Shown here: positions 1-64,000 of the stretch, in pieces
Layout of the letters: each line of letters begins with the position of its first letter
Position numbering within the stretch: the first letter of the stretch is position 1
Origin: Candidatus Hydrogenedentales bacterium
GTDB lineage: Bacteria > Hydrogenedentota > Hydrogenedentia > Hydrogenedentales > GCA-2746185
Assembly: GCA_038916785.1 (NCBI GenBank)
Contig: JBCLBO010000001.1
Coordinates: 1,676-65,675, forward strand
Length of the DNA: 64,000 nucleotides
Direction of reading: 5' to 3'
Translations under genes and position numbers: made by a program
Notes under the pieces: generated by a model
Told to the model about the DNA's origin: nothing
Database searches by the model: none
Seen by the model: the letters and a program-made list of their open reading frames with translations, nothing else

Positions 1-11
1 ATGGCCGGATT

Positions 12-629
12 GTGCCGGCGCTGATGGCCTTTGGCATCGCGTCGCTTGGGATGTTGATCGGTGTGATCGCGACGATTTGCGCGTTGGTGATGTTTGTGCG
101 CGGCGGCGCGAACCTGCGCAGCGGCATGGCGCTGCTCGGCCTGCCTGGCGCGCTGGTGCTGGTGTACAGCATGGTGGGCGGGCGTGGCGCGCCGCCGATC
201 AACGACATCACGACGGACCGCGCGTATCCGCCGGCGTTTACGAAGGCGCAGGCGCTACCGGAGAACGCGGGGCGCGACCTGGGCTACCCCGAGGCGTTCA
301 AGGCGCAGGTGGAGAAGGCGTACCCGGACCTGCAGTCGCTGGGGATGAAGGCCAAGCGCGACGACGTGTTTGCCAAGGCGCTCGCGCTGGCGAAGGCGCA
401 ACCCGGATGGACGGTGACCACCAGCACGGTGACCGATAAGGAGTCGAGCATCGAGGGCTTCGCGGTCACGAAAATCTTTGGGTTCGTGGACGATTTCGTG
501 GTCCGTATCACCGACGCCGGCGAGGGTGGAGTGGCGGTGGATATGCGATCGAAGTCGCGCGACGGCAAGGGCGATCTCGGCGCGAATGCGGCGCGCATCC
601 GCGAGTTTCTGGAGAAGTTGCAGGCGTGA
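12..629 (+). CDS. DUF1499-family membrane-anchored protein (may be 5'-truncated by the window edge)
   Basis: 205-aa ORF with N-terminal hydrophobic helices. The C-terminal block FGFVDDFVVRI...VDMRSKSRDGKGDLGANAARIREFL matches my memory of the DUF1499 signature. The start at 12 is GTG, and there is no in-frame stop upstream within the window. Confidence 0.65.
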   Translation: MPALMAFGIASLGMLIGVIATICALVMFVRGGANLRSGMALLGLPGALVLVYSMVGGRGAPPINDITTDRAYPPAFTKAQALPENAGRDLGYPEAFKAQVEKAYPDLQSLGMKAKRDDVFAKALALAKAQPGWTVTTSTVTDKESSIEGFAVTKIFGFVDDFVVRITDAGEGGVAVDMRSKSRDGKGDLGANAARIREFLEKLQA

Positions 630-744
630 TTTCGTGATTTTTTGCCTCGGTCGGGCGAATCGCGTATGCTTCCGCGCCGAATGAGCCAGTGACGAACCCA
701 AGCCCCATCGCGTTTTTTCATTCGCGATGACGAAGGAGTGCGAC

Positions 745-1509
745 ATGATTTCCCGCAGTTTCCGGATTCTTCTGAGTTTGTTTCTGGCCGTCGCCGCGCC
801 GTGCGCGCTCGCGCAGGAGGCTGAGAAGCCCAAGGCCGATTCCGGCATGGACGACAAACAGAAGACGAGCTACGCGGTGGGTGCGCAGTTTGGCAAGGCG
901 ATTGCCGACGGCGCCGCCTTGATCGATGTGGATGCGATGACCGCCGGGATCAAGGACGCGATGGAAAAGAAGGACCTCAAGCTGACGGACGAGGAGATTG
1001 GGCCGCTGCTCCAAGCGTTGCAGAAACAGATGATGGAGAGCCGCTTCGGCGCGAACAAGAAGGAAGGCGAGGATTTCCTCGCGGCGAACGCGACGAAGGA
1101 AGGCGTGAAGACGCTGCCGAGCGGATTGCAGTACAAGGTGATCATCGAGGGCGCGGGCCGCGTGCCGACCGCGAATGACACCGTCGAGACGCACTACCGC
1201 GGTACGTTTCTCGATGGCAAAGAGTTCGACAGCTCCTACAAGCGCAACCAGCCCGCGCAGTTCCCCGTGACCAAAGTGATCGCCGGATGGACTGAAGCGT
1301 TGCAACTGATGAAAGAGGGATCGAAGTGGGAGCTGTATGTGCCGTATGCGCTGGCGTATGGCGAAGAGGGCCGGCCGTCGCAGATCCCGCCGTTCTCCAT
1401 GCTCACGTTCCAGGTCGAGCTGCTGAAAGTCGTCGATGCTGCGCCTGCGGGGCAGTCGGTCACGATTAAGCCGCCGGTCGCGCAGCCGAAGCCTGCCGCG
1501 CCGAAGTAA
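745..1509 (+). CDS. FKBP-type peptidyl-prolyl cis-trans isomerase (FkpA/Mip-like, secreted)
   Basis: Signal peptide MISRSFRILLSLFLAVAAPCALA. FKBP core reads GLQYKVIIEGAG...HYRGTFLDGKEFDSSY...VIAGWTEALQLMKEGSKWELYVPYALAYGE. ATG at 745 is preceded by GAAGGAG 7 nt upstream; the ORF track starts at 727. Confidence 0.9.
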   Translation: MISRSFRILLSLFLAVAAPCALAQEAEKPKADSGMDDKQKTSYAVGAQFGKAIADGAALIDVDAMTAGIKDAMEKKDLKLTDEEIGPLLQALQKQMMESRFGANKKEGEDFLAANATKEGVKTLPSGLQYKVIIEGAGRVPTANDTVETHYRGTFLDGKEFDSSYKRNQPAQFPVTKVIAGWTEALQLMKEGSKWELYVPYALAYGEEGRPSQIPPFSMLTFQVELLKVVDAAPAGQSVTIKPPVAQPKPAAPK

Positions 1510-1512
1510 GCC

Positions 1513-2619
1513 TCAGAGCAGTTTCAGGAATTTGTGGTTGGCCTTGGGAAAGGCCAGCGCCGCAAAATCTTTCGGGGCGACCCAGCGCAGTTCCGTGTGG
1601 GCGCGCGGCGTGGCCTTGCCTGAGCGGTGTTCGCAGCGGTAGACATGCAGCGACACGCGAAAATGCGAGTACGCGTGCTCGACCGTTGCGACGTGATCGC
1701 CGATCGTCACGCGGATGCCGAGCTCTTCGCGCAGTTCGCGGCGCAGCGCGGCCGGGTGCGTCTCGCCGGGTTTCACTTTGCCGCCGGGAAACTCCCAGAG
1801 CCCGCCGAGCAGTCCGCCCTGCGGGCGCTTCCCGAGTAGATAGCGGCCGTTCTTCTTGACGGCGGCGATGACGACTTCGTGATGCGGCACGGCGGGCTTG
1901 GGCCGGCGGACCGGCCGGGACCCGACGGTGCCTGCGGCGTGCGCGCGGCAGAAAGTCTGCACGGGGCAGACGAGACAGCGCGGCGCGCGCGGCGTGCATA
2001 TCTGCGCGCCGAGTTCCATCATGCCCTGGTTAAAGTCGCCGGGCGATGCGCCGCGAACGAGCGTGTCCATGAGGTCCCAGAGGCGCTGCACGACTTTGGG
2101 GTTGTCGATCGACTCGTCGAGATCGATGAGCCGCGCGAGTACGCGCTTGACGTTGCCGTCCAGCACCGGCGCGGCCTCGCCGAAGGCGATGCTCGCGATC
2201 GCGCCGGCGGTGTAGCGGCCGACGCCGGGCATGTCGAGCCACTCCGCGGCGGAGGCCGGCATGCGTCCCGCGCGATCGTGGACGATGCGGCGCGCGGCGG
2301 CATGCAGATGCCGCGCGCGGGCGTAGTAGCCCAGGCCTTCCCAGAGCTTGAGGACTTCGTCGAGATCGGCGGCGGCGAGCGCGCGGACGTCCGGGAAACG
2401 GTGCAACAATCGCTCTATATAGGGAGTGCCTTGGTCGACGCGCGTCTGCTGGAGGGCGATCTCGGCGATCCAGATCGCGTAGGGGTCCTTCGTGCCGCGC
2501 CAGGACACTGGGCGCGCCGCGCGGCGGAACCACTGGATGATCGCGCGGCGAAAGGCGGTGCGGTGCGCCGTCGATTGGATGTCAGCCGCGGACGGCTTCG
2601 CGCGTTTCTTGCGGGTCAC
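1513..2619 (-). CDS. mutY: A/G-specific adenine DNA glycosylase MutY
   Basis: HhH-GPD region (WEGLGYYARARHLH) and 4Fe-4S loop C-x6-C-x2-C-x5-C (CTPRAPRCLVCPVQTFC). C-terminal NUDIX-like domain (GGLWEFPGGKVKPGE). Confidence 0.92.
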   Translation of the reverse strand: MTRKKRAKPSAADIQSTAHRTAFRRAIIQWFRRAARPVSWRGTKDPYAIWIAEIALQQTRVDQGTPYIERLLHRFPDVRALAAADLDEVLKLWEGLGYYARARHLHAAARRIVHDRAGRMPASAAEWLDMPGVGRYTAGAIASIAFGEAAPVLDGNVKRVLARLIDLDESIDNPKVVQRLWDLMDTLVRGASPGDFNQGMMELGAQICTPRAPRCLVCPVQTFCRAHAAGTVGSRPVRRPKPAVPHHEVVIAAVKKNGRYLLGKRPQGGLLGGLWEFPGGKVKPGETHPAALRRELREELGIRVTIGDHVATVEHAYSHFRVSLHVYRCEHRSGKATPRAHTELRWVAPKDFAALAFPKANHKFLKLL

Positions 2620-4658
2620 TGCACCTGGACCTGAAACGCGCCGGAGGCGCCTTCTTTTTTCGGGCCTTTTATGGTCAGTGTTACCACGTAGTCGCCCGGC
2701 TTTTTGAACGTGTGCGCGGCGAGGGGCGCGCTCGACTTGGCGCCGTCGCCGAAGTCCCAGTGGACGGACTCTAGGGCGAGCGTGGGACGATAGGAGACGG
2801 AGTATCCTGCTATGTAGGGCGGCGCGAAGGAGACGGGGAGGCGCCCGACGGGGCTGCGGAGGACGTCGTTGACGTCGAAATTGACCACTTCTCCGGCGCG
2901 CAGGGTGAGATTGCGTAGCGGCGGGAGGACATCGACTGGTGCGTTGCCGACTAGGACATCGGCCACGGCGGTCATGGTGTCGCCGAGGCGTTTTGTGCTG
3001 CCGTAGGTGATGAGGACTGCGTCCGCCTCGTCGAGCGCGGAGATGTCCCTGGGGTATCCGAGGACGACGGCGACGATGCGCTTGCCGAGCCGCCGGAACG
3101 CGCGGATGAGCTTCTGCTGGCTGGAGGTTTCGAGGTCGCCGGAGATCACGCAGACGACGGTGCGATAGCTATCAGTCAATTTCACGATGCGATTGAGTTC
3201 AAAGTCCTCGATGCGCGGGGCCTGGCGCGCGTTGGGCATGGAGCGCTGGGCGATGGGTTTGATGTATTCCTCGAGGGCGATCTTGAGTTCTTCGGCCCCA
3301 TATACGGCGACGACGGCGATCGGCTGGGAGAGGTCCTTGCTCAGCGGCAATACATTCGAGTTGTTGCGGACGAGGGTGATCGCGCGCCGCTCGATCGCGA
3401 GGGGCTCGGTCAGTTTTTCCTGTTTCTTCCCGAATTTTTTCGCCGCGCCGGCCACGTCCTTGTCTTTCTGTGGCTCGGGCAGGGCTTTTTTATACTCGCG
3501 GACGCGCGTGAGCGCGCGCTCGATGAGCGCGTCGTCGAGCGCCCCCTTCTGGACGCCATTGACCACCGCCGCGATCGCCTTGGTGACGCCGGGCCCCGGC
3601 GTGCTCCAATAGAACATGTCGGCGCCGGCGAGGAGCGCCTCGACGACGGCCTCCTCGGGTTTGCCGAGCGCTTTGATTTCCGGGGCGTCCATTGGGCCGG
3701 CGATCACGAGGCCGTCGTAGCCGAGGACCTCGCCGCGCAGGTCGCTGATCACGATGGGAGAGAAACAGGCGGGCGTCGCGCCGTCGATCGTGGGGACGAG
3801 GGCGACGCCGACATTGAGCAGGCGCGTCCCGGCATTGACGACGCCGACGTAGGGCGCGAGGTCTCGGTTGCGCAGTTGGCTGCGCGGCGTGAGCAGAATG
3901 GCTGGACGGCCCGCGCCGCCGGGATAGCCGATGGGCATCCAGGCGAGGCCGCGCGACTTGAGGGCCTCGTCGAACTGCCGCGCGAGACCCGCGCAGACCT
4001 GCGGGTCTTCGCCGAAGGTGTTGAGCGGATTGCCTCCGTCGAGTCCAGCGGTACCCGAAAGCGCGAGCGAGGGGCCCAGATGAAAGTCAAAGCCCATCGA
4101 ATGCAGGTTGTCGGCCATCACTCCGAAGGCGCCCGCGGTGGCATCGGAGGGCCCGGCCGCGGCCAGGCTGAGCATCATCGGCACGCGCAATACCGTGCTG
4201 ACGCGCGCGTCGCCGGCAAACTTTTCCTGGGCGAAGAGATCGACTCCGATGATGAATGGGAGACCTTCGTGCGCCGCGCCGGAGAGCGGGCGCAGGGACC
4301 GGACATAGGCCGCGGTGGATTCGGCCGTGGTGACGCGCGGCAGCACGATGGCGCCGGGCGTCAGCGTCGCGAGCAACTGACGGTCCGCCGCGGCGGGCCC
4401 GTTCACGCCTTCGAGCGTGACCATCATGAGCTGCGAGACGCGCTTGAAAAGTATCGTCATCGGATCGGGCTGGGGCGGAGGCGGGGCGGCTTGTTCCGCG
4501 GCCTCGTCCGGCGCTGGCGGGCGCGGCGCGGCGCGCGCGGGATCGACGACGTCGCGCAGGCCCGGCGCGGGGGCTTGCTGCGCCCACGCGGACGCGGGGA
4601 ACAGCGCTGCTAGTGGAACGGAGGCGACGAGGATGCAACGTGAGACGGTCGATCGCAC
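2616..4658 (-). CDS. Secreted glycoside-hydrolase-family-3-like protein with C-terminal PKD domain
   Basis: Signal peptide (ASAWAQQ). Long collinear resemblance to the NagZ/GH3 N-terminal domain. C-terminal PKD signature WDFGDGAKSSAPLAAHTFKKPGDYVVTLTI. The 3' end overlaps the mutY start by 4 nt. Confidence 0.7.
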   Translation of the reverse strand: MRSTVSRCILVASVPLAALFPASAWAQQAPAPGLRDVVDPARAAPRPPAPDEAAEQAAPPPPQPDPMTILFKRVSQLMMVTLEGVNGPAAADRQLLATLTPGAIVLPRVTTAESTAAYVRSLRPLSGAAHEGLPFIIGVDLFAQEKFAGDARVSTVLRVPMMLSLAAAGPSDATAGAFGVMADNLHSMGFDFHLGPSLALSGTAGLDGGNPLNTFGEDPQVCAGLARQFDEALKSRGLAWMPIGYPGGAGRPAILLTPRSQLRNRDLAPYVGVVNAGTRLLNVGVALVPTIDGATPACFSPIVISDLRGEVLGYDGLVIAGPMDAPEIKALGKPEEAVVEALLAGADMFYWSTPGPGVTKAIAAVVNGVQKGALDDALIERALTRVREYKKALPEPQKDKDVAGAAKKFGKKQEKLTEPLAIERRAITLVRNNSNVLPLSKDLSQPIAVVAVYGAEELKIALEEYIKPIAQRSMPNARQAPRIEDFELNRIVKLTDSYRTVVCVISGDLETSSQQKLIRAFRRLGKRIVAVVLGYPRDISALDEADAVLITYGSTKRLGDTMTAVADVLVGNAPVDVLPPLRNLTLRAGEVVNFDVNDVLRSPVGRLPVSFAPPYIAGYSVSYRPTLALESVHWDFGDGAKSSAPLAAHTFKKPGDYVVTLTIKGPKKEGASGAFQVQVQ

Positions 4659-4867
4659 AGTCTTTAACTCCGCGTGATCGCCGATTGTAACACCTAACCA
4701 CGCGGGTCGGCGAACATGGAATGGTGTTGTGAGACGGACGGCTTGGTTTTGAACGGTTCATATGTGTCCTGATAGGATTTCCGGCAGTCAGCGCGAGTTC
4801 CGGCGCGGCCCGTGGTCGATTCGTTCCCCGTTTCCGGCCGGCGGCGCCATTACCGAGTGGAGCACTC

Positions 4868-5710
4868 ATGTCCAGCCAGGATTTACGATTCAGCGGTACG
4901 GAGAAGTATTACCTCGACCCGGAATTGGGCGCGATTGTGAACATCGCGTTGCAGATGGAGAAGCCGCTGCTGCTGACGGGCGAGGCGGGCACGGGCAAGA
5001 CGCAACTGGCGATTCAGGTGTCGAAGTCGCTGGGGATGCCGATCGAGATTTTGCGGTGCAAATCGACGATCAAGGGCGAGGAGGCGTGCTACACGCAGGA
5101 CACCGTGCTGCGCTTGAACGATGCGCGCTTTGGTTCGGGGGAGACCGGCCGGCAGGTGCAGAGTTTTTACGACTACGTCGTGTGGGGCCCGATCGGACGG
5201 GCGTTTCGCGCGGACGTCAAATGTGTGTTGTTGCTGGACGAAATCGACAAGACCGAGTCCGATGTGCAAGACAACATGCTGGATATTCTTGAGGACTTCG
5301 AGTTCACCATCCGCGAAGTGAACACGATTGTCAAGGCGACGAACATCCCGTTCATTGCGATCACGTCGAACGCGAAACGCGAGCTTTCCGATCCTTTCCT
5401 GCGCCGGTGCTATTGCCACCATATCGCGTTTCCGTCGCCGGACCAGATGCGGGAGATCATCCGGCTGCACTATCCGCAGACGAGCGGCAAGCTGATGGAA
5501 GCGGCCGTGAAGATTTTCTACGACCTGCGGCAGCGCGGCTTCGAGAAGCCTCCGGCGACGAGCGAGTTGCTGAACTGGATCGGCGCGCTGGAGAACATCG
5601 GCGTGATTCCGGAGCCGAAGAACCCGCCGCTGGTCGGCGTGCTGCTCAAGCGCGCGAGCGACATTCAGGCGTATCGCGGCGATGGCGAAGGGCCGAAGAG
5701 GTTCGCGTGA
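4868..5710 (+). CDS. MoxR-like AAA+ ATPase (AAA_5 type)
   Basis: Walker A LLLTGEAGTGKTQLA and Walker B VLLLDEIDK. Size and layout are typical of MoxR/CoxD-like ATPases. Confidence 0.85.
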   Translation: MSSQDLRFSGTEKYYLDPELGAIVNIALQMEKPLLLTGEAGTGKTQLAIQVSKSLGMPIEILRCKSTIKGEEACYTQDTVLRLNDARFGSGETGRQVQSFYDYVVWGPIGRAFRADVKCVLLLDEIDKTESDVQDNMLDILEDFEFTIREVNTIVKATNIPFIAITSNAKRELSDPFLRRCYCHHIAFPSPDQMREIIRLHYPQTSGKLMEAAVKIFYDLRQRGFEKPPATSELLNWIGALENIGVIPEPKNPPLVGVLLKRASDIQAYRGDGEGPKRFA

Positions 5711-6957
5711 TGCGGGCGGCGGAGGACACGAAAGAGGGCTACAACGCGCTGTTCGTGGACTTCTTTTACCTTGCGCGTGAGTACGGCGTGCCGGTGAACA
5801 CGAAGGACCTGCTGGAGCTGAACCGCGGGCTCGAGAAGGATCTCGTGCATACGCTCGACGACTTGTTCGTGCTGATGCGGCTGTGCTTTGTGCGGCGCGT
5901 CGAGCACATGGACCCCTACGAGCGGGCGTTTGCGAGCTATTTCTACGGCATCGAAATCCCGGCGGTGGAGGAGGGCGACCTCTCGCTGCTGCGGACGAAG
6001 GAATTCCGCGAGTGGCTCAATCGCGCGATCGAGAGCGGCGAATTGCCCGCGCGCGCGAAGTGGGACATGACGCCGGAAGAACTAATGAAGAAGTTCTGGG
6101 AGCGCCTGAAGGAGCAGACCAAGGAGCACCACGGCGGCAGCAAGTGGGTGGGCACGCAGGGGAACTCGCCGTTTGGGCATTCGGGGAACGCGGAGAACGG
6201 CGTGCGCGTGGGCGGGAAGCCGGGGGGCGGATCGGCGCTGAAGGTGATCGGCGACCGGCGCTATATTTCGTATGCCAATTCGACGAAGCTGCGCAACGAG
6301 AACTTGCGTCAGGCGCTGGAGTCGATGAAGCACTTGAAGAAGGCCGGCGCGGAGGTGAACCTGGATCTCGACGAGACGATCCGGCGGACGTGCAAGAACG
6401 GCGGCGAGATTGATCTGGTGTTCTCGCGCGAATTGCGCGACCGGATGAAACTGATGCTGCTGATCGACAACGGCGGCTACTCGATGACGCCGTATGTGAA
6501 TCTGACGCGGCTGTTGTTTGCGAAGATGCACGACCGCTTCGAGGACGTGAAGACCTACTATTTCCATAACACGATTTACGAGAAAGTCTGGGTGGATCAG
6601 CGGCGGATCCGCGGGATCAACGTGGAAAAGCTCTTGCAGGAGCGGCCGGACACCCGCATCGTGATCGTCGGCGATGCGACGATGGCGCCGGAGGAGTTGG
6701 TGTCGCCCTTTGGGTCGATCACCGGGTTCGATTTGCAGGACGCGCGCGCATCGATCTATTGGATGGAGCGCATCGCGGATCGGTTCAAGCACACGGTGTG
6801 GCTCAACCCCATTCCGCGCGAGCGCTGGGGCGGGAACTACGGCGCGTTTACGCTCAAAAAACTCCGCGAAGTCTTTCACATGGAAGACATGACGCTCGGC
6901 GGCGTGAAGGGCATGGTCCATAAGCTGAGCGACCGGACCGGCCGCGACGAGAACTAA
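5710..6957 (+). CDS. VWA-domain protein, CoxE-like partner of the MoxR ATPase
   Basis: ATG at 5710 overlaps the upstream stop (ATGA). C-terminal VWA-like block KLMLLIDNGGYSMTPY...RIVIVGDATMAP. The part of the ORF track upstream of 5710 (from 5407) lies inside the MoxR gene. Confidence 0.75.
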   Translation: MRAAEDTKEGYNALFVDFFYLAREYGVPVNTKDLLELNRGLEKDLVHTLDDLFVLMRLCFVRRVEHMDPYERAFASYFYGIEIPAVEEGDLSLLRTKEFREWLNRAIESGELPARAKWDMTPEELMKKFWERLKEQTKEHHGGSKWVGTQGNSPFGHSGNAENGVRVGGKPGGGSALKVIGDRRYISYANSTKLRNENLRQALESMKHLKKAGAEVNLDLDETIRRTCKNGGEIDLVFSRELRDRMKLMLLIDNGGYSMTPYVNLTRLLFAKMHDRFEDVKTYYFHNTIYEKVWVDQRRIRGINVEKLLQERPDTRIVIVGDATMAPEELVSPFGSITGFDLQDARASIYWMERIADRFKHTVWLNPIPRERWGGNYGAFTLKKLREVFHMEDMTLGGVKGMVHKLSDRTGRDEN

Positions 6958-6968
6958 GCGCTTCTAAA

Positions 6969-7030
6969 AATACCCGACGCCGGCCGCCATGAACCCGCAT
7001 GGGCGAGCCGCCCATGCTACGATCGTTTGG
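6969..7030. repeat. REP family A, extended 62-bp copy (core GCATGGGCG[A/G]GCCGCCCATGCTAC)
   Basis: A nearly identical 62-bp copy lies at 20642-20703 in the same orientation. Core-only copies in the opposite orientation lie at 45042-45065 and 46808-46831. Confidence 0.85.
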
Positions 7031-7057
7031 ATTTGTTACAGAGCTTAAGAAAGCGCG

Positions 7058-7100
7058 TCCGCCACGGTAGGGCGGTCATGACCCGCCCTACCGTGGCGGA
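7058..7100. repeat. REP family C palindrome (GGTAGGGCGGTCATGACCCGCCCTACC core)
   Basis: 43-bp near-perfect palindrome TCCGCCACGGTAGGGCGGTCATGACCCGCCCTACCGTGGCGGA. A second core copy lies at 40936-40963. Confidence 0.8.
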
Positions 7101-7385
7101 AGCGTTTCATTTCTACAAACTCCGGCGATGGCCGGTGGTTACTCGGAATGACAATTCGCGCGAGGTTCCCGGCGGGAATTGGAGATGTCTCGGCATTGGC
7201 GAAGGCAATTTGGATCCCGCCCGCTTTTGGACTTCGGTCGATTCGCCCGGCTAGCATGGCGCTTCGAGCGGGGCTGATCTCGACTCTAATCCTCCTGAAT
7301 CGCCTGAAATGAAACATTCTTCGGGTGACACGGGTTATACGACGGTATTCAAGTCCCGCTGCGCGCGGGCGGAAGCGCACGTCCC

Positions 7386-8819
7386 ATGAAGCAGTTCGAC
7401 GACGAGATTATTTCCGGCGGGACCTTCCGTTCGATTTGGAAAGTCGCGTGGCCGGTGATCGTGACGCAGCTTGTCGCTAACGTGCACGGCATCATCGACC
7501 AGGTGCTGGTCGGGCACAAGGATGGATTCGAGGGGCAGGCGGCGATCGGCGTCTCATGGCAACTGTTCCTGGTTGTGGTCGTCTTTCTATCGTCGCTGTT
7601 CCAGGGGATGAACATCCTGGTGGCGCAGTACGTGGGGCGCAAGGACTCCGCCGCGGTCAACCGAATCGCGTACCATACCTTTCTCGCGTGTGCGTATCTG
7701 TTGATCTTTATCGTCGCGCCCGCCGGTTATTTGCTCACGCCCCAGTTGCTGACGCTGGTCGATGTGTCCGAGGGCGTCCGGGTACACGCGCAGCCGTATC
7801 TGCGCGTATTATTTGTCATCAATGCTCCTTTGTTTTTTATGTTCTTGTTGGGCGGGGTGCTGCAGTCGAGTGGAAACATCAAGATCCCGCTCGTCCTCGG
7901 GCTTGCCACGGCGGTGACGCATGTCGCGCTCAGCTACGTGTTGATCAATGGCGTTGGCCCATTTCCGGAATTGGGCACGGTCGGCGCGGCGGTGGGTACG
8001 GTTCTGGGGCCGCTTCCCGCCGTCTGCGTGGGCGCGTGGCTTATTCTAAGCGGACGCACCTTCGTCGGCCCGCCGGATCGATACACGCTCATTCCCGATT
8101 GGACGATACTGCGGCGGAGCGCGGCCATCGGGATTCCGACGGGTATACAGGCCGTGCTGCTGAACGTGGGCGGCGCGGCGCTGATTTATTTTATCAACCA
8201 GTTGCCGGAGAGTGCGGCGGCGCTCGCGGCGTATAGCGTGTGCTACACGCAACTCTTCGCGATTGTGACCTTCGCAGGATTCGGTCTGCGCGCGGCGTGT
8301 GCGACGGTGATCGGGCAGAACATCGGCGCGGGGAAGCTGGCGCGCGGCGAGCGCGCCGTGTATCTGGGGGCGGGTATCGGGCTGGCGTGGGCGACGCTCT
8401 TCGGTGTGATTTTCTGGACACTGCCCGGGCCCTTGCTTTCGATGTTCGCGCTGAACGACAACCCGATGGTGGGCGAGGTCTCGCGCAGCTTACTTCAGTT
8501 CCTCACGTTCTCGAGCGTGTTTGTCGTGGTCATGCTCGCGTTTACCGGTGGCTTGCAGGGCGCGGGCGACACGCGCAATCCGATGTACATCGCGTTTGTG
8601 ACGCAGATTCTGATTCTGCTCGGGTTCTGCCTCGCGTTCCAGATGGCGGGCCGCCTGACGGCGCAGGTCATCTGGACGGCGATATTGATTAGCCACGGCA
8701 CGCGGCTGGTCTTGACGTACGCAGTCTTCAGCCGCGGCGGCTGGCGCAAAATCAAGGTTACGCTGGATTCGCCGCCGGTGGCACAAGGGGCGCCGCCGAT
8801 CGAAACGGTCGAACCCTAG
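7386..8819 (+). CDS. MATE family efflux transporter
   Basis: 477 aa with about 12 predicted TM helices. The N-terminus (WKVAWPVIVTQLVANVHGIIDQVLVGH) and overall pattern are typical of NorM/MatE proteins. Confidence 0.85.
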   Translation: MKQFDDEIISGGTFRSIWKVAWPVIVTQLVANVHGIIDQVLVGHKDGFEGQAAIGVSWQLFLVVVVFLSSLFQGMNILVAQYVGRKDSAAVNRIAYHTFLACAYLLIFIVAPAGYLLTPQLLTLVDVSEGVRVHAQPYLRVLFVINAPLFFMFLLGGVLQSSGNIKIPLVLGLATAVTHVALSYVLINGVGPFPELGTVGAAVGTVLGPLPAVCVGAWLILSGRTFVGPPDRYTLIPDWTILRRSAAIGIPTGIQAVLLNVGGAALIYFINQLPESAAALAAYSVCYTQLFAIVTFAGFGLRAACATVIGQNIGAGKLARGERAVYLGAGIGLAWATLFGVIFWTLPGPLLSMFALNDNPMVGEVSRSLLQFLTFSSVFVVVMLAFTGGLQGAGDTRNPMYIAFVTQILILLGFCLAFQMAGRLTAQVIWTAILISHGTRLVLTYAVFSRGGWRKIKVTLDSPPVAQGAPPIETVEP

Positions 8820-8877
8820 TCCCCCGGCAGGCCCGGTCGTCGACCCGGCTCCGCGCGCGCGTAGCCATGTCGGGTGC

Positions 8878-8976
8878 GTAGCATCGGCCTCTGGCCGATG
8901 GAGAATTTTCCGACAGCGCTGGCTTCTTGTGTGGAATCTCTTGGCTCATTCTTCATCGGCCGGAGGCCGATGCTAC
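8878..8976. repeat. REP family B doublet (REPIN-like): GTAGCATCGGCCTCTGGCCGATG ... CATCGGCCGGAGGCCGATGCTAC
   Basis: Two inverted GTAG-headed hairpins lie about 53 nt apart between the convergent MATE and gyrA genes. Related copies are at 47416-47439 and 43995-44025. The 33-bp stretch GGCTCATTCTTCATCGGCCGGAGGCCGA is shared with 43995-44025. Confidence 0.8.
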
Positions 8977-9000
8977 GACTGGGGCCGATGCCGCGGCGCG

Positions 9001-11469
9001 TTAGGCCTCGGGTTCGTCTGGGCCGGTGAGATCCTCTTCCTTTGAGCTGCCCACGGCGCGGGCGGCGGCGCTGACTTTGGCGCCTTCAGTGGGACTCATG
9101 AGCTTGACGCCTTGGGTGTTTCGGCCGATGGCGCGGATGTCCTTCACCGCCGAGCGGATCACGATGCCGTTGGTGGCGGCGAGCACCAGTTCGTCTCGGT
9201 CGTCCACCGTGAGCATGCCGATGACGTTTCCGTTGCGCTCCGTGGTTTTGATGTTGATGACGCCGGAGCCGCCGCGGTGTTGCAGCCGGTACTCGGAGAC
9301 GAGCGTGCGCTTTCCGTAGCCGTTTTCGGTGACGCTGAGAACGGTCATTTCGTCTTTCGCGAGCGAGACGCCGATGACGCGGTCGCCTTTTTCGAGGCGG
9401 ATGCCGATGACGCCGTGGGCCGTGCGTCCCATCGGGCGGACGTCGCTCTCGGGGAAGCGGATGGACATGCCGTGGTGCGTGGCGATGAGGATGTTGTCCT
9501 GGCCGGAGGTGAGCAAGACTGCGATGAGTTCGTCGCCTTTGTCGAGATCGATGGCGATGATGCCGACGTTGCGCGGGTTGCTGAACAGCTTGAGGTCGGT
9601 TTTTTTGATCGTGCCGAGCGTGGTGACCATGAGCACGAACAATTCGGCGTTTAGGTCGCGCACGGGCAGGAAGGCGGTGACGCGTTCCTCGCCTTTGAGG
9701 TCGAGCACATTGGCGATGCTTCGGCCGCGCGCCGTGCGGCTGGCTTTCGGGAGCTCATGCACTTTTCGCCAGTGGAGCCGGCCGGTGTTGGTGAAGAAGA
9801 GCATGTAGTCGTGCGTGGAGGCGATGAAGAGGTCTTGGACGAAGTCCTCTTCCTTCGTGTCCATGCCGGCGACGCCGCGTCCGCCGCGGCGCTGGCTGCG
9901 GTAGGTGCTCACCGGGAGGCGTTTGATGTAGCCGGAGTTGGACACGGTCACGACCATATCTTCTTCGGCGATGAGGTCTTCGACGGTGAATTCGTCCGTC
10001 TCGGAGAGGATTTCGGTCCGGCGGGCGTCGCCGTAGGTCTCGCGGATATGATCGACTTCGCGGCGGACTTCGGCGAGCATCGTCTTGCGGCCGGAGAGGA
10101 TGGTGCGCAGGAGCTCGATTTCCATGAGGATCTGTTTGTATTCCTCGTCGAGTTCCTTGCGCTCCAGCCCCGTGAGACGGCGCAGGCGCATGGCGAGAAT
10201 GGCGTTCGCCTGGACCTCGGAGAGCTTGAAGCGCTTCATCAATTTCTTTTGCGCGTCGTCGGTGTCGGAGGCTTTGCGGATGATCGCGATGACTTCGTCG
10301 ATGTTGTCGATGGCGATTTTGAGGCCTTCGAGGATGTGGGCGCGGTCCTCGGCGGCTTTGAGGTCGAATTTCGTGCGGCGCTCGACGATGACAATGCGGT
10401 GTTCGATGTAGTAATAGACGAGTTCGCGCAGCGAGAGCACGCGCGGCATGTTGTTCACCAGCGCGAGCATGATGATGCTGTGCGTTTCCTGCATCTGCGT
10501 GTGCTTGTAGAGCTGGTTCAGCACGACTTCGGGTTCGTCGCCCTTGCGGATTTCGATGACGATGCGCATGCCGTCTTTGTCGGACTCGTCGCGCAGATCG
10601 CTGATGCCTTCGATGGTCTTCGCGCGCGCGAGCTCGGCGATGGATTCGAGCAGGCGCGACTTGTTCACCTGGTAAGGGATTTCGGAGACGATGATGCGAT
10701 CGCGGCCGCCCTTGGGGTCGCTCTCGATGGCGGCGCGCGCACGCACGGCCAGGCGTCCGCGGCCGGTCTCGTAGGCCTCCCGCAGGCCGACCGTGCCGTA
10801 GATGATGCCGCCGGTGGGGAAGTCGGGGCCCTTGACGAATCGCATGAGGTCGCGCGAGGTGGCGTCGGGGTTTTCGATGAGATGGGTGATGGCGTCGCAG
10901 ACTTCGCGCAGGTTGTGCGGCGGGCAACTGGTGGCCATGCCGACGGCGATGCCGTAGGAGCCGTTGACGAGCAGGTTCGGAAAAGCGGCGGGGAGCAGGG
11001 CGGGTTCGAGGCGGCTACCGTCGTAATTCGGCCTCATGTCCACCGTGTTCTTGTCGATGTCGGCGAGAAGGTTGGCGGTGATGGCCTGCAACTTGGCTTC
11101 GGTGTATCGCATGGCCGCGGGGCTGTCGCCGTCGACGGAGCCGAAGTTACCCTGGCCTTGGATGAGGGGGTAGCGCATATTCCATTCTTGGGCCATGCGG
11201 ACGAGAGAGTCGTAGATCGCGCCGTCGCCGTGCGGGTGATACTTGCCCATCGTGTCGCCGACGATGAGCGCGGCCTTGCGGAAGGAGCGGCCGCTGGAGA
11301 GGCCGAGCTCGTTCATGGAGTAGAGGATGCGGCGGTGGACCGGCTTAAGGCCGTCGCGCACGTCGGGCAGCGCGCGGCTGACGATGACGCTCATGGAGTA
11401 GTCCATGAACGAGGTCTTCATTTCGTGTTCGAGGTCTCTGGAGACTATTTTTTCGTTTTCGGTGTACAT
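9001..11469 (-). CDS. gyrA: DNA gyrase subunit A
   Basis: 822 aa. N-terminus [31 protein letters not shown] and active-site Tyr motif [11 protein letters not shown]-terminal beta-pinwheel repeats are present. Confidence 0.97.
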
Positions 11470-11551
11470 GGCCCCTCTTGAATCCGTTTAGACCGGGGCG
11501 CTCTGCGCGTCCGGTGCCGCCCCATCAGCCGAAATTTTTTACGGCTTGCAG

Positions 11552-14435
<2,884 letters not shown>

Positions 14436-14458
14436 GAGGCAGCCTCGGATGAACGCCC

Positions 14459-14538
14459 GTAGGGGCGGCCCCCCGTGGCCGCCCTGCACATCGGCGCGCC
14501 CCGCACGTACGAGGGCGGCCACAGGGGGCCGCCCCTAC
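14459..14538. repeat. REP family D doublet (REPIN-like): GTAGGGGCGGCCCCCCGTGGCCGCCCT / inverted copy, 26-nt spacer
   Basis: The 27-nt arms at 14459-14485 and 14512-14538 are reverse complements apart from a 1-nt bulge in the C/G run. The same arms recur at 29089-29115 and 29255-29281. Confidence 0.85.
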
Positions 14539-14571
14539 GGTTGGCCGATTCGCGACTGGTCAGACGCCTCT

Positions 14572-15642
14572 TCATGACGGCGCGAGGCGACCGGCTTCGA
14601 TGACGAATTCGAGCGTGGGGCGCGACTCAGGGGCTACGCTTCGCGCGAGGTCGGTGGTGGTGATGAAGCACTGCGCGTCGGCGGGAATCGCGTCGAAGAG
14701 CTGCGTGGCGCGTTGCGCGTCGAGTTCGGCGAGGACCTCGTCCAGCATCAGGACCGGTAACTCGCCGGTGCGCGCGTGCGCGTGACCCATCTCGGCCAGC
14801 CGGAGCGCGAGCGCGGCGGATTTTTGCTGGCCCTGCGAGGCGTGGCTGCGCGCGGGGTTTCCGGCGACCGCGATCTCGATGTCGTCCCGGTGCGGGCCGT
14901 GCACGGTCATTTTGCGGCGGATGTCGGAGTCGCGCTTGGCGCGGAGGACATCGGCGAGTGTGCCCGCGGGACACTCCGGCGCGTAGGCCAGCGCGAGCGC
15001 TTCGCCGCCGGCGATATGTGCGTAGGCCTCGGCGGCAAGCCGGCACAGGTCGGCCACGAATGCCGCGCGGCCTACGATGACGACTTCGCCCTCGCGCGCG
15101 AGCTGCACGTCCCACACGTCGAGCAGTCCTGTGTCGGGCCGGGGCGCGCGGAGCAGTTCATTGCGCTGGCGGAGCACCTGGCGGTAATTCTGCAGCGCGG
15201 CGAGGTAGGCCGGTTCGAGTTGAGAGAGGGCCATGTCGAGAAATCGCCGGCGCAGGGCGGAGCCGCTTTTGATCAGCGCGATGTCTTCGGGTGCGAAGAG
15301 GACGACACCCACTTTGCCGAGCATGTCGCTGAGGCGTTTTTGCGCGACGCCGTTGATTTTGACGCGCTTCTGGCCCTTCCACCAATGCGTTTCGAGAATG
15401 ACCTCCCGCTGCGCGCGCTGGACGTCGATTCGGATGTGGAATTCCTCCGCGCCGGCCTGCGCCAGATCGCTCTCGATGGTCGTGCGGTGGCTTTTGGAGG
15501 TGGCCGCGAAGAGGATGGCTTCGAGCAGCGAGGTCTTTCCCTGCGCGTTGCGTCCGCGGACTAAGTTGATGCCGGGCCCGGGCTGGAGATCGATCTCGCG
15601 CAGGCAGCGGAAGGAGCGGCAATAGAAACGGGAAACGTGCAT
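14572..15642 (-). CDS. recF: DNA replication and repair protein RecF
   Basis: Walker A GRNAQGKTSLLEA, SMC-like signature SQGQQKSAALALRLA, and Walker B LPVLMLDEVLAELD. Confidence 0.93.
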   Translation of the reverse strand: MHVSRFYCRSFRCLREIDLQPGPGINLVRGRNAQGKTSLLEAILFAATSKSHRTTIESDLAQAGAEEFHIRIDVQRAQREVILETHWWKGQKRVKINGVAQKRLSDMLGKVGVVLFAPEDIALIKSGSALRRRFLDMALSQLEPAYLAALQNYRQVLRQRNELLRAPRPDTGLLDVWDVQLAREGEVVIVGRAAFVADLCRLAAEAYAHIAGGEALALAYAPECPAGTLADVLRAKRDSDIRRKMTVHGPHRDDIEIAVAGNPARSHASQGQQKSAALALRLAEMGHAHARTGELPVLMLDEVLAELDAQRATQLFDAIPADAQCFITTTDLARSVAPESRPTLEFVIEAGRLAPS

Positions 15643-15874
15643 GTCAATCTATTGGAGACCCTTCGTGACCCCACGGGTCGTAATCGTACTCGTACTCGGC
15701 ATCGTTATCGTAATCGGAGAACCGGCGAGAACCTTCGCGATCGAATCGGGGAAGGGCAGAACCCGACATGATTTACAGGAGTGACAAGATCGGTTCTCCC
15801 CATCGTGCCCATCCTGCCTAATTGCTCTTGAGCGTCGCGTCTCGGAGAACGCTTCGGTATTGGCGGGGATATTT

Positions 15875-16723
15875 CTACGCCGCGATGCCGATGAGTTCGT
15901 CAATGGACTCATGGCTCTGTGACAGGACCTCGACGGCCGCGGCGACCTGGTCGGGATCGAGTCCCGATTCTTCCCACATGCCGGGGTTGTCGGGGATGGC
16001 GGCGCCGTTGAGCGCCGGGAAGCCGGCCTGGTAGCACATCCAGTCTCCGGCGGCCACGAAGGCCGCTCGGCGGCGCTGCTGGGGCGTGGCGCATCGCGTG
16101 ACGTCGTGGTGGCCGCCGATCGCGGCGACGAGGTCCTCTTGTAGTTTCCACCGCGTGCCGAGCAGGGCGCCGAGTTCGGCATGGTCGACTCCGAGTTCGC
16201 GGTGCTCGATCACGTGCGCGGGGAACTTTCCCTCGATGACCTTGGCGGATATCCGCTCCCATTCGGCGGGCAGGTTTTGCTGCATGATGATCTTGCCCAC
16301 ATCGTGCAGGAGTCCATACATGAAGGCCTCGTTGGGGTCGGAAATCGCGGCGCCAGCACGATTGGAAAGGATGCGGCCGGCGGTGCCGCAGGCGACGGCA
16401 TGGCGCAGGAGCGAGGCCTCGCCGCCTTTGAAGGTTTCGAAGACGGAGGCGGTAAGGATGAGATTTCGGACAACCTTTATGCCGAGCAGCACAACGCCCC
16501 GCTCGACGGAATTGACCTTGTCGCGCAGGGAGTAGAACGCGGAATTCACGAGCCGGAGCGATTTGAAGGAGAGCGAGGGGTCCTGGGCGATGGCCTTGCC
16601 GACGTCTTGCAGGCTCGCGTTGGGGTCATCGAGCATTTGCATGATGCGCACGACGGTGGTGGGGAGGCTGGGCAGCGTGACGAGGTTGTCCAGTATCGAT
16701 TCGATTCTGGCGGACTTGTCCAT
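15875..16723 (-). CDS. HDOD domain signalling protein
   Basis: 282 aa. LPSLPTTVVRIMQMLDDPNASLQDVGKAIAQDPSLSFKSLRLVNSAFY...GLLHDVGKIIM is the typical HDOD layout. Confidence 0.85.
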   Translation of the reverse strand: MDKSARIESILDNLVTLPSLPTTVVRIMQMLDDPNASLQDVGKAIAQDPSLSFKSLRLVNSAFYSLRDKVNSVERGVVLLGIKVVRNLILTASVFETFKGGEASLLRHAVACGTAGRILSNRAGAAISDPNEAFMYGLLHDVGKIIMQQNLPAEWERISAKVIEGKFPAHVIEHRELGVDHAELGALLGTRWKLQEDLVAAIGGHHDVTRCATPQQRRRAAFVAAGDWMCYQAGFPALNGAAIPDNPGMWEESGLDPDQVAAAVEVLSQSHESIDELIGIAA

Positions 16724-16942
16724 TGCCGGCGATTCCCCCTTGCCGCGTCTACCGCGCTGCTGAGATCCGTGGTCGGCCCGGCATCGCGCACGATCGTGTG
16801 GCGAGGGGCCTGGTTCGGAGACGAGATTGCTTCGCTACCGCTCGCAATGACGGAGCTAGCGCCCGCACTGACGGGGCCACCGCTCGCACTGACGGGTCAG
16901 GCAGAGTTCTCGGAGAAGGCTTGGGGCTCGCACCGGGGGCGA

Positions 16943-17326
16943 TTAGAATAGATACTCCGGCTCGATCATGGGGTCGTATCCGACCTTCTCATCCTGGTCC
17001 CAGAATCCGAAAAACTCGTAGACGCCGATTCCGAAGCGCATGAAGAATTTTGTCGTGCCGACGACGGTGCCGTGGGCGATGACTTGGGTGAGCGGACGCC
17101 CCTGGCGAATACTGCGGTCCCACGCGAGGGGAATTTCGGCCCATCCGAAGAGGACATTCGAGAGGCCGCGTCCCATCTTTTCAAGGCGCTCCTGGAATTT
17201 GGTCGGATGGGGTACGCCCTGATCGGGATCGTAGCTTTGCGCGGCGGCGATGGGCGAGACGATCATGGAGGCGATTACGAGGAGCGCAATCAGCCGAAAC
17301 GATTTGACCGCCTGATACCGCCGCAT
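16943..17326 (-). CDS. Secreted small protein, TIGR04073-like (exosortase-system-associated family)
   Basis: Signal peptide MRRYQAVKSFRLIALLVIASMIVSPIAAA. Core GRGLSNVLFGWAEIPL...GTVVGTTKFFMRFGIGVYEFFGF...EPEY resembles my memory of TIGR04073. ATG at 17326 has GGAGG 7 nt upstream. Confidence 0.5.
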   Translation of the reverse strand: MRRYQAVKSFRLIALLVIASMIVSPIAAAQSYDPDQGVPHPTKFQERLEKMGRGLSNVLFGWAEIPLAWDRSIRQGRPLTQVIAHGTVVGTTKFFMRFGIGVYEFFGFWDQDEKVGYDPMIEPEYLF

Positions 17327-17667
17327 GAATGGACCTCCGTCAAGGGACTGCGAAGAACGCCCTGAAACGAAGGATAACATAGGGGGTGTGGGGTGTCAAA
17401 CCCTATCGCGCCAATATCTTAGAGCGAAGACGGACCGTCTTGTTGTTTCGAAACATGGCGTGGCGATTGAAAAACGTATCGGTGGATGGGGGTCGGGACA
17501 GGATCGCGAAAATAGCCAAGCCATTGTTCCGCAGCGTGTTACGAAATGGGCGATCCTTGGCACGGGCCTTGGCATTTGCTGGGCAGACAATTTGGATACA
17601 GACGCCGCCGAGCGGATCGCGATCGGTCCGCGCGGCGGTTTTTGTCTCACGCGGAGGCGTGGAGAGA

Positions 17668-18558
17668 TTAGTCGCGGAGCGGGACGTTTTTGCGGACGAC
17701 TCGGCCGTGTTCGCGCGTGAGGAGGGTGATCGAGTCGACGCCGTTGGCGACGAGGTAGTCGCGGGCGAGACCGATGTCTTTGCCCACTTGCGCGGGGCCG
17801 TGGCTGTCGTCGCCGAAACAGAAGGGGATGCCGCGCGCGTGCGCTTCGCGCACGAGCCAGGGGCGGGGATACGGAGAGCCGAGTCCCTTGCGGATGCCGG
17901 CGGTGTTCAGATCGAGGATGCCGTTGTGCGCGCGGACGACGTCGAGCGCGGCGAGCGCCGATTCGCGGACGGGGGGCGTCTCAACGGACTCGGGCGTGGG
18001 CGCGTTTCGGCGGACGAGATCGAAATGCGTGACGATCTCGGGGCGCAGCGCGCGGACCATCTCGGCAAGGTCGGAATAGTAGGCGATAGCGAGACGCTCG
18101 ACGCTCCCGGCGATCTCAACGGCCTTCGCATAGAGCGGCGGCGGGCCATCGATGGTCGTATCGAAGACGTGATGGACGGAACCGGCGATATATTCGAATC
18201 GGTATTTCTCGCGTAGCGCGAGCATGGTGTCGGCGTAGGACTCTTTCGGCACGGCCTCGGTCTCGAATCCGCGCAAGACGACCAGGCGCCCCTCGAATTC
18301 CTGCGAAAGTTCCGCAAGGTCGCGGGCGTAGTCGTCGAATTTCCGGTGCAGCGTGTCGAGGTCCCAGCCGAGCGCGCGCTCCTCGTCGTAGAGGTAGCGC
18401 TCGTGCGGGCGCGGGGCGTGCTCGGTGACGCCGAAGGTTTGGTAGCCGAACTCGGCCGCGGCTTCGAGGACTTCGCGCAACGTACCCACGGCGTGATCGC
18501 AGTACGTGCCGGAGTGTCCGCCGTGGAGCGAGACTTTCCAGGGTGTTGATTCTGGCAT
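17668..18558 (-). CDS. Histidinol-phosphatase, HisJ/PHP family
   Basis: N-terminus KVSLHGGHSGTYCDHAVGTLREVLEAAAEFGYQTFGVTEHAPR has the PHP metal-binding His pattern. ATG at 18558. The upstream 129 codons of the ORF track are R/P-rich and were rejected. Confidence 0.8.
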   Translation of the reverse strand: MPESTPWKVSLHGGHSGTYCDHAVGTLREVLEAAAEFGYQTFGVTEHAPRPHERYLYDEERALGWDLDTLHRKFDDYARDLAELSQEFEGRLVVLRGFETEAVPKESYADTMLALREKYRFEYIAGSVHHVFDTTIDGPPPLYAKAVEIAGSVERLAIAYYSDLAEMVRALRPEIVTHFDLVRRNAPTPESVETPPVRESALAALDVVRAHNGILDLNTAGIRKGLGSPYPRPWLVREAHARGIPFCFGDDSHGPAQVGKDIGLARDYLVANGVDSITLLTREHGRVVRKNVPLRD

Positions 18559-18681
18559 GGGGCGGGCGCACCTTTGATGACGGCGCACGTTAACAGAGCG
18601 GCGGTGGCGCGGACAAGCGGCCTTGCGCGGGGCGGGCCGCCGTGCGAGACTGTGCGGCACTGTAGGGAGGGAGTTCAGACT

Positions 18682-19548
18682 ATGCGGAACGTACTCATCG
18701 CACTCTTGGTCTCGGCGGGCGCATCGGCGCAGCTTACGGCGGGCCCGGTGGAGTTGGTGTCCGACAAGAACAATTTCTCGGAGGGCCCGCTGTGGCTTGG
18801 GGAGGGGAAGTGGATTTTTAGCGACATTCCGAAGAACGGGATTTTCGCCGCGGACGGATCGGTGTACCGGCAGCCGAGCAACGGCGCGAACGGACTGACG
18901 CTGGATCGGCAGGGGCGTCTGATCGCGTGCGAGAGTATGAAGCACCGGATCACGCGGACCGAGGCGGACGGCACGATCACGGTGCTGGCCGAGAGCTACG
19001 ACGACAAACCGCTCAATGGCACGAACGACGTCGTGGTTGGCGTGGACGGCACGATCTATTTCACCGACCCGACCGGGCCGAAGAAGGACGACGGGACTGG
19101 GCAGGGATTCAGCGGCGTGTACGCAATCGCGCCGGACGGTCCGAGCCTCACGCTGATTTCCGATGATCTGAAGTATCCGAACGGCATCTCGATGGCGCCC
19201 GACGGCAAGACGCTCTACGTGGGCGATTTTCTTGGCGGCTTCATTCGCGCGTATGACCTGTCCGCGGAGGGGAAGGCAAGCAACCCCCGCGTGTTCTGCG
19301 AGGTGAAGAATCCCGACGGATTCAAGGTGGACATGGCGGGGCGCGTGTGGTCGTCGTCGTCAAAAGGGATTCAGGTGTTTGGTGCGGATGGAAAATTCAT
19401 CGAGACCGTGGACTTTCTGGGGACGCCGACGAACTGCGCGTTTGGAGGCGCCGATGGGCGGACCCTGTTTATCACCGCGCGCAAGATGGTTTATACGGTG
19501 TTGGTGAAGGAGCCCGGCATCGTGCCCGCGGCGCAGGCGGCCCAGTAG
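18682..19548 (+). CDS. SMP-30/gluconolactonase/LRE-family beta-propeller protein (secreted)
   Basis: Signal peptide MRNVLIALLVSAGASA. Family motifs include EGPLW, NGANGLTLDRQGRLIACE, NGTNDVVV..DGTIYFTDP and PNGI..APDGKTLYV. ATG at 18682 follows GGAGGGAG. Confidence 0.85.
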   Translation: MRNVLIALLVSAGASAQLTAGPVELVSDKNNFSEGPLWLGEGKWIFSDIPKNGIFAADGSVYRQPSNGANGLTLDRQGRLIACESMKHRITRTEADGTITVLAESYDDKPLNGTNDVVVGVDGTIYFTDPTGPKKDDGTGQGFSGVYAIAPDGPSLTLISDDLKYPNGISMAPDGKTLYVGDFLGGFIRAYDLSAEGKASNPRVFCEVKNPDGFKVDMAGRVWSSSSKGIQVFGADGKFIETVDFLGTPTNCAFGGADGRTLFITARKMVYTVLVKEPGIVPAAQAAQ

Positions 19549-19666
19549 TGAATTGCAAAATGGCAGGCGTGGGCCTAGAATCCGGGCCTGCTGAATATGG
19601 CGCCCGGCGAGCATCGCGTGCGCGAAACCGCGGCGCACGAAGGCGCCGCGCACAGTCAGGGCATGG

Positions 19667-20572
19667 ATGACCCCAGTGGACTATCTGAATCAAGGCCCGT
19701 CCGAGGGCGGCAACTACGAGCACGCGTGGGCGGGCATCTATTTGTCCGCGCATCTCGTCTCGGACATTGGCAAGCGGCGCGAGCGGAACGAAGACTCGTG
19801 TCTGATGGCGGCGCCGAACGACATCGACCTGCTCGATAGTTGCGGGTTCCTCTTTGCCGTGGCCGACGGGATGGGCGGCGCGAGCGCGGGGGAGCGGGCG
19901 AGCCGGCTCGCGCTTGATACCTTCTCGGAGTCGTTCTACCGGGGCGCTCCGACGAACCTGCCCGAGCGGATGCGGATGTCGATTGAGGACGCGAACGCGA
20001 AGGTCTACCAGGCCTCCGAGAGCGATCCGGAGTTGCACGGCATGGGCACTACGCTGACGGCGATGACACTCGTGGGCGACGCGGCCTATGTTGGGCAGGT
20101 GGGGGACAGCCGGGTGTACTTGCAACGGCCCGACGCGCCGCTCGTGCAGTTGACCGAGGACCATTCGCTCGTGGCCGAGCAGTTGCGCGAGGGCCTGCTC
20201 AGCGCCGAGGAGGCGCGCAATCACGTGATGAAAAACCTGATCACGCGCGCGATTGGGATCAAGACTGAAGTGGAAGTGGATCTCTACGGCGTACAGGTGC
20301 AGAAGGGCGACACGCTGCTGCTGTGCTCCGACGGACTCTGCAACTTCGTCAGCGATCCCGACATCGCCAATTGCCTGCACGTGAAGACGCCGCGCGCCGC
20401 CGCGCGGCTGCTCGTGGGCAAGGCGCTCGAGGGCGGCGGGAACGACAACATCACCGTCGCGGTCATTCGCGTGACGGATTCTCCGCCGCGCCGGCCGCTC
20501 CAGTTGGGGTGCAGGCCCGTGGAAACCCCGCAGACGGGGTTCGTCACGCGGCTCAAGCGGTTGTTCGGGTAG
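19667..20572 (+). CDS. PP2C-family Ser/Thr protein phosphatase
   Basis: Motifs RERNEDS, FAVADGMGG, GMGTTLTA, VGDSRVY, LCSDGL and GGNDNITV are all present. Confidence 0.9.
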   Translation: MTPVDYLNQGPSEGGNYEHAWAGIYLSAHLVSDIGKRRERNEDSCLMAAPNDIDLLDSCGFLFAVADGMGGASAGERASRLALDTFSESFYRGAPTNLPERMRMSIEDANAKVYQASESDPELHGMGTTLTAMTLVGDAAYVGQVGDSRVYLQRPDAPLVQLTEDHSLVAEQLREGLLSAEEARNHVMKNLITRAIGIKTEVEVDLYGVQVQKGDTLLLCSDGLCNFVSDPDIANCLHVKTPRAAARLLVGKALEGGGNDNITVAVIRVTDSPPRRPLQLGCRPVETPQTGFVTRLKRLFG

Positions 20573-20641
20573 GGAGGACCTTAGTCCTCCGGCTCCGCGT
20601 GAGGACTATGATCTTTTCGATGACGAGTTAAAGCGTCTAAC

Positions 20642-20703
20642 AATACCCGACGCCGGCCGCCATGAACCCGCATGGGCGGGCCGCCCATGCTACGATCGTT
20701 GGG
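20642..20703. repeat. REP family A, extended 62-bp copy
   Basis: AATACCCGACGCCGGCCGCCATGAACCCGCATGGGCGGGCCGCCCATGCTACGATCGTTGGG matches 6969-7030 with about 2 mismatches. Confidence 0.85.
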
Positions 20704-20725
20704 AGTTGTTACAGGCCTTTGGTAT

Positions 20726-21502
20726 TTATGCCGGATCTTCGGCGGGCGCCGTGGCGGGTTCCGGAGCGACAGACTCCGGGGCCGGCTCCGGGGGCGCTGG
20801 TTCCGCGGATTCGGTTTTCGCTTTCGGCACGAAGGTGATCGAACCCTGCTCAAGTTTTACTGAATCGATCTGGCGGATGAGGGTGCGCGCGTCGGGGTCG
20901 TGGTCCCAGCGATCGGCAAAATCCTCGCCGCGCGTTTGCGTGAGATACCGCTCGGGGACGGCCTCGCCCTTGAAGGTGGCGGACTCGAGATAAATGTCCG
21001 GGTCGTCGTTGTTCAGCGAGACGTCAAAGGTCGCGGAGCCGTTGAAGTAGCGGCCGTGGAATCCGGGAAACCAGTCGAGCGCTACGCTCAATTTTCCAGT
21101 GACTCCGCCGTCTTCGATCACCAGGTACAGCAGTCCGCCGTAGATGTCTTTCAGGTCCGGGTGGTTTTGCAGGAGCGCGTTCAATTCCTGCTCGCTCAGC
21201 GTCAGGCTGGGCAGCGGTTTTGCGGCGCGCAGGTCGCGGGCGTATTCGTCCACGCGGGTGATGAGCGCCTGGATCTGGTCTGCCGGAATGTCGATCGTCG
21301 GCAGCTCGACTGGCGCGGTCTCGGTGTACTTCTCGCGGACCTCGCGCACGAAATTGCGTCCGACGATGAACGCGATCAAGCCGCCGATCAGCGCGAGCAC
21401 GACTAGCGTGACGCAGCCGTAGAGGAAGCAGTTCCCGCGGTCCTCGCGGAAACGCGGCAAGAGCGTTTGGAGCGGACGATTGTCGTTCATGTACGGCCTC
21501 AT
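20726..21502 (-). CDS. Hypothetical single-pass membrane protein with Pro/Ala/Glu-rich tail
   Basis: 258-aa ORF with one TM helix (FLYGCVTLVVLALIGGLIAFIV). No family recognised. Coding status is supported by length and by non-shadow-like composition. Confidence 0.5.
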   Translation of the reverse strand: MRPYMNDNRPLQTLLPRFREDRGNCFLYGCVTLVVLALIGGLIAFIVGRNFVREVREKYTETAPVELPTIDIPADQIQALITRVDEYARDLRAAKPLPSLTLSEQELNALLQNHPDLKDIYGGLLYLVIEDGGVTGKLSVALDWFPGFHGRYFNGSATFDVSLNNDDPDIYLESATFKGEAVPERYLTQTRGEDFADRWDHDPDARTLIRQIDSVKLEQGSITFVPKAKTESAEPAPPEPAPESVAPEPATAPAEDPA

Positions 21503-21715
21503 CGTTTTGACTCTCCCTCATGGTACATGGGTCTCGGCGTCAGGCCAATCTACCGCGCCGGGCGGAATTTATTCATGTCCTCAGCAGCCCGTTGAGGTCG
21601 CCAGAGTGGAAGAGCCGTCGCGGCTCTGCTGAAGCGGCGAGACGCCGCTTCCACTCTGGCGGCCCGATGACTTGAGAGCACAGGGTACGCCGCGTTGGAG
21701 TTTTTCAACGGGCTT

Positions 21716-22069
21716 TCAGCGGCGGCGCGGGCCGCGGCGGCGGCGGTGGTGGCGCTTTCGGCGGGAGGTGTTGCGGGCGGGGGGCTCGCCCGTCCCGGTG
21801 GCCATGCGCGCGCCGGCGTCGCCCACTTCGAAGACGGCGGCTTCGCCGGCGGCGTTGAAGTTTTCGCAGCGCGGGCACTGCGAGAGTTCCTCCGCTTGTT
21901 CGTCGAGGTAGGTGCAGCCGCAAAAGGTGCATTTCCAGAGAAACTGCTGGCCGAGGCGGCGTTGTGGCCGGCGCACGTTGATCTCGGTGTAGAGCCAGAT
22001 GCCGCCGGCGAGCAGGCCGAGCAGAATCGAGTACAGCGCGAGGGCCTGGGGCAGCTCGATGGTAATCAC
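21716..22069 (-). CDS. Small membrane protein with CxxC...CxxC zinc-ribbon and Arg-rich tail
   Basis: N-terminal TM helix (ALALYSILLGLLAGGIWLY), then CTFCGCTYLDEQAEELSQCPRCENF. The GTG start overlaps the tonB-like stop (GTGA), which implies operon membership. Confidence 0.5.
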   Translation of the reverse strand: MITIELPQALALYSILLGLLAGGIWLYTEINVRRPQRRLGQQFLWKCTFCGCTYLDEQAEELSQCPRCENFNAAGEAAVFEVGDAGARMATGTGEPPARNTSRRKRHHRRRRGPRRR

Positions 22070-22851
22070 GGCGCGTAGCTCCCCGCGCGCACGATGAACG
22101 TGCCCGATTGAAGCTCCGGGCCATCGCCGAGCAGCGGCTCGAAGCGGTAGCGCCCCAGCGCGTCACCGGCAGAGCGGACGATCTCGTTGGCGTTCGAGAG
22201 TACATTGAAACCGCCCACGACTCTGCCGTCGCGATCCACTTGGAACACCAGCGTGAGCGGTTCCGGCAACGCCTCGGGCGCAAGGCCCCAGAGCGCGTCG
22301 ATCGGCGCGACGACGAGGACCTTGCGATCCTTGGGCGGCGAGAGCCACTCGATGTAGGCCTCGAAACCCGGCGCGGGCCGGCTGACGGGTGTTGGAGGGG
22401 CGGGGCGATCCTCCGGCGGGCCAAAGGTGAGCCGGGAAAGGGTCTGGCCGAGAGAGCCGAATCGGCTTTCACGGCCGCTCGGTCCGTCGCCGGCCGCTCC
22501 GGCGAAGAACTCGTCGTAGCGCGAGCGAGTCTCGAGCGCCTCCTGTCTCATGCGCAACTGGTCCAACTTTTCGAACTTTAGCGCGGGCAGTTCAATCGCG
22601 GGTAAGAGATCGGGCGGATCGGCCGGCGCGGCGCCGGTGAAGTCCGGCCCGGCGAGGCTGAGGCGATCCGGGGGCGCGGGATCGGCGGCGGGCATGGGTG
22701 GCGTTTCGCGGATGACGACGCTGAAATATTCGACGTCTTTATGGGGGAACGAGAAGACGATTCGGAACAGGGTGACGGCGGAGACGTGTAGGAGCAGCGA
22801 GAGCACGAGCGCGCGCGCGAAAATGCGGTCGCTGCGGCGCCGCGCGATCAT
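22066..22851 (-). CDS. TonB-like energy transducer
   Basis: N-terminal anchor (ALVLSLLLHVSAVTLF), a Pro-rich linker, and a C-terminal block LVFQVDRDGRVVGGFNVLSNANEIVRSAGDALGRYRFEPL resembling the TonB_C domain. Lies directly downstream of exbB-exbD and overlaps exbD by 4 nt. Confidence 0.6.
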   Translation of the reverse strand: MIARRRSDRIFARALVLSLLLHVSAVTLFRIVFSFPHKDVEYFSVVIRETPPMPAADPAPPDRLSLAGPDFTGAAPADPPDLLPAIELPALKFEKLDQLRMRQEALETRSRYDEFFAGAAGDGPSGRESRFGSLGQTLSRLTFGPPEDRPAPPTPVSRPAPGFEAYIEWLSPPKDRKVLVVAPIDALWGLAPEALPEPLTLVFQVDRDGRVVGGFNVLSNANEIVRSAGDALGRYRFEPLLGDGPELQSGTFIVRAGSYAP

Positions 22852-23288
22852 TTCGGGTCGTCGAAGGGTTGCGCGCCGATGCCGAGGCGTTTGATGCCTA
22901 CACTGTTGGCGATGCCGAGCACTTCGACGAGGCGGGCGGTGTCGGTGCGGGCATCGGTGCGCACGAGGAGTTGCAACTCGGGGCGCTTGCGGACTTCATC
23001 GGAGAGACGCTGCGTCAATGTCTTGATCGAATCGATCTCCTCCGTGTCAATGTAGATTTTCCCCTTGCCGCCGGGGCCGTCGGCGCCGTAGGCGAGCGTG
23101 ACGGAGAGGTCCTTCTGTTCGAGTTCGGTGGCGCCTTCGGCCTTGGGCATTTCGATCTTGATGGAACTCTGCACGACGAAGGTGGACGAGAGCATGAAGA
23201 AGAGGAGCAGATTGAACACGACGTCGATCATCGGCGTGAGATTGATCTCGGAGCCGGAGCGTTTCTTTCGCCGCTTGCGGAATTTCAT
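22848..23288 (-). CDS. exbD: Biopolymer transport protein ExbD/TolR
   Basis: INLTPMIDVVFNLLLFFM is the TM signature. 146 aa. Confidence 0.9.
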   Translation of the reverse strand: MKFRKRRKKRSGSEINLTPMIDVVFNLLLFFMLSSTFVVQSSIKIEMPKAEGATELEQKDLSVTLAYGADGPGGKGKIYIDTEEIDSIKTLTQRLSDEVRKRPELQLLVRTDARTDTARLVEVLGIANSVGIKRLGIGAQPFDDPK

Positions 23289-23297
23289 GGCGGGTCC

Positions 23298-23942
23298 TCA
23301 GCCGGCGCCGCGGGCGCGGTCTTTGGTGAGGAGATCGACGAGTTCGGAGGAGCTGACTTCCATTTCGAGCACCATGTTTTCGACGCGGCCGACGTAGTAC
23401 TTGTGGACGACGATGGTGGGGATGGCGACGGCGAGGCCGGCGAAAGTGGTGATGAGGGCGTTGCCGATGCCCTCGGCGAGGTCGCTGGGGTTGACGAGGC
23501 CCTGCTTGTAGCGGATTTGTTCGAAGGCGAGGAGCATGCCCTGGACCGTGCCGAGCAGCCCGAGCAGCGGACCGATGCCGGCGCAGGTGTCCAATGCGGA
23601 GAGGTAGCGTTCGAGCCGCGGAATTTCGAGGTTGCCGGCGTCTTCCAGCGCCTCGCGGATGTCTTCCTTGGGCCGGTCGTGCTTGAGCAGGCCGGCGCGG
23701 AGGATTCGCGCGACGGGCACGTCGGTCTCGTCGCAGATTTCGATGGCCTCTTGCGGGCGGCCCTGGCGGAGCACGGTGCGCATAGTGTCCATCAATTCGC
23801 GCGTGTCGATGGTCGCGCGGCGCAACACGAAGAAGCGCTCGATGGCGATGGCCAGCGCGATGATGGAGGTGGCGAGGATGGGCCACATGAGCACGCCGCC
23901 CGCGCGGAACCACTCGTAGACGCTCAGAGAATGACTGGGCAC
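23298..23942 (-). CDS. exbB: MotA/TolQ/ExbB proton-channel protein
   Basis: Three TM helices with the GPLLGLLGTVQGML signature. 214 aa. Confidence 0.9.
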   Translation of the reverse strand: MPSHSLSVYEWFRAGGVLMWPILATSIIALAIAIERFFVLRRATIDTRELMDTMRTVLRQGRPQEAIEICDETDVPVARILRAGLLKHDRPKEDIREALEDAGNLEIPRLERYLSALDTCAGIGPLLGLLGTVQGMLLAFEQIRYKQGLVNPSDLAEGIGNALITTFAGLAVAIPTIVVHKYYVGRVENMVLEMEVSSSELVDLLTKDRARGAG

Positions 23943-23969
23943 GCGGCCTTCCCCCTGGGGTCGCCCGGC

Positions 23970-24869
23970 TTAGTGGGTGACCAGCGTGCCCAGGCCAGCC
24001 TGCGTGAAGATTTCGACGAGGAGGGCGTGCGGCACGCGCCCGTCAATTATATGAGTGCGGCGCACGCCGTAATCAAGTGCCTTGTGGCAGGCTTCAATCT
24101 TGGGGATCATGCCGCCGGCGATGACGCCGTGCTTGGTGAGTTCTTCGACTTCGGCGTAGCGCAGGTGGCGAATCAGGGAGCTTTCGTCGTTCACTTCGCG
24201 CAGTAGGCCGGGTTGATCGGTGAGGAAGATGAGTTTTTCCGCCGTGATGGCGGCGGCGATTTCGCCAGCGGCCGTGTCGGCGTTCACGTTCCAGGTGCGG
24301 CCTTCGGTGTCGGTGGCGATCGACGCGATGACGGGGATCATGTCGTTCGCGCAGAGGACCTGGATGATCTTGAAATGGACGGTGACGATCTCGCCGACGT
24401 TGCCGAGATCGACACCGTCTTCGCTGACGAGTTTGCGCGCGTGGAGCAGGTTGGCGTCTTTGCCGCAGAGGCCCACGGCCTCGCCGCCGGCTTTGTTGAT
24501 GAGGGCGACGATGTCCTTGTTCGTGCTGCCGGCGAGGACCATTTCGACGATGGCGATGGTGTCGTTGTCGGTGATGCGCAGTCCACCGTGGAATTTGGAC
24601 GGGATGTTCAGCCGCTGGAGCATGCGCGTGATTTCGGGGCCGCCGCCGTGCACGACGACCGGATTGATGCCGACGTATTTCATCAGCACGATGTCTTCGG
24701 CGGTGAGCCGGCGGATGGCGGGGTCTTCCATGGCCGCGCCGCCGTACTTGATGACGATGGTCTTGCCGGCGAACTCGCGGATGTACGGGAGTGCCTCGAC
24801 GAGGACGCCGGCCTTCTGGATGAAGGCCTTCATTTGCTTGGACGAGAGGGCGTCTGAGGATTCGCTCAT
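23970..24869 (-). CDS. argB: Acetylglutamate kinase
   Basis: VIKYGGAAM and VVVHGGGPEI motifs. 299 aa. Confidence 0.95.
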   Translation of the reverse strand: MSESSDALSSKQMKAFIQKAGVLVEALPYIREFAGKTIVIKYGGAAMEDPAIRRLTAEDIVLMKYVGINPVVVHGGGPEITRMLQRLNIPSKFHGGLRITDNDTIAIVEMVLAGSTNKDIVALINKAGGEAVGLCGKDANLLHARKLVSEDGVDLGNVGEIVTVHFKIIQVLCANDMIPVIASIATDTEGRTWNVNADTAAGEIAAAITAEKLIFLTDQPGLLREVNDESSLIRHLRYAEVEELTKHGVIAGGMIPKIEACHKALDYGVRRTHIIDGRVPHALLVEIFTQAGLGTLVTH

Positions 24870-26075
24870 TTAGGTCCGGTAGTCCGCGTTGATGCTGACG
24901 TAGTCGTGGCTGAGGTCCGAGGTCCAGAACACGGCGTCGCCCGGGCCGTCGCCGAGATTGACCGTGATGGTGAATTCCGGCTTGCGCATGACGGCGGCGG
25001 CGTCCTCCTCGGCGTAGGCCGCGCCGATCCCTGCCTTGCAGACTTGCACATCGCCCAGCCAGATGTCGAGTTCGCCGGGGTCGAAATCCACGCCGGCGTA
25101 GCCCGCCGCGCAGGCGATCCGGCCCCAGTTCGGGTCCTGACCGAAGAAGGCGGTCTTGCAGAGCATGGAATTGCCGATGGACCGCGCGACGGTTTTCGCG
25201 TCGCCGCCGGACTGCGCGCCGCGGACGAGAATTTCGACGACTTTCGTGACGCCCTCGCCGTCCTTGACGATCCAGAGCGCCATGTCTTTGCAGAGCTGCG
25301 CGAGCGCTTCGCCGAATTCCTCGCGCTCCTTCGAGCGCGCGCCGATGGCAGGCACGCCGCTGGCCCCGTTCGCCAGGATGAGCACCGTGTCGCTCGTGCT
25401 CATGTCGTTGTCGATGCCGATCCGGTTGAAGGACTGCTCGACCGCGTCGAAGAGCAGGCTGTGCAGCACCTCGGGCGCGAAGGCGGCGTCGGTGGTGAGG
25501 ACGCAGATCATCGTCGCCATGTTCGGCGAGATCATTCCCGCGCCCTTCGCGATCGCGCCGATGCGCACCGGCCGGCCGCCGAGCGTGATTTCAATCGCGC
25601 GTTCCTTCGCCGTTTTGTCCGTCGTCATGATCGCTTCGGCCGCGTCCGGGCCGCCATCCCGCGAGAGCGCGGCGGCGCAGCCGTCTACACCCTTCACAAT
25701 TCGATCCATCGGCAGCGGCACGCCGATGACGCCGGTGCTCAGGATGCAGACCTGGTCCGGCTCGATGCCGAGCTTGCCGCCGACGCGATTGGCCGTCGCG
25801 CGGACGTCGTCCATGCCGCGCTTGCCGGTGGCGGCGTTCGCATTGCCGCTGTTGGCGAAGACGGCGCGCGCGGCTTCGCGCAGGCACAGCGACTGGTTCC
25901 AGATGACCGGGGGAGACTTGAGGATGTTTCGCGTGAACATGCCGGCGACTTCGGCGACGCGATCGCTCAAGATGAGCCCGCAGTCGCGCTTCTTGGACGT
26001 GAGTTTGATCGATGCGTTCACGCCCGAGGCGGAGAAGCCTTGCGGCGCGCAGATTCCGCCGTGGACCTGATTCAT
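24870..26075 (-). CDS. argJ: Bifunctional glutamate N-acetyltransferase / amino-acid acetyltransferase ArgJ
   Basis: Starts MNQVHGGICAPQGF. Autoprocessing site PNMATMICVLTTDA. ATG at 26075 overlaps the argC stop (ATGA). Confidence 0.95.
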   Translation of the reverse strand: MNQVHGGICAPQGFSASGVNASIKLTSKKRDCGLILSDRVAEVAGMFTRNILKSPPVIWNQSLCLREAARAVFANSGNANAATGKRGMDDVRATANRVGGKLGIEPDQVCILSTGVIGVPLPMDRIVKGVDGCAAALSRDGGPDAAEAIMTTDKTAKERAIEITLGGRPVRIGAIAKGAGMISPNMATMICVLTTDAAFAPEVLHSLLFDAVEQSFNRIGIDNDMSTSDTVLILANGASGVPAIGARSKEREEFGEALAQLCKDMALWIVKDGEGVTKVVEILVRGAQSGGDAKTVARSIGNSMLCKTAFFGQDPNWGRIACAAGYAGVDFDPGELDIWLGDVQVCKAGIGAAYAEEDAAAVMRKPEFTITVNLGDGPGDAVFWTSDLSHDYVSINADYRT

Positions 26076-27085
26076 ACGGTCATCCCCCCGAAGAGGAGGC
26101 CGTCCGTCTCGGGGAGGCCGAACATCAGGTTCATGCACTGGATCGCCATGCCGGCTGTGCCGCCCATGAGGTTGTCCACGGCGCTGACGATAATAAGATT
26201 GCCCGTGCGCGCGTCGGGTATCCAGCCGAAATCGACGAAATTCGTCGCGCGCACGCTGGTGACTTCAGGGAAATTGCCTTCGCCGAGCACGCGCACGAAT
26301 GGCTCGTCCTTATATATGGAGTAGCAGGCGGCAAGATCAACTTTCGCGGTCGGGCGGACCGTGATCGTGCTGAGGATGCCGCGCGTATACGGACCGACGT
26401 GCGGCGTGAATTGCACCTGGAATCCGCCGCCGAGCTCCTGTTCGATCTCGGGCGTGTGCCGGTGGCTGGTGACGCCGTAGGCCCAGACGTTCTCGTTCAT
26501 CTCGGGGAAGTGGAAGTGTTGCTTCATGCCCCGGCCCGCGCCGGAGACGCCCGAGACAGAATCGATCACGACGGGGACGGAAGGCTTGGCGAGTTTGAGG
26601 AGCGGGAGTAGCGGCACGAGCGCGCTGATCGGATAGCAGCCGGGCCCCGCGACGAGGTTGGCTTTCTTGATTTGCTCGCGGTAAGCCGGCACGAGGCCGT
26701 ATATGCTTTCCTTGAGCAGCGCGGGGGCCGTGTGCTCGACCTTGTAGGTCGCCTTCCACTGCGCGGGGTCCTTGAGCCGGAAGTCCGGGCCAATGTCGAT
26801 GACCCGCGCGCCCGCCGCGCGAAGGGCGGCGACCACGGGCATGCTCTCCGTGCCAGGCGCGCCGACGAAGACCACGTCGCACTTCTTCGCGAGTGCGGGA
26901 GCGTCGAAGGTCTCGAGCACGACGTCGCTGAGCTTGCCAAAGCCGGGCACGGCGTCGGTCAGCGGCTGGCCGGCGGCGGTCGTCGAGGCGGCGGCCACCA
27001 GTTTGGCCTGCGGATGGGCGCAGAGCAGGCGCAGCAGTTCGCGCCCGCCGTACCCCGTCACGCCGACAATGCCTACACGTATCAC
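26072..27085 (-). CDS. argC: N-acetyl-gamma-glutamyl-phosphate reductase
   Basis: IRVGIVGVTGYGGRELLRLL Rossmann N-terminus and active-site GPGCYPIS. The likely start is GTG at 27085; the ORF track starts at 27169. Confidence 0.92.
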   Translation of the reverse strand: MIRVGIVGVTGYGGRELLRLLCAHPQAKLVAAASTTAAGQPLTDAVPGFGKLSDVVLETFDAPALAKKCDVVFVGAPGTESMPVVAALRAAGARVIDIGPDFRLKDPAQWKATYKVEHTAPALLKESIYGLVPAYREQIKKANLVAGPGCYPISALVPLLPLLKLAKPSVPVVIDSVSGVSGAGRGMKQHFHFPEMNENVWAYGVTSHRHTPEIEQELGGGFQVQFTPHVGPYTRGILSTITVRPTAKVDLAACYSIYKDEPFVRVLGEGNFPEVTSVRATNFVDFGWIPDARTGNLIIVSAVDNLMGGTAGMAIQCMNLMFGLPETDGLLFGGMTV

Positions 27086-27251
27086 GTCTGGACTCCGTGG
27101 GAAGGCGCGGATTATAGCGACCGTTTTCCGATTCGTGCAAACCCTTCGGGTTACAAGTGGGGAGCCCATGCGTACTTAATCGCCGATCCCAAGTTTCAGA
27201 CTTCTTGATCTCCGCAACTGTTGATCTGGGTTTTGTGCCCCGGTAGGGGCA

Positions 27252-27664
27252 CTTGATAGTAGCCCGGCACTTCAGTGCCGGGTTTGAAGGAACCTAATAC
27301 TTGAAGTCCCGTAGGGACGGCTGAAGGGGCAAATCATGTTTTCAGCCGTCCCTCCGGGACTCAGTCTTTCCATCTGTCGTCGAAACCCGGCGTTGAAGGG
27401 CGTGTTGCCCAAACGATCCGACTTGCCTGGAGAGACGTGACAGGCCTCTTTGGACTGCGGCAGCGATAGCTGCCGCTTTACTGAGCCCAGCGGAGCTGGG
27501 CGTCGTCGCGCCGGAATCCCCGTTTTTTGTGTGCACTGCGCCGGAGCAAGCTCCCGGCGCGAAAGCGGCAGCTATCGCTGCCGCAGTCCAAAGAAGTCCG
27601 AGTCGTTGAATTTCCGCGCCGTAGGTTTGGGCAACACGCCCTGAAACGCCGGGCTACTATCAAG
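27252..27664. repeat. Nested inverted-repeat / multi-hairpin block (MITE- or REP-cluster-like)
   Basis: The outer perfect 17-bp IR is CTTGATAGTAGCCCGGC (27252-27268) paired with 27648-27664. A middle IR pairs roughly 27386-27414 with 27625-27653. The inner 32-bp IR pairs 27447-27479 with 27562-27593, and each of its arms is itself a hairpin (GCGGCAGCGATAGCTGCCGC). Confidence 0.85.
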
Positions 27665-27778
27665 CTGTCCCTCCGGGACGCAAACCCAAGCCGATCTTCA
27701 GGCTTTCCGGTGTTTTCGGAACAAAGATTTTTTTCGGGGCGCATTGCGTGGCATCCGTCGCGCGCGTAGTCTACTTGT

Positions 27779-29092
27779 ATGAGCCAGGATTTATTCGAAC
27801 ATTCGGCGGCGGCCCGGCTGCGCAAGGAGGCGCCGCTGCCGCGCCGGGTTGCGCCGCGGACCTTGGATGAGATCGCGGGGCAAGAGCATATCCTTGGGCC
27901 GGGAAGGTTGCTGCGGCGGGCGATCGAGGCGGATCGGATCACGTCGATCATTCTGTTCGGGCCGCCGGGATCGGGAAAGACTGCCCTGGCGCGGCTGATC
28001 GCGATGCGCACGAAGGCGGCGTTTGAGAATCTGAACGCCGTGACGAGCGGCGTGAAGGACGTGCGCGAGGTGATCGAGCGCGCAAAGCAGCGGCGCGTGC
28101 AGGACGGGCGGCGGACGATCCTGTTCGTGGACGAGATTCACCGCTTCAACCGTTCGCAGCAGGACGCGCTACTGCCGGATGTCGAAAACGGAAACATCAT
28201 TCTGATCGGCGCGACTACGGAGAACCCATTCTTCTCGATCGTGTCGCCGCTGCTGTCGCGATCGCAGTTGTTTGAGTTCAAGCAGCTCAGCGAAGAGGCC
28301 GTGCAGGGGTTATTGCGCCGCGCGCTGACGCACCCCGAGCGCGGGTTGGACGAACTTCAGGTCGAAGTGGACGATGCGGCGATCGAACACATTGCGCGGT
28401 ACTCCGAAGGCGACGCGCGGCGGGCGCTGAACGCGCTCGAGATCGCGATGCTCACGACGCCGCCGCAGGACGGGCGCATCCGCATCACGGCGCAGATCGC
28501 GGCGGAATCCATCCAGAAGAAAATCATGCACTACGACGGGACCGGCGACGAGCACTACGACGCGGCCTCGGCCTTCATCAAGAGTATGCGCGGGTCGAAC
28601 CCGGACTCTGCCCTGTATTGGATGGCGCGGATGATGGAGGCGGGCGACGAGCCGCGGTTCATCGCGCGGCGCATGTGTATCTTCGCGTCGGAGGACGTGG
28701 GCAATGCGGACCCGATGGGCCTGGTGCTGGCGACGAGCGCGGCGCAGGCCTGCGAATTCATCGGTATGCCCGAGGCCCGGATCATCCTCGCGCACGCGGC
28801 GACCTATCTGGCGTCCGCGCCGAAGAGCAACGCGAGCTACCTGGCGATCGAGCAGGCGCTGGAGGACGTGAAGGCGAAAAAGACCATCGCCGTGCCGAGT
28901 CATTTGCGCGACGGCGGATCGCGCGGCCAGGAAATCGGCCGCGGGATCGGGTATCAGTATCCCCACGATTTCGCGGGCGGCTTCGTCGCGCAAGAGTACG
29001 GCGTGCCGCTGGGGACCTATTATCAGCCGACCGATCATGGCAAGGAGGCCGAGATTAAACAGCGCCTCGACGGATTAAAACGCGACACGTAG
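27779..29092 (+). CDS. rarA: Replication-associated recombination protein A (RarA/MgsA)
   Basis: Walker A GPPGSGKTALA, Walker B ILFVDEIHRFN, and C-terminal MgsA block YWMARMMEAGDEPRFIARRM. Confidence 0.93.
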   Translation: MSQDLFEHSAAARLRKEAPLPRRVAPRTLDEIAGQEHILGPGRLLRRAIEADRITSIILFGPPGSGKTALARLIAMRTKAAFENLNAVTSGVKDVREVIERAKQRRVQDGRRTILFVDEIHRFNRSQQDALLPDVENGNIILIGATTENPFFSIVSPLLSRSQLFEFKQLSEEAVQGLLRRALTHPERGLDELQVEVDDAAIEHIARYSEGDARRALNALEIAMLTTPPQDGRIRITAQIAAESIQKKIMHYDGTGDEHYDAASAFIKSMRGSNPDSALYWMARMMEAGDEPRFIARRMCIFASEDVGNADPMGLVLATSAAQACEFIGMPEARIILAHAATYLASAPKSNASYLAIEQALEDVKAKKTIAVPSHLRDGGSRGQEIGRGIGYQYPHDFAGGFVAQEYGVPLGTYYQPTDHGKEAEIKQRLDGLKRDT

Positions 29093-29281
29093 GGGCGGCC
29101 CCCCGTGGCCGCCCTCGGGTTCGTTGCGTGATGAGTGATCGCGGGTGGGCATAGGGCGGCCGCCCTCGGGTTCGTTGCGTGATGCGTGATCGCGGGTGGG
29201 CACAGGGCGGCGACCCTCGGGTTCGTTGCGTGATGAGTGATCGCGGGTGGGCATAGGGCGGCCACGGGGGGCCGCCCCTAC
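29089..29281. repeat. REP family D doublet whose spacer is expanded by 3 tandem ~51-bp units
   Basis: The arms at 29089-29115 and 29255-29281 carry the same sequence as at 14459-14538. The interior holds units of GCCCTCGGGTTCGTTGCGTGATG[A/C]GTGATCGCGGGTGGGCA[T/C]AGGGCGGC starting at 29111, 29162 and 29212. The rarA stop codon lies inside the left arm. Confidence 0.85.
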
Positions 29282-29376
29282 AGTTGGTTTCGGGCGCGAT
29301 TTCACTTGGCGTGGTAAACTTTAGGTGCAGAGTTTGACGTGTTCCTGGCCGGGGGACGGCCGGGTATTACGGGGGA

Positions 29377-30864
29377 ATGGGGACGGTGAAGGAGCCATCC
29401 GGCGCCGAGCGGCGCACTGCGGAGCGCATCCAGACGCACCACCATGTGGTGTTCTCGGAGTCGCGCGCGCTGGGCCCGCTGCGGACGGGCGTCGCGTCCG
29501 ATCGATCGAGCGGTGGATTGCGCATCATCACGCCGCATCCGGAGCCCCTGGGTACGACGCTGCTGATCGAACTGCGGACTTCCGCGAACTCGAGTTCGGT
29601 GCTACTGCTCGAGGGCCGCGTGGTCCACATCACGCCCGCGGAGAAGGGCCAGCACGCGATGGGCATTCGCCTGATCCAGCCGACGCTTCGGCCCGGCGCG
29701 GCCTTGCCGGTGCGCCAAGGGCGTGCGGCAGCGCCGACGATGGCGGCGTCCGTGCGAGTCTCGCCGCGCCCCGTGGCCGCGCCGATGGGCATGGCGCCGG
29801 ACTTGGAGATGACGGAGGCGGTCACGTTTCGCCGGATCGAGGACGGCGGCCGGCCGGGATCGTGGGTGGCGCTACTCGCGATTCTCGCACTCGTCGTCAT
29901 TTTGATTTTGTTGATCGTCGAAGCGATGCGCGAACGCGAGCGCGTCGGTTGGATCGGCCTGCTGGAGCGTTTCCATTTGGACGGGCTTTTCGCGAAGAGC
30001 GCGCCGGAATCCGAGGGGCCGGGATCGGGCGCAGCATCGGAATCGAAAACGTCAATGGACACAGAGACTACGCCTGGGGACACGCAGGCGCCCGTTGGCG
30101 CGCGCGGCGAGTTGCAGCCGCACCGGGTGACGGGTGTCGCGCCTGCGGTGGGCGCGCCGGAGTTGCTCGATGCGTTTAGCGGCGCGGCGACGTTCGCCGG
30201 CGCGCCGCCGGAATTGCGCGGGAGCGCGCCTCTCTCCGCGTCCGGATTCGCGGCGATGCTCGCGTACGCCGATCGCGCCGCGGCGCGAGGTGAGACGAGC
30301 CTGGCGCGCGCCGTCGTGCGCCGCGCGATGGCTAGATCGGATGGAGTGCCTGCGGCGTGGGTGGAACTCGGCGCGGAATACCGTGGCACCCTTGAATTGG
30401 GCGGCGAGATCGCGCCGGCGTATCCCTTGAGTGAAGAGATTGGATTCGACGCGGCTGGTCCCCCGGAGGGCATGCCCACGGATGTGCGGATCGAAGTCGA
30501 CACGAGCGATCATCTGATGCGCGTGTGGCGCAGCGACCAGGCGCTCGCGGAATTTCCGGTCGGGCTTGGGCGCGACGGCGCGACTCCGCACGGGGAATTT
30601 CGCATCGGGTCGAAGGCGCGCCGGCCGGATTGGTATCACGGCGGCCGCGTGGTGCCTGCGGGCGATCCCGGCAACCCGATCGGCGAGCAGTGGCTGGGCC
30701 TGGCACGGGACGGCGCGCGTACGGGCATCGGCATCCACCCAACGGAGCATCCGTCGTCCATCGGCGCGGACCAGAGCCTGGGTTGCGTGCGGATGCGGCC
30801 GGAAGATGCCGAGGCGCTGTACCGGCTCGTGCCGCTCGGCGCGAGGGTCACCATCCATCCCTGA
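29377..30864 (+). CDS. PilZ domain - TM helix - L,D-transpeptidase (YkuD) fusion protein
   Basis: The N-terminus has PilZ c-di-GMP motifs RxxxR (RRTAER) and DxSxxG (DRSSGG). TM helix WVALLAILALVVILILLIV. The C-terminus reads GIGIHPTEHPSSIGADQSLGCVRMRPEDAEALY, giving the YkuD His plus the SxGC(V/I)R(M/L) catalytic Cys. Confidence 0.75.
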   Translation: MGTVKEPSGAERRTAERIQTHHHVVFSESRALGPLRTGVASDRSSGGLRIITPHPEPLGTTLLIELRTSANSSSVLLLEGRVVHITPAEKGQHAMGIRLIQPTLRPGAALPVRQGRAAAPTMAASVRVSPRPVAAPMGMAPDLEMTEAVTFRRIEDGGRPGSWVALLAILALVVILILLIVEAMRERERVGWIGLLERFHLDGLFAKSAPESEGPGSGAASESKTSMDTETTPGDTQAPVGARGELQPHRVTGVAPAVGAPELLDAFSGAATFAGAPPELRGSAPLSASGFAAMLAYADRAAARGETSLARAVVRRAMARSDGVPAAWVELGAEYRGTLELGGEIAPAYPLSEEIGFDAAGPPEGMPTDVRIEVDTSDHLMRVWRSDQALAEFPVGLGRDGATPHGEFRIGSKARRPDWYHGGRVVPAGDPGNPIGEQWLGLARDGARTGIGIHPTEHPSSIGADQSLGCVRMRPEDAEALYRLVPLGARVTIHP

Positions 30865-31065
30865 ATTATCTTGCAAGCCGTTCGGAGGGTAGCTGTCTAC
30901 TGGATGAGCCGCGGGTTGTTCGATTCGTTGCTCGTGTTACCGGGGGGGAGATTCTTCGCTACCGCTCAGAATGACAAAGGTTTTTTCTTCTTGTTTGAAC
31001 TGAAGTGCCTAGGAAGAAGATCCAAAGAGTTGTGACCGTTGCCGGGGCAGGCATAGCATAGGGCC

Positions 31066-32640
31066 ATGCGCACAAACCTGAAGCGCTTCGCCGATGCCGT
31101 CCGCCGCGCGCAGCGCTTCGCCATGCACGACATCTGGCAGATCGGCACTCCGGGCGAGGAGCTCCCGCGCGGATTCATCATCAAGCAAATCCGCGTGGCG
31201 ATTTTGCTCGGCAGCAAGCTGCTCGATGGCATGCACATGGTCCGCGCGGCGTCGCTCACCTTCGCTACGCTGCTCTCGATCGTGCCACTCTTGGCGCTGC
31301 TGTTTTTTGTGATTCAGCGGCTCGACCTCGGCGAGCAGGTCTACGGTTACATTGAAAACCGGGTGGAGTCCGTCGCTGAACTCGTTGCGCCGCGCCCGGC
31401 GCAGCCGCCGGCGCCGGGAGTGGATATCTCCGCCACGCCGCTGCCCTTGGCGCCGCAGGTGGAACCGGCGCCGGAGGGCCCGCTGGCGCCGGAAGACACG
31501 GGCAGCACACGGCTACAACGAGACATCGTCGCCGCGTTGTTCCAGGGGGTCACCCGGCCGGGGGAGGAAATGAAGGACCCGGTGGACGGCATCTCGTCCA
31601 CCGCGGACACGATCGCGAAGTTGGCGAACGACGCGGCGGCGAATTCGACCGCGCTCACGGTGTCTGGCGTCATCTTGGTATTGACGACCGTTTTCGGCCT
31701 GATGCGCAACGTCGAGAACGTGTTCAACCGCATCTGGGGCGTGCGCCGCCGCCGCGCGTGGTACCGCACCTTCGCCGACTATTTCCTCATCATGGTGCTG
31801 CTGCCCTTCGTCGTCGCCGCGGTGATGGGCGTGCTGGCCGCATTGCAGAGCGAGTCGGTGTCACGCGCGGTGGGGCCCTTCGCCTTTGTGCTCGGGCTTG
31901 GGCAGTACGTGTTGGTGGTTGTCGTGTTCACCTCGCTGTATCGCTTCGTGCCGAACACGACGGTACGGTTTCGTTACGCGCTGCTCGCCGGTGTGATCGC
32001 GGGGACGCTTTGGGTGGGGCTGTCCTGGGGCTATGTGCAATTTCAGTTCGGCCTCACGCGCTACGCCGTCGTCCTCTCGGCATTCGCGCAATTCCCGATG
32101 TTGTTGATGTGGATATACCTGAGTTGGGCGATTGTGCTTTTGGGATGCGAAGTCGCTTATGCGTATCAACACGAAAGGACCTTCGCGTTGGAACGCTTCG
32201 CCGACGAAGCCAGCTACGCCTATCGCGAGGCCGTCGGTCTGCGCGCCATGGTCGAAATCGGCCGCCGTTTTTCCGAAGGCCGGCCCGGGTTCACCGCGGA
32301 GGTGGCCTCCGCAGAGTGGAATGTTCCGCTTCGCCTATTGAATGACGTGCTCGACGCGCTCGCGCGCGGCGGTCTGCTCGCCGTGCGTTTGGCGGAGCCG
32401 CCGGAATATCAACCCGCGCGGCCGCTCGACAAGATTGCGGCGGGCGATATCGTGCATGTGTTGCGTCAGGACGGAACCGATCCTTCGCGATTCTTGTCGG
32501 ACGGCCGGTGCCGGAAACTCTTCGACGAGCTTGGCCGCACGGACCGCGCGTTCGCAGGCGCAACGCTCGCCGATCTCGTCGAAGGATACGTGCAATCGCT
32601 CAGCGCGCCGGCCGCGAGCCGTCCTTCCGTCAATGCCTGA
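31066..32640 (+). CDS. YihY/BrkB-family membrane protein with C-terminal winged-helix-like domain
   Basis: RAASLTFATLLSIVPLLALLF and RRRAWYRTFADYFLIMVLLPF are typical of the YihY family. There are about 6 TM helices. The soluble tail is Rrf2-like (WNVPLRLLNDVLDALARGGLL). Confidence 0.85.
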   Translation: MRTNLKRFADAVRRAQRFAMHDIWQIGTPGEELPRGFIIKQIRVAILLGSKLLDGMHMVRAASLTFATLLSIVPLLALLFFVIQRLDLGEQVYGYIENRVESVAELVAPRPAQPPAPGVDISATPLPLAPQVEPAPEGPLAPEDTGSTRLQRDIVAALFQGVTRPGEEMKDPVDGISSTADTIAKLANDAAANSTALTVSGVILVLTTVFGLMRNVENVFNRIWGVRRRRAWYRTFADYFLIMVLLPFVVAAVMGVLAALQSESVSRAVGPFAFVLGLGQYVLVVVVFTSLYRFVPNTTVRFRYALLAGVIAGTLWVGLSWGYVQFQFGLTRYAVVLSAFAQFPMLLMWIYLSWAIVLLGCEVAYAYQHERTFALERFADEASYAYREAVGLRAMVEIGRRFSEGRPGFTAEVASAEWNVPLRLLNDVLDALARGGLLAVRLAEPPEYQPARPLDKIAAGDIVHVLRQDGTDPSRFLSDGRCRKLFDELGRTDRAFAGATLADLVEGYVQSLSAPAASRPSVNA

Positions 32641-34798
32641 TCCCCGCAGCGAAGCCGCCCTCCCCGGCACCGAGCCGGTCACCGTCGAAGGGGTGCTCGA
32701 TAAAATCGTCTTCGAGAGCGCGGACTCGGGTTTCTTCGTGGGCCGCCTGCGCGAGGCCGGCACGAACGAGCTTATTACCTTCGTCGGCAACGTGATGGCG
32801 GTGTCGCCCGGCGAGACGATTCGCCTGCGCGGACATTGGGTGAACGACAAGAAGTTTGGCCGCCAGTTGCGCACGGAGTCGTGGGAGACACTGCGGCCGA
32901 ATTCGCTTGAAGGCATCGAGAAGTATTTGGGATCGGGCCTGATCAAAGGCATCGGCCCGACCTATGCCAAGAGAATTATCGAAGCCTTCGGGGTGGACGC
33001 GCTGGTGATTATCGACGAACACCCCGAGCGCGTGCTCGAGGTGCCGGGCATCGGCCGCAAGCGCGCCGATCAAATCAAGCAGGCCTGGGCCGAGCAGAAG
33101 AGCGTCCGCGCGATCATGGTCTTCCTGCAAGGCCACGGCATCAGCACCGGCCAGGCGGCGAAAATATACAAGCGCTACGGCGACGGCGCGGTGGCGGTGC
33201 TGCGCGAGAACCCGTATAGGCTCGCCGAGGACATCGCGGGGATCGGGTTCGCCGGCGCGGACAAGGTGGCCGAGAGCCTCGGCGTCGAGAAGACCTCGCC
33301 GCAGCGGCTCCAGGCGGGACTGATCTTCGCGCTGCAGGACGCGGCGGGCGAGGGCCACGTCTGCGTGCCGGAGGACCGGCTGATCGCGGCGGCCGCGGAA
33401 CTGCTCGGCGTGGACGCGAAGCTGTTGCCCGACGCTGTCCGCGCGCTGGAGAGTCAACGGCAACTGGCGCGGCAGGGGAGCGACTGTTACCTCTCGGCGC
33501 TGCACATCGCGGAGGCCGGCTGCGCGCACCACGTCAAGCGGCTGCTCGCGGCGCGGAAGGTGCCCGTCTCGATCGACATCGAAAAAGCGATCGCGTGGGT
33601 CGAGAAACAGCAGGGCATCCAGCTCTCCGTGGAACAAGCCGAATCGCTGCGCATGGCCGCGCACGCGCCGATGTTGGTCATCACGGGCGGGCCCGGCACC
33701 GGCAAGACGACGCTGGTGCGCGGGCTCATTGGCATCTTCGAGGCGAAGGGGCTCTCCGTGCTGCTCGCCGCGCCGACGGGCCGCGCCGCCAAGCGCATGG
33801 AATCGGCGACCGGCCGCCCCTCGAGCACGATCCACCGTCTGCTCGAATTCAGTCCGCGCACGGGCAGCTTCGTCCGCACGGAATATGACCCCCTGCGCGC
33901 CGAGATGATCGTGATCGACGAGACTTCGATGGTGGATGTCGGCCTTTTGCATAGCTTGTTACGCGCGCTGCCGAGCGACTGCCGCTTGGTGCTCGTGGGC
34001 GACGTGGACCAGTTGCCGTCGGTCGGCCCGGGCAATGTACTGCTGGACATCATCGCGTCGAACGTTGTGCCGACGGTGCGCCTGCGCACCGTGTTCCGGC
34101 AAGCGGCTGAGAGCGGCATCATTCGCAACGCCCACCGCATCAATCGCGGCGAGAACCCGGAATTCAACGCGGACGACTTTTTCTTCGTCGAGCGGCCCGA
34201 GGCCGAGCGCGCCGTGGGGACGGTCGTCGAATTGGTCACCTCGCGCATCCCGCGCAAGTTTGGCCTCGACCCGATGCGAGACATCCAGGTCCTCTCTCCC
34301 ATGCACCGCGGGCCAGTGGGCGTGGCGAACCTAAACCAGGCGCTGCAGGCCGCGCTCAACCCGCAGGGCGCGGTCACCCCGCGCCGCGGTTTCCGGATTG
34401 GTGATCGCGTCATCCAGCAGCGCAACAACTACGCCCTCGACGTGTTCAACGGCGACATGGGCCGCATCGAATCCGTGGACGACGACGCGCAGACCTATAC
34501 CATCGTCTTCGACGGCCGGCCGGTGATCTACGGCTTCGAAGAACTCGACGATCTCACGCTGGCCTATGCGATCACGGTCCACAAGTCCCAGGGGAGCGAA
34601 TACCCCGCGATCGTCATGCCGCTGGTCGCGCAGCATTTCATGCTGCTCCAGCGCAATGTGCTCTACACCGGCGTCACCCGCGCGAAGAAACTCGTCGTGC
34701 TCGTCGGCGACCCCAAGGCGCTACGGCGCGCGCTGCACAACACCGAAGTCACGCGCCGCCACACCCGCCTCGCCGAGCGCCTGCGCAACGAGATTTGA
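32633..34798 (+). CDS. recD2: RecD2-type ATP-dependent DNA helicase (RecD/TraA family)
   Basis: N-terminal OB-like VEGVLDKIVFESADSGFFVGRL, HhH region, Walker A ITGGPGTGKTT, LVLVGDVDQLPSVGPG, and C-terminal AYAITVHKSQGSEYP. ATG at 32633 lies just upstream of the yihY stop. Confidence 0.9.
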   Translation: MPDPRSEAALPGTEPVTVEGVLDKIVFESADSGFFVGRLREAGTNELITFVGNVMAVSPGETIRLRGHWVNDKKFGRQLRTESWETLRPNSLEGIEKYLGSGLIKGIGPTYAKRIIEAFGVDALVIIDEHPERVLEVPGIGRKRADQIKQAWAEQKSVRAIMVFLQGHGISTGQAAKIYKRYGDGAVAVLRENPYRLAEDIAGIGFAGADKVAESLGVEKTSPQRLQAGLIFALQDAAGEGHVCVPEDRLIAAAAELLGVDAKLLPDAVRALESQRQLARQGSDCYLSALHIAEAGCAHHVKRLLAARKVPVSIDIEKAIAWVEKQQGIQLSVEQAESLRMAAHAPMLVITGGPGTGKTTLVRGLIGIFEAKGLSVLLAAPTGRAAKRMESATGRPSSTIHRLLEFSPRTGSFVRTEYDPLRAEMIVIDETSMVDVGLLHSLLRALPSDCRLVLVGDVDQLPSVGPGNVLLDIIASNVVPTVRLRTVFRQAAESGIIRNAHRINRGENPEFNADDFFFVERPEAERAVGTVVELVTSRIPRKFGLDPMRDIQVLSPMHRGPVGVANLNQALQAALNPQGAVTPRRGFRIGDRVIQQRNNYALDVFNGDMGRIESVDDDAQTYTIVFDGRPVIYGFEELDDLTLAYAITVHKSQGSEYPAIVMPLVAQHFMLLQRNVLYTGVTRAKKLVVLVGDPKALRRALHNTEVTRRHTRLAERLRNEI

Positions 34799-34804
34799 CA
34801 GTGT

Positions 34805-34912
34805 TTTTTAATAGTTTTTTAATAGGGACAGCCACCTATTTATTGACACACCCATTCATTCATAAATAGGTGGCTGTCCCTATTTAATCCCTATTTAATC
34901 CCCATTTAATCC
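34805..34912. repeat. AT-rich palindromic element, family E (hairpin flanked by 11-bp tandem repeats); possible terminator of recD2
   Basis: Perfect 22-bp arms AATAGGGACAGCCACCTATTTA (34821-34842) and TAAATAGGTGGCTGTCCCTATT (34863-34884) enclose a 20-nt loop. The element is preceded by 2x TTTTTTAATAG and followed by about 3x CTATTTAATCC. A third half-copy lies at 36727-36752. Confidence 0.8.
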
Positions 34913-34981
34913 GAAAAAACCTCCGCGACTCATTTCCTCCGCGTGAGCCGGGCTGCCACTTTTCCCGCCCCGCCGGGTATC

Positions 34982-35884
34982 ATGGGCCCAAATCCGACCC
35001 GGAGAATCCGCCCCGTGCTGAAGTCGATCGATCGAATCCAAATCGCAACGCCCAACGCCGGCGAGGCCTCCAAAGGCTGGATCGCCCTGCTCGGCGCGCA
35101 ACCCCACTCCACCGATACCGTTGGCGCGCTCAGCGCCACTCGCACCACACTGCGCCTCGGCCGCGTCGAGATCGAGCTCCTCGAACCCGACGGCGCCGGC
35201 CCGATCGACGCCGCTCTGAAAAAGCGCGGCCGCGCGCATCTCTTCGCCGCCGGCGCGTCCACCCCCGACGTGTCGCGAACCGTCGCGCATCTCCGCACAC
35301 AAGGAATCGAAGTCGCGCTCGAAAACGGGCAAGCCCATCTCAACGCCGCCAAGGCGCTCGGCGTAGATTTCCCGCTAGTCCTCAGCCCCGCCGCGGATCG
35401 CCCGAGCATCGGCGCGATCGATTTTCTCTACGAAGTCACCCTACTCGCGCACGACGCGCCGGGCGTCTCAGCGCGTCTAGCAAAACTCTTCACGCTGAAC
35501 GACTCCAATTTCGTGCCGATCTCCTCCGATCACTTCGACTACTCCGGCATACTCACGCTCTTCTCCCGCGACGATCTCCACCGCTTCGAGGTCATCTGCC
35601 CGCGCTCGAACCAATCCACCATGGGCCGATTCCTCGAGCGTCAGGGCGAAGCGTTCTACATGTGCTTCGCCGAATCGCGCGACATGCTCGGCATCGAGCA
35701 ACGCGCGAAGGCCGCCGGCGCAGGCATCACCGCCGATCGCCCCGCGGGCCGCCGCGCCGACCAGCCGGCAGACCAGATGTGGTTGCACCCGCCCGCGCTC
35801 GGCGGTGTTATGCTGGGCCTCTCCCGGCCGACGATGGCCTGGAAATGGTCCGGCCACCCCGAACGCGTGCGAGGTGTCGAATGA
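34982..35884 (+). CDS. VOC (glyoxalase/bleomycin-resistance/dioxygenase) superfamily protein, two-domain
   Basis: LKSIDRIQIATPNAGEASKGWIALLGA...RVEIELLEPDGAGPID is VOC-like. A second repeat includes FEVICPRSNQSTMGRFLERQGEAFYM. The start is uncertain: ATG at 34982 or GTG at 35015. Confidence 0.6.
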   Translation: MGPNPTRRIRPVLKSIDRIQIATPNAGEASKGWIALLGAQPHSTDTVGALSATRTTLRLGRVEIELLEPDGAGPIDAALKKRGRAHLFAAGASTPDVSRTVAHLRTQGIEVALENGQAHLNAAKALGVDFPLVLSPAADRPSIGAIDFLYEVTLLAHDAPGVSARLAKLFTLNDSNFVPISSDHFDYSGILTLFSRDDLHRFEVICPRSNQSTMGRFLERQGEAFYMCFAESRDMLGIEQRAKAAGAGITADRPAGRRADQPADQMWLHPPALGGVMLGLSRPTMAWKWSGHPERVRGVE

Positions 35885-36672
35885 GCGAAAACGATCTGGT
35901 GCTAGTCGAAGACCGGGACCGCGTCCGCATCCTCACGCTGAACCGTCCCAAGCAACTCAACGCCTTTAACGACGCGCTCTACGACGCCCTCGCCGCCGCC
36001 CTGCGCGCCGCGTCTGCACACCCGCGCGTCACCGTCGCCGTCATCACCGGCAGCGGCCGCGCCTTCTCCGCCGGCCAGGACCTCGCCGAACTCGCCCAGC
36101 GCCCGCGCTACACCGACAACGCCCCGCACGGATTCCAACCCTTCATGGACGTGCTGCAATCCTTCCCCAAACCCCTCATCGCCGCCGTCAACGGACTCGG
36201 CATCGGCATCGGCGCCACCATGCTGCTCCACTGCGACCTCGTGCTCATCGCCGAGAGCGCCAAACTCCGCGCCCCCTTCGTCAGCCTCGGCATCTCCACC
36301 GAAGCCGGCAGCTCCTACCTCTTCCCCGCCACCATCGGCTGGGCCAACACCGCCCACCTCCTCTACACCGGCAACTGGCTCACCGCCGCAGACGCCGTCC
36401 GACTAGGCCTAGCCTGGCGCGCCATCCCCGACGATCAACTCGCCGCCGAGACCCAACAACTAGCCCAGCAAATCGCCGCCAACCCCGTCACCTCCCTAGT
36501 CGCCACCAAAAAACTCCTACTCGGCGCCCGCCTAAACCAAATCCGAGCCGCCCGCGACCTCGAAAACGAAATCATTTCCCACCTCGCCGGCGGCCCCGCC
36601 AACAAAGAAGCCATCGCAGCATTCCTCGAAAAACGCCCGCCCGATTTCTCGCATGTGGTGCACAACCTCTAA
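35881..36672 (+). CDS. Enoyl-CoA hydratase/isomerase (crotonase) family protein
   Basis: VRILTLNRPKQLNAFN and ITGSGRAFSAGQDL are present, with oxyanion-hole context. ATG at 35881 overlaps the upstream stop (ATGA). Confidence 0.9.
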   Translation: MSENDLVLVEDRDRVRILTLNRPKQLNAFNDALYDALAAALRAASAHPRVTVAVITGSGRAFSAGQDLAELAQRPRYTDNAPHGFQPFMDVLQSFPKPLIAAVNGLGIGIGATMLLHCDLVLIAESAKLRAPFVSLGISTEAGSSYLFPATIGWANTAHLLYTGNWLTAADAVRLGLAWRAIPDDQLAAETQQLAQQIAANPVTSLVATKKLLLGARLNQIRAARDLENEIISHLAGGPANKEAIAAFLEKRPPDFSHVVHNL

Positions 36673-36726
36673 AGGAATCTGGCGTTCGTTCAAAACGTTG
36701 GTGCTCGGTGAAAATGGATAGATAGA

Positions 36727-36752
36727 AAATGGTGGCTGTCCCTATTAAATCC
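36727..36752. repeat. Family E half-element (AAATGGTGGCTGTCCCTATTAAATCC)
   Basis: Matches the right arm and flank of the 34863-34890 element. It sits 15 bp from the truncated 3' end of the integrase fragment. Confidence 0.7.
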
Positions 36753-36767
36753 ATGGAGGGATTGAGT

Positions 36768-36974
36768 TCACGCAGAGATGCGGACGGTTGGGTCGAGGCT
36801 CATCGCGTCCGTGGCGTGGCGCTCGTAGTTACGCTGGGTTCGGGCGTTGGGGATGTTGGCGAGCCACTCGACGGCCGCCGACACATAGGAGAGACGCCGG
36901 AACTGCTCCGCGGTCAACAGAGTTCCCGACGAACGGGTTAGAGAGGTGGAGGGGGTTTTGGTGTGTTCCTTCAT
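36768..36974 (-). pseudogene. Truncated tyrosine recombinase/integrase (N-terminal ~68 codons only)
   Basis: LLTAEQFRRLSYVSAAVEWLANIPNARTQRNYERHATD resembles the conserved N-terminus (..EWFANI.N..TRRAY..D) of a site-specific integrase family as I remember it. No catalytic domain follows, because only about 95 bp remain before the neighbouring core gene. Confidence 0.5.
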
Positions 36975-37142
36975 AGAGTCAGTTACCTCTGATAAAATAC
37001 ATCATCAAGGGTAATTGGGCGGGGATCATTGCGTCTGGAAACGTCGTAAGTGGACGGGAAAGCCTGAGAGGCTAAACGCTGCAATTTGTGCATGAAGCAG
37101 AATCTGCATGTAGGCTATCATCAGTTCGGAGGAATTTTGGAT

Positions 37143-39176
37143 ATGGGCAAGGTCGCAGCACACTCACCGGCAGACTTAGACGCTCGGATCAAGCGCATTT
37201 ACGATCACCTTTATGCGAACGCATCGGTGCGAACTCCCGCCGGGATTGCCGCAGAAGTCGGGAAACTTATTCGTACTGCGGCGTTCATGGAAGGCGGGGC
37301 GGGGGTTTTCCCAGCTTTTACCATGGCACCGGATGTTCGGAGCGGGCTCTTGAAGGGAGAGGCGGCAGTAACGCGAAGATTTGCGTCGGACCTGCGAAAC
37401 CGTTTCGCAGAAATGAAGGCGGAATGGAAGCTCTACAACGACGCGCCGCTGCTGTTGTCTGATGCCGATATAGCTTGGTGCTGCGCTCAGCTCGAGGGGG
37501 TCACCGTGTCTGCCGGTAATCGGGATGTCTTTGGCGATGCCGTTGAGATATTCCGAACGAGTTGGGCGAAGCAGAGTTCGGGCCAATTCTTTACGGACTC
37601 GCGCGTCACGCATCTGGCGATGATCCTACTCCAGTTTGACCCTTTTGCCGGGGACGATCTTGTCGACATTTGTTGCGGAACCGGTGGCTTTCTTCTGGCG
37701 GGTGTGGACTACATTTCTCAACTTGCGGAGAAGCGTTTTCCGACGGAGAAACGCGAACAGTCAGTTGCCGATATCGCCCTTAGGCTCCTTCGCGGACAGG
37801 AGATTGATCCTGAAATCTGTGAGATTGCGAACGCGTCGCTCGCGTGTCGTTTGGGTCATCCCACTGCGCGATTGGTCCAGCGCGGCGATTCTTTACTGCC
37901 TTCATCTTTCACTATGGCTTCGGAAAATGTTCTTATCGAGGGGACGCATCGCTGTGCAGCTTCAAATCCACCCTTTGGAACGAAGATCACAGTCAAGAGT
38001 CACGAGATACTTAGAAACTACGATCTGGCTAAACAAGGGAGTGCGCACGTACGGCCACGCGCGCCGGATATATTGCTTCTGGAGCGGAACATTCGAATGC
38101 TAAAACCCGGCGAAGGCCGACTGGCGATAGTCTTACCGTATCAGATTTTATCTGGCCCGCAGACGCGCTACATTCGGGAGTGGCTTCTTCAGCGCACGCA
38201 TATCGAGGCAGTGGTCGACCTTCCGGCCGAAACTTTTCAGCCTCACACGGGAACTAAAACGTCGCTTCTAGTGGTTCGGCGGCGGGCAAAGCCTATACAG
38301 AATCCAATCGTCAGTGAGTCCGGATCAATGTTGTTTATGTCGACTCCAAAGTGGATTGGGCATGATCGGCGAGGGCATCCGACGTACCGTCGCGACCCTG
38401 ACGGACGGCCGACCGCGGCCGTACTTTCAGATATTGAAGATGTCGGTAGGGCGTTTGAGGCGTTTACCGCTGGCAGCAACCCGACCAGCATCCACAGCGA
38501 TAGTTTCACGATCAAATTAGCTCAGGTCAGCGCAGATCCAGACTTACGTCTCAATGCTCGTTACTATCGTGAAAGGAAGGCCAGCACGCGCAACGGAAGG
38601 GCTCGGGGCAAATGGAAGACTCTACGGCTGGGCGACGCGTGCGAGCGCATATTTTTCCCTGGGCGGTTCAAGCGCAATTATGTCGAACCCAGCGATTCCG
38701 CGGTGCCATTTCTAGGCGGATCCAACATTTCAGAGTTATTCGCTCAAACGAATAAGTGGATTAGTAAGGATGATCCGCGTCTACCGGATTATATAGTTCG
38801 TGAAGGCTGGTTGCTTGTGACTAGAAGTGGGACAACCGGGATCGTATCGTCTGTGCCTCCAGCGTGGGATGGGGTGGCAATGTCTGAACACGTGATTCGA
38901 ATCGTCCCTCGGTTAAATGTTATTTCGCCAGCATGGATCCAAGCCTACTTACGGTCAACGGTCGGACAACGCGCGCTTTCGCGCGGTGTTTTTGGTTCAG
39001 TTATAGACGAGATCACTCCCGCATTCATCGCTGATCTCGAGGTGCCTGTTCCAAATGACAAGGACTTGTTCGCCCGTATTGTAAATGCGGTGGAACAGGC
39101 TGAAGAAAGTCGTCAAGCCTCCATAAAGAATTTACGCACCGCGATTTCCGAGATTGAAAGCCTGTTGGGCCACTAG
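37143..39176 (+). CDS. N6-adenine DNA methyltransferase fused to a type-I-S-like target recognition domain (M-S fusion)
   Basis: Motif I DLVDICCGTGGFLLAG and motif IV AASNPPFGTK. The C-terminal ~240 aa resemble one HsdS TRD plus a conserved helix (WKTLRLGDACERIF...GWLLVTRSGTTGIV...LFARIVNAVEQAEESRQASIKNL). ATG at 37143 has GGAGG 10 nt upstream. Alternative starts are at 37086 and 37092. Confidence 0.85.
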   Translation: MGKVAAHSPADLDARIKRIYDHLYANASVRTPAGIAAEVGKLIRTAAFMEGGAGVFPAFTMAPDVRSGLLKGEAAVTRRFASDLRNRFAEMKAEWKLYNDAPLLLSDADIAWCCAQLEGVTVSAGNRDVFGDAVEIFRTSWAKQSSGQFFTDSRVTHLAMILLQFDPFAGDDLVDICCGTGGFLLAGVDYISQLAEKRFPTEKREQSVADIALRLLRGQEIDPEICEIANASLACRLGHPTARLVQRGDSLLPSSFTMASENVLIEGTHRCAASNPPFGTKITVKSHEILRNYDLAKQGSAHVRPRAPDILLLERNIRMLKPGEGRLAIVLPYQILSGPQTRYIREWLLQRTHIEAVVDLPAETFQPHTGTKTSLLVVRRRAKPIQNPIVSESGSMLFMSTPKWIGHDRRGHPTYRRDPDGRPTAAVLSDIEDVGRAFEAFTAGSNPTSIHSDSFTIKLAQVSADPDLRLNARYYRERKASTRNGRARGKWKTLRLGDACERIFFPGRFKRNYVEPSDSAVPFLGGSNISELFAQTNKWISKDDPRLPDYIVREGWLLVTRSGTTGIVSSVPPAWDGVAMSEHVIRIVPRLNVISPAWIQAYLRSTVGQRALSRGVFGSVIDEITPAFIADLEVPVPNDKDLFARIVNAVEQAEESRQASIKNLRTAISEIESLLGH

Positions 39177-39196
39177 GACCCTCTATGCCAATTCAT

Positions 39197-39904
39197 TTAC
39201 AAACGACCGTGGCGCGATAGAATGCCTCGGATAAGCTGGAGAAGCTCATCGATCGTGTTATTGCCCTGAAGGTCGTTACTCAATTTTAGTATGAGTGATG
39301 TGTTTTCAGGGACGTGTCGGCCTTTCCGGTCGAGTGGCACCATGTGGCCCGACGTGATGATCCTTGGGTTCTCGATTACTTGCTTCAAGGAGACCTCTAT
39401 TCGCTGAATCGGATCTCTAAATGTTCCCGGTTTGATCTCGTGCCCTACAAGCCATATCAGATGTTTGGATACATGGTCGGGAGTAGTCGGGGCGTCGGTC
39501 ATCGATAAGGTCTGAAATATGTACTTGATGGCCACTAATGTTCCATCAATTCTGTTCGCATAAAACTTATGTTCTTTAGGTAATTCCCAGCGGTTAATCC
39601 GATTTCCGTCTTTGCCATCTTGCGGCCGGCCCGGGACTCTACTCGATGTCGGTTTCCACGGCGCAGATCTCGGTCCAGCATCGTTGAACTTTGTCAGGAG
39701 AGCCTTAACCGAATCCTCGCTGAAACCATCGCGACGTATGAGCGCCCTGAACAGAAATTTCGCTGCCGCGTAGAGAGTTATAACGTCGTTTTCCGAGATT
39801 TTTCGTTGCGCCGCAGAGCATCTAATTACATCCGCGGATCGGGCTGCGATCTCAGCGCCGAAGTCTTCGCTTTGGCTTCCTTCTGTCTTGGTGCGTCGCG
39901 GCAA
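39197..39904 (-). CDS. Candidate restriction endonuclease (hypothetical; possible beta-beta-alpha-Me/HNH-like C-terminus)
   Basis: 235-aa lower-GC ORF lying immediately (1 nt) downstream of the controller HTH gene and convergent with the methylase. The C-terminal SGHMVPLDRKGRHVPENTSLILKLSNDLQGN is loosely HNH-like. The function is inferred from context only. Confidence 0.4.
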   Translation of the reverse strand: MPRRTKTEGSQSEDFGAEIAARSADVIRCSAAQRKISENDVITLYAAAKFLFRALIRRDGFSEDSVKALLTKFNDAGPRSAPWKPTSSRVPGRPQDGKDGNRINRWELPKEHKFYANRIDGTLVAIKYIFQTLSMTDAPTTPDHVSKHLIWLVGHEIKPGTFRDPIQRIEVSLKQVIENPRIITSGHMVPLDRKGRHVPENTSLILKLSNDLQGNNTIDELLQLIRGILSRHGRL

Positions 39905-39905
39905 T

Positions 39906-40148
39906 TTAGTTTGAATCCTTTGACGCCTTCAACAGTTCGCTTACATCGACCCGCAACGCGCTCGCTAAACTGGTCAGTGTACTGAGTGTGACATTGACCA
40001 TGCCTGCCTCAATTTTTTGCACGTGACGTGTGTGGAGATCGCTTAATTCCGCAAGTTGCTCTTGGGTAATTCGCGCGTGAAACCGAAGCCGCCGAAGATT
40101 TGCGGCAACACGCTGACGGATGTAGCTGACGGAGTTCCTACTTCCCAC
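39906..40148 (-). CDS. XRE-family HTH protein, probable R-M controller (C) protein
   Basis: 80 aa. The sequence ITQEQLAELSDLHTRHVQKIEAGMVNVTLSTLTSLASAL is a canonical HTH_3 motif. GTG start at 40148. Located directly upstream of the candidate nuclease. Confidence 0.8.
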   Translation of the reverse strand: MGSRNSVSYIRQRVAANLRRLRFHARITQEQLAELSDLHTRHVQKIEAGMVNVTLSTLTSLASALRVDVSELLKASKDSN

Positions 40149-40183
40149 GCGCTAATTAGAACCTAACGGAGAGACGCACAACC

Positions 40184-40199
40184 ACGCCATATATGGCGT
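40184..40199. promoter_or_regulatory. Perfect 16-bp palindrome ACGCCATATATGGCGT, candidate C-box/operator
   Basis: Lies 36-51 nt upstream of the controller gene start on the transcribed side. It is AT-centred within GC-rich DNA. Confidence 0.35.
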
Positions 40200-40275
40200 A
40201 ACGTTTGGACATTCGCCTACCGCGCCTGCGACTGCCACGCCGAGCGACTGAGATTCGCCCGACGCGCCGTCCGCG

Positions 40276-40785
40276 CTACTCTTCCGGCACGCCCATGTGC
40301 TCCCAGAGATACTGGACGTGATACATGTCCAAATGCCCAAAGAGTTCATTACAAACGTTCAGCAGTTTCGGGACCGCGTACGCGTATTGGCTCCGCTTCA
40401 CCGCCATGCTCACGCTGAGCGCGGAGCGCCGGTTCTGCGCACTCACGACCGCCTTCGCCGGATCGACCCGGCGATGCGCCGGTAGCTTCTTGTCCGCACG
40501 TCCCGCGATGAACCGGAGGACCGCTTCCTCAACGCGCGATTTCGCCGGGACGCCCGGCAGCAGATCCTTCAGCGTCAGCGTCGCCGCGACGGGATCGAAA
40601 ATCAGGTTGAACCGGCGATCCAGCAGCCACGTAAATCGGAACTCGGTCTTCCCGCCGCGCAGCGCGCGCTCCTCAAACTCGCGCAACACGCCCCGAGTCG
40701 CATACGCCAGCAATCGCTCACGAACGACCAACGTGTGCCGTTCCGGCACACCCACCCTTGTTTCGCGCTTCGCCATCGCCGCCAA
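40276..40785 (-). CDS. Hypothetical protein (169 aa)
   Basis: Clean ORF with balanced composition. No family recognised. Confidence 0.5.
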   Translation of the reverse strand: MAAMAKRETRVGVPERHTLVVRERLLAYATRGVLREFEERALRGGKTEFRFTWLLDRRFNLIFDPVAATLTLKDLLPGVPAKSRVEEAVLRFIAGRADKKLPAHRRVDPAKAVVSAQNRRSALSVSMAVKRSQYAYAVPKLLNVCNELFGHLDMYHVQYLWEHMGVPEE

Positions 40786-40935
40786 CTCTGGTCTCGCACC
40801 CAGAAAAAGTGGAAGCGGCGTCCCGCCGCTTCGTCCCTACCTCGCGCCCAGTCTCCCGAGTGCAACAACTCATCACACTATATAGGGACACACGCGAAGA
40901 CAGGAATCAGAGGATACCGGCTCTACCCAAAACAA

Positions 40936-40963
40936 GGTAGGGCGGGTCATGACCCGCCCCACC
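40936..40963. repeat. REP family C copy (GGTAGGGCGGGTCATGACCCGCCCCACC)
   Basis: Matches the core of 7058-7100. Confidence 0.75.
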
Positions 40964-41034
40964 AAAATCGCAAAGCAAGAATCCCTAACGGGAACTATCG
41001 GAGTTCACCACTGTGCATCGGTGGACAATTGGCT

Positions 41035-42984
41035 CTAATGGTTATACGCCATCACGCCCGGCTCGACCTTGCCCAGCATTCCCGGCGGGAAGTCGCGCTC
41101 GATCCAAAATTCCTTCTTCGCCTGGCAATTGATCACGCAAGGCTTGCGGTCGTTCACGGCCACCTGCCAGCAGCGTTCGAGCGCCGGCGTGAACTGTTCC
41201 GGCGCGGTGACGTATTCGCCATAACCGCCCAGCGCCTCGGCCACCTTGTCGTAGCGCAGGTTTTCCTGAAACAGGTGCATGTGCCCAGCGCGCGGCATCC
41301 GCGAATAGCCCGCCCAAGTGCCCCACGCGTTGTTGTTGTACACAATCACGATGGCAGGGATTTTGTACTTCGCCATCGTCTCGATCTCGAACGCGGAATA
41401 TCCAAAGCCCGCGTCGCCCGTGATCCCGATCACCGGCCCGCCCTGATACGCCTTCTGCGCGCCCACGCCGAGGTCCGTCGCCACGCCCACGCCCAGCGTA
41501 TAGCCGACATCCGGCCCAATCGATCCGTACTGGTACGCGCCGTTGCAGATTTGCCCCGGCCGGAATGCGCGCAGGCGCCGCCGCGTGTAGCGGCCAATCC
41601 CGAATCCGCCCGACGCCACCGTCGTCTGGTCCGGCGGCAGCTTGCCCTTGTACAAAAAGTTCGCAAGCTCGGTTGCGATCACCGCCGGATGCACCGCGTC
41701 GGTGTAGCCCTTACCCAGAGCATAGTGCTCGTCATTCTCCTTCTCGAAGGCGTCGCGCGCCGCGGCCACCTCGGCCACCCACGCATCGTGCTTCATCGCC
41801 GGGCACTTGTCCGCCAGCGCCTCGAGCGCGGCCTTCTCGCAACTGATAATGCCCACGTCGATCGGAATGTTTCGCCCGATGTCCCGGCCCTCCGGCTCGA
41901 TGCGGACGTACTTACAATTGATGTCGAAGGGATACTCGCCGAGCCCCGGCATACAATACTGCCCGACGAAAATCGCAAGATCGACGCTGAACATCGCCGT
42001 GGGCGCCGTGCTCGCCGAGAGCGGGTGCGCGTCCGAGAAATGCCCGCGCATCGGGCCCGAATCCGCCACGGGAATCTGCGCCTTCTCGGCAAAGGTCTTC
42101 AACGCGTCCCAGGCCTTGCTGTAAAACACGCCCGTGCTCGCGATGATCAGCGGGCGCTGCGCCTGCTTGATCAAGTCCAGCACGCGATCGATATCCTTCG
42201 GGTCCGGGTGCGGCCGCGAGTCTGTCCGATACTTGTCGCGGCCCCAATACGCGTCGAGGTCGGTCGCGCTCTCGATCGCGGATTCGCGGCCCGTCGCCTC
42301 ACTCACAAAGTCGAGGTGCACCGGCCCCGGCACACCCGTCTTCAACTGCCGAAACGCGTATCCCGCGTACTCATGCACGCGCTCCTTCGTCACGATGCGC
42401 TTGCCGTATTTCTTGATGCCCTCCGTCAGCGGCTGCTGGTAGCCGCGCTGGATGCCGCGCTCCGTGTCATCGCCGCGCAGCGTCATGTTGCTCGCCAGCA
42501 CCAGCAGCGGCGTGCGGCACGCATTCGCCGCCGCGATCGCGCAAATCATGTTCGTGAAGCCGGGGCCCTCCGTCCCCGAGGTCGCCGCCACCTCCCCCGT
42601 CACCCGGATGAACGCATCCGCCGCCGAGCACATCGGCCCCTCGCCGCGCCCGCCGTAACTCGGAATGCCCGCGTTCGCCAGCGCGCTCACAATCTCGTAA
42701 TTGCCGGGGCAGCAGAACAGCGCCGAGAGGCCCTCCTCCTTGCACACCTGCGCGAAGATGTCGCCGCCCGTCGCCGGGAACGCGAACGCTTTCACGGGAG
42801 CCGCGGTGATCTCCTCGAAGGTCTTCGGCCGCGCGATCGCGCGCCCCGGAGCGTCCGGAGTGGCGGCCTTGGCCGCGCCGCCTGCAAAGGCCGCTGCGCC
42901 CGCGCCCAGCGCGGCAGTCTTCATAAAGTCGCGCCGGCTTTCGTTCGGCACCTTGGGTGGTCTCCCGCTGCGTCGTTCGCTCAT
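41035..42984 (-). CDS. Thiamine-pyrophosphate-dependent enzyme (acetolactate-synthase/pyruvate-oxidase-like fold) with twin-arginine signal peptide
   Basis: The N-terminus [25 protein letters not shown] is a canonical Tat motif (S-R-R-x-F-x-K) followed by an h-region. TPP N-domain [33 protein letters not shown]-binding motif [11 protein letters not shown]...[10 protein letters not shown]. Confidence 0.85.
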
Positions 42985-43029
42985 CGCCCGTGTCCTCCGA
43001 AACGCCCATGCGTTCTATCGCCGCCACGC

Positions 43030-43773
43030 CTACTTCTTCTTCTCAAAGCTCCGTAAATAATTCACCACATGCCAAGTCTTCTCATCGTCAAGCTGATCCT
43101 TGAACGGCTTCATATCGTACTCCGTGCCGTTCTTGATAATCAGGAACAAATTACCGTCCTTGTTCCCATACTTCCACTCGCCATCCGTCAGGTCGCTCGG
43201 GTGCGTGCTGAGAAACTCCCGCATCTCCGTATCGCCCTTCCCGTTCGCGCCATGGCACACCACGCAAGCCCGCACATAATACTGCTTGCCCAGCGCGACG
43301 GATTCCGGCGAATAGGGAATCGGGTTGGAGGGAGCCTCCTCCGCGGCCGCCGCCGTTGCACCGTCAGCCGCCGCGCCCGTCGAGAACGTGCGAATGTAAT
43401 TCACGATATGCCAGATACGGTCGTCCGGAACCTTGTCCGAAAAAGGCTGCATCCCGTTCTGACCGCCGTCCTTGATTACACTAAAAATCTCGCCGTCACT
43501 CGCGCCGTACTTCCACTCAGCGTCCATGAACGAAGCCGGCGGCACATCCAAATTCTCCGTCATGTCCGTCTTGCCCGAACCGTCCGCCGCATGGCACGTG
43601 ATGCAGTAGCGGCCATAAGCCATTTGCCCCTGCTTGATCGACTGCTCATTCGCTTCAACCGGATTCCTCAGCTCTTCAGAGGCCGCATGGGTCCCCGGCT
43701 GCCGCGGTTCAGCCCCAGCCAAGCCCGCCACAATGCAACAAGCCGTCACTATATATAAGGAGAAATACTGCAT
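43030..43773 (-). CDS. Diheme c-type cytochrome (secreted)
   Basis: Two CxxCH sites (CITCHAADGSG and CVVCHGANGKG), each with a downstream Met-containing class-I pattern (GMQPF and MKPF). The signal or lipoprotein-like N-terminus is MQYFSLYIVTACCIVAGLAGA. ATG at 43773. The longer ORF-track N-terminus was rejected. Confidence 0.8.
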   Translation of the reverse strand: MQYFSLYIVTACCIVAGLAGAEPRQPGTHAASEELRNPVEANEQSIKQGQMAYGRYCITCHAADGSGKTDMTENLDVPPASFMDAEWKYGASDGEIFSVIKDGGQNGMQPFSDKVPDDRIWHIVNYIRTFSTGAAADGATAAAAEEAPSNPIPYSPESVALGKQYYVRACVVCHGANGKGDTEMREFLSTHPSDLTDGEWKYGNKDGNLFLIIKNGTEYDMKPFKDQLDDEKTWHVVNYLRSFEKKK

Positions 43774-44134
43774 GGAGCCCAAACAACCTCCCAACAATCC
43801 ACCCAAAAACTCGACGCGACACGATAGCCCGGCATTCAATGTAGTATCAAGACCTTCCCCTGGGAGGATTAAACAGCCTGTTGCGGTACCTGTAGGCGTC
43901 AACTCCTCGACGCCAATTCCACCTTCCTTGTCATTCTGAGTTCCCCACCGGCCTTTGACCGGAGTCTGTGGAGAGAAAAACACGTCCTTCGGTGGCGTCG
44001 GCCTCCGGCCGATGAAGAATGAGCCGAAATCTCCGTTTCCCGCCGAGTATCGGTCCTCATACCTCAAAGCCAGGCCGCCCCCCACGGGCTGGAAGCCCGC
44101 GCCACCAAAACCCTCCGAACCGTTGCGCGGCAAC

Positions 44135-45007
44135 TTATTCATGTTTGTCAACACCCAGAATACTCTCGTAACCCCGCGCGGCATTGCGATACAACATTGT
44201 GTACCCACTCGTCCGCAACCGCGCATTCGAACATCTTCGGTTATGCGCCGCCCGTCCTCGCATCTGTGGTTCGTCCGAGAATGGGGGAGGAGCCACCCCT
44301 ATCCGCTCGGCAATCCATTCCACCAACGCATTGTACTCCTGCGGTTCGTCGTCCACCCCAACATACACGCGCGCGGGCTGCGCCAGTCTCATCACGTGCA
44401 TCAGCGCGCCAACAATGTCGTCGCGATGAATCAGATTCATGTACCGGGTTCTGTTGCGTTCCCGCCGCCCCTCGCCGCGCCGCACGCGATCGATCAACCC
44501 CGACCGCCCCGGACCATAAATCCCGCCCAACCGCAGCGCGACCGTCTCAAACGGACCCGCCGCGAGGATCGCTTCCGCCTCCAACAACCGCTTCCCGCTG
44601 AACGAGTCCGGCTCCGCCGGCGAATCCTCGTCCACCCAACTCCCATCCGTCTGCGCATACACCGCCGTCGACGACGTGAAAATCACACGCCGAGGCGGCG
44701 CGGAGAGCTCGCCAATCGCGGCCAACAAATTCCGGAGCCCATCCACATACGCCGCGCGATACGCCTCGTCCGTATGCGCCGAGGATCCCGCCGTGTAGAA
44801 CACCGTATCGAAGGGCCCCGGAAGATCGCGCAACGTCTCCGCGCGCGAGAGATCCGCCCTCACCCCGCGAATCGACGGCGGCAGCGACGCAACGTCCCGC
44901 CGCAATCCGTAGACCCTACAACCTTCAGCCGCAAGCCGCTCGCCCAGCGCAGTCCCGACATACCCGCAACCAACGATGAGAATGCGTGAATCCCGACCTA
45001 AATTCAT
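44135..45007 (-). CDS. NAD-dependent epimerase/dehydratase (SDR) family protein
   Basis: RILIVGCGYVGTALGERL is a Rossmann motif, and the layout is that of an extended SDR. ATG at 45007. The ORF-track extension covers a REP. Confidence 0.85.
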   Translation of the reverse strand: MNLGRDSRILIVGCGYVGTALGERLAAEGCRVYGLRRDVASLPPSIRGVRADLSRAETLRDLPGPFDTVFYTAGSSAHTDEAYRAAYVDGLRNLLAAIGELSAPPRRVIFTSSTAVYAQTDGSWVDEDSPAEPDSFSGKRLLEAEAILAAGPFETVALRLGGIYGPGRSGLIDRVRRGEGRRERNRTRYMNLIHRDDIVGALMHVMRLAQPARVYVGVDDEPQEYNALVEWIAERIGVAPPPFSDEPQMRGRAAHNRRCSNARLRTSGYTMLYRNAARGYESILGVDKHE

Positions 45008-45152
45008 CGAGTAAAACCCCCGAGCAAGGCGCCCAACCTCCGTAGCATGGGCGGCCCGCCCATGCGGATCCACGGAGACCGCCCAGGGTTGTGCCAAACG
45101 CTCTGCATCGCCCAACGCAAAAGAGCGACCCGCCAATACTCACCTTCTGCCA

Positions 45153-45803
45153 TCAGTTCGCGGGCGGAGGAACGCGGTTCGGCTCAGCCTGGTTCTCCGC
45201 GCTCGGCGCCGAAGGGTCCGGCGCGAAATGGCGTTCCGGGATTCCTTGCGGCGGCTCGCTCGTCTCCACGGGCGGCGCAGACGGATTTCGATTCTTCATC
45301 TCATCCAGCGGACGATACTCGCGCGACCCGCGATCGCGCTCGGGTCCTCCCGGTCGCGGCGGCCCACCCGAACGGTACTTAAACGCACGCTCGCGCGCCC
45401 GCTTCCAAGTCTCTTCCCATTTCTTTTGCTGGTCGGGAGTCAGCACGCGCGCCACTTGGTCGTGAAAATCGCGGAAAAAAGCGTGCGCCTGCGCGCGATG
45501 CTGCCCGCGCACCTCATCGAGTTCTTCCCGCGCGTCCTTGAAAATCTTGCCCAGCTCCGACTTCTGGTCCTTCGTCAGCTTGAGGTCCTTCTCCATGCGC
45601 GAGAGGATGCGATTGGAAAACATGTCCGGCCGGCGGCGCATCTCGTCCGCATACCGGCGGATGCCCACCACCGTCAGCCCGCTCCCGATCACCATGCCCG
45701 ACACCAGCACCACGGTGCCGAGCGCGACCGTCTTCATCCACGAGCGGCGCGGCATCTGCAGCGGGCCTTGGGCGGCCGGCGATGGGAGGGGAGTGTCAGC
45801 CAT
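45153..45803 (-). CDS. Periplasmic Spy/CpxP-like (LTXXQ-motif) protein with membrane anchor
   Basis: TM or signal segment WMKTVALGTVVLVSGMVIGSGL. Two LTxxQ motifs (LTKDQKSEL and LTPDQQKKW). Last gene of the ECF sigma operon. Confidence 0.6.
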   Translation of the reverse strand: MADTPLPSPAAQGPLQMPRRSWMKTVALGTVVLVSGMVIGSGLTVVGIRRYADEMRRRPDMFSNRILSRMEKDLKLTKDQKSELGKIFKDAREELDEVRGQHRAQAHAFFRDFHDQVARVLTPDQQKKWEETWKRARERAFKYRSGGPPRPGGPERDRGSREYRPLDEMKNRNPSAPPVETSEPPQGIPERHFAPDPSAPSAENQAEPNRVPPPAN

Positions 45804-45806
45804 GCG

Positions 45807-46082
45807 TCAGATGACGGAAGCGTCCGCTTCCGCCAGGAACTCCGTCAACGGATCGAGCGCGCCACTCACATACGGCATGGAAATCATCGCAACCACCACC
45901 GCCGCCGCCAGCGCCCCGGCCGCGAGCCAATACATCGGACGCTCAGACGCGCTCTCGCCCTGCGGCGCGCGCAACCGGCGCAGCACCGCCGCCGTCACAT
46001 CCACACGCGGCGCCGCCTCCATGCGCGCGCGGGCCGCGATCGCCGCGATCCGCCCGTCGAACCCGCCCTCATCCTCGCTCAT
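45807..46082 (-). CDS. Putative anti-sigma factor (single-pass membrane)
   Basis: Overlaps the 3' end of the sigma gene. Has a C-terminal TM helix (YWLAAGALAAAVVVAMISM). The call rests on position. Confidence 0.55.
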   Translation of the reverse strand: MSEDEGGFDGRIAAIAARARMEAAPRVDVTAAVLRRLRAPQGESASERPMYWLAAGALAAAVVVAMISMPYVSGALDPLTEFLAEADASVI

Positions 46083-46662
46083 ATCCCGCCTCCTCCAGCA
46101 GCGCACGCAATCGCTTGCGCGCGCGAAACGCCCTCACCTTCGCCAGCGTCCGGGTCCAACCCATCCGCTCCGCGATCCCCTTCATGTCCAACTCTTCAAA
46201 ATAATGCAACGTCAGCACCAGCCGATCCTCCGGCGGCAACTGCGCCAATATCCGGTGAAACCACGCCGCGGCCTCCGCCGGCGCCGGATCCGCCGGCAGC
46301 GCGACATCAATCCGCGGCTCCCGCGCCAGCGCTTCTTCCTTGCGCCGATCGCGCGCCTTCAATTTCCAGTGCCGATACCCGACCCGCGTCGCGATCCGCC
46401 GAAGCCAATGCAACAACGGCGACTGCCCGCGAAACTTCGCCAAGCCGAGATAGCACTCGACGAAGGCCTCCTGCACCAACTCCTCGACCACCACCGCGTC
46501 GCGCGAAAAGCGCCACATCTGCGCCGCGATCAAACCCTGATACCGCGCCACGATGCGCGCATACGCGTGCTCATCGCCGCGCAAACTCGCCTCGACATCG
46601 CGGCGATCCTCACCGCTGACCGGGCCCGTCACCGCCTCGGCCTCCAAGGCTCGCGTCCGCAT
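46069..46662 (-). CDS. ECF-type RNA polymerase sigma-70 factor
   Basis: Region 2 (YARIVARYQGLIAAQMWRFSRDAVVVEELVQEAFVECY) and region 4 (LPPEDRLVLTLHYFEELDMKGIAERMGWTRTLAKVRAFRARKRL). Confidence 0.9.
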   Translation of the reverse strand: MRTRALEAEAVTGPVSGEDRRDVEASLRGDEHAYARIVARYQGLIAAQMWRFSRDAVVVEELVQEAFVECYLGLAKFRGQSPLLHWLRRIATRVGYRHWKLKARDRRKEEALAREPRIDVALPADPAPAEAAAWFHRILAQLPPEDRLVLTLHYFEELDMKGIAERMGWTRTLAKVRAFRARKRLRALLEEAGYERG

Positions 46663-47008
46663 ACTCTGTGCGAATAGTGAACAAAACCCAAGAATCGGTT
46701 ACAAAACACAACACGAAATTCCTCCTAACACCCTGTGATTCAATAGGTTAGCAGGGCCTATGACCAATTACAATCAACCCAAAATCCATCTGCCTCCAGA
46801 CTTCTTCGTAGCATGGGCGGCCCGCCCATGCAGGCCCACGATCGAACCCAAAAACGCCTCCCGGAAAGACCCCGTTATCCCGTCCACCGGATGCATTTGA
46901 TCACTTCTTCGTTCTCTTCGTTTCCTTCCGTAAAGATTTTTGGGTGTACGATAGCGCCCAACGAACCCAACGAACCCAACGAACCGCGGCCACCCCACGA
47001 GGATTCCC

Positions 47009-47410
47009 ATGAACAAACTACCCGTCATCGCCGCAAGAATCCTCCTGGGCCTGCCGCTCGTAGTCTTCGGCCTAAACGGTTTCCTCGGCGTCATCCCCGT
47101 CCCCAAAACGACCCCTGAAGGCGAAGCCTTCCTCCGCGCACTCATCGACTCCGGCTACATGTTCCCATTCTGGAAAGGCACCGAAGTCATCTGCGGCCTC
47201 GCAATTCTCACCGGACTCTACCTGCCGCTCGCCCTCGTCATCATCACACCCGTCATGCTCAACATCATCGCATTCAACCTCTGGCTCGAACCCAACCCCT
47301 CCGTCATGGGTCTCGTAGCCCTGATGTCCGCCGCGCTCGCCTATCTCACCGCAAAAAATTGGCACGTCTATCGCCCCATGCTCGCCATCCGCCCGAACAA
47401 ATCCACCTGA
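47009..47410 (+). CDS. DoxX-like small membrane protein
   Basis: 133 aa with 4 TM helices. The N-terminus ARILLGLPLVVFGLNGF resembles DoxX-family proteins. Confidence 0.55.
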   Translation: MNKLPVIAARILLGLPLVVFGLNGFLGVIPVPKTTPEGEAFLRALIDSGYMFPFWKGTEVICGLAILTGLYLPLALVIITPVMLNIIAFNLWLEPNPSVMGLVALMSAALAYLTAKNWHVYRPMLAIRPNKST

Positions 47411-47415
47411 GGTTC

Positions 47416-47439
47416 GTAGCATCGGCCTCCGGCCGATGC
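47416..47439. repeat. REP family B copy (GTAGCATCGGCCTCCGGCCGATGC)
   Basis: GTAG head followed by a 9-bp stem hairpin. Same family as 8878-8976. Confidence 0.8.
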
Positions 47440-47689
47440 AGCGCGCACCCGGCGCGTTGCATTTTCATCGAATATTTCCCACTTCACACATATTTCCTCA
47501 ACCGTCGTCTGCTGAATCTCCCTTGTTCCGGTAATAACATACTTGACGCATCAATGCAACGAGATAGCAAGATAGAGAGTCTTTAAGTAGGGGAATCACA
47601 ATCGGGCCGTAATGTTCAGCTTTGGCACACTTGCGGAATAATTTGGGCGCACTTGAATTCCACACAGAGCGGCGTCTAAATTGTCAGGC

Positions 47690-47722
47690 AAAGTGATACA
47701 AAAGTGATACAAAAGTGATACA
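47690..47722. promoter_or_regulatory. Three perfect tandem 11-bp repeats AAAGTGATACA (candidate operator/iterons)
   Basis: Units lie at 47690-47700, 47701-47711 and 47712-47722, about 120 nt upstream of the SD-supported start of the Panacea gene. Confidence 0.4.
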
Positions 47723-47842
47723 ATGTACTACAGACGAAGTCTACCGGCATTTAGACCGGAGACGATGGAGACGTGGGCCATGACCAGCTTAACACGGTCG
47801 CAGGGGGCGGCTGGGGTCTTGGGTGAACCGGAGGCAGGGGTA

Positions 47843-48565
47843 ATGTCTACGCATGGACGAGGTGTGTCTGATTCAGGGGCTTGTTTTGATCGCCTTCGTA
47901 ATTTAATATTGTATGTGGCTCGCCAGAGCGAGGGGGACGAGCGGTTTGGTAGTACGAAGCTAAACAAAGAATTGTTCTACGTTGATTTTACTTCGTACAT
48001 CCGAACGGGGAAATCTGTAACGGGGGCTGAATATCGGCGTATCGAGCGCGGGCCTGCACCAACAGCCATGAAGCCTGTTCTTGATGCAATGGTGAGAGAG
48101 CAAGAGCTTGCTCTTGAATCGCGCGGATATTTTGGCTTTGGTCAGAAAGTACCTAGGGCGTTACGCGAGCCCGACACCTCTCTTTTTGCCGCGGATGAAT
48201 TGGCGCTTGTCCATGAGATTTTGGATCGGTTCCATCTCTTCAATGGCAAGCAGATTAGTAAACAGGCGTATCAGGATTTTGGTTTAAGTGACTACAGCGA
48301 GGGTGAAACGCTTCCGTATGAAATCGCCCTCGTTAGCAATGACGGATTTACTGAAAGAGAGATAAGACAGGCCCAAGCATTCGAGGATGAGTTGGTTGCT
48401 AATGATCGCGCTGGACGACCAAAATCGGCGTTGGGAGATCATAGAGTCGCACTTTTTTCGCGAATGTGTGCACAAGCATTGCGGCATCCACGACGAACGT
48501 ACCGATCAATACTTTCTGGACGGCGTGAAAAACAGGCTCGCGCACAATCCCTACATAGGGTTTAA
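47843..48565 (+). CDS. Panacea (DUF4065, SocA-like) domain antitoxin candidate
   Basis: FDRLRNLILYVARQSEGDERFGSTKLNKELFYVDFTSYIRTGKSVTGAEYRRIERGPAP matches my memory of the DUF4065 core. ATG at 47843 has GGAGG 9 nt upstream; the ORF track starts at 47723. The last ~59 codons are Arg-rich and overlap the next ORF. Confidence 0.7.
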   Translation: MSTHGRGVSDSGACFDRLRNLILYVARQSEGDERFGSTKLNKELFYVDFTSYIRTGKSVTGAEYRRIERGPAPTAMKPVLDAMVREQELALESRGYFGFGQKVPRALREPDTSLFAADELALVHEILDRFHLFNGKQISKQAYQDFGLSDYSEGETLPYEIALVSNDGFTEREIRQAQAFEDELVANDRAGRPKSALGDHRVALFSRMCAQALRHPRRTYRSILSGRREKQARAQSLHRV

Positions 48566-48722
48566 GTATCCACACTGGAAAACACGACTACTACGAACCA
48601 ATAGGGAGTCCGCCGGATGGCTCATGCCAATGGTCGTTCAGTATCAAATCGTGGACGACAAAAAGCGCATCGTGGAATTGATGAACTTGTTCCCGGCGAG
48701 CAAGAGCATGGGAATGCCTTAG
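48402..48722 (+). CDS. Candidate toxin partner (RelE/ParE-like pattern, unverified)
   Basis: WEIIESHFFRECV...RLAHNPYIGFKYPHWKTRLLRTN...VVQYQIVDDKKRIVELMNLF has a strand/helix pattern and a C-terminal vvYxIvDdxxxIxIlxi-type ending reminiscent of RelE/ParE toxins. The start is ATG at 48387 or 48402. Confidence 0.4.
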   Translation: MIALDDQNRRWEIIESHFFRECVHKHCGIHDERTDQYFLDGVKNRLAHNPYIGFKYPHWKTRLLRTNRESAGWLMPMVVQYQIVDDKKRIVELMNLFPASKSMGMP

Positions 48723-48865
48723 AGCGTTTCAAAAGCCTAGCTTCAAGGCTTATTACCGTCCCTAAGCGCGAGATTGACGAACAGGTGCGCAAGAAGAAGC
48801 GCCCGAAGAAAGCCTGACTACTTCTTCTTTCGCTTCGGCCCTCGCCCTGTAGACCGATCCACTAT

Positions 48866-49819
48866 TCAGATCGTCTGCGCTTCGCCCGTAAGTTTCTTGT
48901 AGGTCAGGCGCTTTCCAACTACGCCGCGAAGCGTGCCCTTGAACCGCTCGGAATCCGAGAGATCGCGATTGTTGTAGCGGTAGCTCTGTTCATCCAGGTA
49001 GCGAAACAGATGGAACGGCTCAACGCTGATATACGTACCTTTCAATCCGCGCTTGAGCAAGCTCCAAAAGTTTTCCATCGTGTTCGTGTGAATCTTTCCG
49101 TTGACGTAGGCTTTCGCATGGTCGATGGTCTTGTGAATGTATTCATCCCGCAGCGATTCATAGCTCGGTAGCGCATCCGTGTAGATCGTTGATCCGGCCT
49201 CGACATATTTGCGAACGCGCGGGTCAAGGTTCTTGCGTTGGATATTTTGGATTACTTCGGTGCGGACTTCTCCGGCGCGCTCGACAACGCCCATGACAAC
49301 AATCTTGCCAAATGAGCCGGTGTTCTTGCTCTTGCCCTTCTTGAACTTCGCAGCACGGCGCTTGGGGGACATGAACCGGGCCTTGCCGCCAATCAAGGTT
49401 TCGTCTACTTCCACTTCGCCGGAGAGTTTCGTAAACGTGCCGGTCTGCATCGCAAGGCGAATCCGATGGAGCATGAACCATGCTGACTTCTGAGTGATAC
49501 CCAAGTCCCGCGCCATTTCGTAAGAGCTAACCCCGTTACGGCAGTTGGAAATCATCCAGAATGCGACCATCCACTTATCAAGGCCGACGTGCGAATCCTC
49601 GAAGATCGTACCGTGGCGGACTGTAAACTGCTTCCGGCAGACCTTGCACTGGAACTTGGAGCGGGACTTGATGAACCCGATCTCGGTGGAGCCACAGTCA
49701 ACGCAGACCGGGCCATCGGGCCAGCGAAGGTCTACGATGTAATCATGGGTCACTTCGGGGTTTGAAAAGAACAGGATTGCGTCCCTAAGTGTCTTTGGCT
49801 CCGTGCCTTGCGTGTCCAT
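48866..49819 (-). CDS. IS1595-family transposase (zinc-ribbon + DDE)
   Basis: N-terminal zinc ribbon CVDCGSTEIGFIKSRSKFQCKVCRKQFTVRHGTIFEDS, HTH-like GVSSYEMARDLGITQKSAWFMLHRIR, and DDE region EVDETLIGG...YTDALPSYESL...ENFWSLLKRGLKGTY. Confidence 0.9.
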   Translation of the reverse strand: MDTQGTEPKTLRDAILFFSNPEVTHDYIVDLRWPDGPVCVDCGSTEIGFIKSRSKFQCKVCRKQFTVRHGTIFEDSHVGLDKWMVAFWMISNCRNGVSSYEMARDLGITQKSAWFMLHRIRLAMQTGTFTKLSGEVEVDETLIGGKARFMSPKRRAAKFKKGKSKNTGSFGKIVVMGVVERAGEVRTEVIQNIQRKNLDPRVRKYVEAGSTIYTDALPSYESLRDEYIHKTIDHAKAYVNGKIHTNTMENFWSLLKRGLKGTYISVEPFHLFRYLDEQSYRYNNRDLSDSERFKGTLRGVVGKRLTYKKLTGEAQTI

Positions 49820-50164
49820 TTGGCTAGCTCCTAGTCTTGAACTAGCCCCATTCTATCAGATAATTTATGATGTGTCAAGTATATTATCGCCCTTGTTCCG
49901 CGCCGCGCCAGTTCGGAGTTCCGCGTTCACGCGGCCGCTCTTCGCCGGAATGCCGCCTAAAGGCCGAACTCCGAACGCCGCGCGGCGGCTTCCCGCCGCC
50001 GACCCCTTGTTCCGCACCCGCCAAATACCCTGATTCCCCGACTTCGTCCACTGTGTCCACTGCGTCCACTTCGCCAAAAGCAGTGCAACAATCCGAACGT
50101 ATAGATAAGGACACTGAGGGAAACTGGAGGGAATTACCGCCGCAGGCACGCCACGATGAGAAAT

Positions 50165-51019
50165 CTACTCAAAGTCCAGACTACTCCGCTTCGGCGGCTC
50201 CGGTGCACCGGGGATCGGTTCGGAAAATTGCCGCACCAGTCCCTCCAGCGCGCCAAAGCGCACGAGGCGGAATCGCTCCGCGTATCGGTCCTCGCCGAGT
50301 TGATACAGCGAAGCCGTCTCCCGCGCCTGCTCCTTGAGGAAACGATCGAGCACCGGGCGCACGCCGTTCTTCATCGCGTCCTCCACGAGTTGCATCCGGC
50401 GGCCATAGGTCTCCAGGTGCATGCGGAATTGGTTCATCGCATTGCGCATCGCCGTCTGGTGCGCGGCAAGCGCGTCGATCTTCTTCTCGATGAACTCGGT
50501 GACGTCTTCGGCGTGGTTGGCGTGCGGCAGCGTCCGCCCGTAATACCACTTCTCACAGACCGCGTGCGGCTTGAGCCCGACCTCGATGTGTTCCGGGTGG
50601 TGCAGATCGAATTGCGCCACCCAGAAAGCCTCGGCGACCGCCCGCGCGACCACGATGTGGTCCATGTTGTCCTCGCCGACGCCGTCCGGGTCGAAGCTGA
50701 ACACCGCGTAAGGACGGTATTTGCGGATCAGAAACACCATCCGCTTGCGCATCTCGACATGCGAGAACTTCGACAGCGTGTCCGTCTGGTAATCGAGCTC
50801 CACGATCTCGGCCACGCCCAGGACCTTCGCCGCGGCGCGCAGCTCGTGATAATTGCGGATCGTCGACTCCGCCAGCTCAAGCCCGACCGAGTCCGTCGCG
50901 TCATCCGTCACGCGCACAACCACGACGCGCCAGCCTTCCGCCGCGAACTTCGCAATCGTCCCGCCGCAGAACGCTGTCGCGTCATCCGCATGAGGACTAA
51001 TCACCAAAGCCGTATGCAC
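50165..51019 (-). CDS. PIG-L/LmbE-family deacetylase
   Basis: LVISPHADDATAFCGGTIAKFAAEGWRVVVVRVTDD is the PIG-L zinc-binding signature. GTG start. Confidence 0.85.
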   Translation of the reverse strand: MHTALVISPHADDATAFCGGTIAKFAAEGWRVVVVRVTDDATDSVGLELAESTIRNYHELRAAAKVLGVAEIVELDYQTDTLSKFSHVEMRKRMVFLIRKYRPYAVFSFDPDGVGEDNMDHIVVARAVAEAFWVAQFDLHHPEHIEVGLKPHAVCEKWYYGRTLPHANHAEDVTEFIEKKIDALAAHQTAMRNAMNQFRMHLETYGRRMQLVEDAMKNGVRPVLDRFLKEQARETASLYQLGEDRYAERFRLVRFGALEGLVRQFSEPIPGAPEPPKRSSLDFE

Positions 51020-51254
51020 GGTTCGTCCCCCTCTACGAGGAGCATAACGGCGGAGGATGATTCAGACAAGATCACCACACCAGTGAAAGAGCGGTTAGAC
51101 AGGATTTACACGATTTACGAGATGAACGAATCTTAAAGATACCGTCCGACACCGCATTCAGCCCATGACCAAAATGCGCGCCGGCGCCATGCGTTTGCAC
51201 GGGGCTATTGTAGGAACCTATAGTCGGCCCGTCTACGAAGCTGCGGAGGCGCAA

Positions 51255-51728
51255 ATGGGCGTGAGGCGGGAACGATCCCCCATCGCCGCGCTGGTCGAGT
51301 CCAGCGGCACGGACCAGATCATTGAAAAGGCCACGCGTCTCTTCGCCGAACACGGCTATCACGGCGTAACGACGCGGCATATCGCGGTCGCGACAGGACT
51401 GAACGCCGCGACCATACAGCGCCACGTCGGCACGAAGCGCCACCTGTACCGAACGGTGGTCGAGCGGCTATACCGCGAGGATCGCGCCCTCATCGAGGCC
51501 TGGCCGGCCCGGCTGCCGTCTGTGATGGTCGACAACGTGGCCGGCGCGCGCGATGTAGTCAGGCGTCTACTCGATCGAGTTTTTCAGCGCATCGTCGCCG
51601 GCCCCATGTCGGAGACGCAATTCCGGACGAATCCAATGGCTCCCGACAACCTTGCGCGTATCCGGTTGTTTGTCCTTGAGTATCTGTTCCGGATGCTAGG
51701 ATTGGAGTCGGAGAGCAACGCTAAGTAG
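51255..51728 (+). CDS. TetR/AcrR-family transcriptional regulator
   Basis: HTH sequence IIEKATRLFAEHGYHGVTTRHIAVATGLNAATIQRHVGTKRHLY. ATG at 51255 has GGAGG 6 nt upstream; the ORF track starts at 51165. Confidence 0.85.
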   Translation: MGVRRERSPIAALVESSGTDQIIEKATRLFAEHGYHGVTTRHIAVATGLNAATIQRHVGTKRHLYRTVVERLYREDRALIEAWPARLPSVMVDNVAGARDVVRRLLDRVFQRIVAGPMSETQFRTNPMAPDNLARIRLFVLEYLFRMLGLESESNAK

Positions 51729-51783
51729 ATCATGGGCGCGTTGGATTTAGAACTGGGCTCGGTGATCCCGGAGCAAGGGACGA

Positions 51784-52389
51784 TCAAGGACCTTCTCTTC
51801 GACGCGCGGCATACAGGCCAAAATCCGCCACCGTCTTCCCCAACGCGAACAACACCGCCGCGCTGCGCGCCGGGAGATCGGCGGAAAGCAGCGCCGCCGC
51901 AAGGATGATCGGCGCCTGCACCGGCAGCACACGCGCATACGGCAACAGCATCGCCTGCATCGACGACACCAGCGCCGCCTCACGCCGCAAAAAGTCCACG
52001 CGGAACGCAACCACATGCGCGACGATAAGCGCCAACGCCGGAATCCAAACCACCAGCCAGAAAATCGGTTCGACAGTCCAACGGCTACCCAGGATCGACG
52101 ACATAATCGCGCCATACGCGACACAGGCCGTACCGTAGTGCGCGACGAAAAAAATGCCCTGGTACCCGCGCGACTTCCCCAACGCGCCCGGACGCCGCGC
52201 GAAGCGTATCTGGAATAGCGCGACGACGCCGACTGCGGCCAATTCAATCCAGTACAGGCGAAACAACTCGCCCAAGCCCCACCCTGCGGCGCCCGCGGTG
52301 GCCAGCGCGATAAGATTCGCAAGGAGGATCGCGATCAGAGGAAGAGTTGATGCGATCGTCATTCGGTGCACTTCCGATCCTGCCGTCAA
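51784..52389 (-). CDS. Hypothetical polytopic membrane protein
   Basis: 201 aa with about 5-6 hydrophobic helices. No confident family. The start is uncertain. Confidence 0.5.
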   Translation of the reverse strand: MTAGSEVHRMTIASTLPLIAILLANLIALATAGAAGWGLGELFRLYWIELAAVGVVALFQIRFARRPGALGKSRGYQGIFFVAHYGTACVAYGAIMSSILGSRWTVEPIFWLVVWIPALALIVAHVVAFRVDFLRREAALVSSMQAMLLPYARVLPVQAPIILAAALLSADLPARSAAVLFALGKTVADFGLYAARRREGP

Positions 52390-52481
52390 TTTCTTGAAGC
52401 TCTACGGTATCAAAACGTACTCTCGTGGCTCCCGCGGGGCGTTCCGGGGCGTTCGCAGGCGCGGCGGAGGGCGAGCAAGCA

Positions 52482-53375
52482 ATGAAGTTTAAGCTGGGGG
52501 GCATCCTGCCCGCGATTCTGACCCCGTTCAAGCGCGGCGGCAACGAGATCGATTTCGACAAGGCCGCCGCATGGGCCGAAGAGCTGGCCCGCGCTGGCGT
52601 CCACGGCATCTTCATGGCCGGCTCGAGCGGCGAGGGTCTGCTCATGTCAATCGAAGAGCGCAAGCAACTCGCCTGCGTGCTCATGGACGCCGTCGGCCGC
52701 CAGATCAAACTCGTCGTGCAGACCGGATGCCTCGACGTGCTCCGCACCATCGATCTCACCCGGCACGCCCTCGAGATCGGCGCGCACGCGGCCAGCGTCT
52801 ACACGCCCGGCTTCTATCGGTACGACGACGACGCGCTCTACGGCCACTTCGCGCTCGTCGCCAAGGCCGTCCCCGAAATGCCCCTGCTCCTCTACAACAT
52901 CCCGCGCTACACCGGGAACTCCCTCTCGCCGCAGGTGATATTCCGCCTCGCCAACGATTTCAAATCCATCGTCGGCATGAAAGACAGCAGCGGCGACATC
53001 GGCCACCTCAGCCGCGTAATCGCCGGCGCGCCGAAGGGGTTCATCGTCATCAACGGCGCCGACGAATTTTGCTACCAGGCCTACCTGACCGGCGCCGCGG
53101 GATCCGTGGCGCTCACAGCAAACGTCGTGCCGGGCCTCTTCCTCTCCATCTATGAGGACGTGAAAAAAGGCAAACTCGATCAGGCCCTCTCAACGCAGCA
53201 GCGTCTGAACGACATCATCGAAGTCCTCGGCGGCGGTGCGAAAATCTCGACCTACAAAGAGGCCGTGCGCCTGCTCGGACACGACACCGGCCACGTCCGC
53301 CCGCCGCAACGCGAACTCCGCGCAGACGAGAAGCGCGCGCTACGCCTGGCGATGAAGCGAATTGGGCTGCTCTAA
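52482..53375 (+). CDS. Dihydrodipicolinate synthase/N-acetylneuraminate lyase family (DapA-like) protein
   Basis: ILPAILTPF, GIFMAGSSGEG, LYNIPRYTG and the Schiff-base Lys context VGMKDSSGD. ATG at 52482. Confidence 0.88.
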   Translation: MKFKLGGILPAILTPFKRGGNEIDFDKAAAWAEELARAGVHGIFMAGSSGEGLLMSIEERKQLACVLMDAVGRQIKLVVQTGCLDVLRTIDLTRHALEIGAHAASVYTPGFYRYDDDALYGHFALVAKAVPEMPLLLYNIPRYTGNSLSPQVIFRLANDFKSIVGMKDSSGDIGHLSRVIAGAPKGFIVINGADEFCYQAYLTGAAGSVALTANVVPGLFLSIYEDVKKGKLDQALSTQQRLNDIIEVLGGGAKISTYKEAVRLLGHDTGHVRPPQRELRADEKRALRLAMKRIGLL

Positions 53376-53527
53376 CTACAACTTCCGCCCGCCTTGCGGA
53401 CGGCCGGCCCAGTGCACCAGAATAGGCTAGAACTCCGCGGACGCTACGGTCTGCGTGACGCCCATCTCACGCCGCGCAAGGGGGATCGATTACCGCCTAC
53501 GACAGCATACGCCGTCTCGTCGAGCAC

Positions 53528-55552
53528 GTGCTCGCGCTCGACGACGAAGGGCTCGCCACGCTCGGAATCCAGGACGCGGCCCTTTGCCAGGTCTGGTGGG
53601 CAAACGGCGGCGCCGGCAATGATCCACCCGCCGGCATCGACACCCTGGCCGCGCGCATTCAGCGCTGGCTGGCGCTGGCCGATCGCCCGGAGCGAAAGTC
53701 CGAGGGCCGCCGCAGTCAGACGGTCCTGCGCGAACTGATCGATCGCCTCGAAGCCGGCGAGGTGGACAAGATGGCCCGCGATGAACTCGACCTGCTCGAG
53801 GCCGTCTACGGACTCTCCCAAGCCGCACAGAACCCCGAAACCTTCGCGCGCGTTCGCCGCGCTATCGCGCGGCGCCGCGCGCGCATCGCTGCGCGCCGCG
53901 CAAGCTCGCACGCCGTCATCGGCATGCCCGCGCTCACCGCCCGGTTCCTCGTCGTACGCGCGAGCGACATCCTGGTTGCGCCCCCGCGCGAAGTGCGCGT
54001 CATTGCCGGCGTCGAGCTGCCCTCGCGCGGCCCGGTCATGGTGCACAACGGCCACGTCCGCGTGCTCGGCGATGTCCCCCAAGGCACGACGCTTGTCGTC
54101 GAGGACGGCGCCTGCGTCGTCGACGGCTACGTCATCGGTAGGGTCGCCGTAAGCGGGAATTGCGAAGTCTTGGAAAATGTGTCAGGCGTCGTCATCAGTC
54201 GAAACGGCGACGTCCGGGCGAGAAACATTGTCGACGGCGCCTTCGTCGTCGCCAAGCGCGGCTGGGTCCATTGCAAGCGCGCCGCCGGCGCAAAACTCGT
54301 GTTCGCCGGGAACACCATTCGCGTCGCGGAGCGGTGTTCCCGCAGCCGGTTCTTCGCGCCTACGGTAAGCGTCGGCGGAAGTGTCGAGGCTGGAGAGCTT
54401 CACGTGTCCCGGCGAATAGAGGCGTCCGTATTTCGGAGCGCGCCCGACACGGCGCTTACGGTTGTGTTTCGCCGCAGCCTGTCATGCAAAGACTACGGCG
54501 AAGATCCCGGAGCGGTTATGACGACGAAACTCACGCGGGCCCTGCGATGCCGCGCGGAATTAGAGCGGGTGCGCCAGCGACTGAGCCTCGCGATCGGCGA
54601 GGCCGAGAATGCCGCGGAGACCGTGCTCACGTATGTCCTGGCCGGGGTCGTTGGCCAGGTCTCGGGGGAAGTGATGGCCGCGCAGCGCCGGCTCGATGTG
54701 CTCAATCGGGTGCTCATCGGCCTGCGCACGCTGTACGCCGTCGCGGAGACGAAGGTGGACACGGGGGAGGGCGACGAACTGGTTGCGGAGGACTCCGCGT
54801 CCGAGGGCGAGTTCCTCGATCAGTTGGATTCCGAAATCAATCAGATGATGTCGGAACAACCCGCCGATGCCTCGCTGAAAACGTCGTACGACGATGTGGT
54901 CCAGTCGCGCCAGCGCATGCGAAACACAGCCGGCAACCGACGGTTGATACGTGCGGCGCTGTCCGACATCTCCGAGAAACTCGCGCGTTGGCGCGATGAA
55001 TTCGAGCAACTGAAAAGAGACGTGCGAGAGGGGCGGGCAAAAATTCGCCAGTCCATGCAGGCCGCGGGTTTCTTCCAGGACCCCGGCGAAGCGCACTCCC
55101 GCGTCCTCGCGTTGCAGCGCCTGATCCAACGCGCCGCCACGCACGATCAGAACGACGGAATTCGCAAGCGGCTCGATGCGCCCTTCGCCACACTCCTCCT
55201 GCGGACGATCGAAAAGCGCCTCGCGGTCAGCCGAAAATACAAGGACGACGCGGCCCGCCTTCAGAAGCAGTTCGACGAGCTCCGGGATTACGTCTGGACC
55301 AACTTCCAGTTGCGAATCGACTCGGGCGACTCCTCCGACCGACGCATCGTCATGGAGGGGCGGTTCGAGACGAGTGTGCGGATGCTCTCCGATCCGGACT
55401 TTCTCTCGCTGCCGCCCGGCGAGGTGCCGCGCGGCGGCGCGCGCCTGGCCATCCCCTCGGGCGACCAGCGCGCGCGCTACGTCTGCGTCGACGGCCAGAT
55501 CGCCGAGGAGATCATCGAAGAGCCGGTCGAACCCGCATTGGCGGCGCTCTGA
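53528..55552 (+). CDS. Large beta-helix + coiled-coil protein, FapA/DUF342-like
   Basis: The central region has a repetitive G/V pattern (VLGDVPQGTTLVVEDGACVVDGYVIGRVAVSGNCEVLENVSGVVISRNGDVRARNIVDG...). A long helical region follows, then a C-terminal short beta segment. The family assignment is tentative. GTG start. Confidence 0.5.
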   Translation: MLALDDEGLATLGIQDAALCQVWWANGGAGNDPPAGIDTLAARIQRWLALADRPERKSEGRRSQTVLRELIDRLEAGEVDKMARDELDLLEAVYGLSQAAQNPETFARVRRAIARRRARIAARRASSHAVIGMPALTARFLVVRASDILVAPPREVRVIAGVELPSRGPVMVHNGHVRVLGDVPQGTTLVVEDGACVVDGYVIGRVAVSGNCEVLENVSGVVISRNGDVRARNIVDGAFVVAKRGWVHCKRAAGAKLVFAGNTIRVAERCSRSRFFAPTVSVGGSVEAGELHVSRRIEASVFRSAPDTALTVVFRRSLSCKDYGEDPGAVMTTKLTRALRCRAELERVRQRLSLAIGEAENAAETVLTYVLAGVVGQVSGEVMAAQRRLDVLNRVLIGLRTLYAVAETKVDTGEGDELVAEDSASEGEFLDQLDSEINQMMSEQPADASLKTSYDDVVQSRQRMRNTAGNRRLIRAALSDISEKLARWRDEFEQLKRDVREGRAKIRQSMQAAGFFQDPGEAHSRVLALQRLIQRAATHDQNDGIRKRLDAPFATLLLRTIEKRLAVSRKYKDDAARLQKQFDELRDYVWTNFQLRIDSGDSSDRRIVMEGRFETSVRMLSDPDFLSLPPGEVPRGGARLAIPSGDQRARYVCVDGQIAEEIIEEPVEPALAAL

Positions 55553-55640
55553 GTCCTCAGACGCGGTCCCGCTTGGAATTGGGGAACTTTCACCCGTAAA
55601 ATCGGGTTTTCTCTTAATCGGAAGATGGGATCGACAATCA

Positions 55641-58600
55641 ATGAAGCCGAAAATTTCATGGGCGAGAATCGGAATCGTCGCGGCCGCCGCCGGCGCAGCC
55701 GCGCTCGCGGCCAGCCTCGCCACGCTCGAGCGCGCAGACGCGCACACTCGCATCACCACCGGCGTCACGTGGAGCGAGTACATCCGCCCCATCTTCATCC
55801 AGAAGTGCATGCCCTGCCACCATCCCGGAGGACTCGCGCCGGACTACGTCAACCTGACCACCTACGGCACCGACACCGTGCCTGGCGCGCGCGCATGGGC
55901 CGCGCAGATCGAAGACGAGATCATGCTCGGCCGCATGCCCCCGTGGAACGCGGACGAGCGCTTCGGAAATTTCTCCAACTCGCGCAGCCTGACCAAGGAC
56001 GAAAAAGACCTCGTCATATCCTGGATTCGAGGCGGCGGCCCACAGGGACCCTTGCGCAATCTGCCGCCGCCCGAAGAATTCGCCCGTCCCGAATGGACCT
56101 TCGGCCAACCGGACGTCGTCGTCGGGCTCCCGCAGGGCCACGTCGTCCCCGCGGACCAGCGATTCGATGCCGCCGAGGCCACCCTCGCCGTGCCGATCGA
56201 GCAGGACACCTTCATCACCGGTTACGAATTCCTCGCCGGCGATCCACAAAATGTCTCGCGCGTCACCGCCTGGCTCCACGACCCCGATGGCTTCGATCCG
56301 CAGCCCATCGAGATGGAAGTCACCTCCGGGTACGACCCCTACGCGCCCGTTACCGAGCGCGAGAAGACCCACCTGCGCCCGATGCCCCGCGGACCGCACT
56401 TCCTGGGCCAGTGGGTCAAAGGCGACGGCCCGGTGCTCTTTCCGGAGACCGCAGGCCGAAAGCTTTACGCCGGCTCGAGTATCCAGCTCCGCGTCGAATT
56501 CGTCCGCCCCGACGGGGCCGATTGGACCAAGGAAATCCGCGATAACACCCGCCTCGGGCTCTTCCTAGGCGCGCCGAACGAAGAATTCGATCTGCTCGTC
56601 GAATCCAGACTTATCGAGTCCAATCCGTTTACCGTGCTTGCAGGCGCGAAGGAACAGCACCGGATCGAATACACCCTGGAGGAAAACGTACATCTGCTCG
56701 GAATCGAGCCCCACCTCGGCCCCGTCGCCACTCAGATGAAAATCGAACTCTTCTATCCCGACGGCATGGCGCGCACAATCGTCTGGGTCTCGCATTACCA
56801 ACAGCGATGGGCCACCAGTTATCACTTCGCCGCGCCCGTCGCCGCCCCCAAGGGCACGCGCGTCGTCATTTCGGGGACCTTCGACAACACGAAGGACAAC
56901 GCCAACAATCCGAACGATCCCCCGGTGGACGTGAAGACCGGCCCCGGCTACCTCGATGAGCGTCTATACGCCTATTTGCACTACCAGCTCGACGACCACC
57001 TCAAATTGCAGCCGGTCGCCGTCACCAAAGTAGCGCCGGAGGGCGGCGGCATGCTCGGCGGACTCGGCGGAGACATTCTCACGGCCGCAGGCGCCGGCCG
57101 CAGCGTCCAGGAGACCACCGCACAGGTGGCCGAATCGCTCGAATCCTCCACCGCGCCCGAGCGCGTCCGCATCGCGTCGAATGGTTACCACCAGGTGCAA
57201 GGGATGATGCGCCGGCCGGGGGCCTTCTCCTTGTACGTATACGACGACCGCATGGAGCCGATCGATCCGCGAAACTTCGCGGGCGAGTTGCTGCTCGACG
57301 GCGGCGCGCGCACCGTGCCCCTCGCGCGCTACACGCCGGGCGACGATTTCCTCTCCGCCTGGTTGGACCCGAGTTTTCCGCAGTCCTTCGTAGCCAAACT
57401 TCAGATGGGTGGCGTCGAGGAAACGTTCGACTTCGCTTTCGCGGCCCCCTCGCCTGAAGTGACCGGCGCCGATCCTGGGACCAAAGCCGCATTCATCCAG
57501 CCGCCCCACGGCGGATGGCTCGAGAGCATCGAGGGCACGAGCTACCAGGTCGAAGCGGCCCTTCCGGACAACGGCGATCTACGGTTCTATTTTTACGGCC
57601 CCGGCATGAAACCTGTCGACCCGCGAAATTTCCGCGGCGAGATCGAGATTGTGCCGGACGCGCAACAATCCTCGATTAAATCCGTCATTCGCCTCGCTCA
57701 ACCCTCGCCGCGCGCGGAATATCTAGCGGCCAAGGTCTCGCCCGAACTTCCGCTGAAAGTCCGCGCATCGTTCGCCGTGGGCAATGGGCGCCGCGACTTT
57801 GAATTCGCGTTCGATGAGAAATCCGAAGCGCCCTGGGACGCCGCCGCGGACGCGTCCCCCGCGCAGCCGGTCATTCTCGGGCCGCACGGCAGTCCCGAAC
57901 TCTATCCCTCGGCCAACGGCTTCCATTTCATCGAGGCCGCGCTCCCGCGCCCCGGCGAATTGAGGCTTTACTTCTACGACGCGTGGAAAAATCCTGTGGA
58001 TCCTGGACTCTTCACCGGCGAAATCGAATTGAACGGCGTCAAGCAGCCGCTCGTGCGTCCAGTCCCGGGCGACGAATTCCTCGCCGCCTTCCACCCGCCG
58101 CAGACGCCGCTCGAGGTCAACGCGAGCCTGTGGATTGGCGGCAAGGAAGAAAAATTCAGGTTTCGGTTTAGCGACGTCACCCTCGATCCCGCCCAGCAGC
58201 GAGACATGGCGATCGCGCATATGAATCACACGCCACTCCACGGCGGGCAGTTCTTCATGGCGGACAACCTGTTCCACCACGTCGAAGGCACCCTGCCCGC
58301 CCCCGGCGAATTCCGGATGTACTTCTATGACGATTTCAGACGCCCCATCGACCCGAGAAATTTCTCCGGCTCCGCGCGCATCGAGCACCTCGACGAAAAC
58401 TCCGGTGACGTGACGGAGGAAATTTTCCCCCTCGAACTGCTCCGCCCCGGCGACGGATTTCTCACGGCCAAGATTCCCGCGTCCATGCCGGCCACCTTGT
58501 ACGCGTCCGCAACGCTCGGTGATGTCGACAAACGCTTCGACTTCCAATTCAACCAGGTGACCGTCGACACCGGCGGGCCCAAGCAGATGCCCGGTATGTC

Positions 58601-58988
58601 CGGCATGGCCGCCGGCCCGGGTGCCCCGGCGCAACACACACACATCCGGCCGCCCTTCGTCATTCCGGCGACCTTGAATGAAATCCTCGCCGCGATCGAT
58701 GCCAAGCAGGAAGACCTGCGCCAGCGGATCGCCGCGCAAGACTGGTACACCCTGTATCAGCCCGCGCTGGATATCTCCGATCTCGTCGGCGCGCTTGCGA
58801 AACTGGATGCAGGGGTCGATCCGCGCCAGAAGGGCCGGCTAAAGATCATGCTCGGCGCCGTGAACCGCTCCGTGAATAAGATGGACCGCGCCGGGGACAC
58901 CGCCGATACGCCCCGGATTCAATCCGCCTTCGACGAACTCGCCGGAAACCTGCGCGAAATCCACGCGATGTTCCCCGCCAAAAAGTGA
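55641..58988 (+). CDS. Secreted 1115-aa multidomain protein with four regions: a heme-c domain, a ligand-less PHM/DBH-like domain, 4 tandem ~95-115-aa modules, and a helical C-terminal domain
   Basis: Signal peptide MKPKISWARIGIVAAAAGAAALAASLA. Heme site CMPCHH. MPPW and SWIRGG motifs are shared with the 59714 gene. ATG at 55641. The ORF-track N-terminus (55176-55640) overlaps the upstream gene and is S/R-rich. Confidence 0.8.
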   Translation: MKPKISWARIGIVAAAAGAAALAASLATLERADAHTRITTGVTWSEYIRPIFIQKCMPCHHPGGLAPDYVNLTTYGTDTVPGARAWAAQIEDEIMLGRMPPWNADERFGNFSNSRSLTKDEKDLVISWIRGGGPQGPLRNLPPPEEFARPEWTFGQPDVVVGLPQGHVVPADQRFDAAEATLAVPIEQDTFITGYEFLAGDPQNVSRVTAWLHDPDGFDPQPIEMEVTSGYDPYAPVTEREKTHLRPMPRGPHFLGQWVKGDGPVLFPETAGRKLYAGSSIQLRVEFVRPDGADWTKEIRDNTRLGLFLGAPNEEFDLLVESRLIESNPFTVLAGAKEQHRIEYTLEENVHLLGIEPHLGPVATQMKIELFYPDGMARTIVWVSHYQQRWATSYHFAAPVAAPKGTRVVISGTFDNTKDNANNPNDPPVDVKTGPGYLDERLYAYLHYQLDDHLKLQPVAVTKVAPEGGGMLGGLGGDILTAAGAGRSVQETTAQVAESLESSTAPERVRIASNGYHQVQGMMRRPGAFSLYVYDDRMEPIDPRNFAGELLLDGGARTVPLARYTPGDDFLSAWLDPSFPQSFVAKLQMGGVEETFDFAFAAPSPEVTGADPGTKAAFIQPPHGGWLESIEGTSYQVEAALPDNGDLRFYFYGPGMKPVDPRNFRGEIEIVPDAQQSSIKSVIRLAQPSPRAEYLAAKVSPELPLKVRASFAVGNGRRDFEFAFDEKSEAPWDAAADASPAQPVILGPHGSPELYPSANGFHFIEAALPRPGELRLYFYDAWKNPVDPGLFTGEIELNGVKQPLVRPVPGDEFLAAFHPPQTPLEVNASLWIGGKEEKFRFRFSDVTLDPAQQRDMAIAHMNHTPLHGGQFFMADNLFHHVEGTLPAPGEFRMYFYDDFRRPIDPRNFSGSARIEHLDENSGDVTEEIFPLELLRPGDGFLTAKIPASMPATLYASATLGDVDKRFDFQFNQVTVDTGGPKQMPGMSGMAAGPGAPAQHTHIRPPFVIPATLNEILAAIDAKQEDLRQRIAAQDWYTLYQPALDISDLVGALAKLDAGVDPRQKGRLKIMLGAVNRSVNKMDRAGDTADTPRIQSAFDELAGNLREIHAMFPAKK

Positions 58989-59138
58989 CCCCGGCCGCTA
59001 TTTATGGCCGCCGTCGGGAACTCGACCGCGTCGTCCGGTGTTTTATCCACTACAGGCCGCCATCTACTCGTGGGGCGTGTCTTTTGTAAGTCTATAGCGT
59101 GAGGCGGGTTATGGGATTGCCCGGCGCCGGTGTCCGGC

Positions 59139-59167
59139 TTGACGCTTGGCCCGCGATTCCGTATCAT
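59139..59167 (+). promoter_or_regulatory. Candidate sigma-70-type promoter (TTGACG - 17 nt - TATCAT)
   Basis: -35 TTGACG at 59139-59144 and -10 TATCAT at 59162-59167, about 70 nt upstream of the 59240 start. Confidence 0.35.
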
Positions 59168-59239
59168 TGGGCCTCGCGCTCGTGTAGGTACAGTGCGCAA
59201 GTTCAACGGCGGCCCGCCCGGCCGATTCTGGGAGGAAAC

Positions 59240-59635
59240 ATGAAGCGTAAGTTCTCGGTGTTGTGTGCATCTGCGGTAGTGGCGGTCTTGGCGGGCGCGT
59301 GGGTGTACGCGCAGGACGCGGCGCCCAAAGGCGAGAAAGGCATCATCATCGGCGACCTCGTGGAGATCGGCACCTTCGCCATGCAGGGAAATACGCCCGA
59401 ACTCGTCGCCGCGCACAAGGCGCGGATCGAACTAGGGTTCCCCGTTGGCATCGTGGAAGAAGAGACCGGCGACGTGTGGGTCTGCGTGTACCGCAACAAC
59501 GCCCCGGCGTCGCATTTGGAACTCGCGAACAAGCACGTCGCCGAATATGTCGGCAAGAAAGTCACCGTCCAAGGTCTGAAGTACAAGGCCAAGGGTGTCA
59601 ACGTTATTCGGATGAGCGTGATCAGCGAATATTGA
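59240..59635 (+). CDS. Small secreted protein (131 aa), unknown function
   Basis: Signal peptide MKRKFSVLCASAVVAVLAGAWVYA. GGAGG lies 5-6 nt upstream of the ATG at 59240. No family recognised. Confidence 0.6.
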   Translation: MKRKFSVLCASAVVAVLAGAWVYAQDAAPKGEKGIIIGDLVEIGTFAMQGNTPELVAAHKARIELGFPVGIVEEETGDVWVCVYRNNAPASHLELANKHVAEYVGKKVTVQGLKYKAKGVNVIRMSVISEY

Positions 59636-59713
59636 TCCGCTTGAAATACCATTAAGGGCACGAGGCGCCGGCAACGGCGTAAACGCGATCGGAATTCAAA
59701 CGGGAGAATAATT

Positions 59714-60967
59714 ATGCATCAAGCACCGAGACTAGCCGCGCTGTGGGTCGCGTTGGCGGGCGCATCCTTCGCGGGCGCGGCGAGCGCGGAAATCACGTTC
59801 AACAAAGACGTGCTTCCGATCCTGCAACAAAACTGCCAGACCTGCCACCGCCCCTCGGGGACCAATCTCTCCGGCATGGTGGCCCCGATGTCGCTCATGA
59901 CCTACGAGGAAGTCCGCCCGTGGGCAAAGGCGATGGTCAAGGCCGTAAATGAGAAAGTAATGCCGCCCTGGGACGCGGCCGAACACTTCAACGGCGTCTT
60001 CAGTAACGAGCGCACGCTCACCGCGGGCGAAATCGCCATCCTGAACGACTGGATCAACCAAGGCGCCAAGCGCGGCAATCCGCAGGACGCCCCCGCGCCG
60101 ATTCACTTCGCCGACACCGGCTGGAACTTCGGCAACCCCGACCTCGTCGTGGACTTCCCGGAACCCTTCTTTGTGAAGGATGAGGTCCAGGATCTCTACG
60201 AGAACATCACCACGAAGCTCACCGCGGCGCAGCTTCCGGCCGATCGCTGGATCCGCAGCGTCGAATTCAAACCGGGTAGCGATGTCGTGCATCATATTAT
60301 CGGCCACGCCTCCACCGGCGGCGCCGCAGGCGATACGAGCCGCGGCATGATCGGCGGCAATGCGCCGGGCGCGGACCAGGCGCAGTGGGACGATGGCTTT
60401 GGAATGTTGCTAAAGAAGGACTCCGCCATCACCTTCGCCCTGCACTACCACAAGGAAGCTGGCCCGGGCACCGGCAAATGGGACAGCTCGCAGATCGGCC
60501 TCCAGTTCCACCCGGAGGGATCGAAGGTGACGCACCCGGTCACGACCTACCCGATCGGGCACGGCGGCTTCGAAATTCCGCCGAACCACGCGCACTGGAA
60601 AGTCGGTGCGTCGCACACCTTCGATGAAGACACACTCTTGCTCAATATGCTGCCGCACATGCACCTGCGCGGCGCGGCGGCCAAGTACACCGCGTACTAT
60701 CCCGACGGCGCTACGGAACTCCTTCTCGACGTGCCGCAGTGGGACTTCAATTGGCAGACGGGCTACAACTACAAGGTCCATAAGAACTTGCCCGCGGGTA
60801 CGCGCATCGAGATGGAGTTCTGGTTCAATAACTCGGCGGAGCGCGGCGAGGCGGCCGGTTTCAATTCGAACGAGGCAATCCGCTTCGGCGGCCCGACCAC
60901 GGACGAAATGGACCTCGCATGGATCACCGTGGCCCCGAAGAAAGAACAAGAGATTCCCGGCGACTAA
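59714..60967 (+). CDS. Secreted heme-c domain fused to PHM/DBH-like (copper type II ascorbate-dependent monooxygenase fold) domain with full Cu-ligand set
   Basis: Signal peptide. Heme site CQTCH. The candidate CuH set is VVHHIIGH plus ALHYH. The candidate CuM set is PHMHLRG plus GGPTTDEMDLAWI, which compares with the GGTSSDEMC motif I recall from PHM. GGGAG lies 7 nt upstream of the ATG. Confidence 0.8.
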   Translation: MHQAPRLAALWVALAGASFAGAASAEITFNKDVLPILQQNCQTCHRPSGTNLSGMVAPMSLMTYEEVRPWAKAMVKAVNEKVMPPWDAAEHFNGVFSNERTLTAGEIAILNDWINQGAKRGNPQDAPAPIHFADTGWNFGNPDLVVDFPEPFFVKDEVQDLYENITTKLTAAQLPADRWIRSVEFKPGSDVVHHIIGHASTGGAAGDTSRGMIGGNAPGADQAQWDDGFGMLLKKDSAITFALHYHKEAGPGTGKWDSSQIGLQFHPEGSKVTHPVTTYPIGHGGFEIPPNHAHWKVGASHTFDEDTLLLNMLPHMHLRGAAAKYTAYYPDGATELLLDVPQWDFNWQTGYNYKVHKNLPAGTRIEMEFWFNNSAERGEAAGFNSNEAIRFGGPTTDEMDLAWITVAPKKEQEIPGD

Positions 60968-61070
60968 TACGGGTCGTGTATAGTTGAGGAAGTGGAGAGG
61001 GGTTCGGCCAGTACCGGGTCCCTCCCGATGGTCTTATCGGGTGCTGCGGCCCTGAGAAAGGTGAAGAACC

Positions 61071-62132
61071 ATGTACGCGCGAATTCAAGGGTGGAAATGG
61101 GCGGTGCTGGGCGTGGCAGCGCTAGGCGCGGCCTGGATGCCGGCGGCCCGCGCCGAAGCCCCAGTGCCCTCGAAGCTGGACACCTCCGAGGCCCGCGACT
61201 TCCTGGGCAAGTGGATCGTCGCCATCGACATGATGGGCCGCAAGATGGATCTCGGCCTCACGGCCGTTGACCTCGAGGGTAAACTCGGAGCGACCATCGA
61301 CTCCGAGCAGATGCCCGAGCCGCTGGCGATCGACGACATCTCGATCGACGAACGCGGGCGCCTGGTGCTCAAGTATCCGATGAAGTTCGGCCAGCAGGAA
61401 TTCAAAGTCACCGTCACCGCCGAAGTCGCCGCCGAAGGCCTCGAAGGCACCTTCGCCGAAGATAGCGGCCTCTTCAGCGCACCCTTCACCGCCGCACTCG
61501 CCACCGGCGACGACGCCGAGATCCGCGAGACCCGCAGCCGCAACCGGCGCAACGCCTCGAATTCCGTGCGTCTGCGATTCGGCGAAGAAAAAGTCAATAT
61601 CAATTTCCACCCGCTCGCGACCAGTTCCGAGGACTACAAGCGCCTGCAAGCAATCAAGGATGGCGAAATTTTCGAGTTCGTCGGCGGTCGCGCAACAAAG
61701 CTGATGACCGACGTGAACATGAAGTTCGCGCAGGCCGTCGTGAAAAAGGAAAACGCCGCGCCGAACTATCCCGGCGTCTACAGCCTGTGGATGCGAAAAA
61801 CGGCCGAGGGCTGGGACCTGATTTTCAACAACGAGTCCGACGTCTGGGGAACGATGCACAATCCGGACGCGGACGCCGCGACGATAAAGATCGAGTCCGG
61901 CGCCGCAACTGCGGCCTCCGACACATTCAAAGTCGAACTCGAACAAACCGCGAACGGCGGCGTCCTGCGCCTGGTGTGGGGCGATAAGCAATGGTCCGCG
62001 CCCTTCGAGGTCGAAGGCTTCGTCGCGCCGCCTGCGCCGCCGCCAGCGGCAGCACCGGCGGCTGCGCCCACCGCGCCCACCGCACCCGCTGCGCCCACCG
62101 CACCCGCTGCGGCCCCTGCCCCGGCTGGCTAA
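61071..62132 (+). CDS. Secreted protein with C-terminal DUF2911-like domain and Ala/Pro-rich tail
   Basis: Signal peptide ...AAWMPAARA. The C-terminal half (VRLRFGEEKVNINFHPL...GVYSLWMRKTAEGWDLIFNNESDVWG...FKVELEQTANGGVLRLVWGDKQWSAPFEV) resembles my memory of DUF2911. The tail is PAPPPAAAPAAAPTAPTAP. Confidence 0.6.
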   Translation: MYARIQGWKWAVLGVAALGAAWMPAARAEAPVPSKLDTSEARDFLGKWIVAIDMMGRKMDLGLTAVDLEGKLGATIDSEQMPEPLAIDDISIDERGRLVLKYPMKFGQQEFKVTVTAEVAAEGLEGTFAEDSGLFSAPFTAALATGDDAEIRETRSRNRRNASNSVRLRFGEEKVNINFHPLATSSEDYKRLQAIKDGEIFEFVGGRATKLMTDVNMKFAQAVVKKENAAPNYPGVYSLWMRKTAEGWDLIFNNESDVWGTMHNPDADAATIKIESGAATAASDTFKVELEQTANGGVLRLVWGDKQWSAPFEVEGFVAPPAPPPAAAPAAAPTAPTAPAAPTAPAAAPAPAG

Positions 62133-62194
62133 GGGAGTCTGAACGGAGCATACCGGGCCGATCGAAGGTCCAACCCAGTGAAATTGAAGGACGA

Positions 62195-62224
62195 GCCGGA
62201 GCGCATCCGGCCCGTTCTTTTTTT
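62195..62224 (+). terminator. Rho-independent terminator after the 61071 gene
   Basis: Stem GCCGGA/TCCGGC with loop GCGCA, followed by CCGTTCTTTTTTT. Confidence 0.6.
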
Positions 62225-62232
62225 GGCGAGGC

Positions 62233-63096
62233 TCAGGGCTTCGGTTGGGCGGGCGCGGGGGCCGCGTCGCCCTCTTTGGGCTGCTCTTCCCACCAGTTGT
62301 CGTCCGCGTAGCTGCGCTTTTCCTCGAGCTGCGCCGCGTACCACGCGTCGAAGGATTCCTGGATCTCGACGGTCACGAAGCCGCGCATCGTGTAGTGGTT
62401 GATGCCGCAGAGCTGTGCGCAGACGATTTCGAAGTCCCGGTCGGGTTTGCCGGTGCGCGCACGGAATTCCTCCGTGCTCATCGTCGGGCGGAATGACACC
62501 GGCACGCGCATGCCGGGGATCGCGTCCTGTTTCACGCGGAACTCCGGCAGGAAGAAACCGTGGATGACGTCCTTGGAGCCGAGTGAAATTTGCGTCATCC
62601 GCCCGAGCGGCAGGTGGAGCTGGTTGAGCGTGGTGATGTCGTCCGCGGAGGCCGGGTCGTTGTTGTCGAGGCCGAGCGGATTGAGCGCGTCGTCGATCAG
62701 CGCGGGGTCGGTGCGGCCATAGGCGCCGTCCGGCCCTGGGTAGTGTACGTTCCACTGGAATTGCTGCCCAGTGACGCGGACGATGAAAGGATTCTCGCGC
62801 GATGCGTCCGGTGCGGCGACGATTTCGTTGTGCCAGAAGGGCAGCGAGAATCCGGCGAGCAGCAGGCCCTCGGCGATGGCCATTAGCGCGACCAGGAGAT
62901 AGGGCAGGCGCGTGCGCAGGCCGTGATAGTCCGCGCGCGCGTGGCGCGAGCGCCGGAACCGCAGCAGCGCGGCCGCGAGCCATGCGCCCCAGCCGAGGAA
63001 GGCCGCGACCATCACCACATGGATGATGAGAATGAAGTGGTCGATCTGCGCGCCGTGCTCCGAGGCGATCAGCGGGAACCCGAGCCACCGGTTCAT
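62233..63096 (-). CDS. Heme-copper (cytochrome c) oxidase subunit II
   Basis: Two N-terminal TM helices and cupredoxin motifs DVIHGFFLPEFRVKQDAIPG. The CuA site is CAQLCGINHYTM (CxxxCGxxHxxM). The ATG overlaps the subunit I stop (ATGA). Confidence 0.9.
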   Translation of the reverse strand: MNRWLGFPLIASEHGAQIDHFILIIHVVMVAAFLGWGAWLAAALLRFRRSRHARADYHGLRTRLPYLLVALMAIAEGLLLAGFSLPFWHNEIVAAPDASRENPFIVRVTGQQFQWNVHYPGPDGAYGRTDPALIDDALNPLGLDNNDPASADDITTLNQLHLPLGRMTQISLGSKDVIHGFFLPEFRVKQDAIPGMRVPVSFRPTMSTEEFRARTGKPDRDFEIVCAQLCGINHYTMRGFVTVEIQESFDAWYAAQLEEKRSYADDNWWEEQPKEGDAAPAPAQPKP

Positions 63097-64000
63097 GCCG
63101 CGTCCCCCTCGGGCTCGGCCTGCGGGCTGAAGTCGCGCGCGGCGCCGGGTACGCTGTATTCATACGGCCCGCGGAACACGGCTGGCACGGTCTCAAAATT
63201 ACCGCGCGCCACCGGCGGCGAGGGCGCGGTCCATTCGAGCGTCGTCGCGTCCCAGGGATTGCGCTCCGTGCGTTTGCCGAAGAACGCGCTCCACGCGAGG
63301 TTGACGAGGAAAAAAATCTGCACCGCGCCGAGCGCGAAGGCGGAGAGCGACATGATCTCGTTCAAGACCGCCACATCCTGCACATACGCGTAGGTCGCTC
63401 CACCGTCATACAGGCGGCGCGACACGCCGTGGAATCCCTGCAACAGCATTGGGAAGAAAATCCCGTTCATGCAGAGAAGAGTCGGCCAGAAGTGCAGATG
63501 GCCAAGCACGGTATTCATGCGGCGCCCGGTGATTTTTGGGAACCAGTGGCAGATTCCGCCGAAGATGGCGAAGAGCGTGCCCGGCGCGACGATGTAGTGG
63601 AAGTGCCCGACGACGTAGTACGTGTCGTGCAGGTACACGTCCGAGATCGCGAGGCCGAGCGGCAGGCCCGTGAGCCCGCCGATGCCGAACATCGGCAGGA
63701 AGGCGATCGCGTAAAGCATCGGCAGCGGAAACCGAATCGCGCCGCCCCATAGCGAAGCGACCAGGATCGTCAGAAGCATCACAGAGGGGATCGAAATGGC
63801 CATCGTGGTGATTTCGAAGAAGGCGTTGATCGTCGTGCCCATCCCCGTGAGGTACATGTGATGCGCCCAGACGACGAAGGAAAAAAACCCGACCGCGAGG
63901 ACCGCCGCAACCGCGCCGCGATAGCCCCAGATCGGCCGGCGCGTGTTGTTCGCGATGATCTCGGCGACGATCCCCACCGCCGGCAGCACGAGCACATAGA
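63093..64000 (-). CDS. Heme-copper oxidase subunit I (C-terminal ~300 codons; 5' part lies beyond the window end)
   Basis: WAHHMYLTGMGTTINAFFEITTMAISIPS, YLHDTYYVVGHFHYIV and NPWDATTLEWTAPSPP are present. The reading frame is open to position 64000. Confidence 0.93.
   Translation of the reverse strand, partial: YVLVLPAVGIVAEIIANNTRRPIWGYRGAVAAVLAVGFFSFVVWAHHMYLTGMGTTINAFFEITTMAISIPSVMLLTILVASLWGGAIRFPLPMLYAIAFLPMFGIGGLTGLPLGLAISDVYLHDTYYVVGHFHYIVAPGTLFAIFGGICHWFPKITGRRMNTVLGHLHFWPTLLCMNGIFFPMLLQGFHGVSRRLYDGGATYAYVQDVAVLNEIMSLSAFALGAVQIFFLVNLAWSAFFGKRTERNPWDATTLEWTAPSPPVARGNFETVPAVFRGPYEYSVPGAARDFSPQAEPEGDAA

Follow-up and report, generated by a model that had tools for sequence, protein, structure and literature searches.

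The second messenger c-di-GMP controls exopolysaccharide synthesis, adhesins, motility and the cell cycle, and L,D-transpeptidases (LDTs) contribute to envelope stiffness and outer-membrane tethering, to bypass resistance against beta-lactams and to survival in stationary phase. The closest known analogue of the protein described here is Alg44, the alginate co-polymerase of Pseudomonas aeruginosa (PilZ domain, PDB 4RT0/4RT1), in which an N-terminal cytoplasmic PilZ domain is joined by one transmembrane (TM) helix to a periplasmic C-terminal domain, and which works with a polytopic membrane partner, Alg8. The same concept is found in LapD of Pseudomonas fluorescens, an inside-out receptor in which c-di-GMP binding in the cytoplasm controls a periplasmic activity; LapD senses c-di-GMP via a degenerate EAL domain and transmits the signal via its HAMP domain and a membrane module that is dimeric and has two helices; in the periplasm, LapD has a non-enzymatic domain by which a protease is sequestered. 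Known LDTs of the YkuD family are secreted, are lipoproteins or are simply anchored at their N termini, with accessory LysM, PG_binding, Ig-like or NTF2 domains; to our knowledge, none has a cytoplasmic second-messenger receptor.

We analyzed a 64,000-nucleotide stretch of DNA from a Candidatus Hydrogenedentales bacterium (the window), in which an initial annotation, made from the sequence alone, had described one ORF as a PilZ domain fused through a TM helix to a periplasmic LDT domain, and had known of no characterised example of this architecture. None was found in the literature that we searched either: searches for a PilZ-YkuD fusion, including PilZ in combination with transpeptidase or ErfK, yielded no description, and searches on Hydrogenedentota with diguanylate, and on YihY with YhjD, yielded unrelated papers or none. 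To the initial description, our analysis adds a TPR-like module, a candidate partner gene of the YihY/BrkB family and the analogy to Alg44, and it shows how large the PilZ-YkuD family is, which taxa it spans and that its PilZ domain is degenerate in one sub-clade.

A single reading frame joins PilZ and YkuD domains in a large family

The gene (29377..30864, + strand, stop codon included) is a single ORF of 495 aa in which both the PilZ and the YkuD domain are present, as had been described. A GTG codon at 29386, three codons inside the annotated start, is an alternative start, and relatives begin near that alignment column; choosing this start alters nothing in our reading of the protein. Pfam identified the same two domains in most of 27 homologues, down to 31% identity. 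We dismissed weak Pfam matches to DUF805 and OpgC, which coincide with the TM helix and with low-complexity stretches. A promoter and terminator scan of 28900-31300 gave nothing beyond shuffled expectation, an Rfam scan for riboswitches of c-di-GMP and for rRNA matched nothing in the window, and no public sequencing runs with the locus, sought for expression and co-transcription, were listed.

Fusions of this kind are a large family, conserved in uncultured bacteria and previously unstudied. The initial annotation had suggested looking for the architecture in other genomes, and an exhaustive profile search returned 702 matches at E ≤ 1e-30, of which the best 150 are nearly all full-length. Because more than 100 clusters at 50% identity (about 130 cluster representatives) share this one-ORF architecture, the fusion lies far beyond chance or artefact. 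We considered that the ORF might be a product of assembly or of a frameshift that joined a pilZ gene to an ldt gene, the outcome that the initial annotation had named as fatal to its reading. This explanation we reject as wildly improbable, since loci at 37-75% identity have a single ORF just as the window does, since an uninterrupted ORF of about 450-560 aa is found in independent assemblies from NCBI, JGI, ENA and Logan as well as in the cluster representatives, and since the linker regions carry conserved columns of their own.

The named relatives are mostly Hydrogenedentota MAGs. Among the loci labelled Hydrogenedentota, L008 has an orthologue in the same gene order, L005 and L007 display partial synteny on short contigs, and L006, L009 and L010 carry paralogues. 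Some close relatives bear the MAG labels 'uncultured Nitrospirales' or 'Rhodothermaeota'; judged by the loci labelled Hydrogenedentota, we take the taxon to be probably Hydrogenedentota.

The PilZ domain retains both c-di-GMP-binding motifs

The cytoplasmic PilZ domain (residues 11-103; 29407..29685, + strand) was assigned from a Pfam match (PF07238; E 7.7e-8, 33.0 bits compared to a cut-off of 22.5) and from its predicted fold. Both PilZ signatures that had been placed in the N-terminal ~110 aa were borne out, as ERRTAER at residues 11-17 (nt 29407-29427) and DRSSGG at residues 42-47 (nt 29500-29517). The six residues R12, R13, R17, D42, S44 and G47 are all invariant in 20 homologues from the clade of the window protein (alignment A1). 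Across 132 representatives at 26-50% identity, every position of (E)RRxxxR and D/NxSxxG is retained in about 87-97% (R12 in 103/114, R13 in 106/114 and R17 in 110/117; D/N42 in 116/129, S44 in 112/129 and G47 in 125/129), and a PilZ Pfam match was obtained for 81/99 members of alignment A3, which comprises the window protein and 98 more distant representatives (best E 1.3e-13). Judged from these alignments, the PilZ motifs are under selection.

When the PilZ part was compared with the PDB by sequence profile alone, no PilZ structure was returned, only an enoyl-ACP reductase (E 0.04), a chance match, so that a fold-level search was needed. The AF2 model of the PilZ domain alone is a beta-barrel (pLDDT 81, pTM 0.70), and PilZ domains make up all of its top 36 Foldseek matches (TM up to 0.67, query-normalised), with the best PDB matches to the c-di-GMP-binding structures of BcsA (4p00), MotI (5vx6), YcgR (5y6g), VCA0042 (2rde) and Alg44 (4rt1; E 1e-3, TM about 0.6). 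The PilZ domains of BcsA, YcgR and Alg44 among these matches are solved c-di-GMP-bound structures. Model and fold matches together predict the six-stranded PilZ beta-barrel. The canonical long C-terminal PilZ helix is missing from the prediction, in which strand 93-99 is last and no helix follows residue 99, and the Pfam match covers the profile only as far as position 89 of 102. This helix is a hallmark of canonical PilZ domains and mediates the dimerisation of Alg44 (10.1101/814665), from which the protein differs in this respect; PilZ domains in fusions keep c-di-GMP binding, and the PilZ domain of Alg44 is N-terminal (10.1101/814665).

In a well-supported sub-clade (P0135, P0140, P0143 and P0144), the N-terminal segment is PilZ-barrel-like but has no Pfam PilZ match, and both c-di-GMP motifs are lost; in P0026, RRxxxR is kept and the second motif is degenerate. 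Since the motif-less sub-clade retains the segment, the N-terminal domain probably has a role that does not need c-di-GMP. Scans for GGDEF and EAL motifs in the window and 18 related loci gave spurious matches only, on overlapping or unrelated ORFs.

A single membrane helix and a long tether separate the two domains

The PilZ domain is followed, on the predicted cytoplasmic side, by a low-complexity linker (residues 104-145) and a basic juxtamembrane segment (residues 146-162, VTFRRIEDGGRPGS), which together occupy 29686..29862 (+ strand). AF2 pLDDT is <50 over residues 102-159, and V149 and F151 in the juxtamembrane segment are at least 90% conserved in A1. The single hydrophobic helix that had been located at about 29858-29930 was recovered at residues 163-181 (29863..29919, + strand), with a 19-residue Kyte-Doolittle mean of 3.47, as the sole segment above 1.6; the AF2 helix spans residues 162-199. 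Exactly one hydrophobic segment is present in 123/132 representatives, and we found no signal peptide in the PilZ-YkuD protein. Family-wide, K+R on the N-side flank of the TM helix is 4.58, compared to 1.90 on the C-side (n = 124 representatives tested), and by this positive-inside rule N exceeds C in 111/124 (P about 3e-20); the window protein alone has flank charges of 3 and 3. The one TM helix, the lack of a signal peptide and the positive-inside rule predict a cytoplasmic PilZ domain and an extracytoplasmic YkuD domain, on opposite sides of the membrane, which is both the topology that had been proposed and that of Alg44.

Beyond the membrane, pLDDT and conservation delimit a disordered periplasmic tether rich in Ala, Gly, Pro and Glu (residues ~182-287; 29920..30237, + strand), with pLDDT <50 over residues 195-282 and with alignment columns that are sparsely occupied and poorly conserved in the family. 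The long Ala/Gly/Pro-rich linker of the initial annotation stands as to composition, in that residues 183-365 are 40% Ala+Gly+Pro, but it is not uniformly unstructured, as residues 288-340 (30238..30396, + strand) form a conserved TPR-like three-helix module. AF2 places helices at residues 288-303, 307-319 and 326-340 (pLDDT 81-89), G305 and A310 are invariant in A1, and the module has a weak profile match to consensus TPR proteins; its TPR_14 Pfam score is 17.6 bits in the window protein (below cut-off) and 31.1 bits in the L008 orthologue (above cut-off). The earlier reading had overlooked this module.

The C-terminal YkuD domain retains its catalytic residues

The YkuD domain, predicted to be periplasmic (residues 370-493; 30484..30855, + strand), matches PF03734 over profile positions 2-146 of 146 (E 6e-24, 85.7 bits compared to a cut-off of 23.4); both domains exceed their gathering cut-offs, and the predicted folds agree with the assignments. 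Of the outcomes that the initial annotation had named as fatal to its reading (profiles that fail to support PilZ or YkuD, both domains on one side of the membrane, or a frameshift), none was observed. The catalytic motif that had been quoted for this domain, GIGIHPTEHPSSIGADQSLGCVRM, lies at residues 450-473 (nt 30724-30795), with catalytic H454 and C470 in an H-x15-C arrangement that includes SLGCVRM, and S467-L-G-C470-V-R472 fits H-x(14-17)-(S/T)-x-G-C-(I/V)-R. H454 is found in 132/132 representatives, C470 and G469 in 131/131 and R472 in 126/131 aligned residues, such that the catalytic His and Cys are present in every representative having a residue at those columns, and the YkuD Pfam match is found in 99/99 A3 members. 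The AF2 model has pLDDT of 81-96 over residues 370-495 (about 90 for the YkuD part), and its match to the B. subtilis YkuD structure 1y7m (Foldseek E 3.6e-12; profile match E 2.9e-17) is followed in Foldseek by LdtMt2, Ldtfm and other mycobacterial and enterococcal LDTs, which points to the ErfK/YbiS/YkuD beta-sandwich.

The protein thus shares with the YkuD-family LDTs (B. subtilis YkuD, 1Y7M; E. coli LdtA-E; M. tuberculosis LdtMt2; E. faecium Ldtfm) the catalytic fold and the His...(S/T)xGC(I/V)R motif. Unlike B. subtilis YkuD, which has a gap in the alignment, the family has a conserved PxW...VPAGDPxNPLG loop, which we take to resemble the proteobacterial ErfK/YbiS type. All of the NCBIfam equivalogs that we compared (LdtA-E, DpaA/LdtF and ElsL) score far below cut-off, with the best, LdtE, at 39.6 bits compared to 480, and therefore a substrate is not transferable by orthology.

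The nearest relatives of the catalytic domain that have no PilZ domain are TM-TPR-LysM-YkuD proteins of Planctomycetota (e.g., L032, Phycisphaeraceae CP060234), at 41-46% identity. Like the PilZ family, these proteins are anchored in the membrane, and a long disordered tether and a pair of TPR-like helices precede their YkuD domain; in L021 and L032, their genes also have rarA upstream. They differ in having a short cytoplasmic tail (about 50 aa) without PilZ, and in having LysM, which the PilZ family lacks; they branch outside the PilZ-bearing family (SH-aLRT 88).

A YihY/BrkB gene is the conserved downstream neighbor

Directly downstream of the PilZ-YkuD gene in the window is a gene for a 524-aa polytopic membrane protein of the YihY/BrkB family (31066..32640, + strand; PF03631 E 1.7e-45; TIGR00765), with a weak Rrf2-like winged-helix C-terminal domain. 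The adjacency was found at L001-L005, L007, L008, L041, L042/43 and L046, and in nine distinct loci overall. In the relatives, which include deep branches of the family, 36-77 bp lie between the PilZ-YkuD gene and the YihY gene after it; in the window, the two genes are separated by a 165-bp insertion. No YihY neighbor was found in the paralogous group L009-L012, L044 and L045.

Upstream lies rarA/mgsA, encoding an AAA+ ATPase (27779..29092, + strand; Pfam MgsA_C, AAA_assoc_2, AAA), at the same position in L001, L008, L042 and L046. On the other side, a recD2-type helicase gene (32633..34798, + strand; 721 aa from ATG 32633; Pfam HHH_RecD2, AAA_19/30, SH3_13, OB_YrrC) overlaps the yihY stop (TGA 32638-40) by 8 nt, and L042 and L046 have recD2 with the identical 8-nt overlap and 721-aa length. 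Because the conserved operon also holds these two DNA-metabolism genes, linkage need not mean shared function. At L041, the YihY pairing is kept though both flanks differ, with neither rarA nor recD2 present. Genes with an MshEN domain, which we take to be another c-di-GMP-binding fold, adjoin family members divergently in two further contexts, L041 and L045. We regard the YihY/BrkB protein as the best candidate partner of the PilZ-YkuD protein.

The YihY neighbor parallels Alg8, the polytopic partner of Alg44. Unlike Alg44, whose periplasmic part is HlyD/membrane-fusion-like and without enzyme activity, the protein carries a TPR-like module and a YkuD cysteine transpeptidase in this position, and rarA, yihY and recD2 stand in place of an alginate (alg8/algK...) operon. 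Thus, the PilZ-YkuD protein shares the topology of Alg44 without belonging to the Alg44-type co-polymerases; to LapD it has no homology.

A model for signaling across the inner membrane

We favor, with somewhat better than even confidence, a model in which the protein is a bitopic inner-membrane enzyme, such that c-di-GMP at the cytoplasmic PilZ domain alters the periplasmic LDT by inside-out signaling similar to that of Alg44. A PilZ beta-barrel with intact c-di-GMP-binding motifs would lie in the cytoplasm, one TM helix would cross the membrane, and the flexible ~100-residue tether and TPR-like module would carry a catalytically intact YkuD domain far enough to reach peptidoglycan. Binding of c-di-GMP to PilZ would then change what the periplasmic enzyme can do. 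Since the tether is long and disordered, rigid allostery onto the active site is implausible; the PilZ domain would more probably act via self-association, placement, stability, or engagement of a membrane partner. The enzyme step might be 3-3 cross-linking, covalent attachment of envelope proteins, or D-amino-acid exchange.

We considered two other explanations, each of which we think unlikely. The PilZ-like barrel might be an interaction or localisation module independent of c-di-GMP, comparable to non-binding PilZ and xPilZ domains, in which case a cytoplasmic or membrane partner would do no more than position a constitutive enzyme. The missing C-terminal helix, the derived clade in which a barrel-like segment persists without RxxxR and DxSxxG, the half-degenerate motifs of P0026, and the failure to see a cyclase gene in the window or related loci are all consistent with such a module. 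However, 87-97% retention of the motifs, with six positions invariant in the clade of the window protein, is hard to explain without ligand binding; moreover, the PilZ domains that match best in structure have ligand bound, and fused PilZ domains retain binding (10.1101/814665).

Alternatively, c-di-GMP might bind but regulate YihY/BrkB or some other partner, in the way that Alg44 activates Alg8, with YkuD only fixing the complex to peptidoglycan, covalently or non-covalently, or remodeling the wall locally. The close adjacency of yihY across deep branches, which survives loss of both flanks in L041, the precedent of Alg44 (10.1101/814665), the conserved TM helix and juxtamembrane motif, and a disordered tether that speaks against direct allostery all argue for this explanation; nevertheless, there are paralogues without a YihY neighbor, the two genes are parted by the insertion in the window, and YihY does not point to a particular output. 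We give similarly little weight to a more specific form of the model that we favor, in which peptidoglycan L,D-transpeptidation, be it 3-3 cross-linking or the covalent tethering of envelope proteins, is gated directly by c-di-GMP across the inner membrane, via a single-pass receptor-enzyme that assembles with the adjacent YihY/BrkB protein.

The fusion suggests a direct, undescribed link between c-di-GMP and cell-wall chemistry; in the searchable literature, we found no c-di-GMP receptor that is physically part of a peptidoglycan enzyme. If c-di-GMP gating is true, the protein would be the first case of a cell-wall enzyme that carries its own second-messenger receptor, and gating in an assembly with YihY would give a concrete envelope role to the widespread YihY/BrkB family, at whose possible function the pairing with PilZ-YkuD hints. 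The protein also offers a natural single-pass inside-out system for studying how PilZ occupancy might be signaled through one helix, and although the hosts are uncultured, the hypothesis is testable with recombinant pieces in E. coli. Given the roles of LDTs in the envelope and the fusion of one to a PilZ domain, we predict that cells throughout the phylum couple wall chemistry directly to switching between sessile and motile lifestyles, or between growth and dormancy.

Results

The pilZ-ldt gene is a single ORF on the + strand (29377..30864; 495 aa), with a local G+C content (67-70%) that matches its surroundings. The initial annotation had read it as a PilZ domain joined through one hydrophobic helix to a YkuD-type L,D-transpeptidase (LDT), and both domains scored above their Pfam cut-offs, with residues 11-103 matching PilZ at 33.0 bits (E 7.7e-8; cut-off 22.5) and residues 370-493 matching YkuD at 85.7 bits (E 6e-24; cut-off 23.4). 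The signatures it had cited were found at residues 11-17 (ERRTAER), 42-47 (DRSSGG) and, for the YkuD catalytic stretch GIGIHPTEHPSSIGADQSLGCVRM, 450-473. The helix, at residues 163-181, had a Kyte-Doolittle mean of 3.47, with no value above 1.6 elsewhere, and we found no signal-peptide character at the N-terminus. NCBIfam yielded only sub-threshold matches, to LdtE, other LDT equivalogs and TIGR02266, a myxobacterial PilZ paralogue domain.

We modeled the whole protein by running AlphaFold2 on the family alignment, and obtained a beta-barrel (residues 18-99), a disordered segment (102-159), a long helix containing the transmembrane (TM) segment (162-199), a second disordered segment (195-282), three helices (288-340), and a confident YkuD domain (370-494; pLDDT ~81-96). 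The protein is a YkuD family member: in Foldseek its C-terminal domain matched Bacillus subtilis YkuD (1y7m, E 3.6e-12), then LdtMt2, Ldtfm and further LDTs, and a PDB profile search concurred (1y7m, E 2.9e-17). The best PDB matches of the N-terminal 110 residues modeled alone (pLDDT 81, pTM 0.70) were exclusively PilZ domains, most of them solved with c-di-GMP bound, including BcsA (4p00), MotI (5vx6), YcgR (5y6g), VCA0042 (2rde), Alg44 (4rt1), PA0012 (8u0i) and MapZ (5xly). Every PilZ feature we checked was present except the C-terminal helix, which marks canonical PilZ domains and forms a dimer contact in Alg44 (10.1101/814665).

The region after the helix had been described as an Ala/Gly/Pro-rich linker; this holds for its composition (40% A+G+P over residues 183-365), but the description overlooked a conserved helical module at residues 288-340, in which G305 and A310 are invariant among 20 aligned homologues of the window clade. 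TPR_14 matched this module below the cut-off in the window protein (17.6 bits) and above it in the orthologue at locus L008 (31.1 bits), and precomputed TPR families were present in several homologues. Its probable role is to choose a protein partner or substrate in the periplasm. Conservation extends to the TM helix and the juxtamembrane motif VTFRR, but not to the ~100 residues after the helix.

We considered that the ORF might be two genes joined by a frameshift, a possibility the initial annotation had raised itself, or by an assembly error. A word-indexed search returned 27 homologues (lowest identity 31%), most with precomputed PF07238 and PF03734 and lengths of 450-530 aa; in the 20-homologue alignment R12, R13, R17, D42, S44, G47, H454, G469 and R472 are invariant and C470 is kept in 19. 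When 1.84 billion cluster representatives were searched exhaustively with a profile, 702 matched at E<=1e-30, and nearly all of the best 150 were full-length. Among 132 near-full-length representatives (26-50% identical to the query), the catalytic residues are universal (H454 132/132, C470 131/131), the c-di-GMP motif positions are largely retained (R12/R13/R17 90-94%, D/N42 90%, S44 87%, G47 97%), and 123 have exactly one TM segment. In an alignment of the window protein with 98 more distant representatives, Pfam found YkuD in 99/99 members and PilZ in 81/99. Thus, since the fusion recurs with conserved motifs, a single TM segment and both domains, we excluded an artefact.

One sub-clade of cluster representatives (P0135, P0140, P0143 and P0144; SH-aLRT 97) has lost both PilZ motifs and the Pfam PilZ match, and its N-terminal segment still reads as a PilZ barrel. 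These four proteins are 529-557 aa long, with a cytoplasmic domain of ~170 aa and, after it, an additional stretch predicted to be helical.

The TM flanks of the window protein alone carry no orientation signal (3 versus 3 charges). Across 124 representatives, however, K+R was 4.58 on the cytoplasmic-side flank versus 1.90 on the other, with N>C in 111 (Wilcoxon p ~3e-20). Therefore, PilZ is predicted to lie inside and YkuD outside, which together with the single TM segment supports the topology proposed earlier.

In the window, argB-argJ-argC (-) are followed by rarA, pilZ-ldt, yihY/brkB and recD2 (+), an order shared by L042 (75% identity), L001 and L046 (62%) and L008 (37%). The gene yihY lies 36-77 bp downstream of pilZ-ldt in L001-L005, L007, L008, L041 and L042/43; L041, on a deep family branch, retains yihY and is missing rarA and recD2. 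The YihY protein (524 aa) ends in a weakly matched Rrf2-like winged-helix domain. The ATG of recD2 at 32633 overlaps the yihY stop TGA (32638-40) by 8 nt, and because relatives share this overlap, the more upstream ATG at 32342 given in the ORF list is probably not the true start. The conserved string combines two envelope genes, pilZ-ldt and yihY, with two genes of DNA metabolism, rarA and recD2.

The rarA/pilZ-ldt gap holds three tandem 51-bp units (29091-29283; 93% matches) flanked by the arms of a GC-rich inverted repeat, gtaggggcggccccccgtggccgccc ... gggcggccacggggggccgcccctac, with no further copies of the unit in the rest of the window; the corresponding gap in L042 is only 86 bp. Directly 3' of the pilZ-ldt stop codon is a ~165 bp lower-GC insert (30865-31038), defined against L042 and L001, in which pilZ-ldt and yihY are 36-39 bp apart. 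A short hairpin (cttcttg...ctaggaagaag) lies within it, as does a T-run, and the conserved yihY leader ...CCGGGGCAGG(C/A)ATAGCATAGGGCCATG is still present past it. The insert may separate pilZ-ldt and yihY transcription in this genome.

A paralogous PilZ-TM-YkuD group (L009-L012, L044, L045) occurs in other contexts, without YihY. Genes for proteins with MshEN (PF05157), another c-di-GMP-binding domain, lie divergently upstream of family members in the otherwise unrelated contexts of L041 (3839-5572, -) and L045 (4858-6928, -), a possible sign of a local c-di-GMP module. We saw no GGDEF gene in the window or the related loci examined.

The taxonomic range comes from one pattern-limited genome scan plus unnamed cluster representatives: full-length matches were in MAGs labelled Candidatus Hydrogenedentota, further matches in binchicken and SRP co-assembly MAGs deposited as uncultured Nitrospirales or Nitrospiraceae, and a partial match in one deposited as Rhodothermaeota. 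Among Hydrogenedentota-labelled loci, L008 has an orthologue in the same gene order, L005 and L007 have orthologues in partial synteny on short contigs, and L006, L009 and L010 carry paralogues. The closest PilZ-less relatives are Planctomycetota proteins, such as that of L032 (short cytoplasmic tail, TM anchor, tether, TPR-like pair, LysM, YkuD), which branch outside the PilZ-bearing family in a rapid maximum-likelihood tree built from the catalytic domain (SH-aLRT 88). A single origin of the fusion would fit this tree, which falls short of proof. In L032 (4966-6339) and L021 (Phycisphaerales), rarA lies ~0.6-0.75 kb upstream of the TM-tether-TPR-LysM-YkuD gene; in L032 a putative 5-formyl-THF cyclo-ligase gene, judged from its translation, intervenes. 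Because a PilZ-less ldt lies near rarA in Planctomycetota, the rarA-ldt linkage may predate the PilZ fusion.

Discussion

The pilZ-ldt product is bitopic, with an apparently ligand-competent cytoplasmic PilZ domain and a periplasmic LDT whose catalytic residues are intact. We infer that c-di-GMP binding would change LDT function across the membrane. The signal is unlikely to reach the active site by rigid allostery, because a ~100-residue disordered, poorly conserved tether lies between membrane and enzyme. We favor routes in which ligand binding would induce self-association, or would control enzyme placement within the cell or protein stability, or in which a membrane partner, most likely YihY among the candidates, would be engaged. 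Self-association would fit the common binding of intercalated c-di-GMP dimers by PilZ domains and the dimerisation of the Alg44 PilZ domain (10.1101/814665). The reaction could be 3-3 cross-linking, protein attachment or D-amino-acid exchange; no single one is assignable because the named LDT equivalogs were unmatched above threshold.

Alg44 is the closest system in topology and logic, but the pilZ-ldt protein has neither an HlyD-like domain nor an alginate operon and so is not a member. Many PilZ fusions have been catalogued, with no transpeptidase among them (10.1101/814665), and we found no description of PilZ fused to YkuD or to an LDT in the literature searched, as the initial annotation had surmised. 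We conclude that this is a real feature, a PilZ-fused effector of known type with a predicted new output, the cell wall, for which the P0135/P0140/P0143/P0144 sub-clade provides a natural 'ligand-blind' set for comparison.

Follow-up and report, generated by a model that had tools for sequence, protein, structure and literature searches.

Gene content and layout of the locus

The module described here lies on the reverse strand of the window, that is, the whole stretch of 64,000 nucleotides that was analysed, from a Candidatus Hydrogenedentales bacterium. Its central gene (41035..42984) encodes a protein of 649 aa with the PYR, middle, and PP domains of a thiamine diphosphate (ThDP) enzyme, preceded by a predicted twin-arginine (Tat) leader and followed by a conserved C-terminal tail (...EPGVMAYNH). 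The gene upstream of it (43030..43773), separated by a gap of 45 bp, encodes a secreted class-I cytochrome c of the dihaem type (247 aa; CITCH and CVVCH), which was aligned with monohaem and dihaem partners. These open reading frames (ORFs), their motifs, and the 45-bp gap had been described in an earlier note on this DNA, and all were found where it had placed them. However, the two-gene pair of that note is really a set of three, as a linked gene encoding a basic orphan protein of 166 to 169 aa (40276..40785; reverse strand), here called C2, had been overlooked. C2 probably starts at the ATG at 40776.

The ThDP gene and C2 are separated by a spacer of about 250 nt, in which two GC-rich terminator-like hairpins (40936..40963 and 40812..40832) span 40812..40963 on the same strand. 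This spacer with its hairpins is lineage specific; it was seen in the near-identical locus L081 and is missing from locus L001. A promoter-like site on the reverse strand (TTGATA-18-TATCGT; 43821..43850), about 50 nt 5' of the cytochrome start, is a weak candidate for the start of the operon and is not significant by itself, because 2 such sites were found and 1.3 were expected from shuffled sequences. No Rfam family, the TPP riboswitch included, was detected between 39.5 and 45.5 kb. An exact look-up of the ThDP protein of the window returned no record, and the closest records are metagenome-assembled genomes labelled Rhodothermaeota, Nitrospirales, and Hydrogenedentota.

Family placement and active site of the ThDP enzyme

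The ThDP enzyme matched three Pfam domains above their cutoffs, TPP_enzyme_N (PF02776; 68.8 bits), TPP_enzyme_M (PF00205; 73.2 bits), and TPP_enzyme_C (PF02775; 70.2 bits). The earlier assignment to the acetolactate synthase (ALS)/pyruvate oxidase fold holds at the level of the superfamily but not for the nearest kin, since oxalyl-CoA decarboxylase, 2-hydroxyacyl-CoA lyase (HACL), and benzaldehyde lyase are closer in both sequence and fold. The AF2 model of the enzyme was of moderate quality (pLDDT of 75.8), and its best structure match in Foldseek was oxalyl-CoA decarboxylase (2q28; E value of 3e-35; target-normalised TM score of 0.80). The best sequence match in the PDB, 7pt3, came from this same group of enzymes, with an E value of 8e-40. 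The middle domain scored 56 bits with Escherichia coli oxalyl-CoA decarboxylase, 34 bits with glyoxylate carboligase, and 26 bits with pyruvate oxidase.

None of the curated family cutoffs of the NCBIfam equivalog models was reached. The scores with the oxalyl-CoA decarboxylase and HACL models were 136.5 versus a cutoff of 739.4 (TIGR03254), 155 versus 557 (NF006721), and 139.9 versus 600 (NF058623). ALS was rejected (TIGR00118, 148.8 versus 538.35, with the other ALS models also far under their cutoffs), as were pyruvate oxidase (NF006377, 111.5 versus 742, together with the low middle-domain score given above), Xsc (TIGR03457, 142.2 versus 676.4), and glyoxylate carboligase (NF008431, 125 versus 791). 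In a search of representative sequences, members of the family scored at least 557 bits and the nearest sequences outside it at most 205 bits, with identities of 30 to 34%. The enzyme is thus not nested inside a known cytoplasmic family, and judged by profile scores, PDB ranking, and this bit-score gap, it is a member of a discrete uncharacterised family.

The residues expected at a ThDP site are in place. Glu115 (42640..42642; reverse strand), the PYR-domain glutamate that activates the cofactor, aligns with the glutamate of the RDEG motif of HACL, and the Mg-ThDP binding motif GDAG-X23-NNN occupies residues 523 to 552 (41329..41418; reverse strand). E115, G523, D524, G526, N550, N551, and N552 are invariant among 50 aligned family members, which supports an intact ThDP catalytic apparatus and an enzyme that is predicted to be active. 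The earlier note had suggested a check of the middle domain for FAD-binding residues; no flavin motif of the RFDDR type was seen in the ThDP enzyme, and the best match of that domain was oxalyl-CoA decarboxylase. An FAD relay like that of pyruvate oxidase is unlikely in view of the nearest relatives. The enzyme also contains no Fe-S motif.

The oxalyl-CoA decarboxylase/HACL/benzaldehyde lyase enzymes, as well as formolase and the BbmA HKA synthase, share with the module enzyme the three-domain ThDP fold, the catalytic glutamate, and the GDG...NN motif. However, the module enzyme is only 21 to 26% identical to them, far under the equivalog cutoffs, and it has in addition the Tat leader, a linker, and the conserved C-terminal ...EPGxMxYNH tail. 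The histidine of the "GGH" motif, shared by HACL and four of the six nearest cytoplasmic relatives that were read, is replaced by an invariant Asn95-Tyr96. In the alignment with E. coli oxalyl-CoA decarboxylase (2q27), the module enzyme has STG and GQY at the positions of GKG and GAR, whose Lys and Arg in the middle domain we take to be ADP binding. The predicted periplasmic location would count against CoA thioesters as substrates. The nearest relatives with a solved structure are lyases and decarboxylases, which are non-redox enzymes, an observation that was counted against an oxidoreductase function.

The twin-arginine leader

The predicted Tat signal peptide covers residues 1 to 40 of the ThDP enzyme (42865..42984; reverse strand) and contains the motif SRRDFMK (42919..42939; reverse strand). 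The leader scored 22.9 bits with the NCBIfam model TIGR01409 (TAT_signal_seq), above the cutoff of 16.7, and passed a TATFIND-like rule; with Pfam TAT_signal (PF10518), it scored 17.9 bits, under the cutoff of 22.7. Among 120 homologues with identities of 61 to 88%, 119 have kept the S-R-R-x-F-[ILM] pattern, and 119 also pass the TATFIND-like rule. RR and F are invariant, whereas the n-region beside them and the linker are almost unconserved. The h-region is short and rich in Ala and Gly, with a mean Kyte-Doolittle value of 1.28, and its sequence is unusually conserved (AAxGAGA). It is followed by a predicted AxA cleavage site (AKA|A) and then by roughly 30 residues of variable linker. By comparison, the closest full-length sequences outside the family (30 to 34% identity) have no leader and begin directly at the TPP_N domain.

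The Tat motif reported in the earlier note is thus borne out by the model score, the rule, and its retention in all but one of the homologues, and the signal has not been lost among orthologues. A true start downstream of the RR motif, which the note had raised as a way in which its claim could fail, is not favoured either. A Shine-Dalgarno sequence (GGAGGA) lies 8 nt 5' of the upstream ATG at 42984, which makes a start 5' of the motif credible, and the motif is conserved at the protein level. Even a start at the internal Met21 would yield a Sec-like signal. In a divergent branch (L082; a 149-kb JGI contig), a gene for a TatA/B/E paralogue lies directly 5' of the ThDP gene. Taken together, positional conservation and the profile match support a genuine family-wide Tat signal, and the ThDP enzyme is probably exported to the periplasm by the Tat pathway.

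The cytochrome c and its linkage to the ThDP gene

The cytochrome contains two class-I domains, Cytochrome_CBB3 (PF13442; 84.8 bits) and Cytochrom_C (PF00034; 73.2 bits), behind a hydrophobic N-terminal secretion signal. In the lineage of the window, the signal of the dihaem cytochrome includes a possible lipobox-like VTAC. The C-terminal haem domain is the part that is conserved with the monohaem partners of other phyla. Weak matches below threshold were obtained with the MoxG, PedF, and SorB models, and only four fragments were retrieved with the 103-aa cytochrome domain as the query.

A class-I cytochrome c gene on the same strand as the ThDP gene was found in 44 of the 46 loci with adequate flanks and in 45 when the haem-protein ORF of Devosia is included. 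In the branch formed by Devosia and L082, the cytochrome slot is occupied by an unrelated signal-bearing CxxCH protein. Two gene orders occur, with the cytochrome directly upstream of the ThDP gene in 15 loci and after C2 in 51, and the intergenic gaps among the three genes are often very short. The cytochrome neighbour described in the earlier note is therefore conserved across phyla despite changes in gene order, and a physical partnership between the two proteins may be inferred from this linkage.

C2, the third gene of the module

C2 was found in 45 of the 46 genomes with enough flanking sequence, and it lies downstream of the ThDP gene, mostly directly, in 73 of 80 related loci. The protein has a pI of about 10 and no signal peptide. 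No Pfam or NCBIfam family matched any of 32 members, even at E values up to 10, and an identity as an ACT-type ALS small subunit was rejected, as neither ACT nor ALS_ss_C matched. A Foldseek search against the PDB gave nothing significant (best E value of 0.06). Its list contained Spa15, SchA, ExsC, AvrPphF-ORF1, and BacA (PA14_16140), at TM scores of 0.4 to 0.55 and none of them significant, and the DNA-binding C-terminal domain of MotA, with a score similar to those of the secretion chaperones. Type III secretion chaperones are typically acidic, whereas C2 is strongly basic. The resemblance of C2 to these chaperones and to the YbjN/BacA fold, which has been described previously (PMC10948618), is confined to those nonsignificant TM scores, of which those of the secretion chaperones are 0.4 to 0.5 only. 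C2 shows no recognisable relationship to known small subunits or, in the Pfam and NCBIfam searches, to Tat proofreading chaperones of the TorD, DmsD, or NapD kind. Any role given to C2 is a guess, since it has no significant structural match; it is possible that C2 is a DNA-binding regulator, given its basic character and its weak likeness to the MotA C-terminal domain.

Wider neighbourhood and distribution

According to record labels, the module spans at least seven phyla, including Acidobacteriota (Blastocatellia and Vicinamibacterales), Hydrogenedentota, Pseudomonadota, Verrucomicrobiota, Planctomycetota, and Gemmatimonadota, with identities across phyla of at least 60%. At least one carrier, Devosia naphthalenivorans CM5-1, is in culture. 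A PQQ dehydrogenase, cytochrome-fused copper monooxygenases, or both are encoded within 6 kb of the module in 30 of 42 full-flank loci. In the window, copper monooxygenase genes lie 13 to 17 kb from the module, and COX2 and COX1 are present. In locus L085, COX1 and COX3 are contiguous with the module, and the set of PQQ dehydrogenase, monooxygenase, and oxidase genes is unbroken. In most genomes, the module is part of a larger periplasmic oxidation island.

The full-text literature search turned up neither the gene trio nor any periplasmic or Tat-exported ThDP enzyme, in agreement with the earlier note, which could name no characterised example. Nothing was found in it on cytochrome-fused PHM-like monooxygenases either.

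A possible carbonyl:cytochrome c oxidoreductase and its alternatives

The reading that we prefer, at a probability of roughly 0.45 and hence at somewhat less than even odds, is that the ThDP enzyme is a periplasmic ThDP-dependent carbonyl:cytochrome c oxidoreductase. The enzyme would fold and bind Mg-ThDP in the cytoplasm, pass through the Tat pathway in its folded state, and lose its leader at AKA|A, and it would then work in the periplasm with the Sec-exported c-type cytochrome. ThDP would add to a small carbonyl compound, presumably a 2-oxo acid or an aldehyde, of which glyoxylate and pyruvate are guesses only. The resulting carbanion/enamine would be oxidised by haem c in two one-electron steps, with electrons passing directly from ThDP to haem, and the acyl-ThDP would be hydrolysed to the acid. 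The overall reaction would be that of a carbonyl:ferricytochrome-c oxidoreductase without a flavin or Fe-S relay. The reduced cytochrome may feed the aa3-type cytochrome c oxidase encoded nearby, the cytochrome-fused copper monooxygenases, or both. C2 could act in the cytoplasm, as an escort or proofreading factor for the Tat substrate, or be a subunit without a signal of its own that is exported together with the enzyme.

Parts of this scheme resemble known systems. PoxB, a functional analogue, belongs to the same superfamily and oxidises hydroxyethyl-ThDP, with the electrons passing to the respiratory chain. It is a pyruvate:quinone oxidoreductase, historically named "pyruvate dehydrogenase (cytochrome)," that works in the cytoplasm or, as a peripheral protein, at the cytoplasmic face of the membrane and uses an FAD relay. 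In contrast, the module enzyme is predicted to be exported, no flavin motif was seen in it, and it would pass its electrons to a c-type cytochrome. Pyruvate:ferredoxin oxidoreductase (PFOR) and oxalate oxidoreductase oxidise the ThDP intermediate in one-electron steps via a radical and without flavin. However, these are oxygen-sensitive cytoplasmic enzymes with [4Fe-4S] clusters and an unrelated domain organisation. The pairing of a Tat-exported, cofactor-loaded catalytic subunit with a dedicated c-type cytochrome that is exported by Sec is also seen in the sulfite dehydrogenase SorAB, PQQ methanol dehydrogenase/cytochrome cL, and the flavoprotein-cytochrome c dehydrogenases, and in the three-subunit dehydrogenases of the last type from acetic acid bacteria, the third, small subunit is involved in Tat hitchhiking. 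In place of the Moco, PQQ, or FAD of these pairs, the module has ThDP, a cofactor that is not redox active by itself.

The PQQ dehydrogenases and copper monooxygenases near the module may be the real partners of the cytochrome, which weighs against the oxidoreductase reading. The exported ThDP enzyme would then be a non-redox C-C lyase, decarboxylase, or carboligase, an alternative that we regard as unlikely but as the strongest of those considered. Such an enzyme, otherwise similar to benzaldehyde lyase or HACL, might act on free alpha-hydroxy-ketones, 1,2-diketones, or 2-oxo acids as one step of a periplasmic oxidative pathway, and the cytochrome would serve the other redox enzymes of that pathway, namely, the PQQ dehydrogenase, the cytochrome-fused copper monooxygenases, and the cytochrome oxidase. 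The kinship with lyases and decarboxylases in sequence and fold, the lack of a visible flavin site, and the proximity of these genes (within 6 kb in 30 of 42 loci, contiguous in L085, and at 13 to 17 kb in the window) all fit this view. However, 12 full-flank loci lack both a PQQ dehydrogenase and a copper monooxygenase within 6 kb, and in 11 of them the cytochrome stays linked to the ThDP gene and C2. In addition, most of the ORFs called for these enzymes across the loci have a CxxCH motif of their own (41 of 50 for full-length copper monooxygenases and 29 of 42 for PQQ dehydrogenases), so that a cytochrome dedicated to them is less necessary. The refilling of the cytochrome slot by a nonorthologous haem protein in the Devosia/L082 branch also argues against this alternative.

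It is improbable that the Tat leader remains uncleaved and, like that of Rieske proteins, anchors the enzyme to the periplasmic side of the inner membrane. The unusual conservation of the h-region and the lipobox-like VTAC of the dihaem cytochrome are in keeping with an anchor, but the canonical AxA site after the h-region, the variable linker, and the short, Ala/Gly-rich character of the h-region better suit a cleavable signal.

Still less probable is that the cytochrome donates electrons to a reductive ThDP reaction or that the haem protein serves in sensing or regulation. This idea has no direct support, and the direction of electron flow is not readable from sequence. Class-I c-type cytochromes are high-potential carriers and the ThDP carbanion/enamine is strongly reducing, and the association with cytochrome c oxidase genes suits the oxidative direction.

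Finally, an ordinary cytoplasmic ThDP enzyme with a fortuitous RR motif or a miscalled start and a chance cytochrome neighbour, for which the subthreshold Pfam TAT_signal score and the cytoplasmic location of all characterised enzymes known for this fold might speak, is hardly credible against the Shine-Dalgarno sequence at the upstream ATG, the motif in 119 of 120 homologues, the TIGR01409 score above its cutoff, the Sec-like signal that even Met21 would give, the haem protein in 45 of 46 loci, and the TatA paralogue adjacent in one branch.

Implications

To our knowledge, every characterised ThDP enzyme of this fold is located in the cytoplasm or in an organelle matrix and none in the periplasm, and no ThDP enzyme is known to pass electrons straight to haem; the known oxidative ones use FAD, as in pyruvate oxidase, or Fe-S clusters, as in PFOR. 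More tentatively than the oxidoreductase reading itself, we suggest that the module may represent a new class of ThDP enzyme, with a new activity of the EC 1.2.2 type, that is Tat exported with its cofactor, assisted by C2 as a previously unknown family of accessory proteins, and oxidised directly by haem at the carbanion/enamine, so that small carbonyl compounds would be respired without import.

About 2,000 proteins that currently carry the label "acetolactate synthase-like" or "thiamine pyrophosphate-binding protein" would be candidates for reannotation, together with an orphan protein family, and the module, being compact (three genes), highly conserved, and present in a cultured strain, is testable now. 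If the enzyme is exported, ThDP would join the cofactors that are moved across the membrane in folded proteins. If the cytochrome is indeed the acceptor, it would provide a third route for electrons from ThDP intermediates beside FAD and Fe-S clusters and, in abundant soil and marine lineages, a new point at which electrons derived from carbon enter aerobic respiration.

Gene organization and start site

Three ORFs follow one another on the minus strand of the window at 40.2 to 43.8 kb. The first, of 247 aa (43030..43773), encodes a cytochrome c with CITCH and CVVCH motifs and two class-I cytochrome c domains (Pfam). The second, separated from it by 45 bp, encodes a thiamine diphosphate (ThDP)-dependent enzyme of 649 aa (41035..42984) that exceeds the cut-offs of Pfam TPP_enzyme_N, _M, and _C. 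The third, after a gap of about 250 nt, encodes C2, a protein of 166 to 169 aa (40276..40785). Both genes of the enzyme-cytochrome pair described in the earlier note are real, and all the motifs cited for them were found in the window ORFs; C2 had gone unmentioned. A Shine-Dalgarno sequence, GGAGGA, lies 8 nt 5' of the ATG at 42984, which indicates that translation begins upstream of the twin-arginine (RR) motif, and the possibility that the true start lies downstream of this motif was not borne out.

The Tat leader

The N-terminus of the ThDP enzyme contains, in order, SRRDFMK, [16 protein letters not shown], and AKA|A. The proposed Tat signal was recognized by NCBIfam TIGR01409 (22.9 bits; cut-off, 16.7) and a TATFIND-like rule, and it fell slightly below the cut-off of Pfam TAT_signal (17.9 versus 22.7 bits). 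The signal is genuine and present in orthologues, as 119 of the 120 best homologues (61 to 88% identity) carry the motif, the sole exception being N-terminally truncated. The homologue alignment shows no variation in RR or in the Phe at +3, strong conservation of the Ser at -1 and of AAxGAGA at +7 to +13, and almost no information content in the n-region and in the linker after the cleavage site.

To draw the family boundary, 1.84 billion cluster representatives were searched. Full-length members scored at least 557 bits (46 to 61% identity) and the next full-length proteins at most 205 bits (30 to 34% identity); the nearest outside proteins align only from residue ~72 onward and start straight at the ThDP domain. 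This sharp gap and the leaderless outside relatives indicate that the Tat leader is, at the level of sequence, a defining trait of the family. The motif occurs in P0158 and P0159, two of three full-length cluster representatives; the third and most divergent, P0162 (46% identity), lacks RR in the N-terminus on record, and this terminus looks truncated. Locus L082 (135-800) and a 149-kb JGI contig represent a divergent branch in which the gene directly upstream of the ThDP gene encodes a TatA/B/E paralogue (PF02416, 28.5 bits); a dedicated TatA adjoining one substrate gene is unusual. In this branch, the ThDP gene is also preceded by genes for a TonB-dependent receptor, a PQQ dehydrogenase, and a 101-aa "Dehyd-heme_bind" cytochrome.

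Catalytic residues and relatives of the ThDP enzyme

Neither the catalytic Glu (E115) nor the Mg-ThDP motif (G523-D-x-G...N550-N-N) varies in the family alignment, so the enzyme should be active. No curated family claims it: no NCBIfam equivalog cut-off was approached (top score, 198 versus 587 bits), and the models for oxalyl-CoA decarboxylase, 2-hydroxyacyl-CoA lyase (HACL), acetolactate synthase (ALS), sulfoacetaldehyde acetyltransferase, glyoxylate carboligase, and pyruvate oxidase gave 110 to 155 bits against cut-offs of 540 to 790. The closest solved structures by sequence are HACL, oxalyl-CoA decarboxylase, BbmA, and benzaldehyde lyase/formolase (E values of 8e-40 to 1e-33), with ALS at about 1e-20 and pyruvate oxidase at about 1e-14; a fold search with the AF2 model (pLDDT 75.8) agreed on the nearest structures (2q28, E value of 3e-35). 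The middle domain alone scored best against oxalyl-CoA decarboxylase (56 bits), followed by glyoxylate carboligase (34 bits) and pyruvate oxidase (26 bits), and no RFDDR-like flavin motif was found in the enzyme; an FAD relay like that of pyruvate oxidase is unlikely. The earlier assignment to an ALS/pyruvate oxidase fold is correct for the superfamily, but by profile, PDB, fold, and middle-domain scores the relevant neighbors form a flavin-free lyase/decarboxylase clade. Where oxalyl-CoA decarboxylase has GKG and GAR, presumably ADP ligands, the enzyme has STG and GQY, and Asn95-Tyr96, invariant in the family, replaces the Gly-His found in HACL and in most of the closest cytoplasmic relatives examined. 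The family also has a conserved C-terminal tail, ...EPGxMxYNH, whose final residue is invariant in 50 aligned members.

Linkage to c-type cytochromes

A neighborhood scan with one genome per species returned 80 loci. The majority belong to Blastocatellia and other Acidobacteriota; the remainder come from Hydrogenedentota, Pseudomonadales/Porticoccaceae, Opitutales/Limisphaerales, Planctomycetia, Gemmatimonadetes, Vicinamibacterales, MAGs labelled Nitrospirales or Rhodothermaeota, and one cultured strain, Devosia naphthalenivorans CM5-1. Flanks of at least 1.5 kb upstream and 3.5 kb downstream were available at 46 loci; of these, 45 have C2 and 44 a homologous same-strand class-I cytochrome c. 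At the Devosia locus, the gene after C2 encodes a CxxCH protein of 119 aa that bears a signal, which brings the loci with a haem protein to 45; the pairing is conserved across genomes, a check that the earlier note had called for. The cytochrome is directly upstream of the ThDP gene in 15 loci of the window's clade (gap of 21 to 233 bp in 14 and 805 bp in one) and after C2 in the other 51. In the window's dihaem protein, the domain shared with the other partners is the C-terminal haem domain. An unrelated haem protein without a Pfam match takes the position after C2 in the Devosia/L082 branch (60% identity between the Devosia and L082 proteins). The linkage thus withstands both rearrangement and non-orthologous replacement, which argues that a c-type haem partner is functionally needed.

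The wider oxidation island

In 30 of the 42 loci with full flanks, some members of a further gene set lie within 6 kb of the trio. The set comprises tandem genes for ~450-aa fusions of a cytochrome c domain with a copper monooxygenase domain of the PHM/DBH-like type, in which CxxCH, HH...H, and HxH...M are invariant; genes for a DUF2911 or DUF1579 protein, a soluble PQQ dehydrogenase into which a cytochrome c domain is inserted, and a VOC/glyoxalase protein; and, at times, a gene for an LLM oxidoreductase. The cytochrome is kept in 11 of the 12 loci that lack these genes, so the trio is a self-contained core. At locus L085, the entire set is contiguous (DUF2911, PQQ dehydrogenase, COX1, COX3 with cytochrome, ThDP, and C2 genes), which points to an island that has a terminal oxidase of its own. 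The island genes of the window are scattered: two signal-bearing cytochrome-copper monooxygenase fusions (59714-60967 and about 55764-56984, plus strand), a DUF2911 protein (61071-62132, plus strand), and COX2/COX1 (62233-63995, minus strand; subunit I is cut by the window end).

The fusions (also L007:3016-5734 and L019:3978-6847) have ~420 to 480 aa and a signal peptide, and usually form a tandem pair adjoining the ThDP module. Their three motifs are invariant in 50 homologues; they appear uncharacterized and could be cytochrome-driven periplasmic hydroxylases. The PQQ dehydrogenases (L012:7773-9935 and L007:6439-8344) are soluble and signal-bearing, and are nearest the membrane-bound glucose/quinate/shikimate family at about 340 to 350 bits, below its cut-off of 833; that of L012 carries its cytochrome c domain inside the propeller (residues 489-553), not terminally.

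The orphan protein C2

C2 has no signal peptide and a pI of about 10. Pfam and NCBIfam gave zero matches across 32 members, and the 37 homologues found are unnamed or just "hypothetical protein"; C2 is an orphan family. A ThDP gene adjoins it in all three homologue contexts inspected (P0121, P0154, and P0155). Invariant residues include R31, G32, F51, W53, R96, H104-R-R106, E147, Y159, and the C-terminal Glu. The AF2 model is confident (pLDDT 93.5; helix, four-strand sheet, helix, hairpin, helix), and Foldseek returned no significant match to it (best E value, 0.06); weak matches (TM 0.4 to 0.55) recurred to type III secretion chaperones, BacA/PA14_16140 (fold described in PMC10948618), and the MotA C-terminal domain. 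C2 may act in the cytoplasm, escorting or proof-reading the Tat substrate, which would fit the conservation of specific positions in the leader h-region, or it may be a signal-less small subunit co-exported with the enzyme; it is possibly a regulator. The ~250-nt spacer before C2 is present in the window/L081 lineage only and is hairpin-rich, with two strong GC-rich hairpins followed by T-runs (40812-40963, minus strand) and no Rfam match; it might perhaps reduce C2 expression relative to the enzyme.

Flanking DNA

A low-GC block (36700-40200; 52 to 58% versus about 64% GC) adjoins the module and holds three ORFs, an N6_Mtase/Methylase_S fusion (37086..39176, plus strand), an unknown 235-aa ORF (39197..39904, minus strand), and an HTH_3 protein (39906..40148, minus strand). 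In the near-identical, syntenic locus L081, C2 is followed by a 225-aa ORF and then by enoyl-CoA hydratase and glyoxalase genes. Since no methyltransferase or HTH gene was called between C2 and these genes, the block looks like an inserted restriction-modification-type element. Upstream of the module, four minus-strand genes (44135-46662) in an order identical to that of L081 encode an ECF sigma factor (46069..46662), a putative 99-aa anti-sigma factor (45807..46106), an LTXXQ/CpxP-like periplasmic protein with an RR-containing N-terminus (45153..45803), and an NAD-dependent epimerase (44135..45136); they could provide lineage-specific envelope-linked regulation of the module. A second low-GC patch (47700-49850; 53% GC) contains a SocA/Panacea antitoxin-like ORF (47723..48565, plus strand) and an IS1595-family transposase (48866..49819, minus strand).

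Proposed function

The evidence best supports a ThDP enzyme that acts in the periplasm together with a dedicated c-type cytochrome. Its reaction may be oxidative, to which we give a probability of roughly 0.45. A small 2-oxo acid or aldehyde would form a ThDP adduct, the haem would oxidize the carbanion/enamine in two one-electron steps, the acyl-ThDP would be hydrolyzed, and the aa3-type oxidase and/or the copper monooxygenases would receive the electrons. To our knowledge, a direct ThDP-to-haem electron step has no precedent, and this, together with the lyase ancestry of the enzyme, would fit the main rival reading, in which the enzyme catalyzes a non-redox lyase or decarboxylase step of a pathway in the periplasm and the cytochrome serves the other enzymes of that pathway. 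We consider this less likely, and favor the oxidative reaction, because the linkage is tight and rearrangement-proof even in minimal loci. Glyoxylate as the substrate is speculation only, tempting because it is released by PHM-type chemistry and is a substrate of related enzymes, and because a serine-glyoxylate-aminotransferase-like gene, judged by reading the N-terminal sequence of its ORF and not by family search, lies near the Devosia locus.

A literature search found no described example of a Tat-exported ThDP enzyme module. The components have known folds; their location and combination are new. Specialists would be surprised by a ThDP enzyme that is exported by Tat and has a conserved cytochrome partner, and the hypothesis is directly testable.

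Follow-up and report, generated by a model that had tools for sequence, protein, structure and literature searches.

A complete IS1595-family transporter element with a likely Panacea toxin-antitoxin pair as cargo in a Hydrogenedentales genome

Introduction

Within the analysed window, a stretch of 64,000 nucleotides from a Candidatus Hydrogenedentales bacterium, a first-pass annotation had proposed an intact IS1595-family element in which a Panacea gene module travels with the transposase. The locus raises the question whether the transposase and the Panacea module form one mobile unit with common ends, and whether the passenger genes constitute a toxin-antitoxin (TA) pair. The transporter IS (tIS) class was reportedly described for IS1595 in 2009 by Siguier, Gagnevin and Chandler. 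The term is defined for IS1595 in several sources (PMC3129680, PMC8496243, bioRxiv 10.1101/2021.05.26.445724) and, according to the last of these, denotes an IS-like element with transposition-unrelated passenger genes inside its inverted repeats. In this study, the element was compared with 80 related loci, 61 of which have defined ends and an 8-bp duplication.

Boundaries, ends and family assignment

On inspection of the sequence, positions 47530 to 49891 were observed to hold a 2,362-bp IS1595-family element of complete structure. Its features and those of its surroundings are as follows:

47522-47529, no strand: left copy of the 8-bp target-site duplication, CTTGTTCC, identical to 49892-49899
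47530-47553, plus strand: left terminal inverted repeat (IRL), GGTAATAACATACTTGACGCATCA, fitting the clade consensus
47690-47722, plus strand: three exact tandem 11-bp repeats, AAAGTGATACA, found by a repeat finder upstream of the cargo genes; candidate operator
47843-48565, plus strand: PanA, putative antitoxin with a Panacea/DUF4065 domain (Pfam SocA_Panacea)
48402-48722, plus strand: ORF2, 106 aa, putative toxin partner (PanT) with a RelE/ParE-like predicted fold
48617-48817, plus strand: ORF3, 66 aa, small basic accessory protein with the core ..ERFKSLASRLITVPKREIDEQ.. and a Lys/Arg-rich tail
48866-49819, minus strand: IS1595-family transposase, 317 aa, full length (PF12760, PF12762, NF033547)
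49850-49878, minus strand: promoter-like site, putatively for the transposase (TTGACA, 17 nt, TG-n-TAGAAT)
49868-49891, minus strand: right terminal inverted repeat (IRR), reverse complement GGCGATAATATACTTGACACATCA
49892-49899, no strand: right copy of the 8-bp target-site duplication, CTTGTTCC
49890-50018, plus strand: target context in host DNA outside the element, with the motif CCCTTGTTCCGC, a hairpin-bearing dispersed repeat of about 100 nt and a second motif copy

The terminal inverted repeats are imperfect, as had been noticed by eye: over 24 bp each, IRL and IRR agree at 20 of 24 positions and differ at four, and a repeat finder recovered a 20-nt core of the pair at 90% identity. The string common to both junctions, CCCTTGTTCC, is longer than 8 bp; the duplication is 8 bp, because the first two C's of the right-hand CCCTTGTTCC are the element's own terminal CC. 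We observed the end consensus GG[CT]AA[TC]AATATACTTGAC with an abutting 8-bp duplication (at least 7 of 8 bases matching) in 61 of the 80 related loci, and the duplicated bases match 8/8 in 55 of them, so that the boundaries at 47530 and 49891 are independently confirmed by these relatives. In a second element of the same genome, on contig C12, similarity to the present element starts exactly at base 47530. The recurrence of ends and duplication among the relatives puts the boundaries far beyond chance. The 8-bp duplication reported earlier is also the rule in the family, and it survives when the boundaries are drawn from other copies; neither do the ends enclose the transposase alone, since the family comparison places them around cargo and transposase together.

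The zinc-ribbon/DDE transposase predicted on the minus strand was borne out by both of its Pfam domains, PF12760 (Zn_ribbon_IS1595, E 1.8e-11) and PF12762 (DDE_Tnp_IS1595, E 1.3e-37, 1-153 of 153), and NCBIfam NF033547 scored 180.9 bits against a cut-off of 75. The residues C39, C42, C58, D139, D215, E249 and K256 are conserved across 62 clade members, and the transposases of relatives align with residues 1-316; amino-acid identity does not exceed 59% for those from genomes and 39% for annotated ones on plasmids. The promoter-like site shows 11 of 12 matches plus the TG extension, with its TTGACA inside the right repeat, and clade-wide the repeat's TTGAC is followed by a TAnnnT box. The zinc ribbon and DDE domain, the inverted repeats at both ends and the 8-bp direct duplication place the element in the IS1595 family. 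As in a tIS, the interval from the left repeat to the transposase contains PanA and ORF2, and the duplication encloses the entire unit. The element is a real, intact and new example of an already known class, the cargo-carrying IS1595 tIS.

With regard to the subgroup, ISNwi1 elements of ISfinder have a DDE-K signature in the catalytic domain and termini that read ggnnatTAT. The ends GGTAATAAC and GGCGATAAT, together with D139-D215-E249-K256, are consistent with that form, and by its ends and D-D-E..K motif the element probably belongs to an ISNwi1-like or 'ISNwi1+' subgroup. The sizes of ISNwi1 and ISNwi1+ elements agree with the clade found here (1.3 kb without cargo, 1.85-4.9 kb with cargo). 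When the subgroup name was sought in plasmid annotations, only 'IS1595 family transposase' was given.

Insertion site and copies

The insertion site had been described as lying in a repeated motif, and this holds: CCCTTGTTCCGCACC recurs at 50004-50018, and the motif CCTTGTYYCGC is found 75 times in the genome against about 10 expected. Copies of the adjoining hairpin repeat are scattered through this genome and through genomes of the same genus and family; an Rfam search of the region returned nothing. The related element on contig C12 is inserted into the same 8-mer, with 13 identical flank bases and in the opposite orientation, and both insertions lie in a motif with about 23 exact 11-mer copies in the genome. 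The family target matrix, built from 55 family target sites, was ruled out as the cause of this double insertion, as 45,330 positions in the genome reach a score no lower than that of the present site.

Shared use of the 8-mer may reflect target recognition by the transposase. It could also be that the two elements merely survived in harmless intergenic repeats, or met there by chance; we regard this as doubtful, yet well worth weighing, since relatives that share the end subtype use variable targets resembling C(T/A)AATT(A/T)G, only two insertions are available in this genome, and the motif lies in non-coding DNA. What speaks for recognition by the transposase is that, despite so many equally scoring positions, both insertions fell into the motif of about 23 copies with 13 flank bases in common, and that relatives in other phyla are likewise found in locally repeated motifs.

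The base composition of the element is foreign, with a GC content of 48-54% against 60-69% in the flanks, and together with the perfect duplication it makes a recent single insertion plausible; the element may be mobile at present. The search for an empty site, which had been suggested as a check, gave none: the joined flanks were absent from 40 relatives, none of the JGI metagenome contigs contained the junction as an exact pattern, and no orthologue of the PIG-L neighbour was found in the genus. An exact pattern of left repeat plus interior likewise had no match in metagenome contigs. Counting copies in the genome yielded no second identical copy, though it did yield the one related element on contig C12.

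Putative toxin-antitoxin cargo

The first plus-strand ORF matches SocA_Panacea (PF13274) with 35.9-36.4 bits against a gathering cut-off of 25.7, so the expected DUF4065/Panacea protein does head the module, and its place inside the repeats and the duplication makes it a passenger of the element, as had been claimed. PanA likely starts at ATG 47843, behind GGAGG, in a frame open from 47723, which gives a product of 240 aa. Its 35 homologues are about 180-190 aa long, all carry PF13274 and are at most 46% identical to it; in the 280-aa ORF, homology extends to about residue 230. For two homologues found on long contigs, the gene is not part of an IS and no ORF2 homologue is seen. The three 11-bp repeats might act as an operator of the cargo genes.

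ORF2, whose start at 48402 was set by alignment with its homologue P0036, has only this one true homologue among 1.84 billion protein representatives. No match was found in Pfam, NCBIfam or PADLOC, the RelE, ParE and HigB models of Pfam and NCBIfam gave none even at E <= 10, a profile search against PDB sequences returned nothing relevant, and a word-based homologue search returned nothing; sequence profiles thus give ORF2 no membership in the RelE/ParE superfamily. An AlphaFold model from four sequences (pLDDT 64, pTM 0.57) shows the order beta-alpha-alpha-beta-beta-beta, and nearly all of its top 46 Foldseek matches are HigB2, RelE, ParE or YafQ toxins (best E 2e-4, probability 1.00, TM 0.5-0.63); an earlier model from two sequences had given no fold match. 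With moderate confidence, ORF2 can be predicted to adopt a RelE/ParE fold.

The gene order of PanA, ORF2 homologue and ORF3 homologue is repeated in one further instance, on the 657-bp contig L096. Kurata et al. look for a partner within 100 nt and for the same architecture in at least two organisms, and here ORF2 overlaps PanA and the order is kept on L096. L177, a second IS1595 tIS, is bounded by repeats of its own and by ATTTGATA as its 8-bp duplication, and its cargo is a PanA of 46% identity together with a 90-aa partner. PanA and ORF2 are most likely a type II PanAT pair, in which ORF2 would be toxic and PanA would neutralise it.

A contrary reading is that the cargo is a decaying or non-functional remnant, in which PanA has lost its stop and ORF2 is no toxin or is unexpressed, as inert hitch-hiking DNA. 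The PanA frame does run 51 codons past the stops of all 11 aligned homologues, and where the L096 homologue stops at TAG, the present sequence has the sense codon GCG in the alignment; the overlap of 164 nt between PanA and ORF2 could itself be a mark of cassette decay, ORF2 matches no toxin profile, and a single homologous cassette is known from very large databases. Even so, TA genes often overlap one another, the three ORFs on the cargo side are all open, ORF2 keeps 50% identity to its sole homologue over the full length with conserved blocks, and its fold search points to RelE/ParE toxins. We consider decay unlikely and retain the PanAT pair as the better reading of the cargo.

Accessory gene and cargo slot across the clade

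Where a module of two plus-strand genes had been described, the first two were upheld as the likely TA pair, but the module holds three genes, and the third, ORF3, belongs to the IS. ORF3 aligns with small ORFs adjoining the transposase 3' end in relatives, and an HMM from 36 such ORFs matched in 51 of 62 elements. A profile search returned 3,429 matches, all 'hypothetical' and without a Pfam domain; all three of those sampled abut an IS1595 transposase. From these alignments, ORF3 emerges as a conserved IS accessory gene of the clade that stands outside the TA pair. The family alignment shows members of 50-75 aa with variable N-termini, on which grounds both a frameshifted ORF2 tail and a start-less relic were dropped as explanations of ORF3. 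Similarity to the C-terminal tail of the transposase (ERFK...) was not significant (hhalign E 0.21). The family is apparently undescribed and unannotated, and no conserved small basic ORF adjoining the transposase is known to have been reported in the IS1595 family. The role of ORF3 might be to control transposition, or to link transcription of the cargo to the transposase.

The 61 delimited relatives range from 1,332 to 4,930 bp, and all but one exceed 1.85 kb and carry extra genes. Their cargo lies in a slot between ORF3 and the left inverted repeat and is very variable, including DUF3800, GmrSD, RelA_SpoT, MazF, HipA, PIN, HNH, GNAT, methylase and PADLOC candidates. Alternatively, a complete IS and a solo end unrelated to it could have enclosed the PanA module as a piece of host DNA, which would make the unit a chance or one-off composite and not a true tIS. 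This finds some footing in the four mismatches between IRL and IRR and in the single copy of the whole unit in the assembly, but it is highly improbable and largely refuted already by the perfect duplication around the entire 2,362 bp, by a cargo GC of about 50% that is like the transposase part and unlike the host, by the clade core gene ORF3 between cargo and transposase as in relatives, by cargo in the same slot in 60 of 61 relatives, and by the independent presence of PanA in the tIS of L177.

Beyond the single element, we tentatively propose, as an idea that may well need revision, a clade with a second, undescribed core gene of the ORF3 type (50-75 aa) and a dedicated, hypervariable slot that would carry TA and anti-phage genes from one soil phylum to another (Acidobacteriota, Chloroflexota, Actinomycetota, Hydrogenedentota and others), homing in this genome to a repeated motif, probably beside promoters, flanked by hairpin repeats.

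Discussion

Taken together, the element is very probably a complete tIS of the IS1595 family with a variable cargo slot that holds a likely PanAT pair. According to this model, the tIS would have inserted into an intergenic host motif and duplicated its 8 bp (CTTGTTCC). Its core would consist of the transposase, transcribed from a promoter with the -35 box in the right inverted repeat, and of ORF3 at the transposase 3' end, and the slot between ORF3 and the left inverted repeat would here be filled by PanA overlapping the 106-aa ORF2. The PanAT pair may then stabilise the element in its host by addiction, aid phage defence, or both.

From a candidate phylum that has received little study, the locus provides a clean, fully bounded case of a minimal transposable element with a putative TA pair as its cargo, and it supports the idea raised for PanAT that transposons drive partner swapping. 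Our survey further revealed that cargo, in many cases TA or defence genes, is present in nearly all members of a widespread soil clade, and that most of them also encode a small basic protein that is unannotated and has homologues in the thousands. This protein would be a new IS accessory factor if confirmed. The clade, if confirmed, could serve as a simple and tractable model for the movement of defence genes on the smallest mobile elements.

Compared with the IS1595 tIS, and probably with the ISNwi1 elements among them, the present one has in common the zinc-ribbon and DDE transposase, repeats starting GGnnAT.AT, the 8-bp duplication and passengers inside the repeats, and it differs in a transposase no more than 59% identical to any found in genomes. 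The RelE, ParE and HigB2 toxins (e.g. PDB 5JAA, 8A0X, 5CEG and 9G12) resemble ORF2 in predicted topology, in a length of about 100 aa and in a TA-like operon position, whereas sequence similarity is not detectable and the ORF2 model is of modest confidence. PanAT loci (Kurata et al. 2022, PMC8832971) are alike in that a Panacea/DUF4065 gene lies directly upstream of, and overlaps, a small partner gene; ParE and MqsR-like toxins of the RelE superfamily are among the known partners of PanA, and the putative partner here has a RelE/ParE-like predicted fold. Such loci are often near transposases (PMC8832971), as PanA and ORF2 are. The partner of the present locus, in contrast, comes from a near-orphan sequence family, and its PanA has the unusual extension of 51 codons. 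TA pairs also occur in Tn3-family transposons, where they are proposed stabilisers (Lima-Mendez et al. 2020, as cited in PMC8832971), and the placing of a TA module inside a transposable element is shared with them; here, however, the transposase is of another family and the element much smaller, and the cargo occupies a hypervariable slot on the 3' side of the transposase and not a place beside a resolution site.

The element and its boundaries

The earlier interpretation is supported by the analysis. The element at 47530-49891 (2,362 bp) is an IS1595-family transporter insertion sequence (tIS) with a cargo of the Panacea-antitoxin (PanAT) type, and the ends and the 8-bp duplication enclose both the Panacea toxin-antitoxin (TA) module and the transposase. 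The features are as follows.

47522-47529 and 49892-49899: 8-bp duplication CTTGTTCC, directly abutting both element ends
From 47530: left terminal repeat GGTAATAACATACTTGACGCATCA
47690-47722: three 11-bp repeats, with a putative role
47843-48565, plus strand: PanA, Panacea-domain protein
48402-48722, plus strand: ORF2, 106 aa
48617-48817, plus strand: ORF3, 66 aa
48866-49819, minus strand: transposase, 317 aa
Ending at 49891: right terminal repeat, reverse complement GGCGATAATATACTTGACACATCA

It was observed that the repeats, the duplication and the genes all lie in the sequence where the first-pass annotation had placed them. The two repeats are identical at 20 of 24 positions (90% over a core of 20 nt by the repeat finder), and the G+C content is 48-54% in the element versus 60-69% in the flanks. 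The proposed zinc-ribbon/DDE transposase was borne out, as the minus-strand ORF harbors Zn_ribbon_IS1595 and full-length DDE_Tnp_IS1595 domains and scores 180.9 bits against the NCBIfam IS1595 model (cut-off 75). Its conserved C39/C42/C58 and D139/D215/E249/K256 show it to be complete. A strong promoter-like site, TTGACA (within the right repeat), 17 nt and TG-n-TAGAAT, is found at the transposase end.

A transposase search with one genome per species disclosed 80 related loci (identity <=59%), chiefly from soil MAGs of Acidobacteriota, Chloroflexota, Actinomycetota, Methylomirabilota, Hydrogenedentota and others. The sequence GG[CT]AA[TC]AATATACTTGAC was detected 50-100 nt upstream of the transposase start in nearly all of them, and in 61 of the 80 a matching distal repeat was followed by an 8-bp duplication (at least 7/8 match; 8/8 in 55 of the 61). 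Both conditions that would have refuted the earlier interpretation are answered by this: the ends enclose cargo together with transposase, not the transposase only, and the duplication, once boundaries are defined from other copies, proves to be a rule of the family.

The cargo slot and its genes

The 61 bounded relatives span 1,332-4,930 bp, just one being shorter than 1.85 kb, and their extra genes occupy the interval from the transposase 3' end to the distal repeat. Pfam matches among their 132 cargo ORFs include DUF3800 (7), GmrSD, RelA_SpoT, MazF/PemK, HipA, PIN, HNH, GNAT, DNA methylase, ClpP and ParA-like ATPases, to which PADLOC added PDC-S33, HEC-06, Orf5 and PDC-M03A, and many cargo ORFs of 260-310 aa gave no match in these searches. 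The commonest layout in these elements (among loci L016-L095) is about 2.0-2.1 kb with a single cargo ORF of 250-350 aa convergent with the transposase. Clustering of the cargo ORFs gave one cluster of 13 that includes DUF3800 proteins, and clusters of 10 and 8 without Pfam match.

In the window, the first plus-strand ORF matches SocA_Panacea above the Pfam gathering score, confirming a Panacea/DUF4065 protein at the head of the module. Its 35 homologues, all about 180-190 aa with identity <=46%, cover the stretch from near ATG 47843 (behind GGAGG) to near residue 230 of the long ORF; the window frame runs 51 codons beyond the homologues' end, to 48565, and the stop codon of the sole cassette homologue (contig L096) aligns with a sense codon in it. 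Logan contig L177 is a complete IS1595 tIS (repeats GGCACCGAACGGGTTGACTCACC and GGTACCGACCGGCTTGACTCACC, duplication ATTTGATA) with a 48%-identical transposase and a cargo of a 46%-identical PanA and a 90-aa partner. PanA is thus recurrent as IS1595 cargo, since L177 carries it independently. Two further PanA homologues, both on long contigs, are not part of any IS and have no accompanying ORF2 homologue.

ORF2 is a near-orphan, with one true homologue (P0036, 50% identical) among 1.84 billion representatives and no sequence profile match. P0036 lies on the 657-bp contig L096, preceded by a PanA C-terminus and followed by an ORF3 homologue, and its alignment fixes the ORF2 start at 48402. The partner ORFs of the PanA homologues at L177 and L179 have short motifs in common with ORF2, and a model built from these four sequences (pLDDT 64, pTM 0.57) shows the order beta-alpha-alpha-beta-beta-beta. 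In Foldseek, HigB2, RelE, ParE, PfiT and YafQ toxins made up nearly all of its top 46 matches (best E 2e-4, TM 0.5-0.63). We regard the RelE/ParE-type toxin fold of ORF2 as predicted with moderate confidence, because an earlier 2-sequence model gave no fold match. Toxicity of ORF2 and its neutralisation by PanA are putative.

A small-protein family beside the transposase

When the ORFs of the 61 elements were clustered, a group of ORFs 50-90 aa long stood out beside the transposase stop, with the core (E/P)F(E/Q)(R/K)F(E/D)..h..hL.VP(K/H).E and then a Lys/Arg-rich tail; both ORF3 of the window and the third L096 ORF can be aligned to this group. An HMM of 36 small ORFs matched 51 of 62 elements (36 of the 51 being its training rows), including the cargo-less 1,332-bp L094, the match being convergent with the transposase in 32 and co-directional in 19. 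Against 5.8 billion proteins the profile gave 3,429 matches, all 'hypothetical' and without Pfam domain, and 3/3 sampled matches on long contigs stand stop-to-stop with an IS1595 transposase, 3' of a 265-308-aa cargo ORF. The family had no match in PDB sequences, Pfam or NCBIfam. Its members, small basic proteins of 50-75 aa without annotation, were noticed at 48617-48817, in L016-L095 and at loci L206, L208 and L210. A faint likeness of ORF3 to the transposase C-terminal tail was rejected as not significant.

We conclude that ORF3, in a presumptive role, is a core accessory gene of this IS1595 clade and not a TA gene. The plus-strand module has three genes, as against two in the first-pass annotation, and the third, ORF3, belongs to the IS.

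Copies in the genome

In the window's genome, a draft of 168 contigs and about 86% completeness, one full copy of the element was counted, a minimum number given the draft state of the MAG; its mobility is presumed. A second, related tIS is represented by its left end (repeat GGTAATAATATACTTGACGCATCA) at C12:59455-60258 (locus L003, 1503-2306), the contig stopping within the element. Similarity between the two elements opens precisely at the base proposed as the first, and the C12 cargo is different, with an ORF of 85 aa plus a retropepsin-like aspartic protease. Contig C120 has at its start (15-1040; locus L002) an IS1595 transposase of 75% identity, adjoining tRNA genes, which is possibly, though not necessarily, the missing half of the C12 element. 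The proximal repeat at C120 contains additional bases when compared with the clade consensus. Contig C33 holds a distant, split transposase. An empty site was sought in 40 relatives, by way of the adjacent gene within the genus, and among JGI metagenome contigs, and none turned up. GyrA of the window shares 70-73% identity with its counterparts in Candidatus Hydrogenedentota MAGs.

Target site

Duplications across the family follow the palindromic consensus C-T-A-A-T-T-A-G, with CC and GG on either side. Scored over genome positions with a matrix of 55 family sites, the window site (CC-CTTGTTCC-GC) falls in the top 1.3%, a score that 45,330 positions reach. The C12 element has the identical 8-mer target (GGAACAAG) within this host motif but is oriented the other way, and 13 bases of the flanks are identical (GCGCGGAACAAGG). 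As had been noticed, the insertion-site motif recurs nearby, CCCTTGTTCCGCACC being present again at 50004-50018.

The motif CCTTGTYYCGC occurs 75 times in the genome against about 10 expected, often with TGTCAA..ATTT before and GTGCAACAA..TATAGGG after, and is frequently duplicated around hairpin repeats of about 40-110 nt (e.g. GTTCGGAGTTCCGCGTTYACGCGG...CCGCCTAAAGGCGGAACTCCGAAC), repeats that are scattered through this genome and through others of its genus and family. Both insertions place the IS within the distal copy of a motif-hairpin-motif unit, and relatives in other phyla (L018, L020, L033, L057/L085) also lie within locally repeated motifs. Apart from this, target sequences vary among elements of the same end subtype. 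On the basis of the two insertions, it is likely that a genuine preference for local targets exists.

A composite intergenic motif recurs throughout the genome (in the window, 49890-50120): TGTCAA..ATTT.C, CCCTTGTYYCGCRCC, 10-25 nt, GTGCAACAA, about 12 nt, TATAGGG. A same-strand ORF starts less than 200 nt away in 20/27 composite cases versus 9/27 in the control orientation, weakly suggesting that CCTTGTYYCGC lies near promoters; the composite could represent a promoter architecture, a hotspot for small non-autonomous elements, or both. A promoter-like copy upstream of a 326-aa plus-strand ORF (50156-51136) points into that frame, which is wholly antisense to a minus-strand PIG-L-family gene (50165-51019; Pfam E 1.7e-24). 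The hairpin GTTCGTAGCATCGGCCTCCGGCCGATGC (47413-47450), just 3' of a DoxX-like gene, is a dispersed short repeat with about 10 other places in the genome.

In Acidobacteriota MAGs, the elements L057 and L085 (same MAG), L049 and L083 have the common duplication CCATTTCT or ..TTCT, and their flanks are similar (TTTCTAATC...GATTAGAA...), suggesting insertion into a host repeat there too.

Relation to known systems

The element alone is of modest interest; worth following up are the family-wide cargo slot, the small accessory protein without annotation and the repeated-motif targeting. The ISNwi1/ISNwi1+ subgroup of the ISfinder table has ends ggnnatTAT, an 8-bp duplication, a DDE-K signature and passenger variants of 1.75-4.75 kb. 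The data are consistent with this description, and the element is probably of this subgroup; plasmid annotations read 'IS1595 family transposase' without subgroup name. The window's element and its cargo-bearing relatives are 'transporter IS', a term defined in 2009 for the IS1595 family, as cited in passages of PMC3129680 and PMC8496243. For the cargo, Kurata et al. (PMC8832971) reported that PanA partners include ParE and MqsR-like toxins, and that many PanAT loci adjoin transposases.
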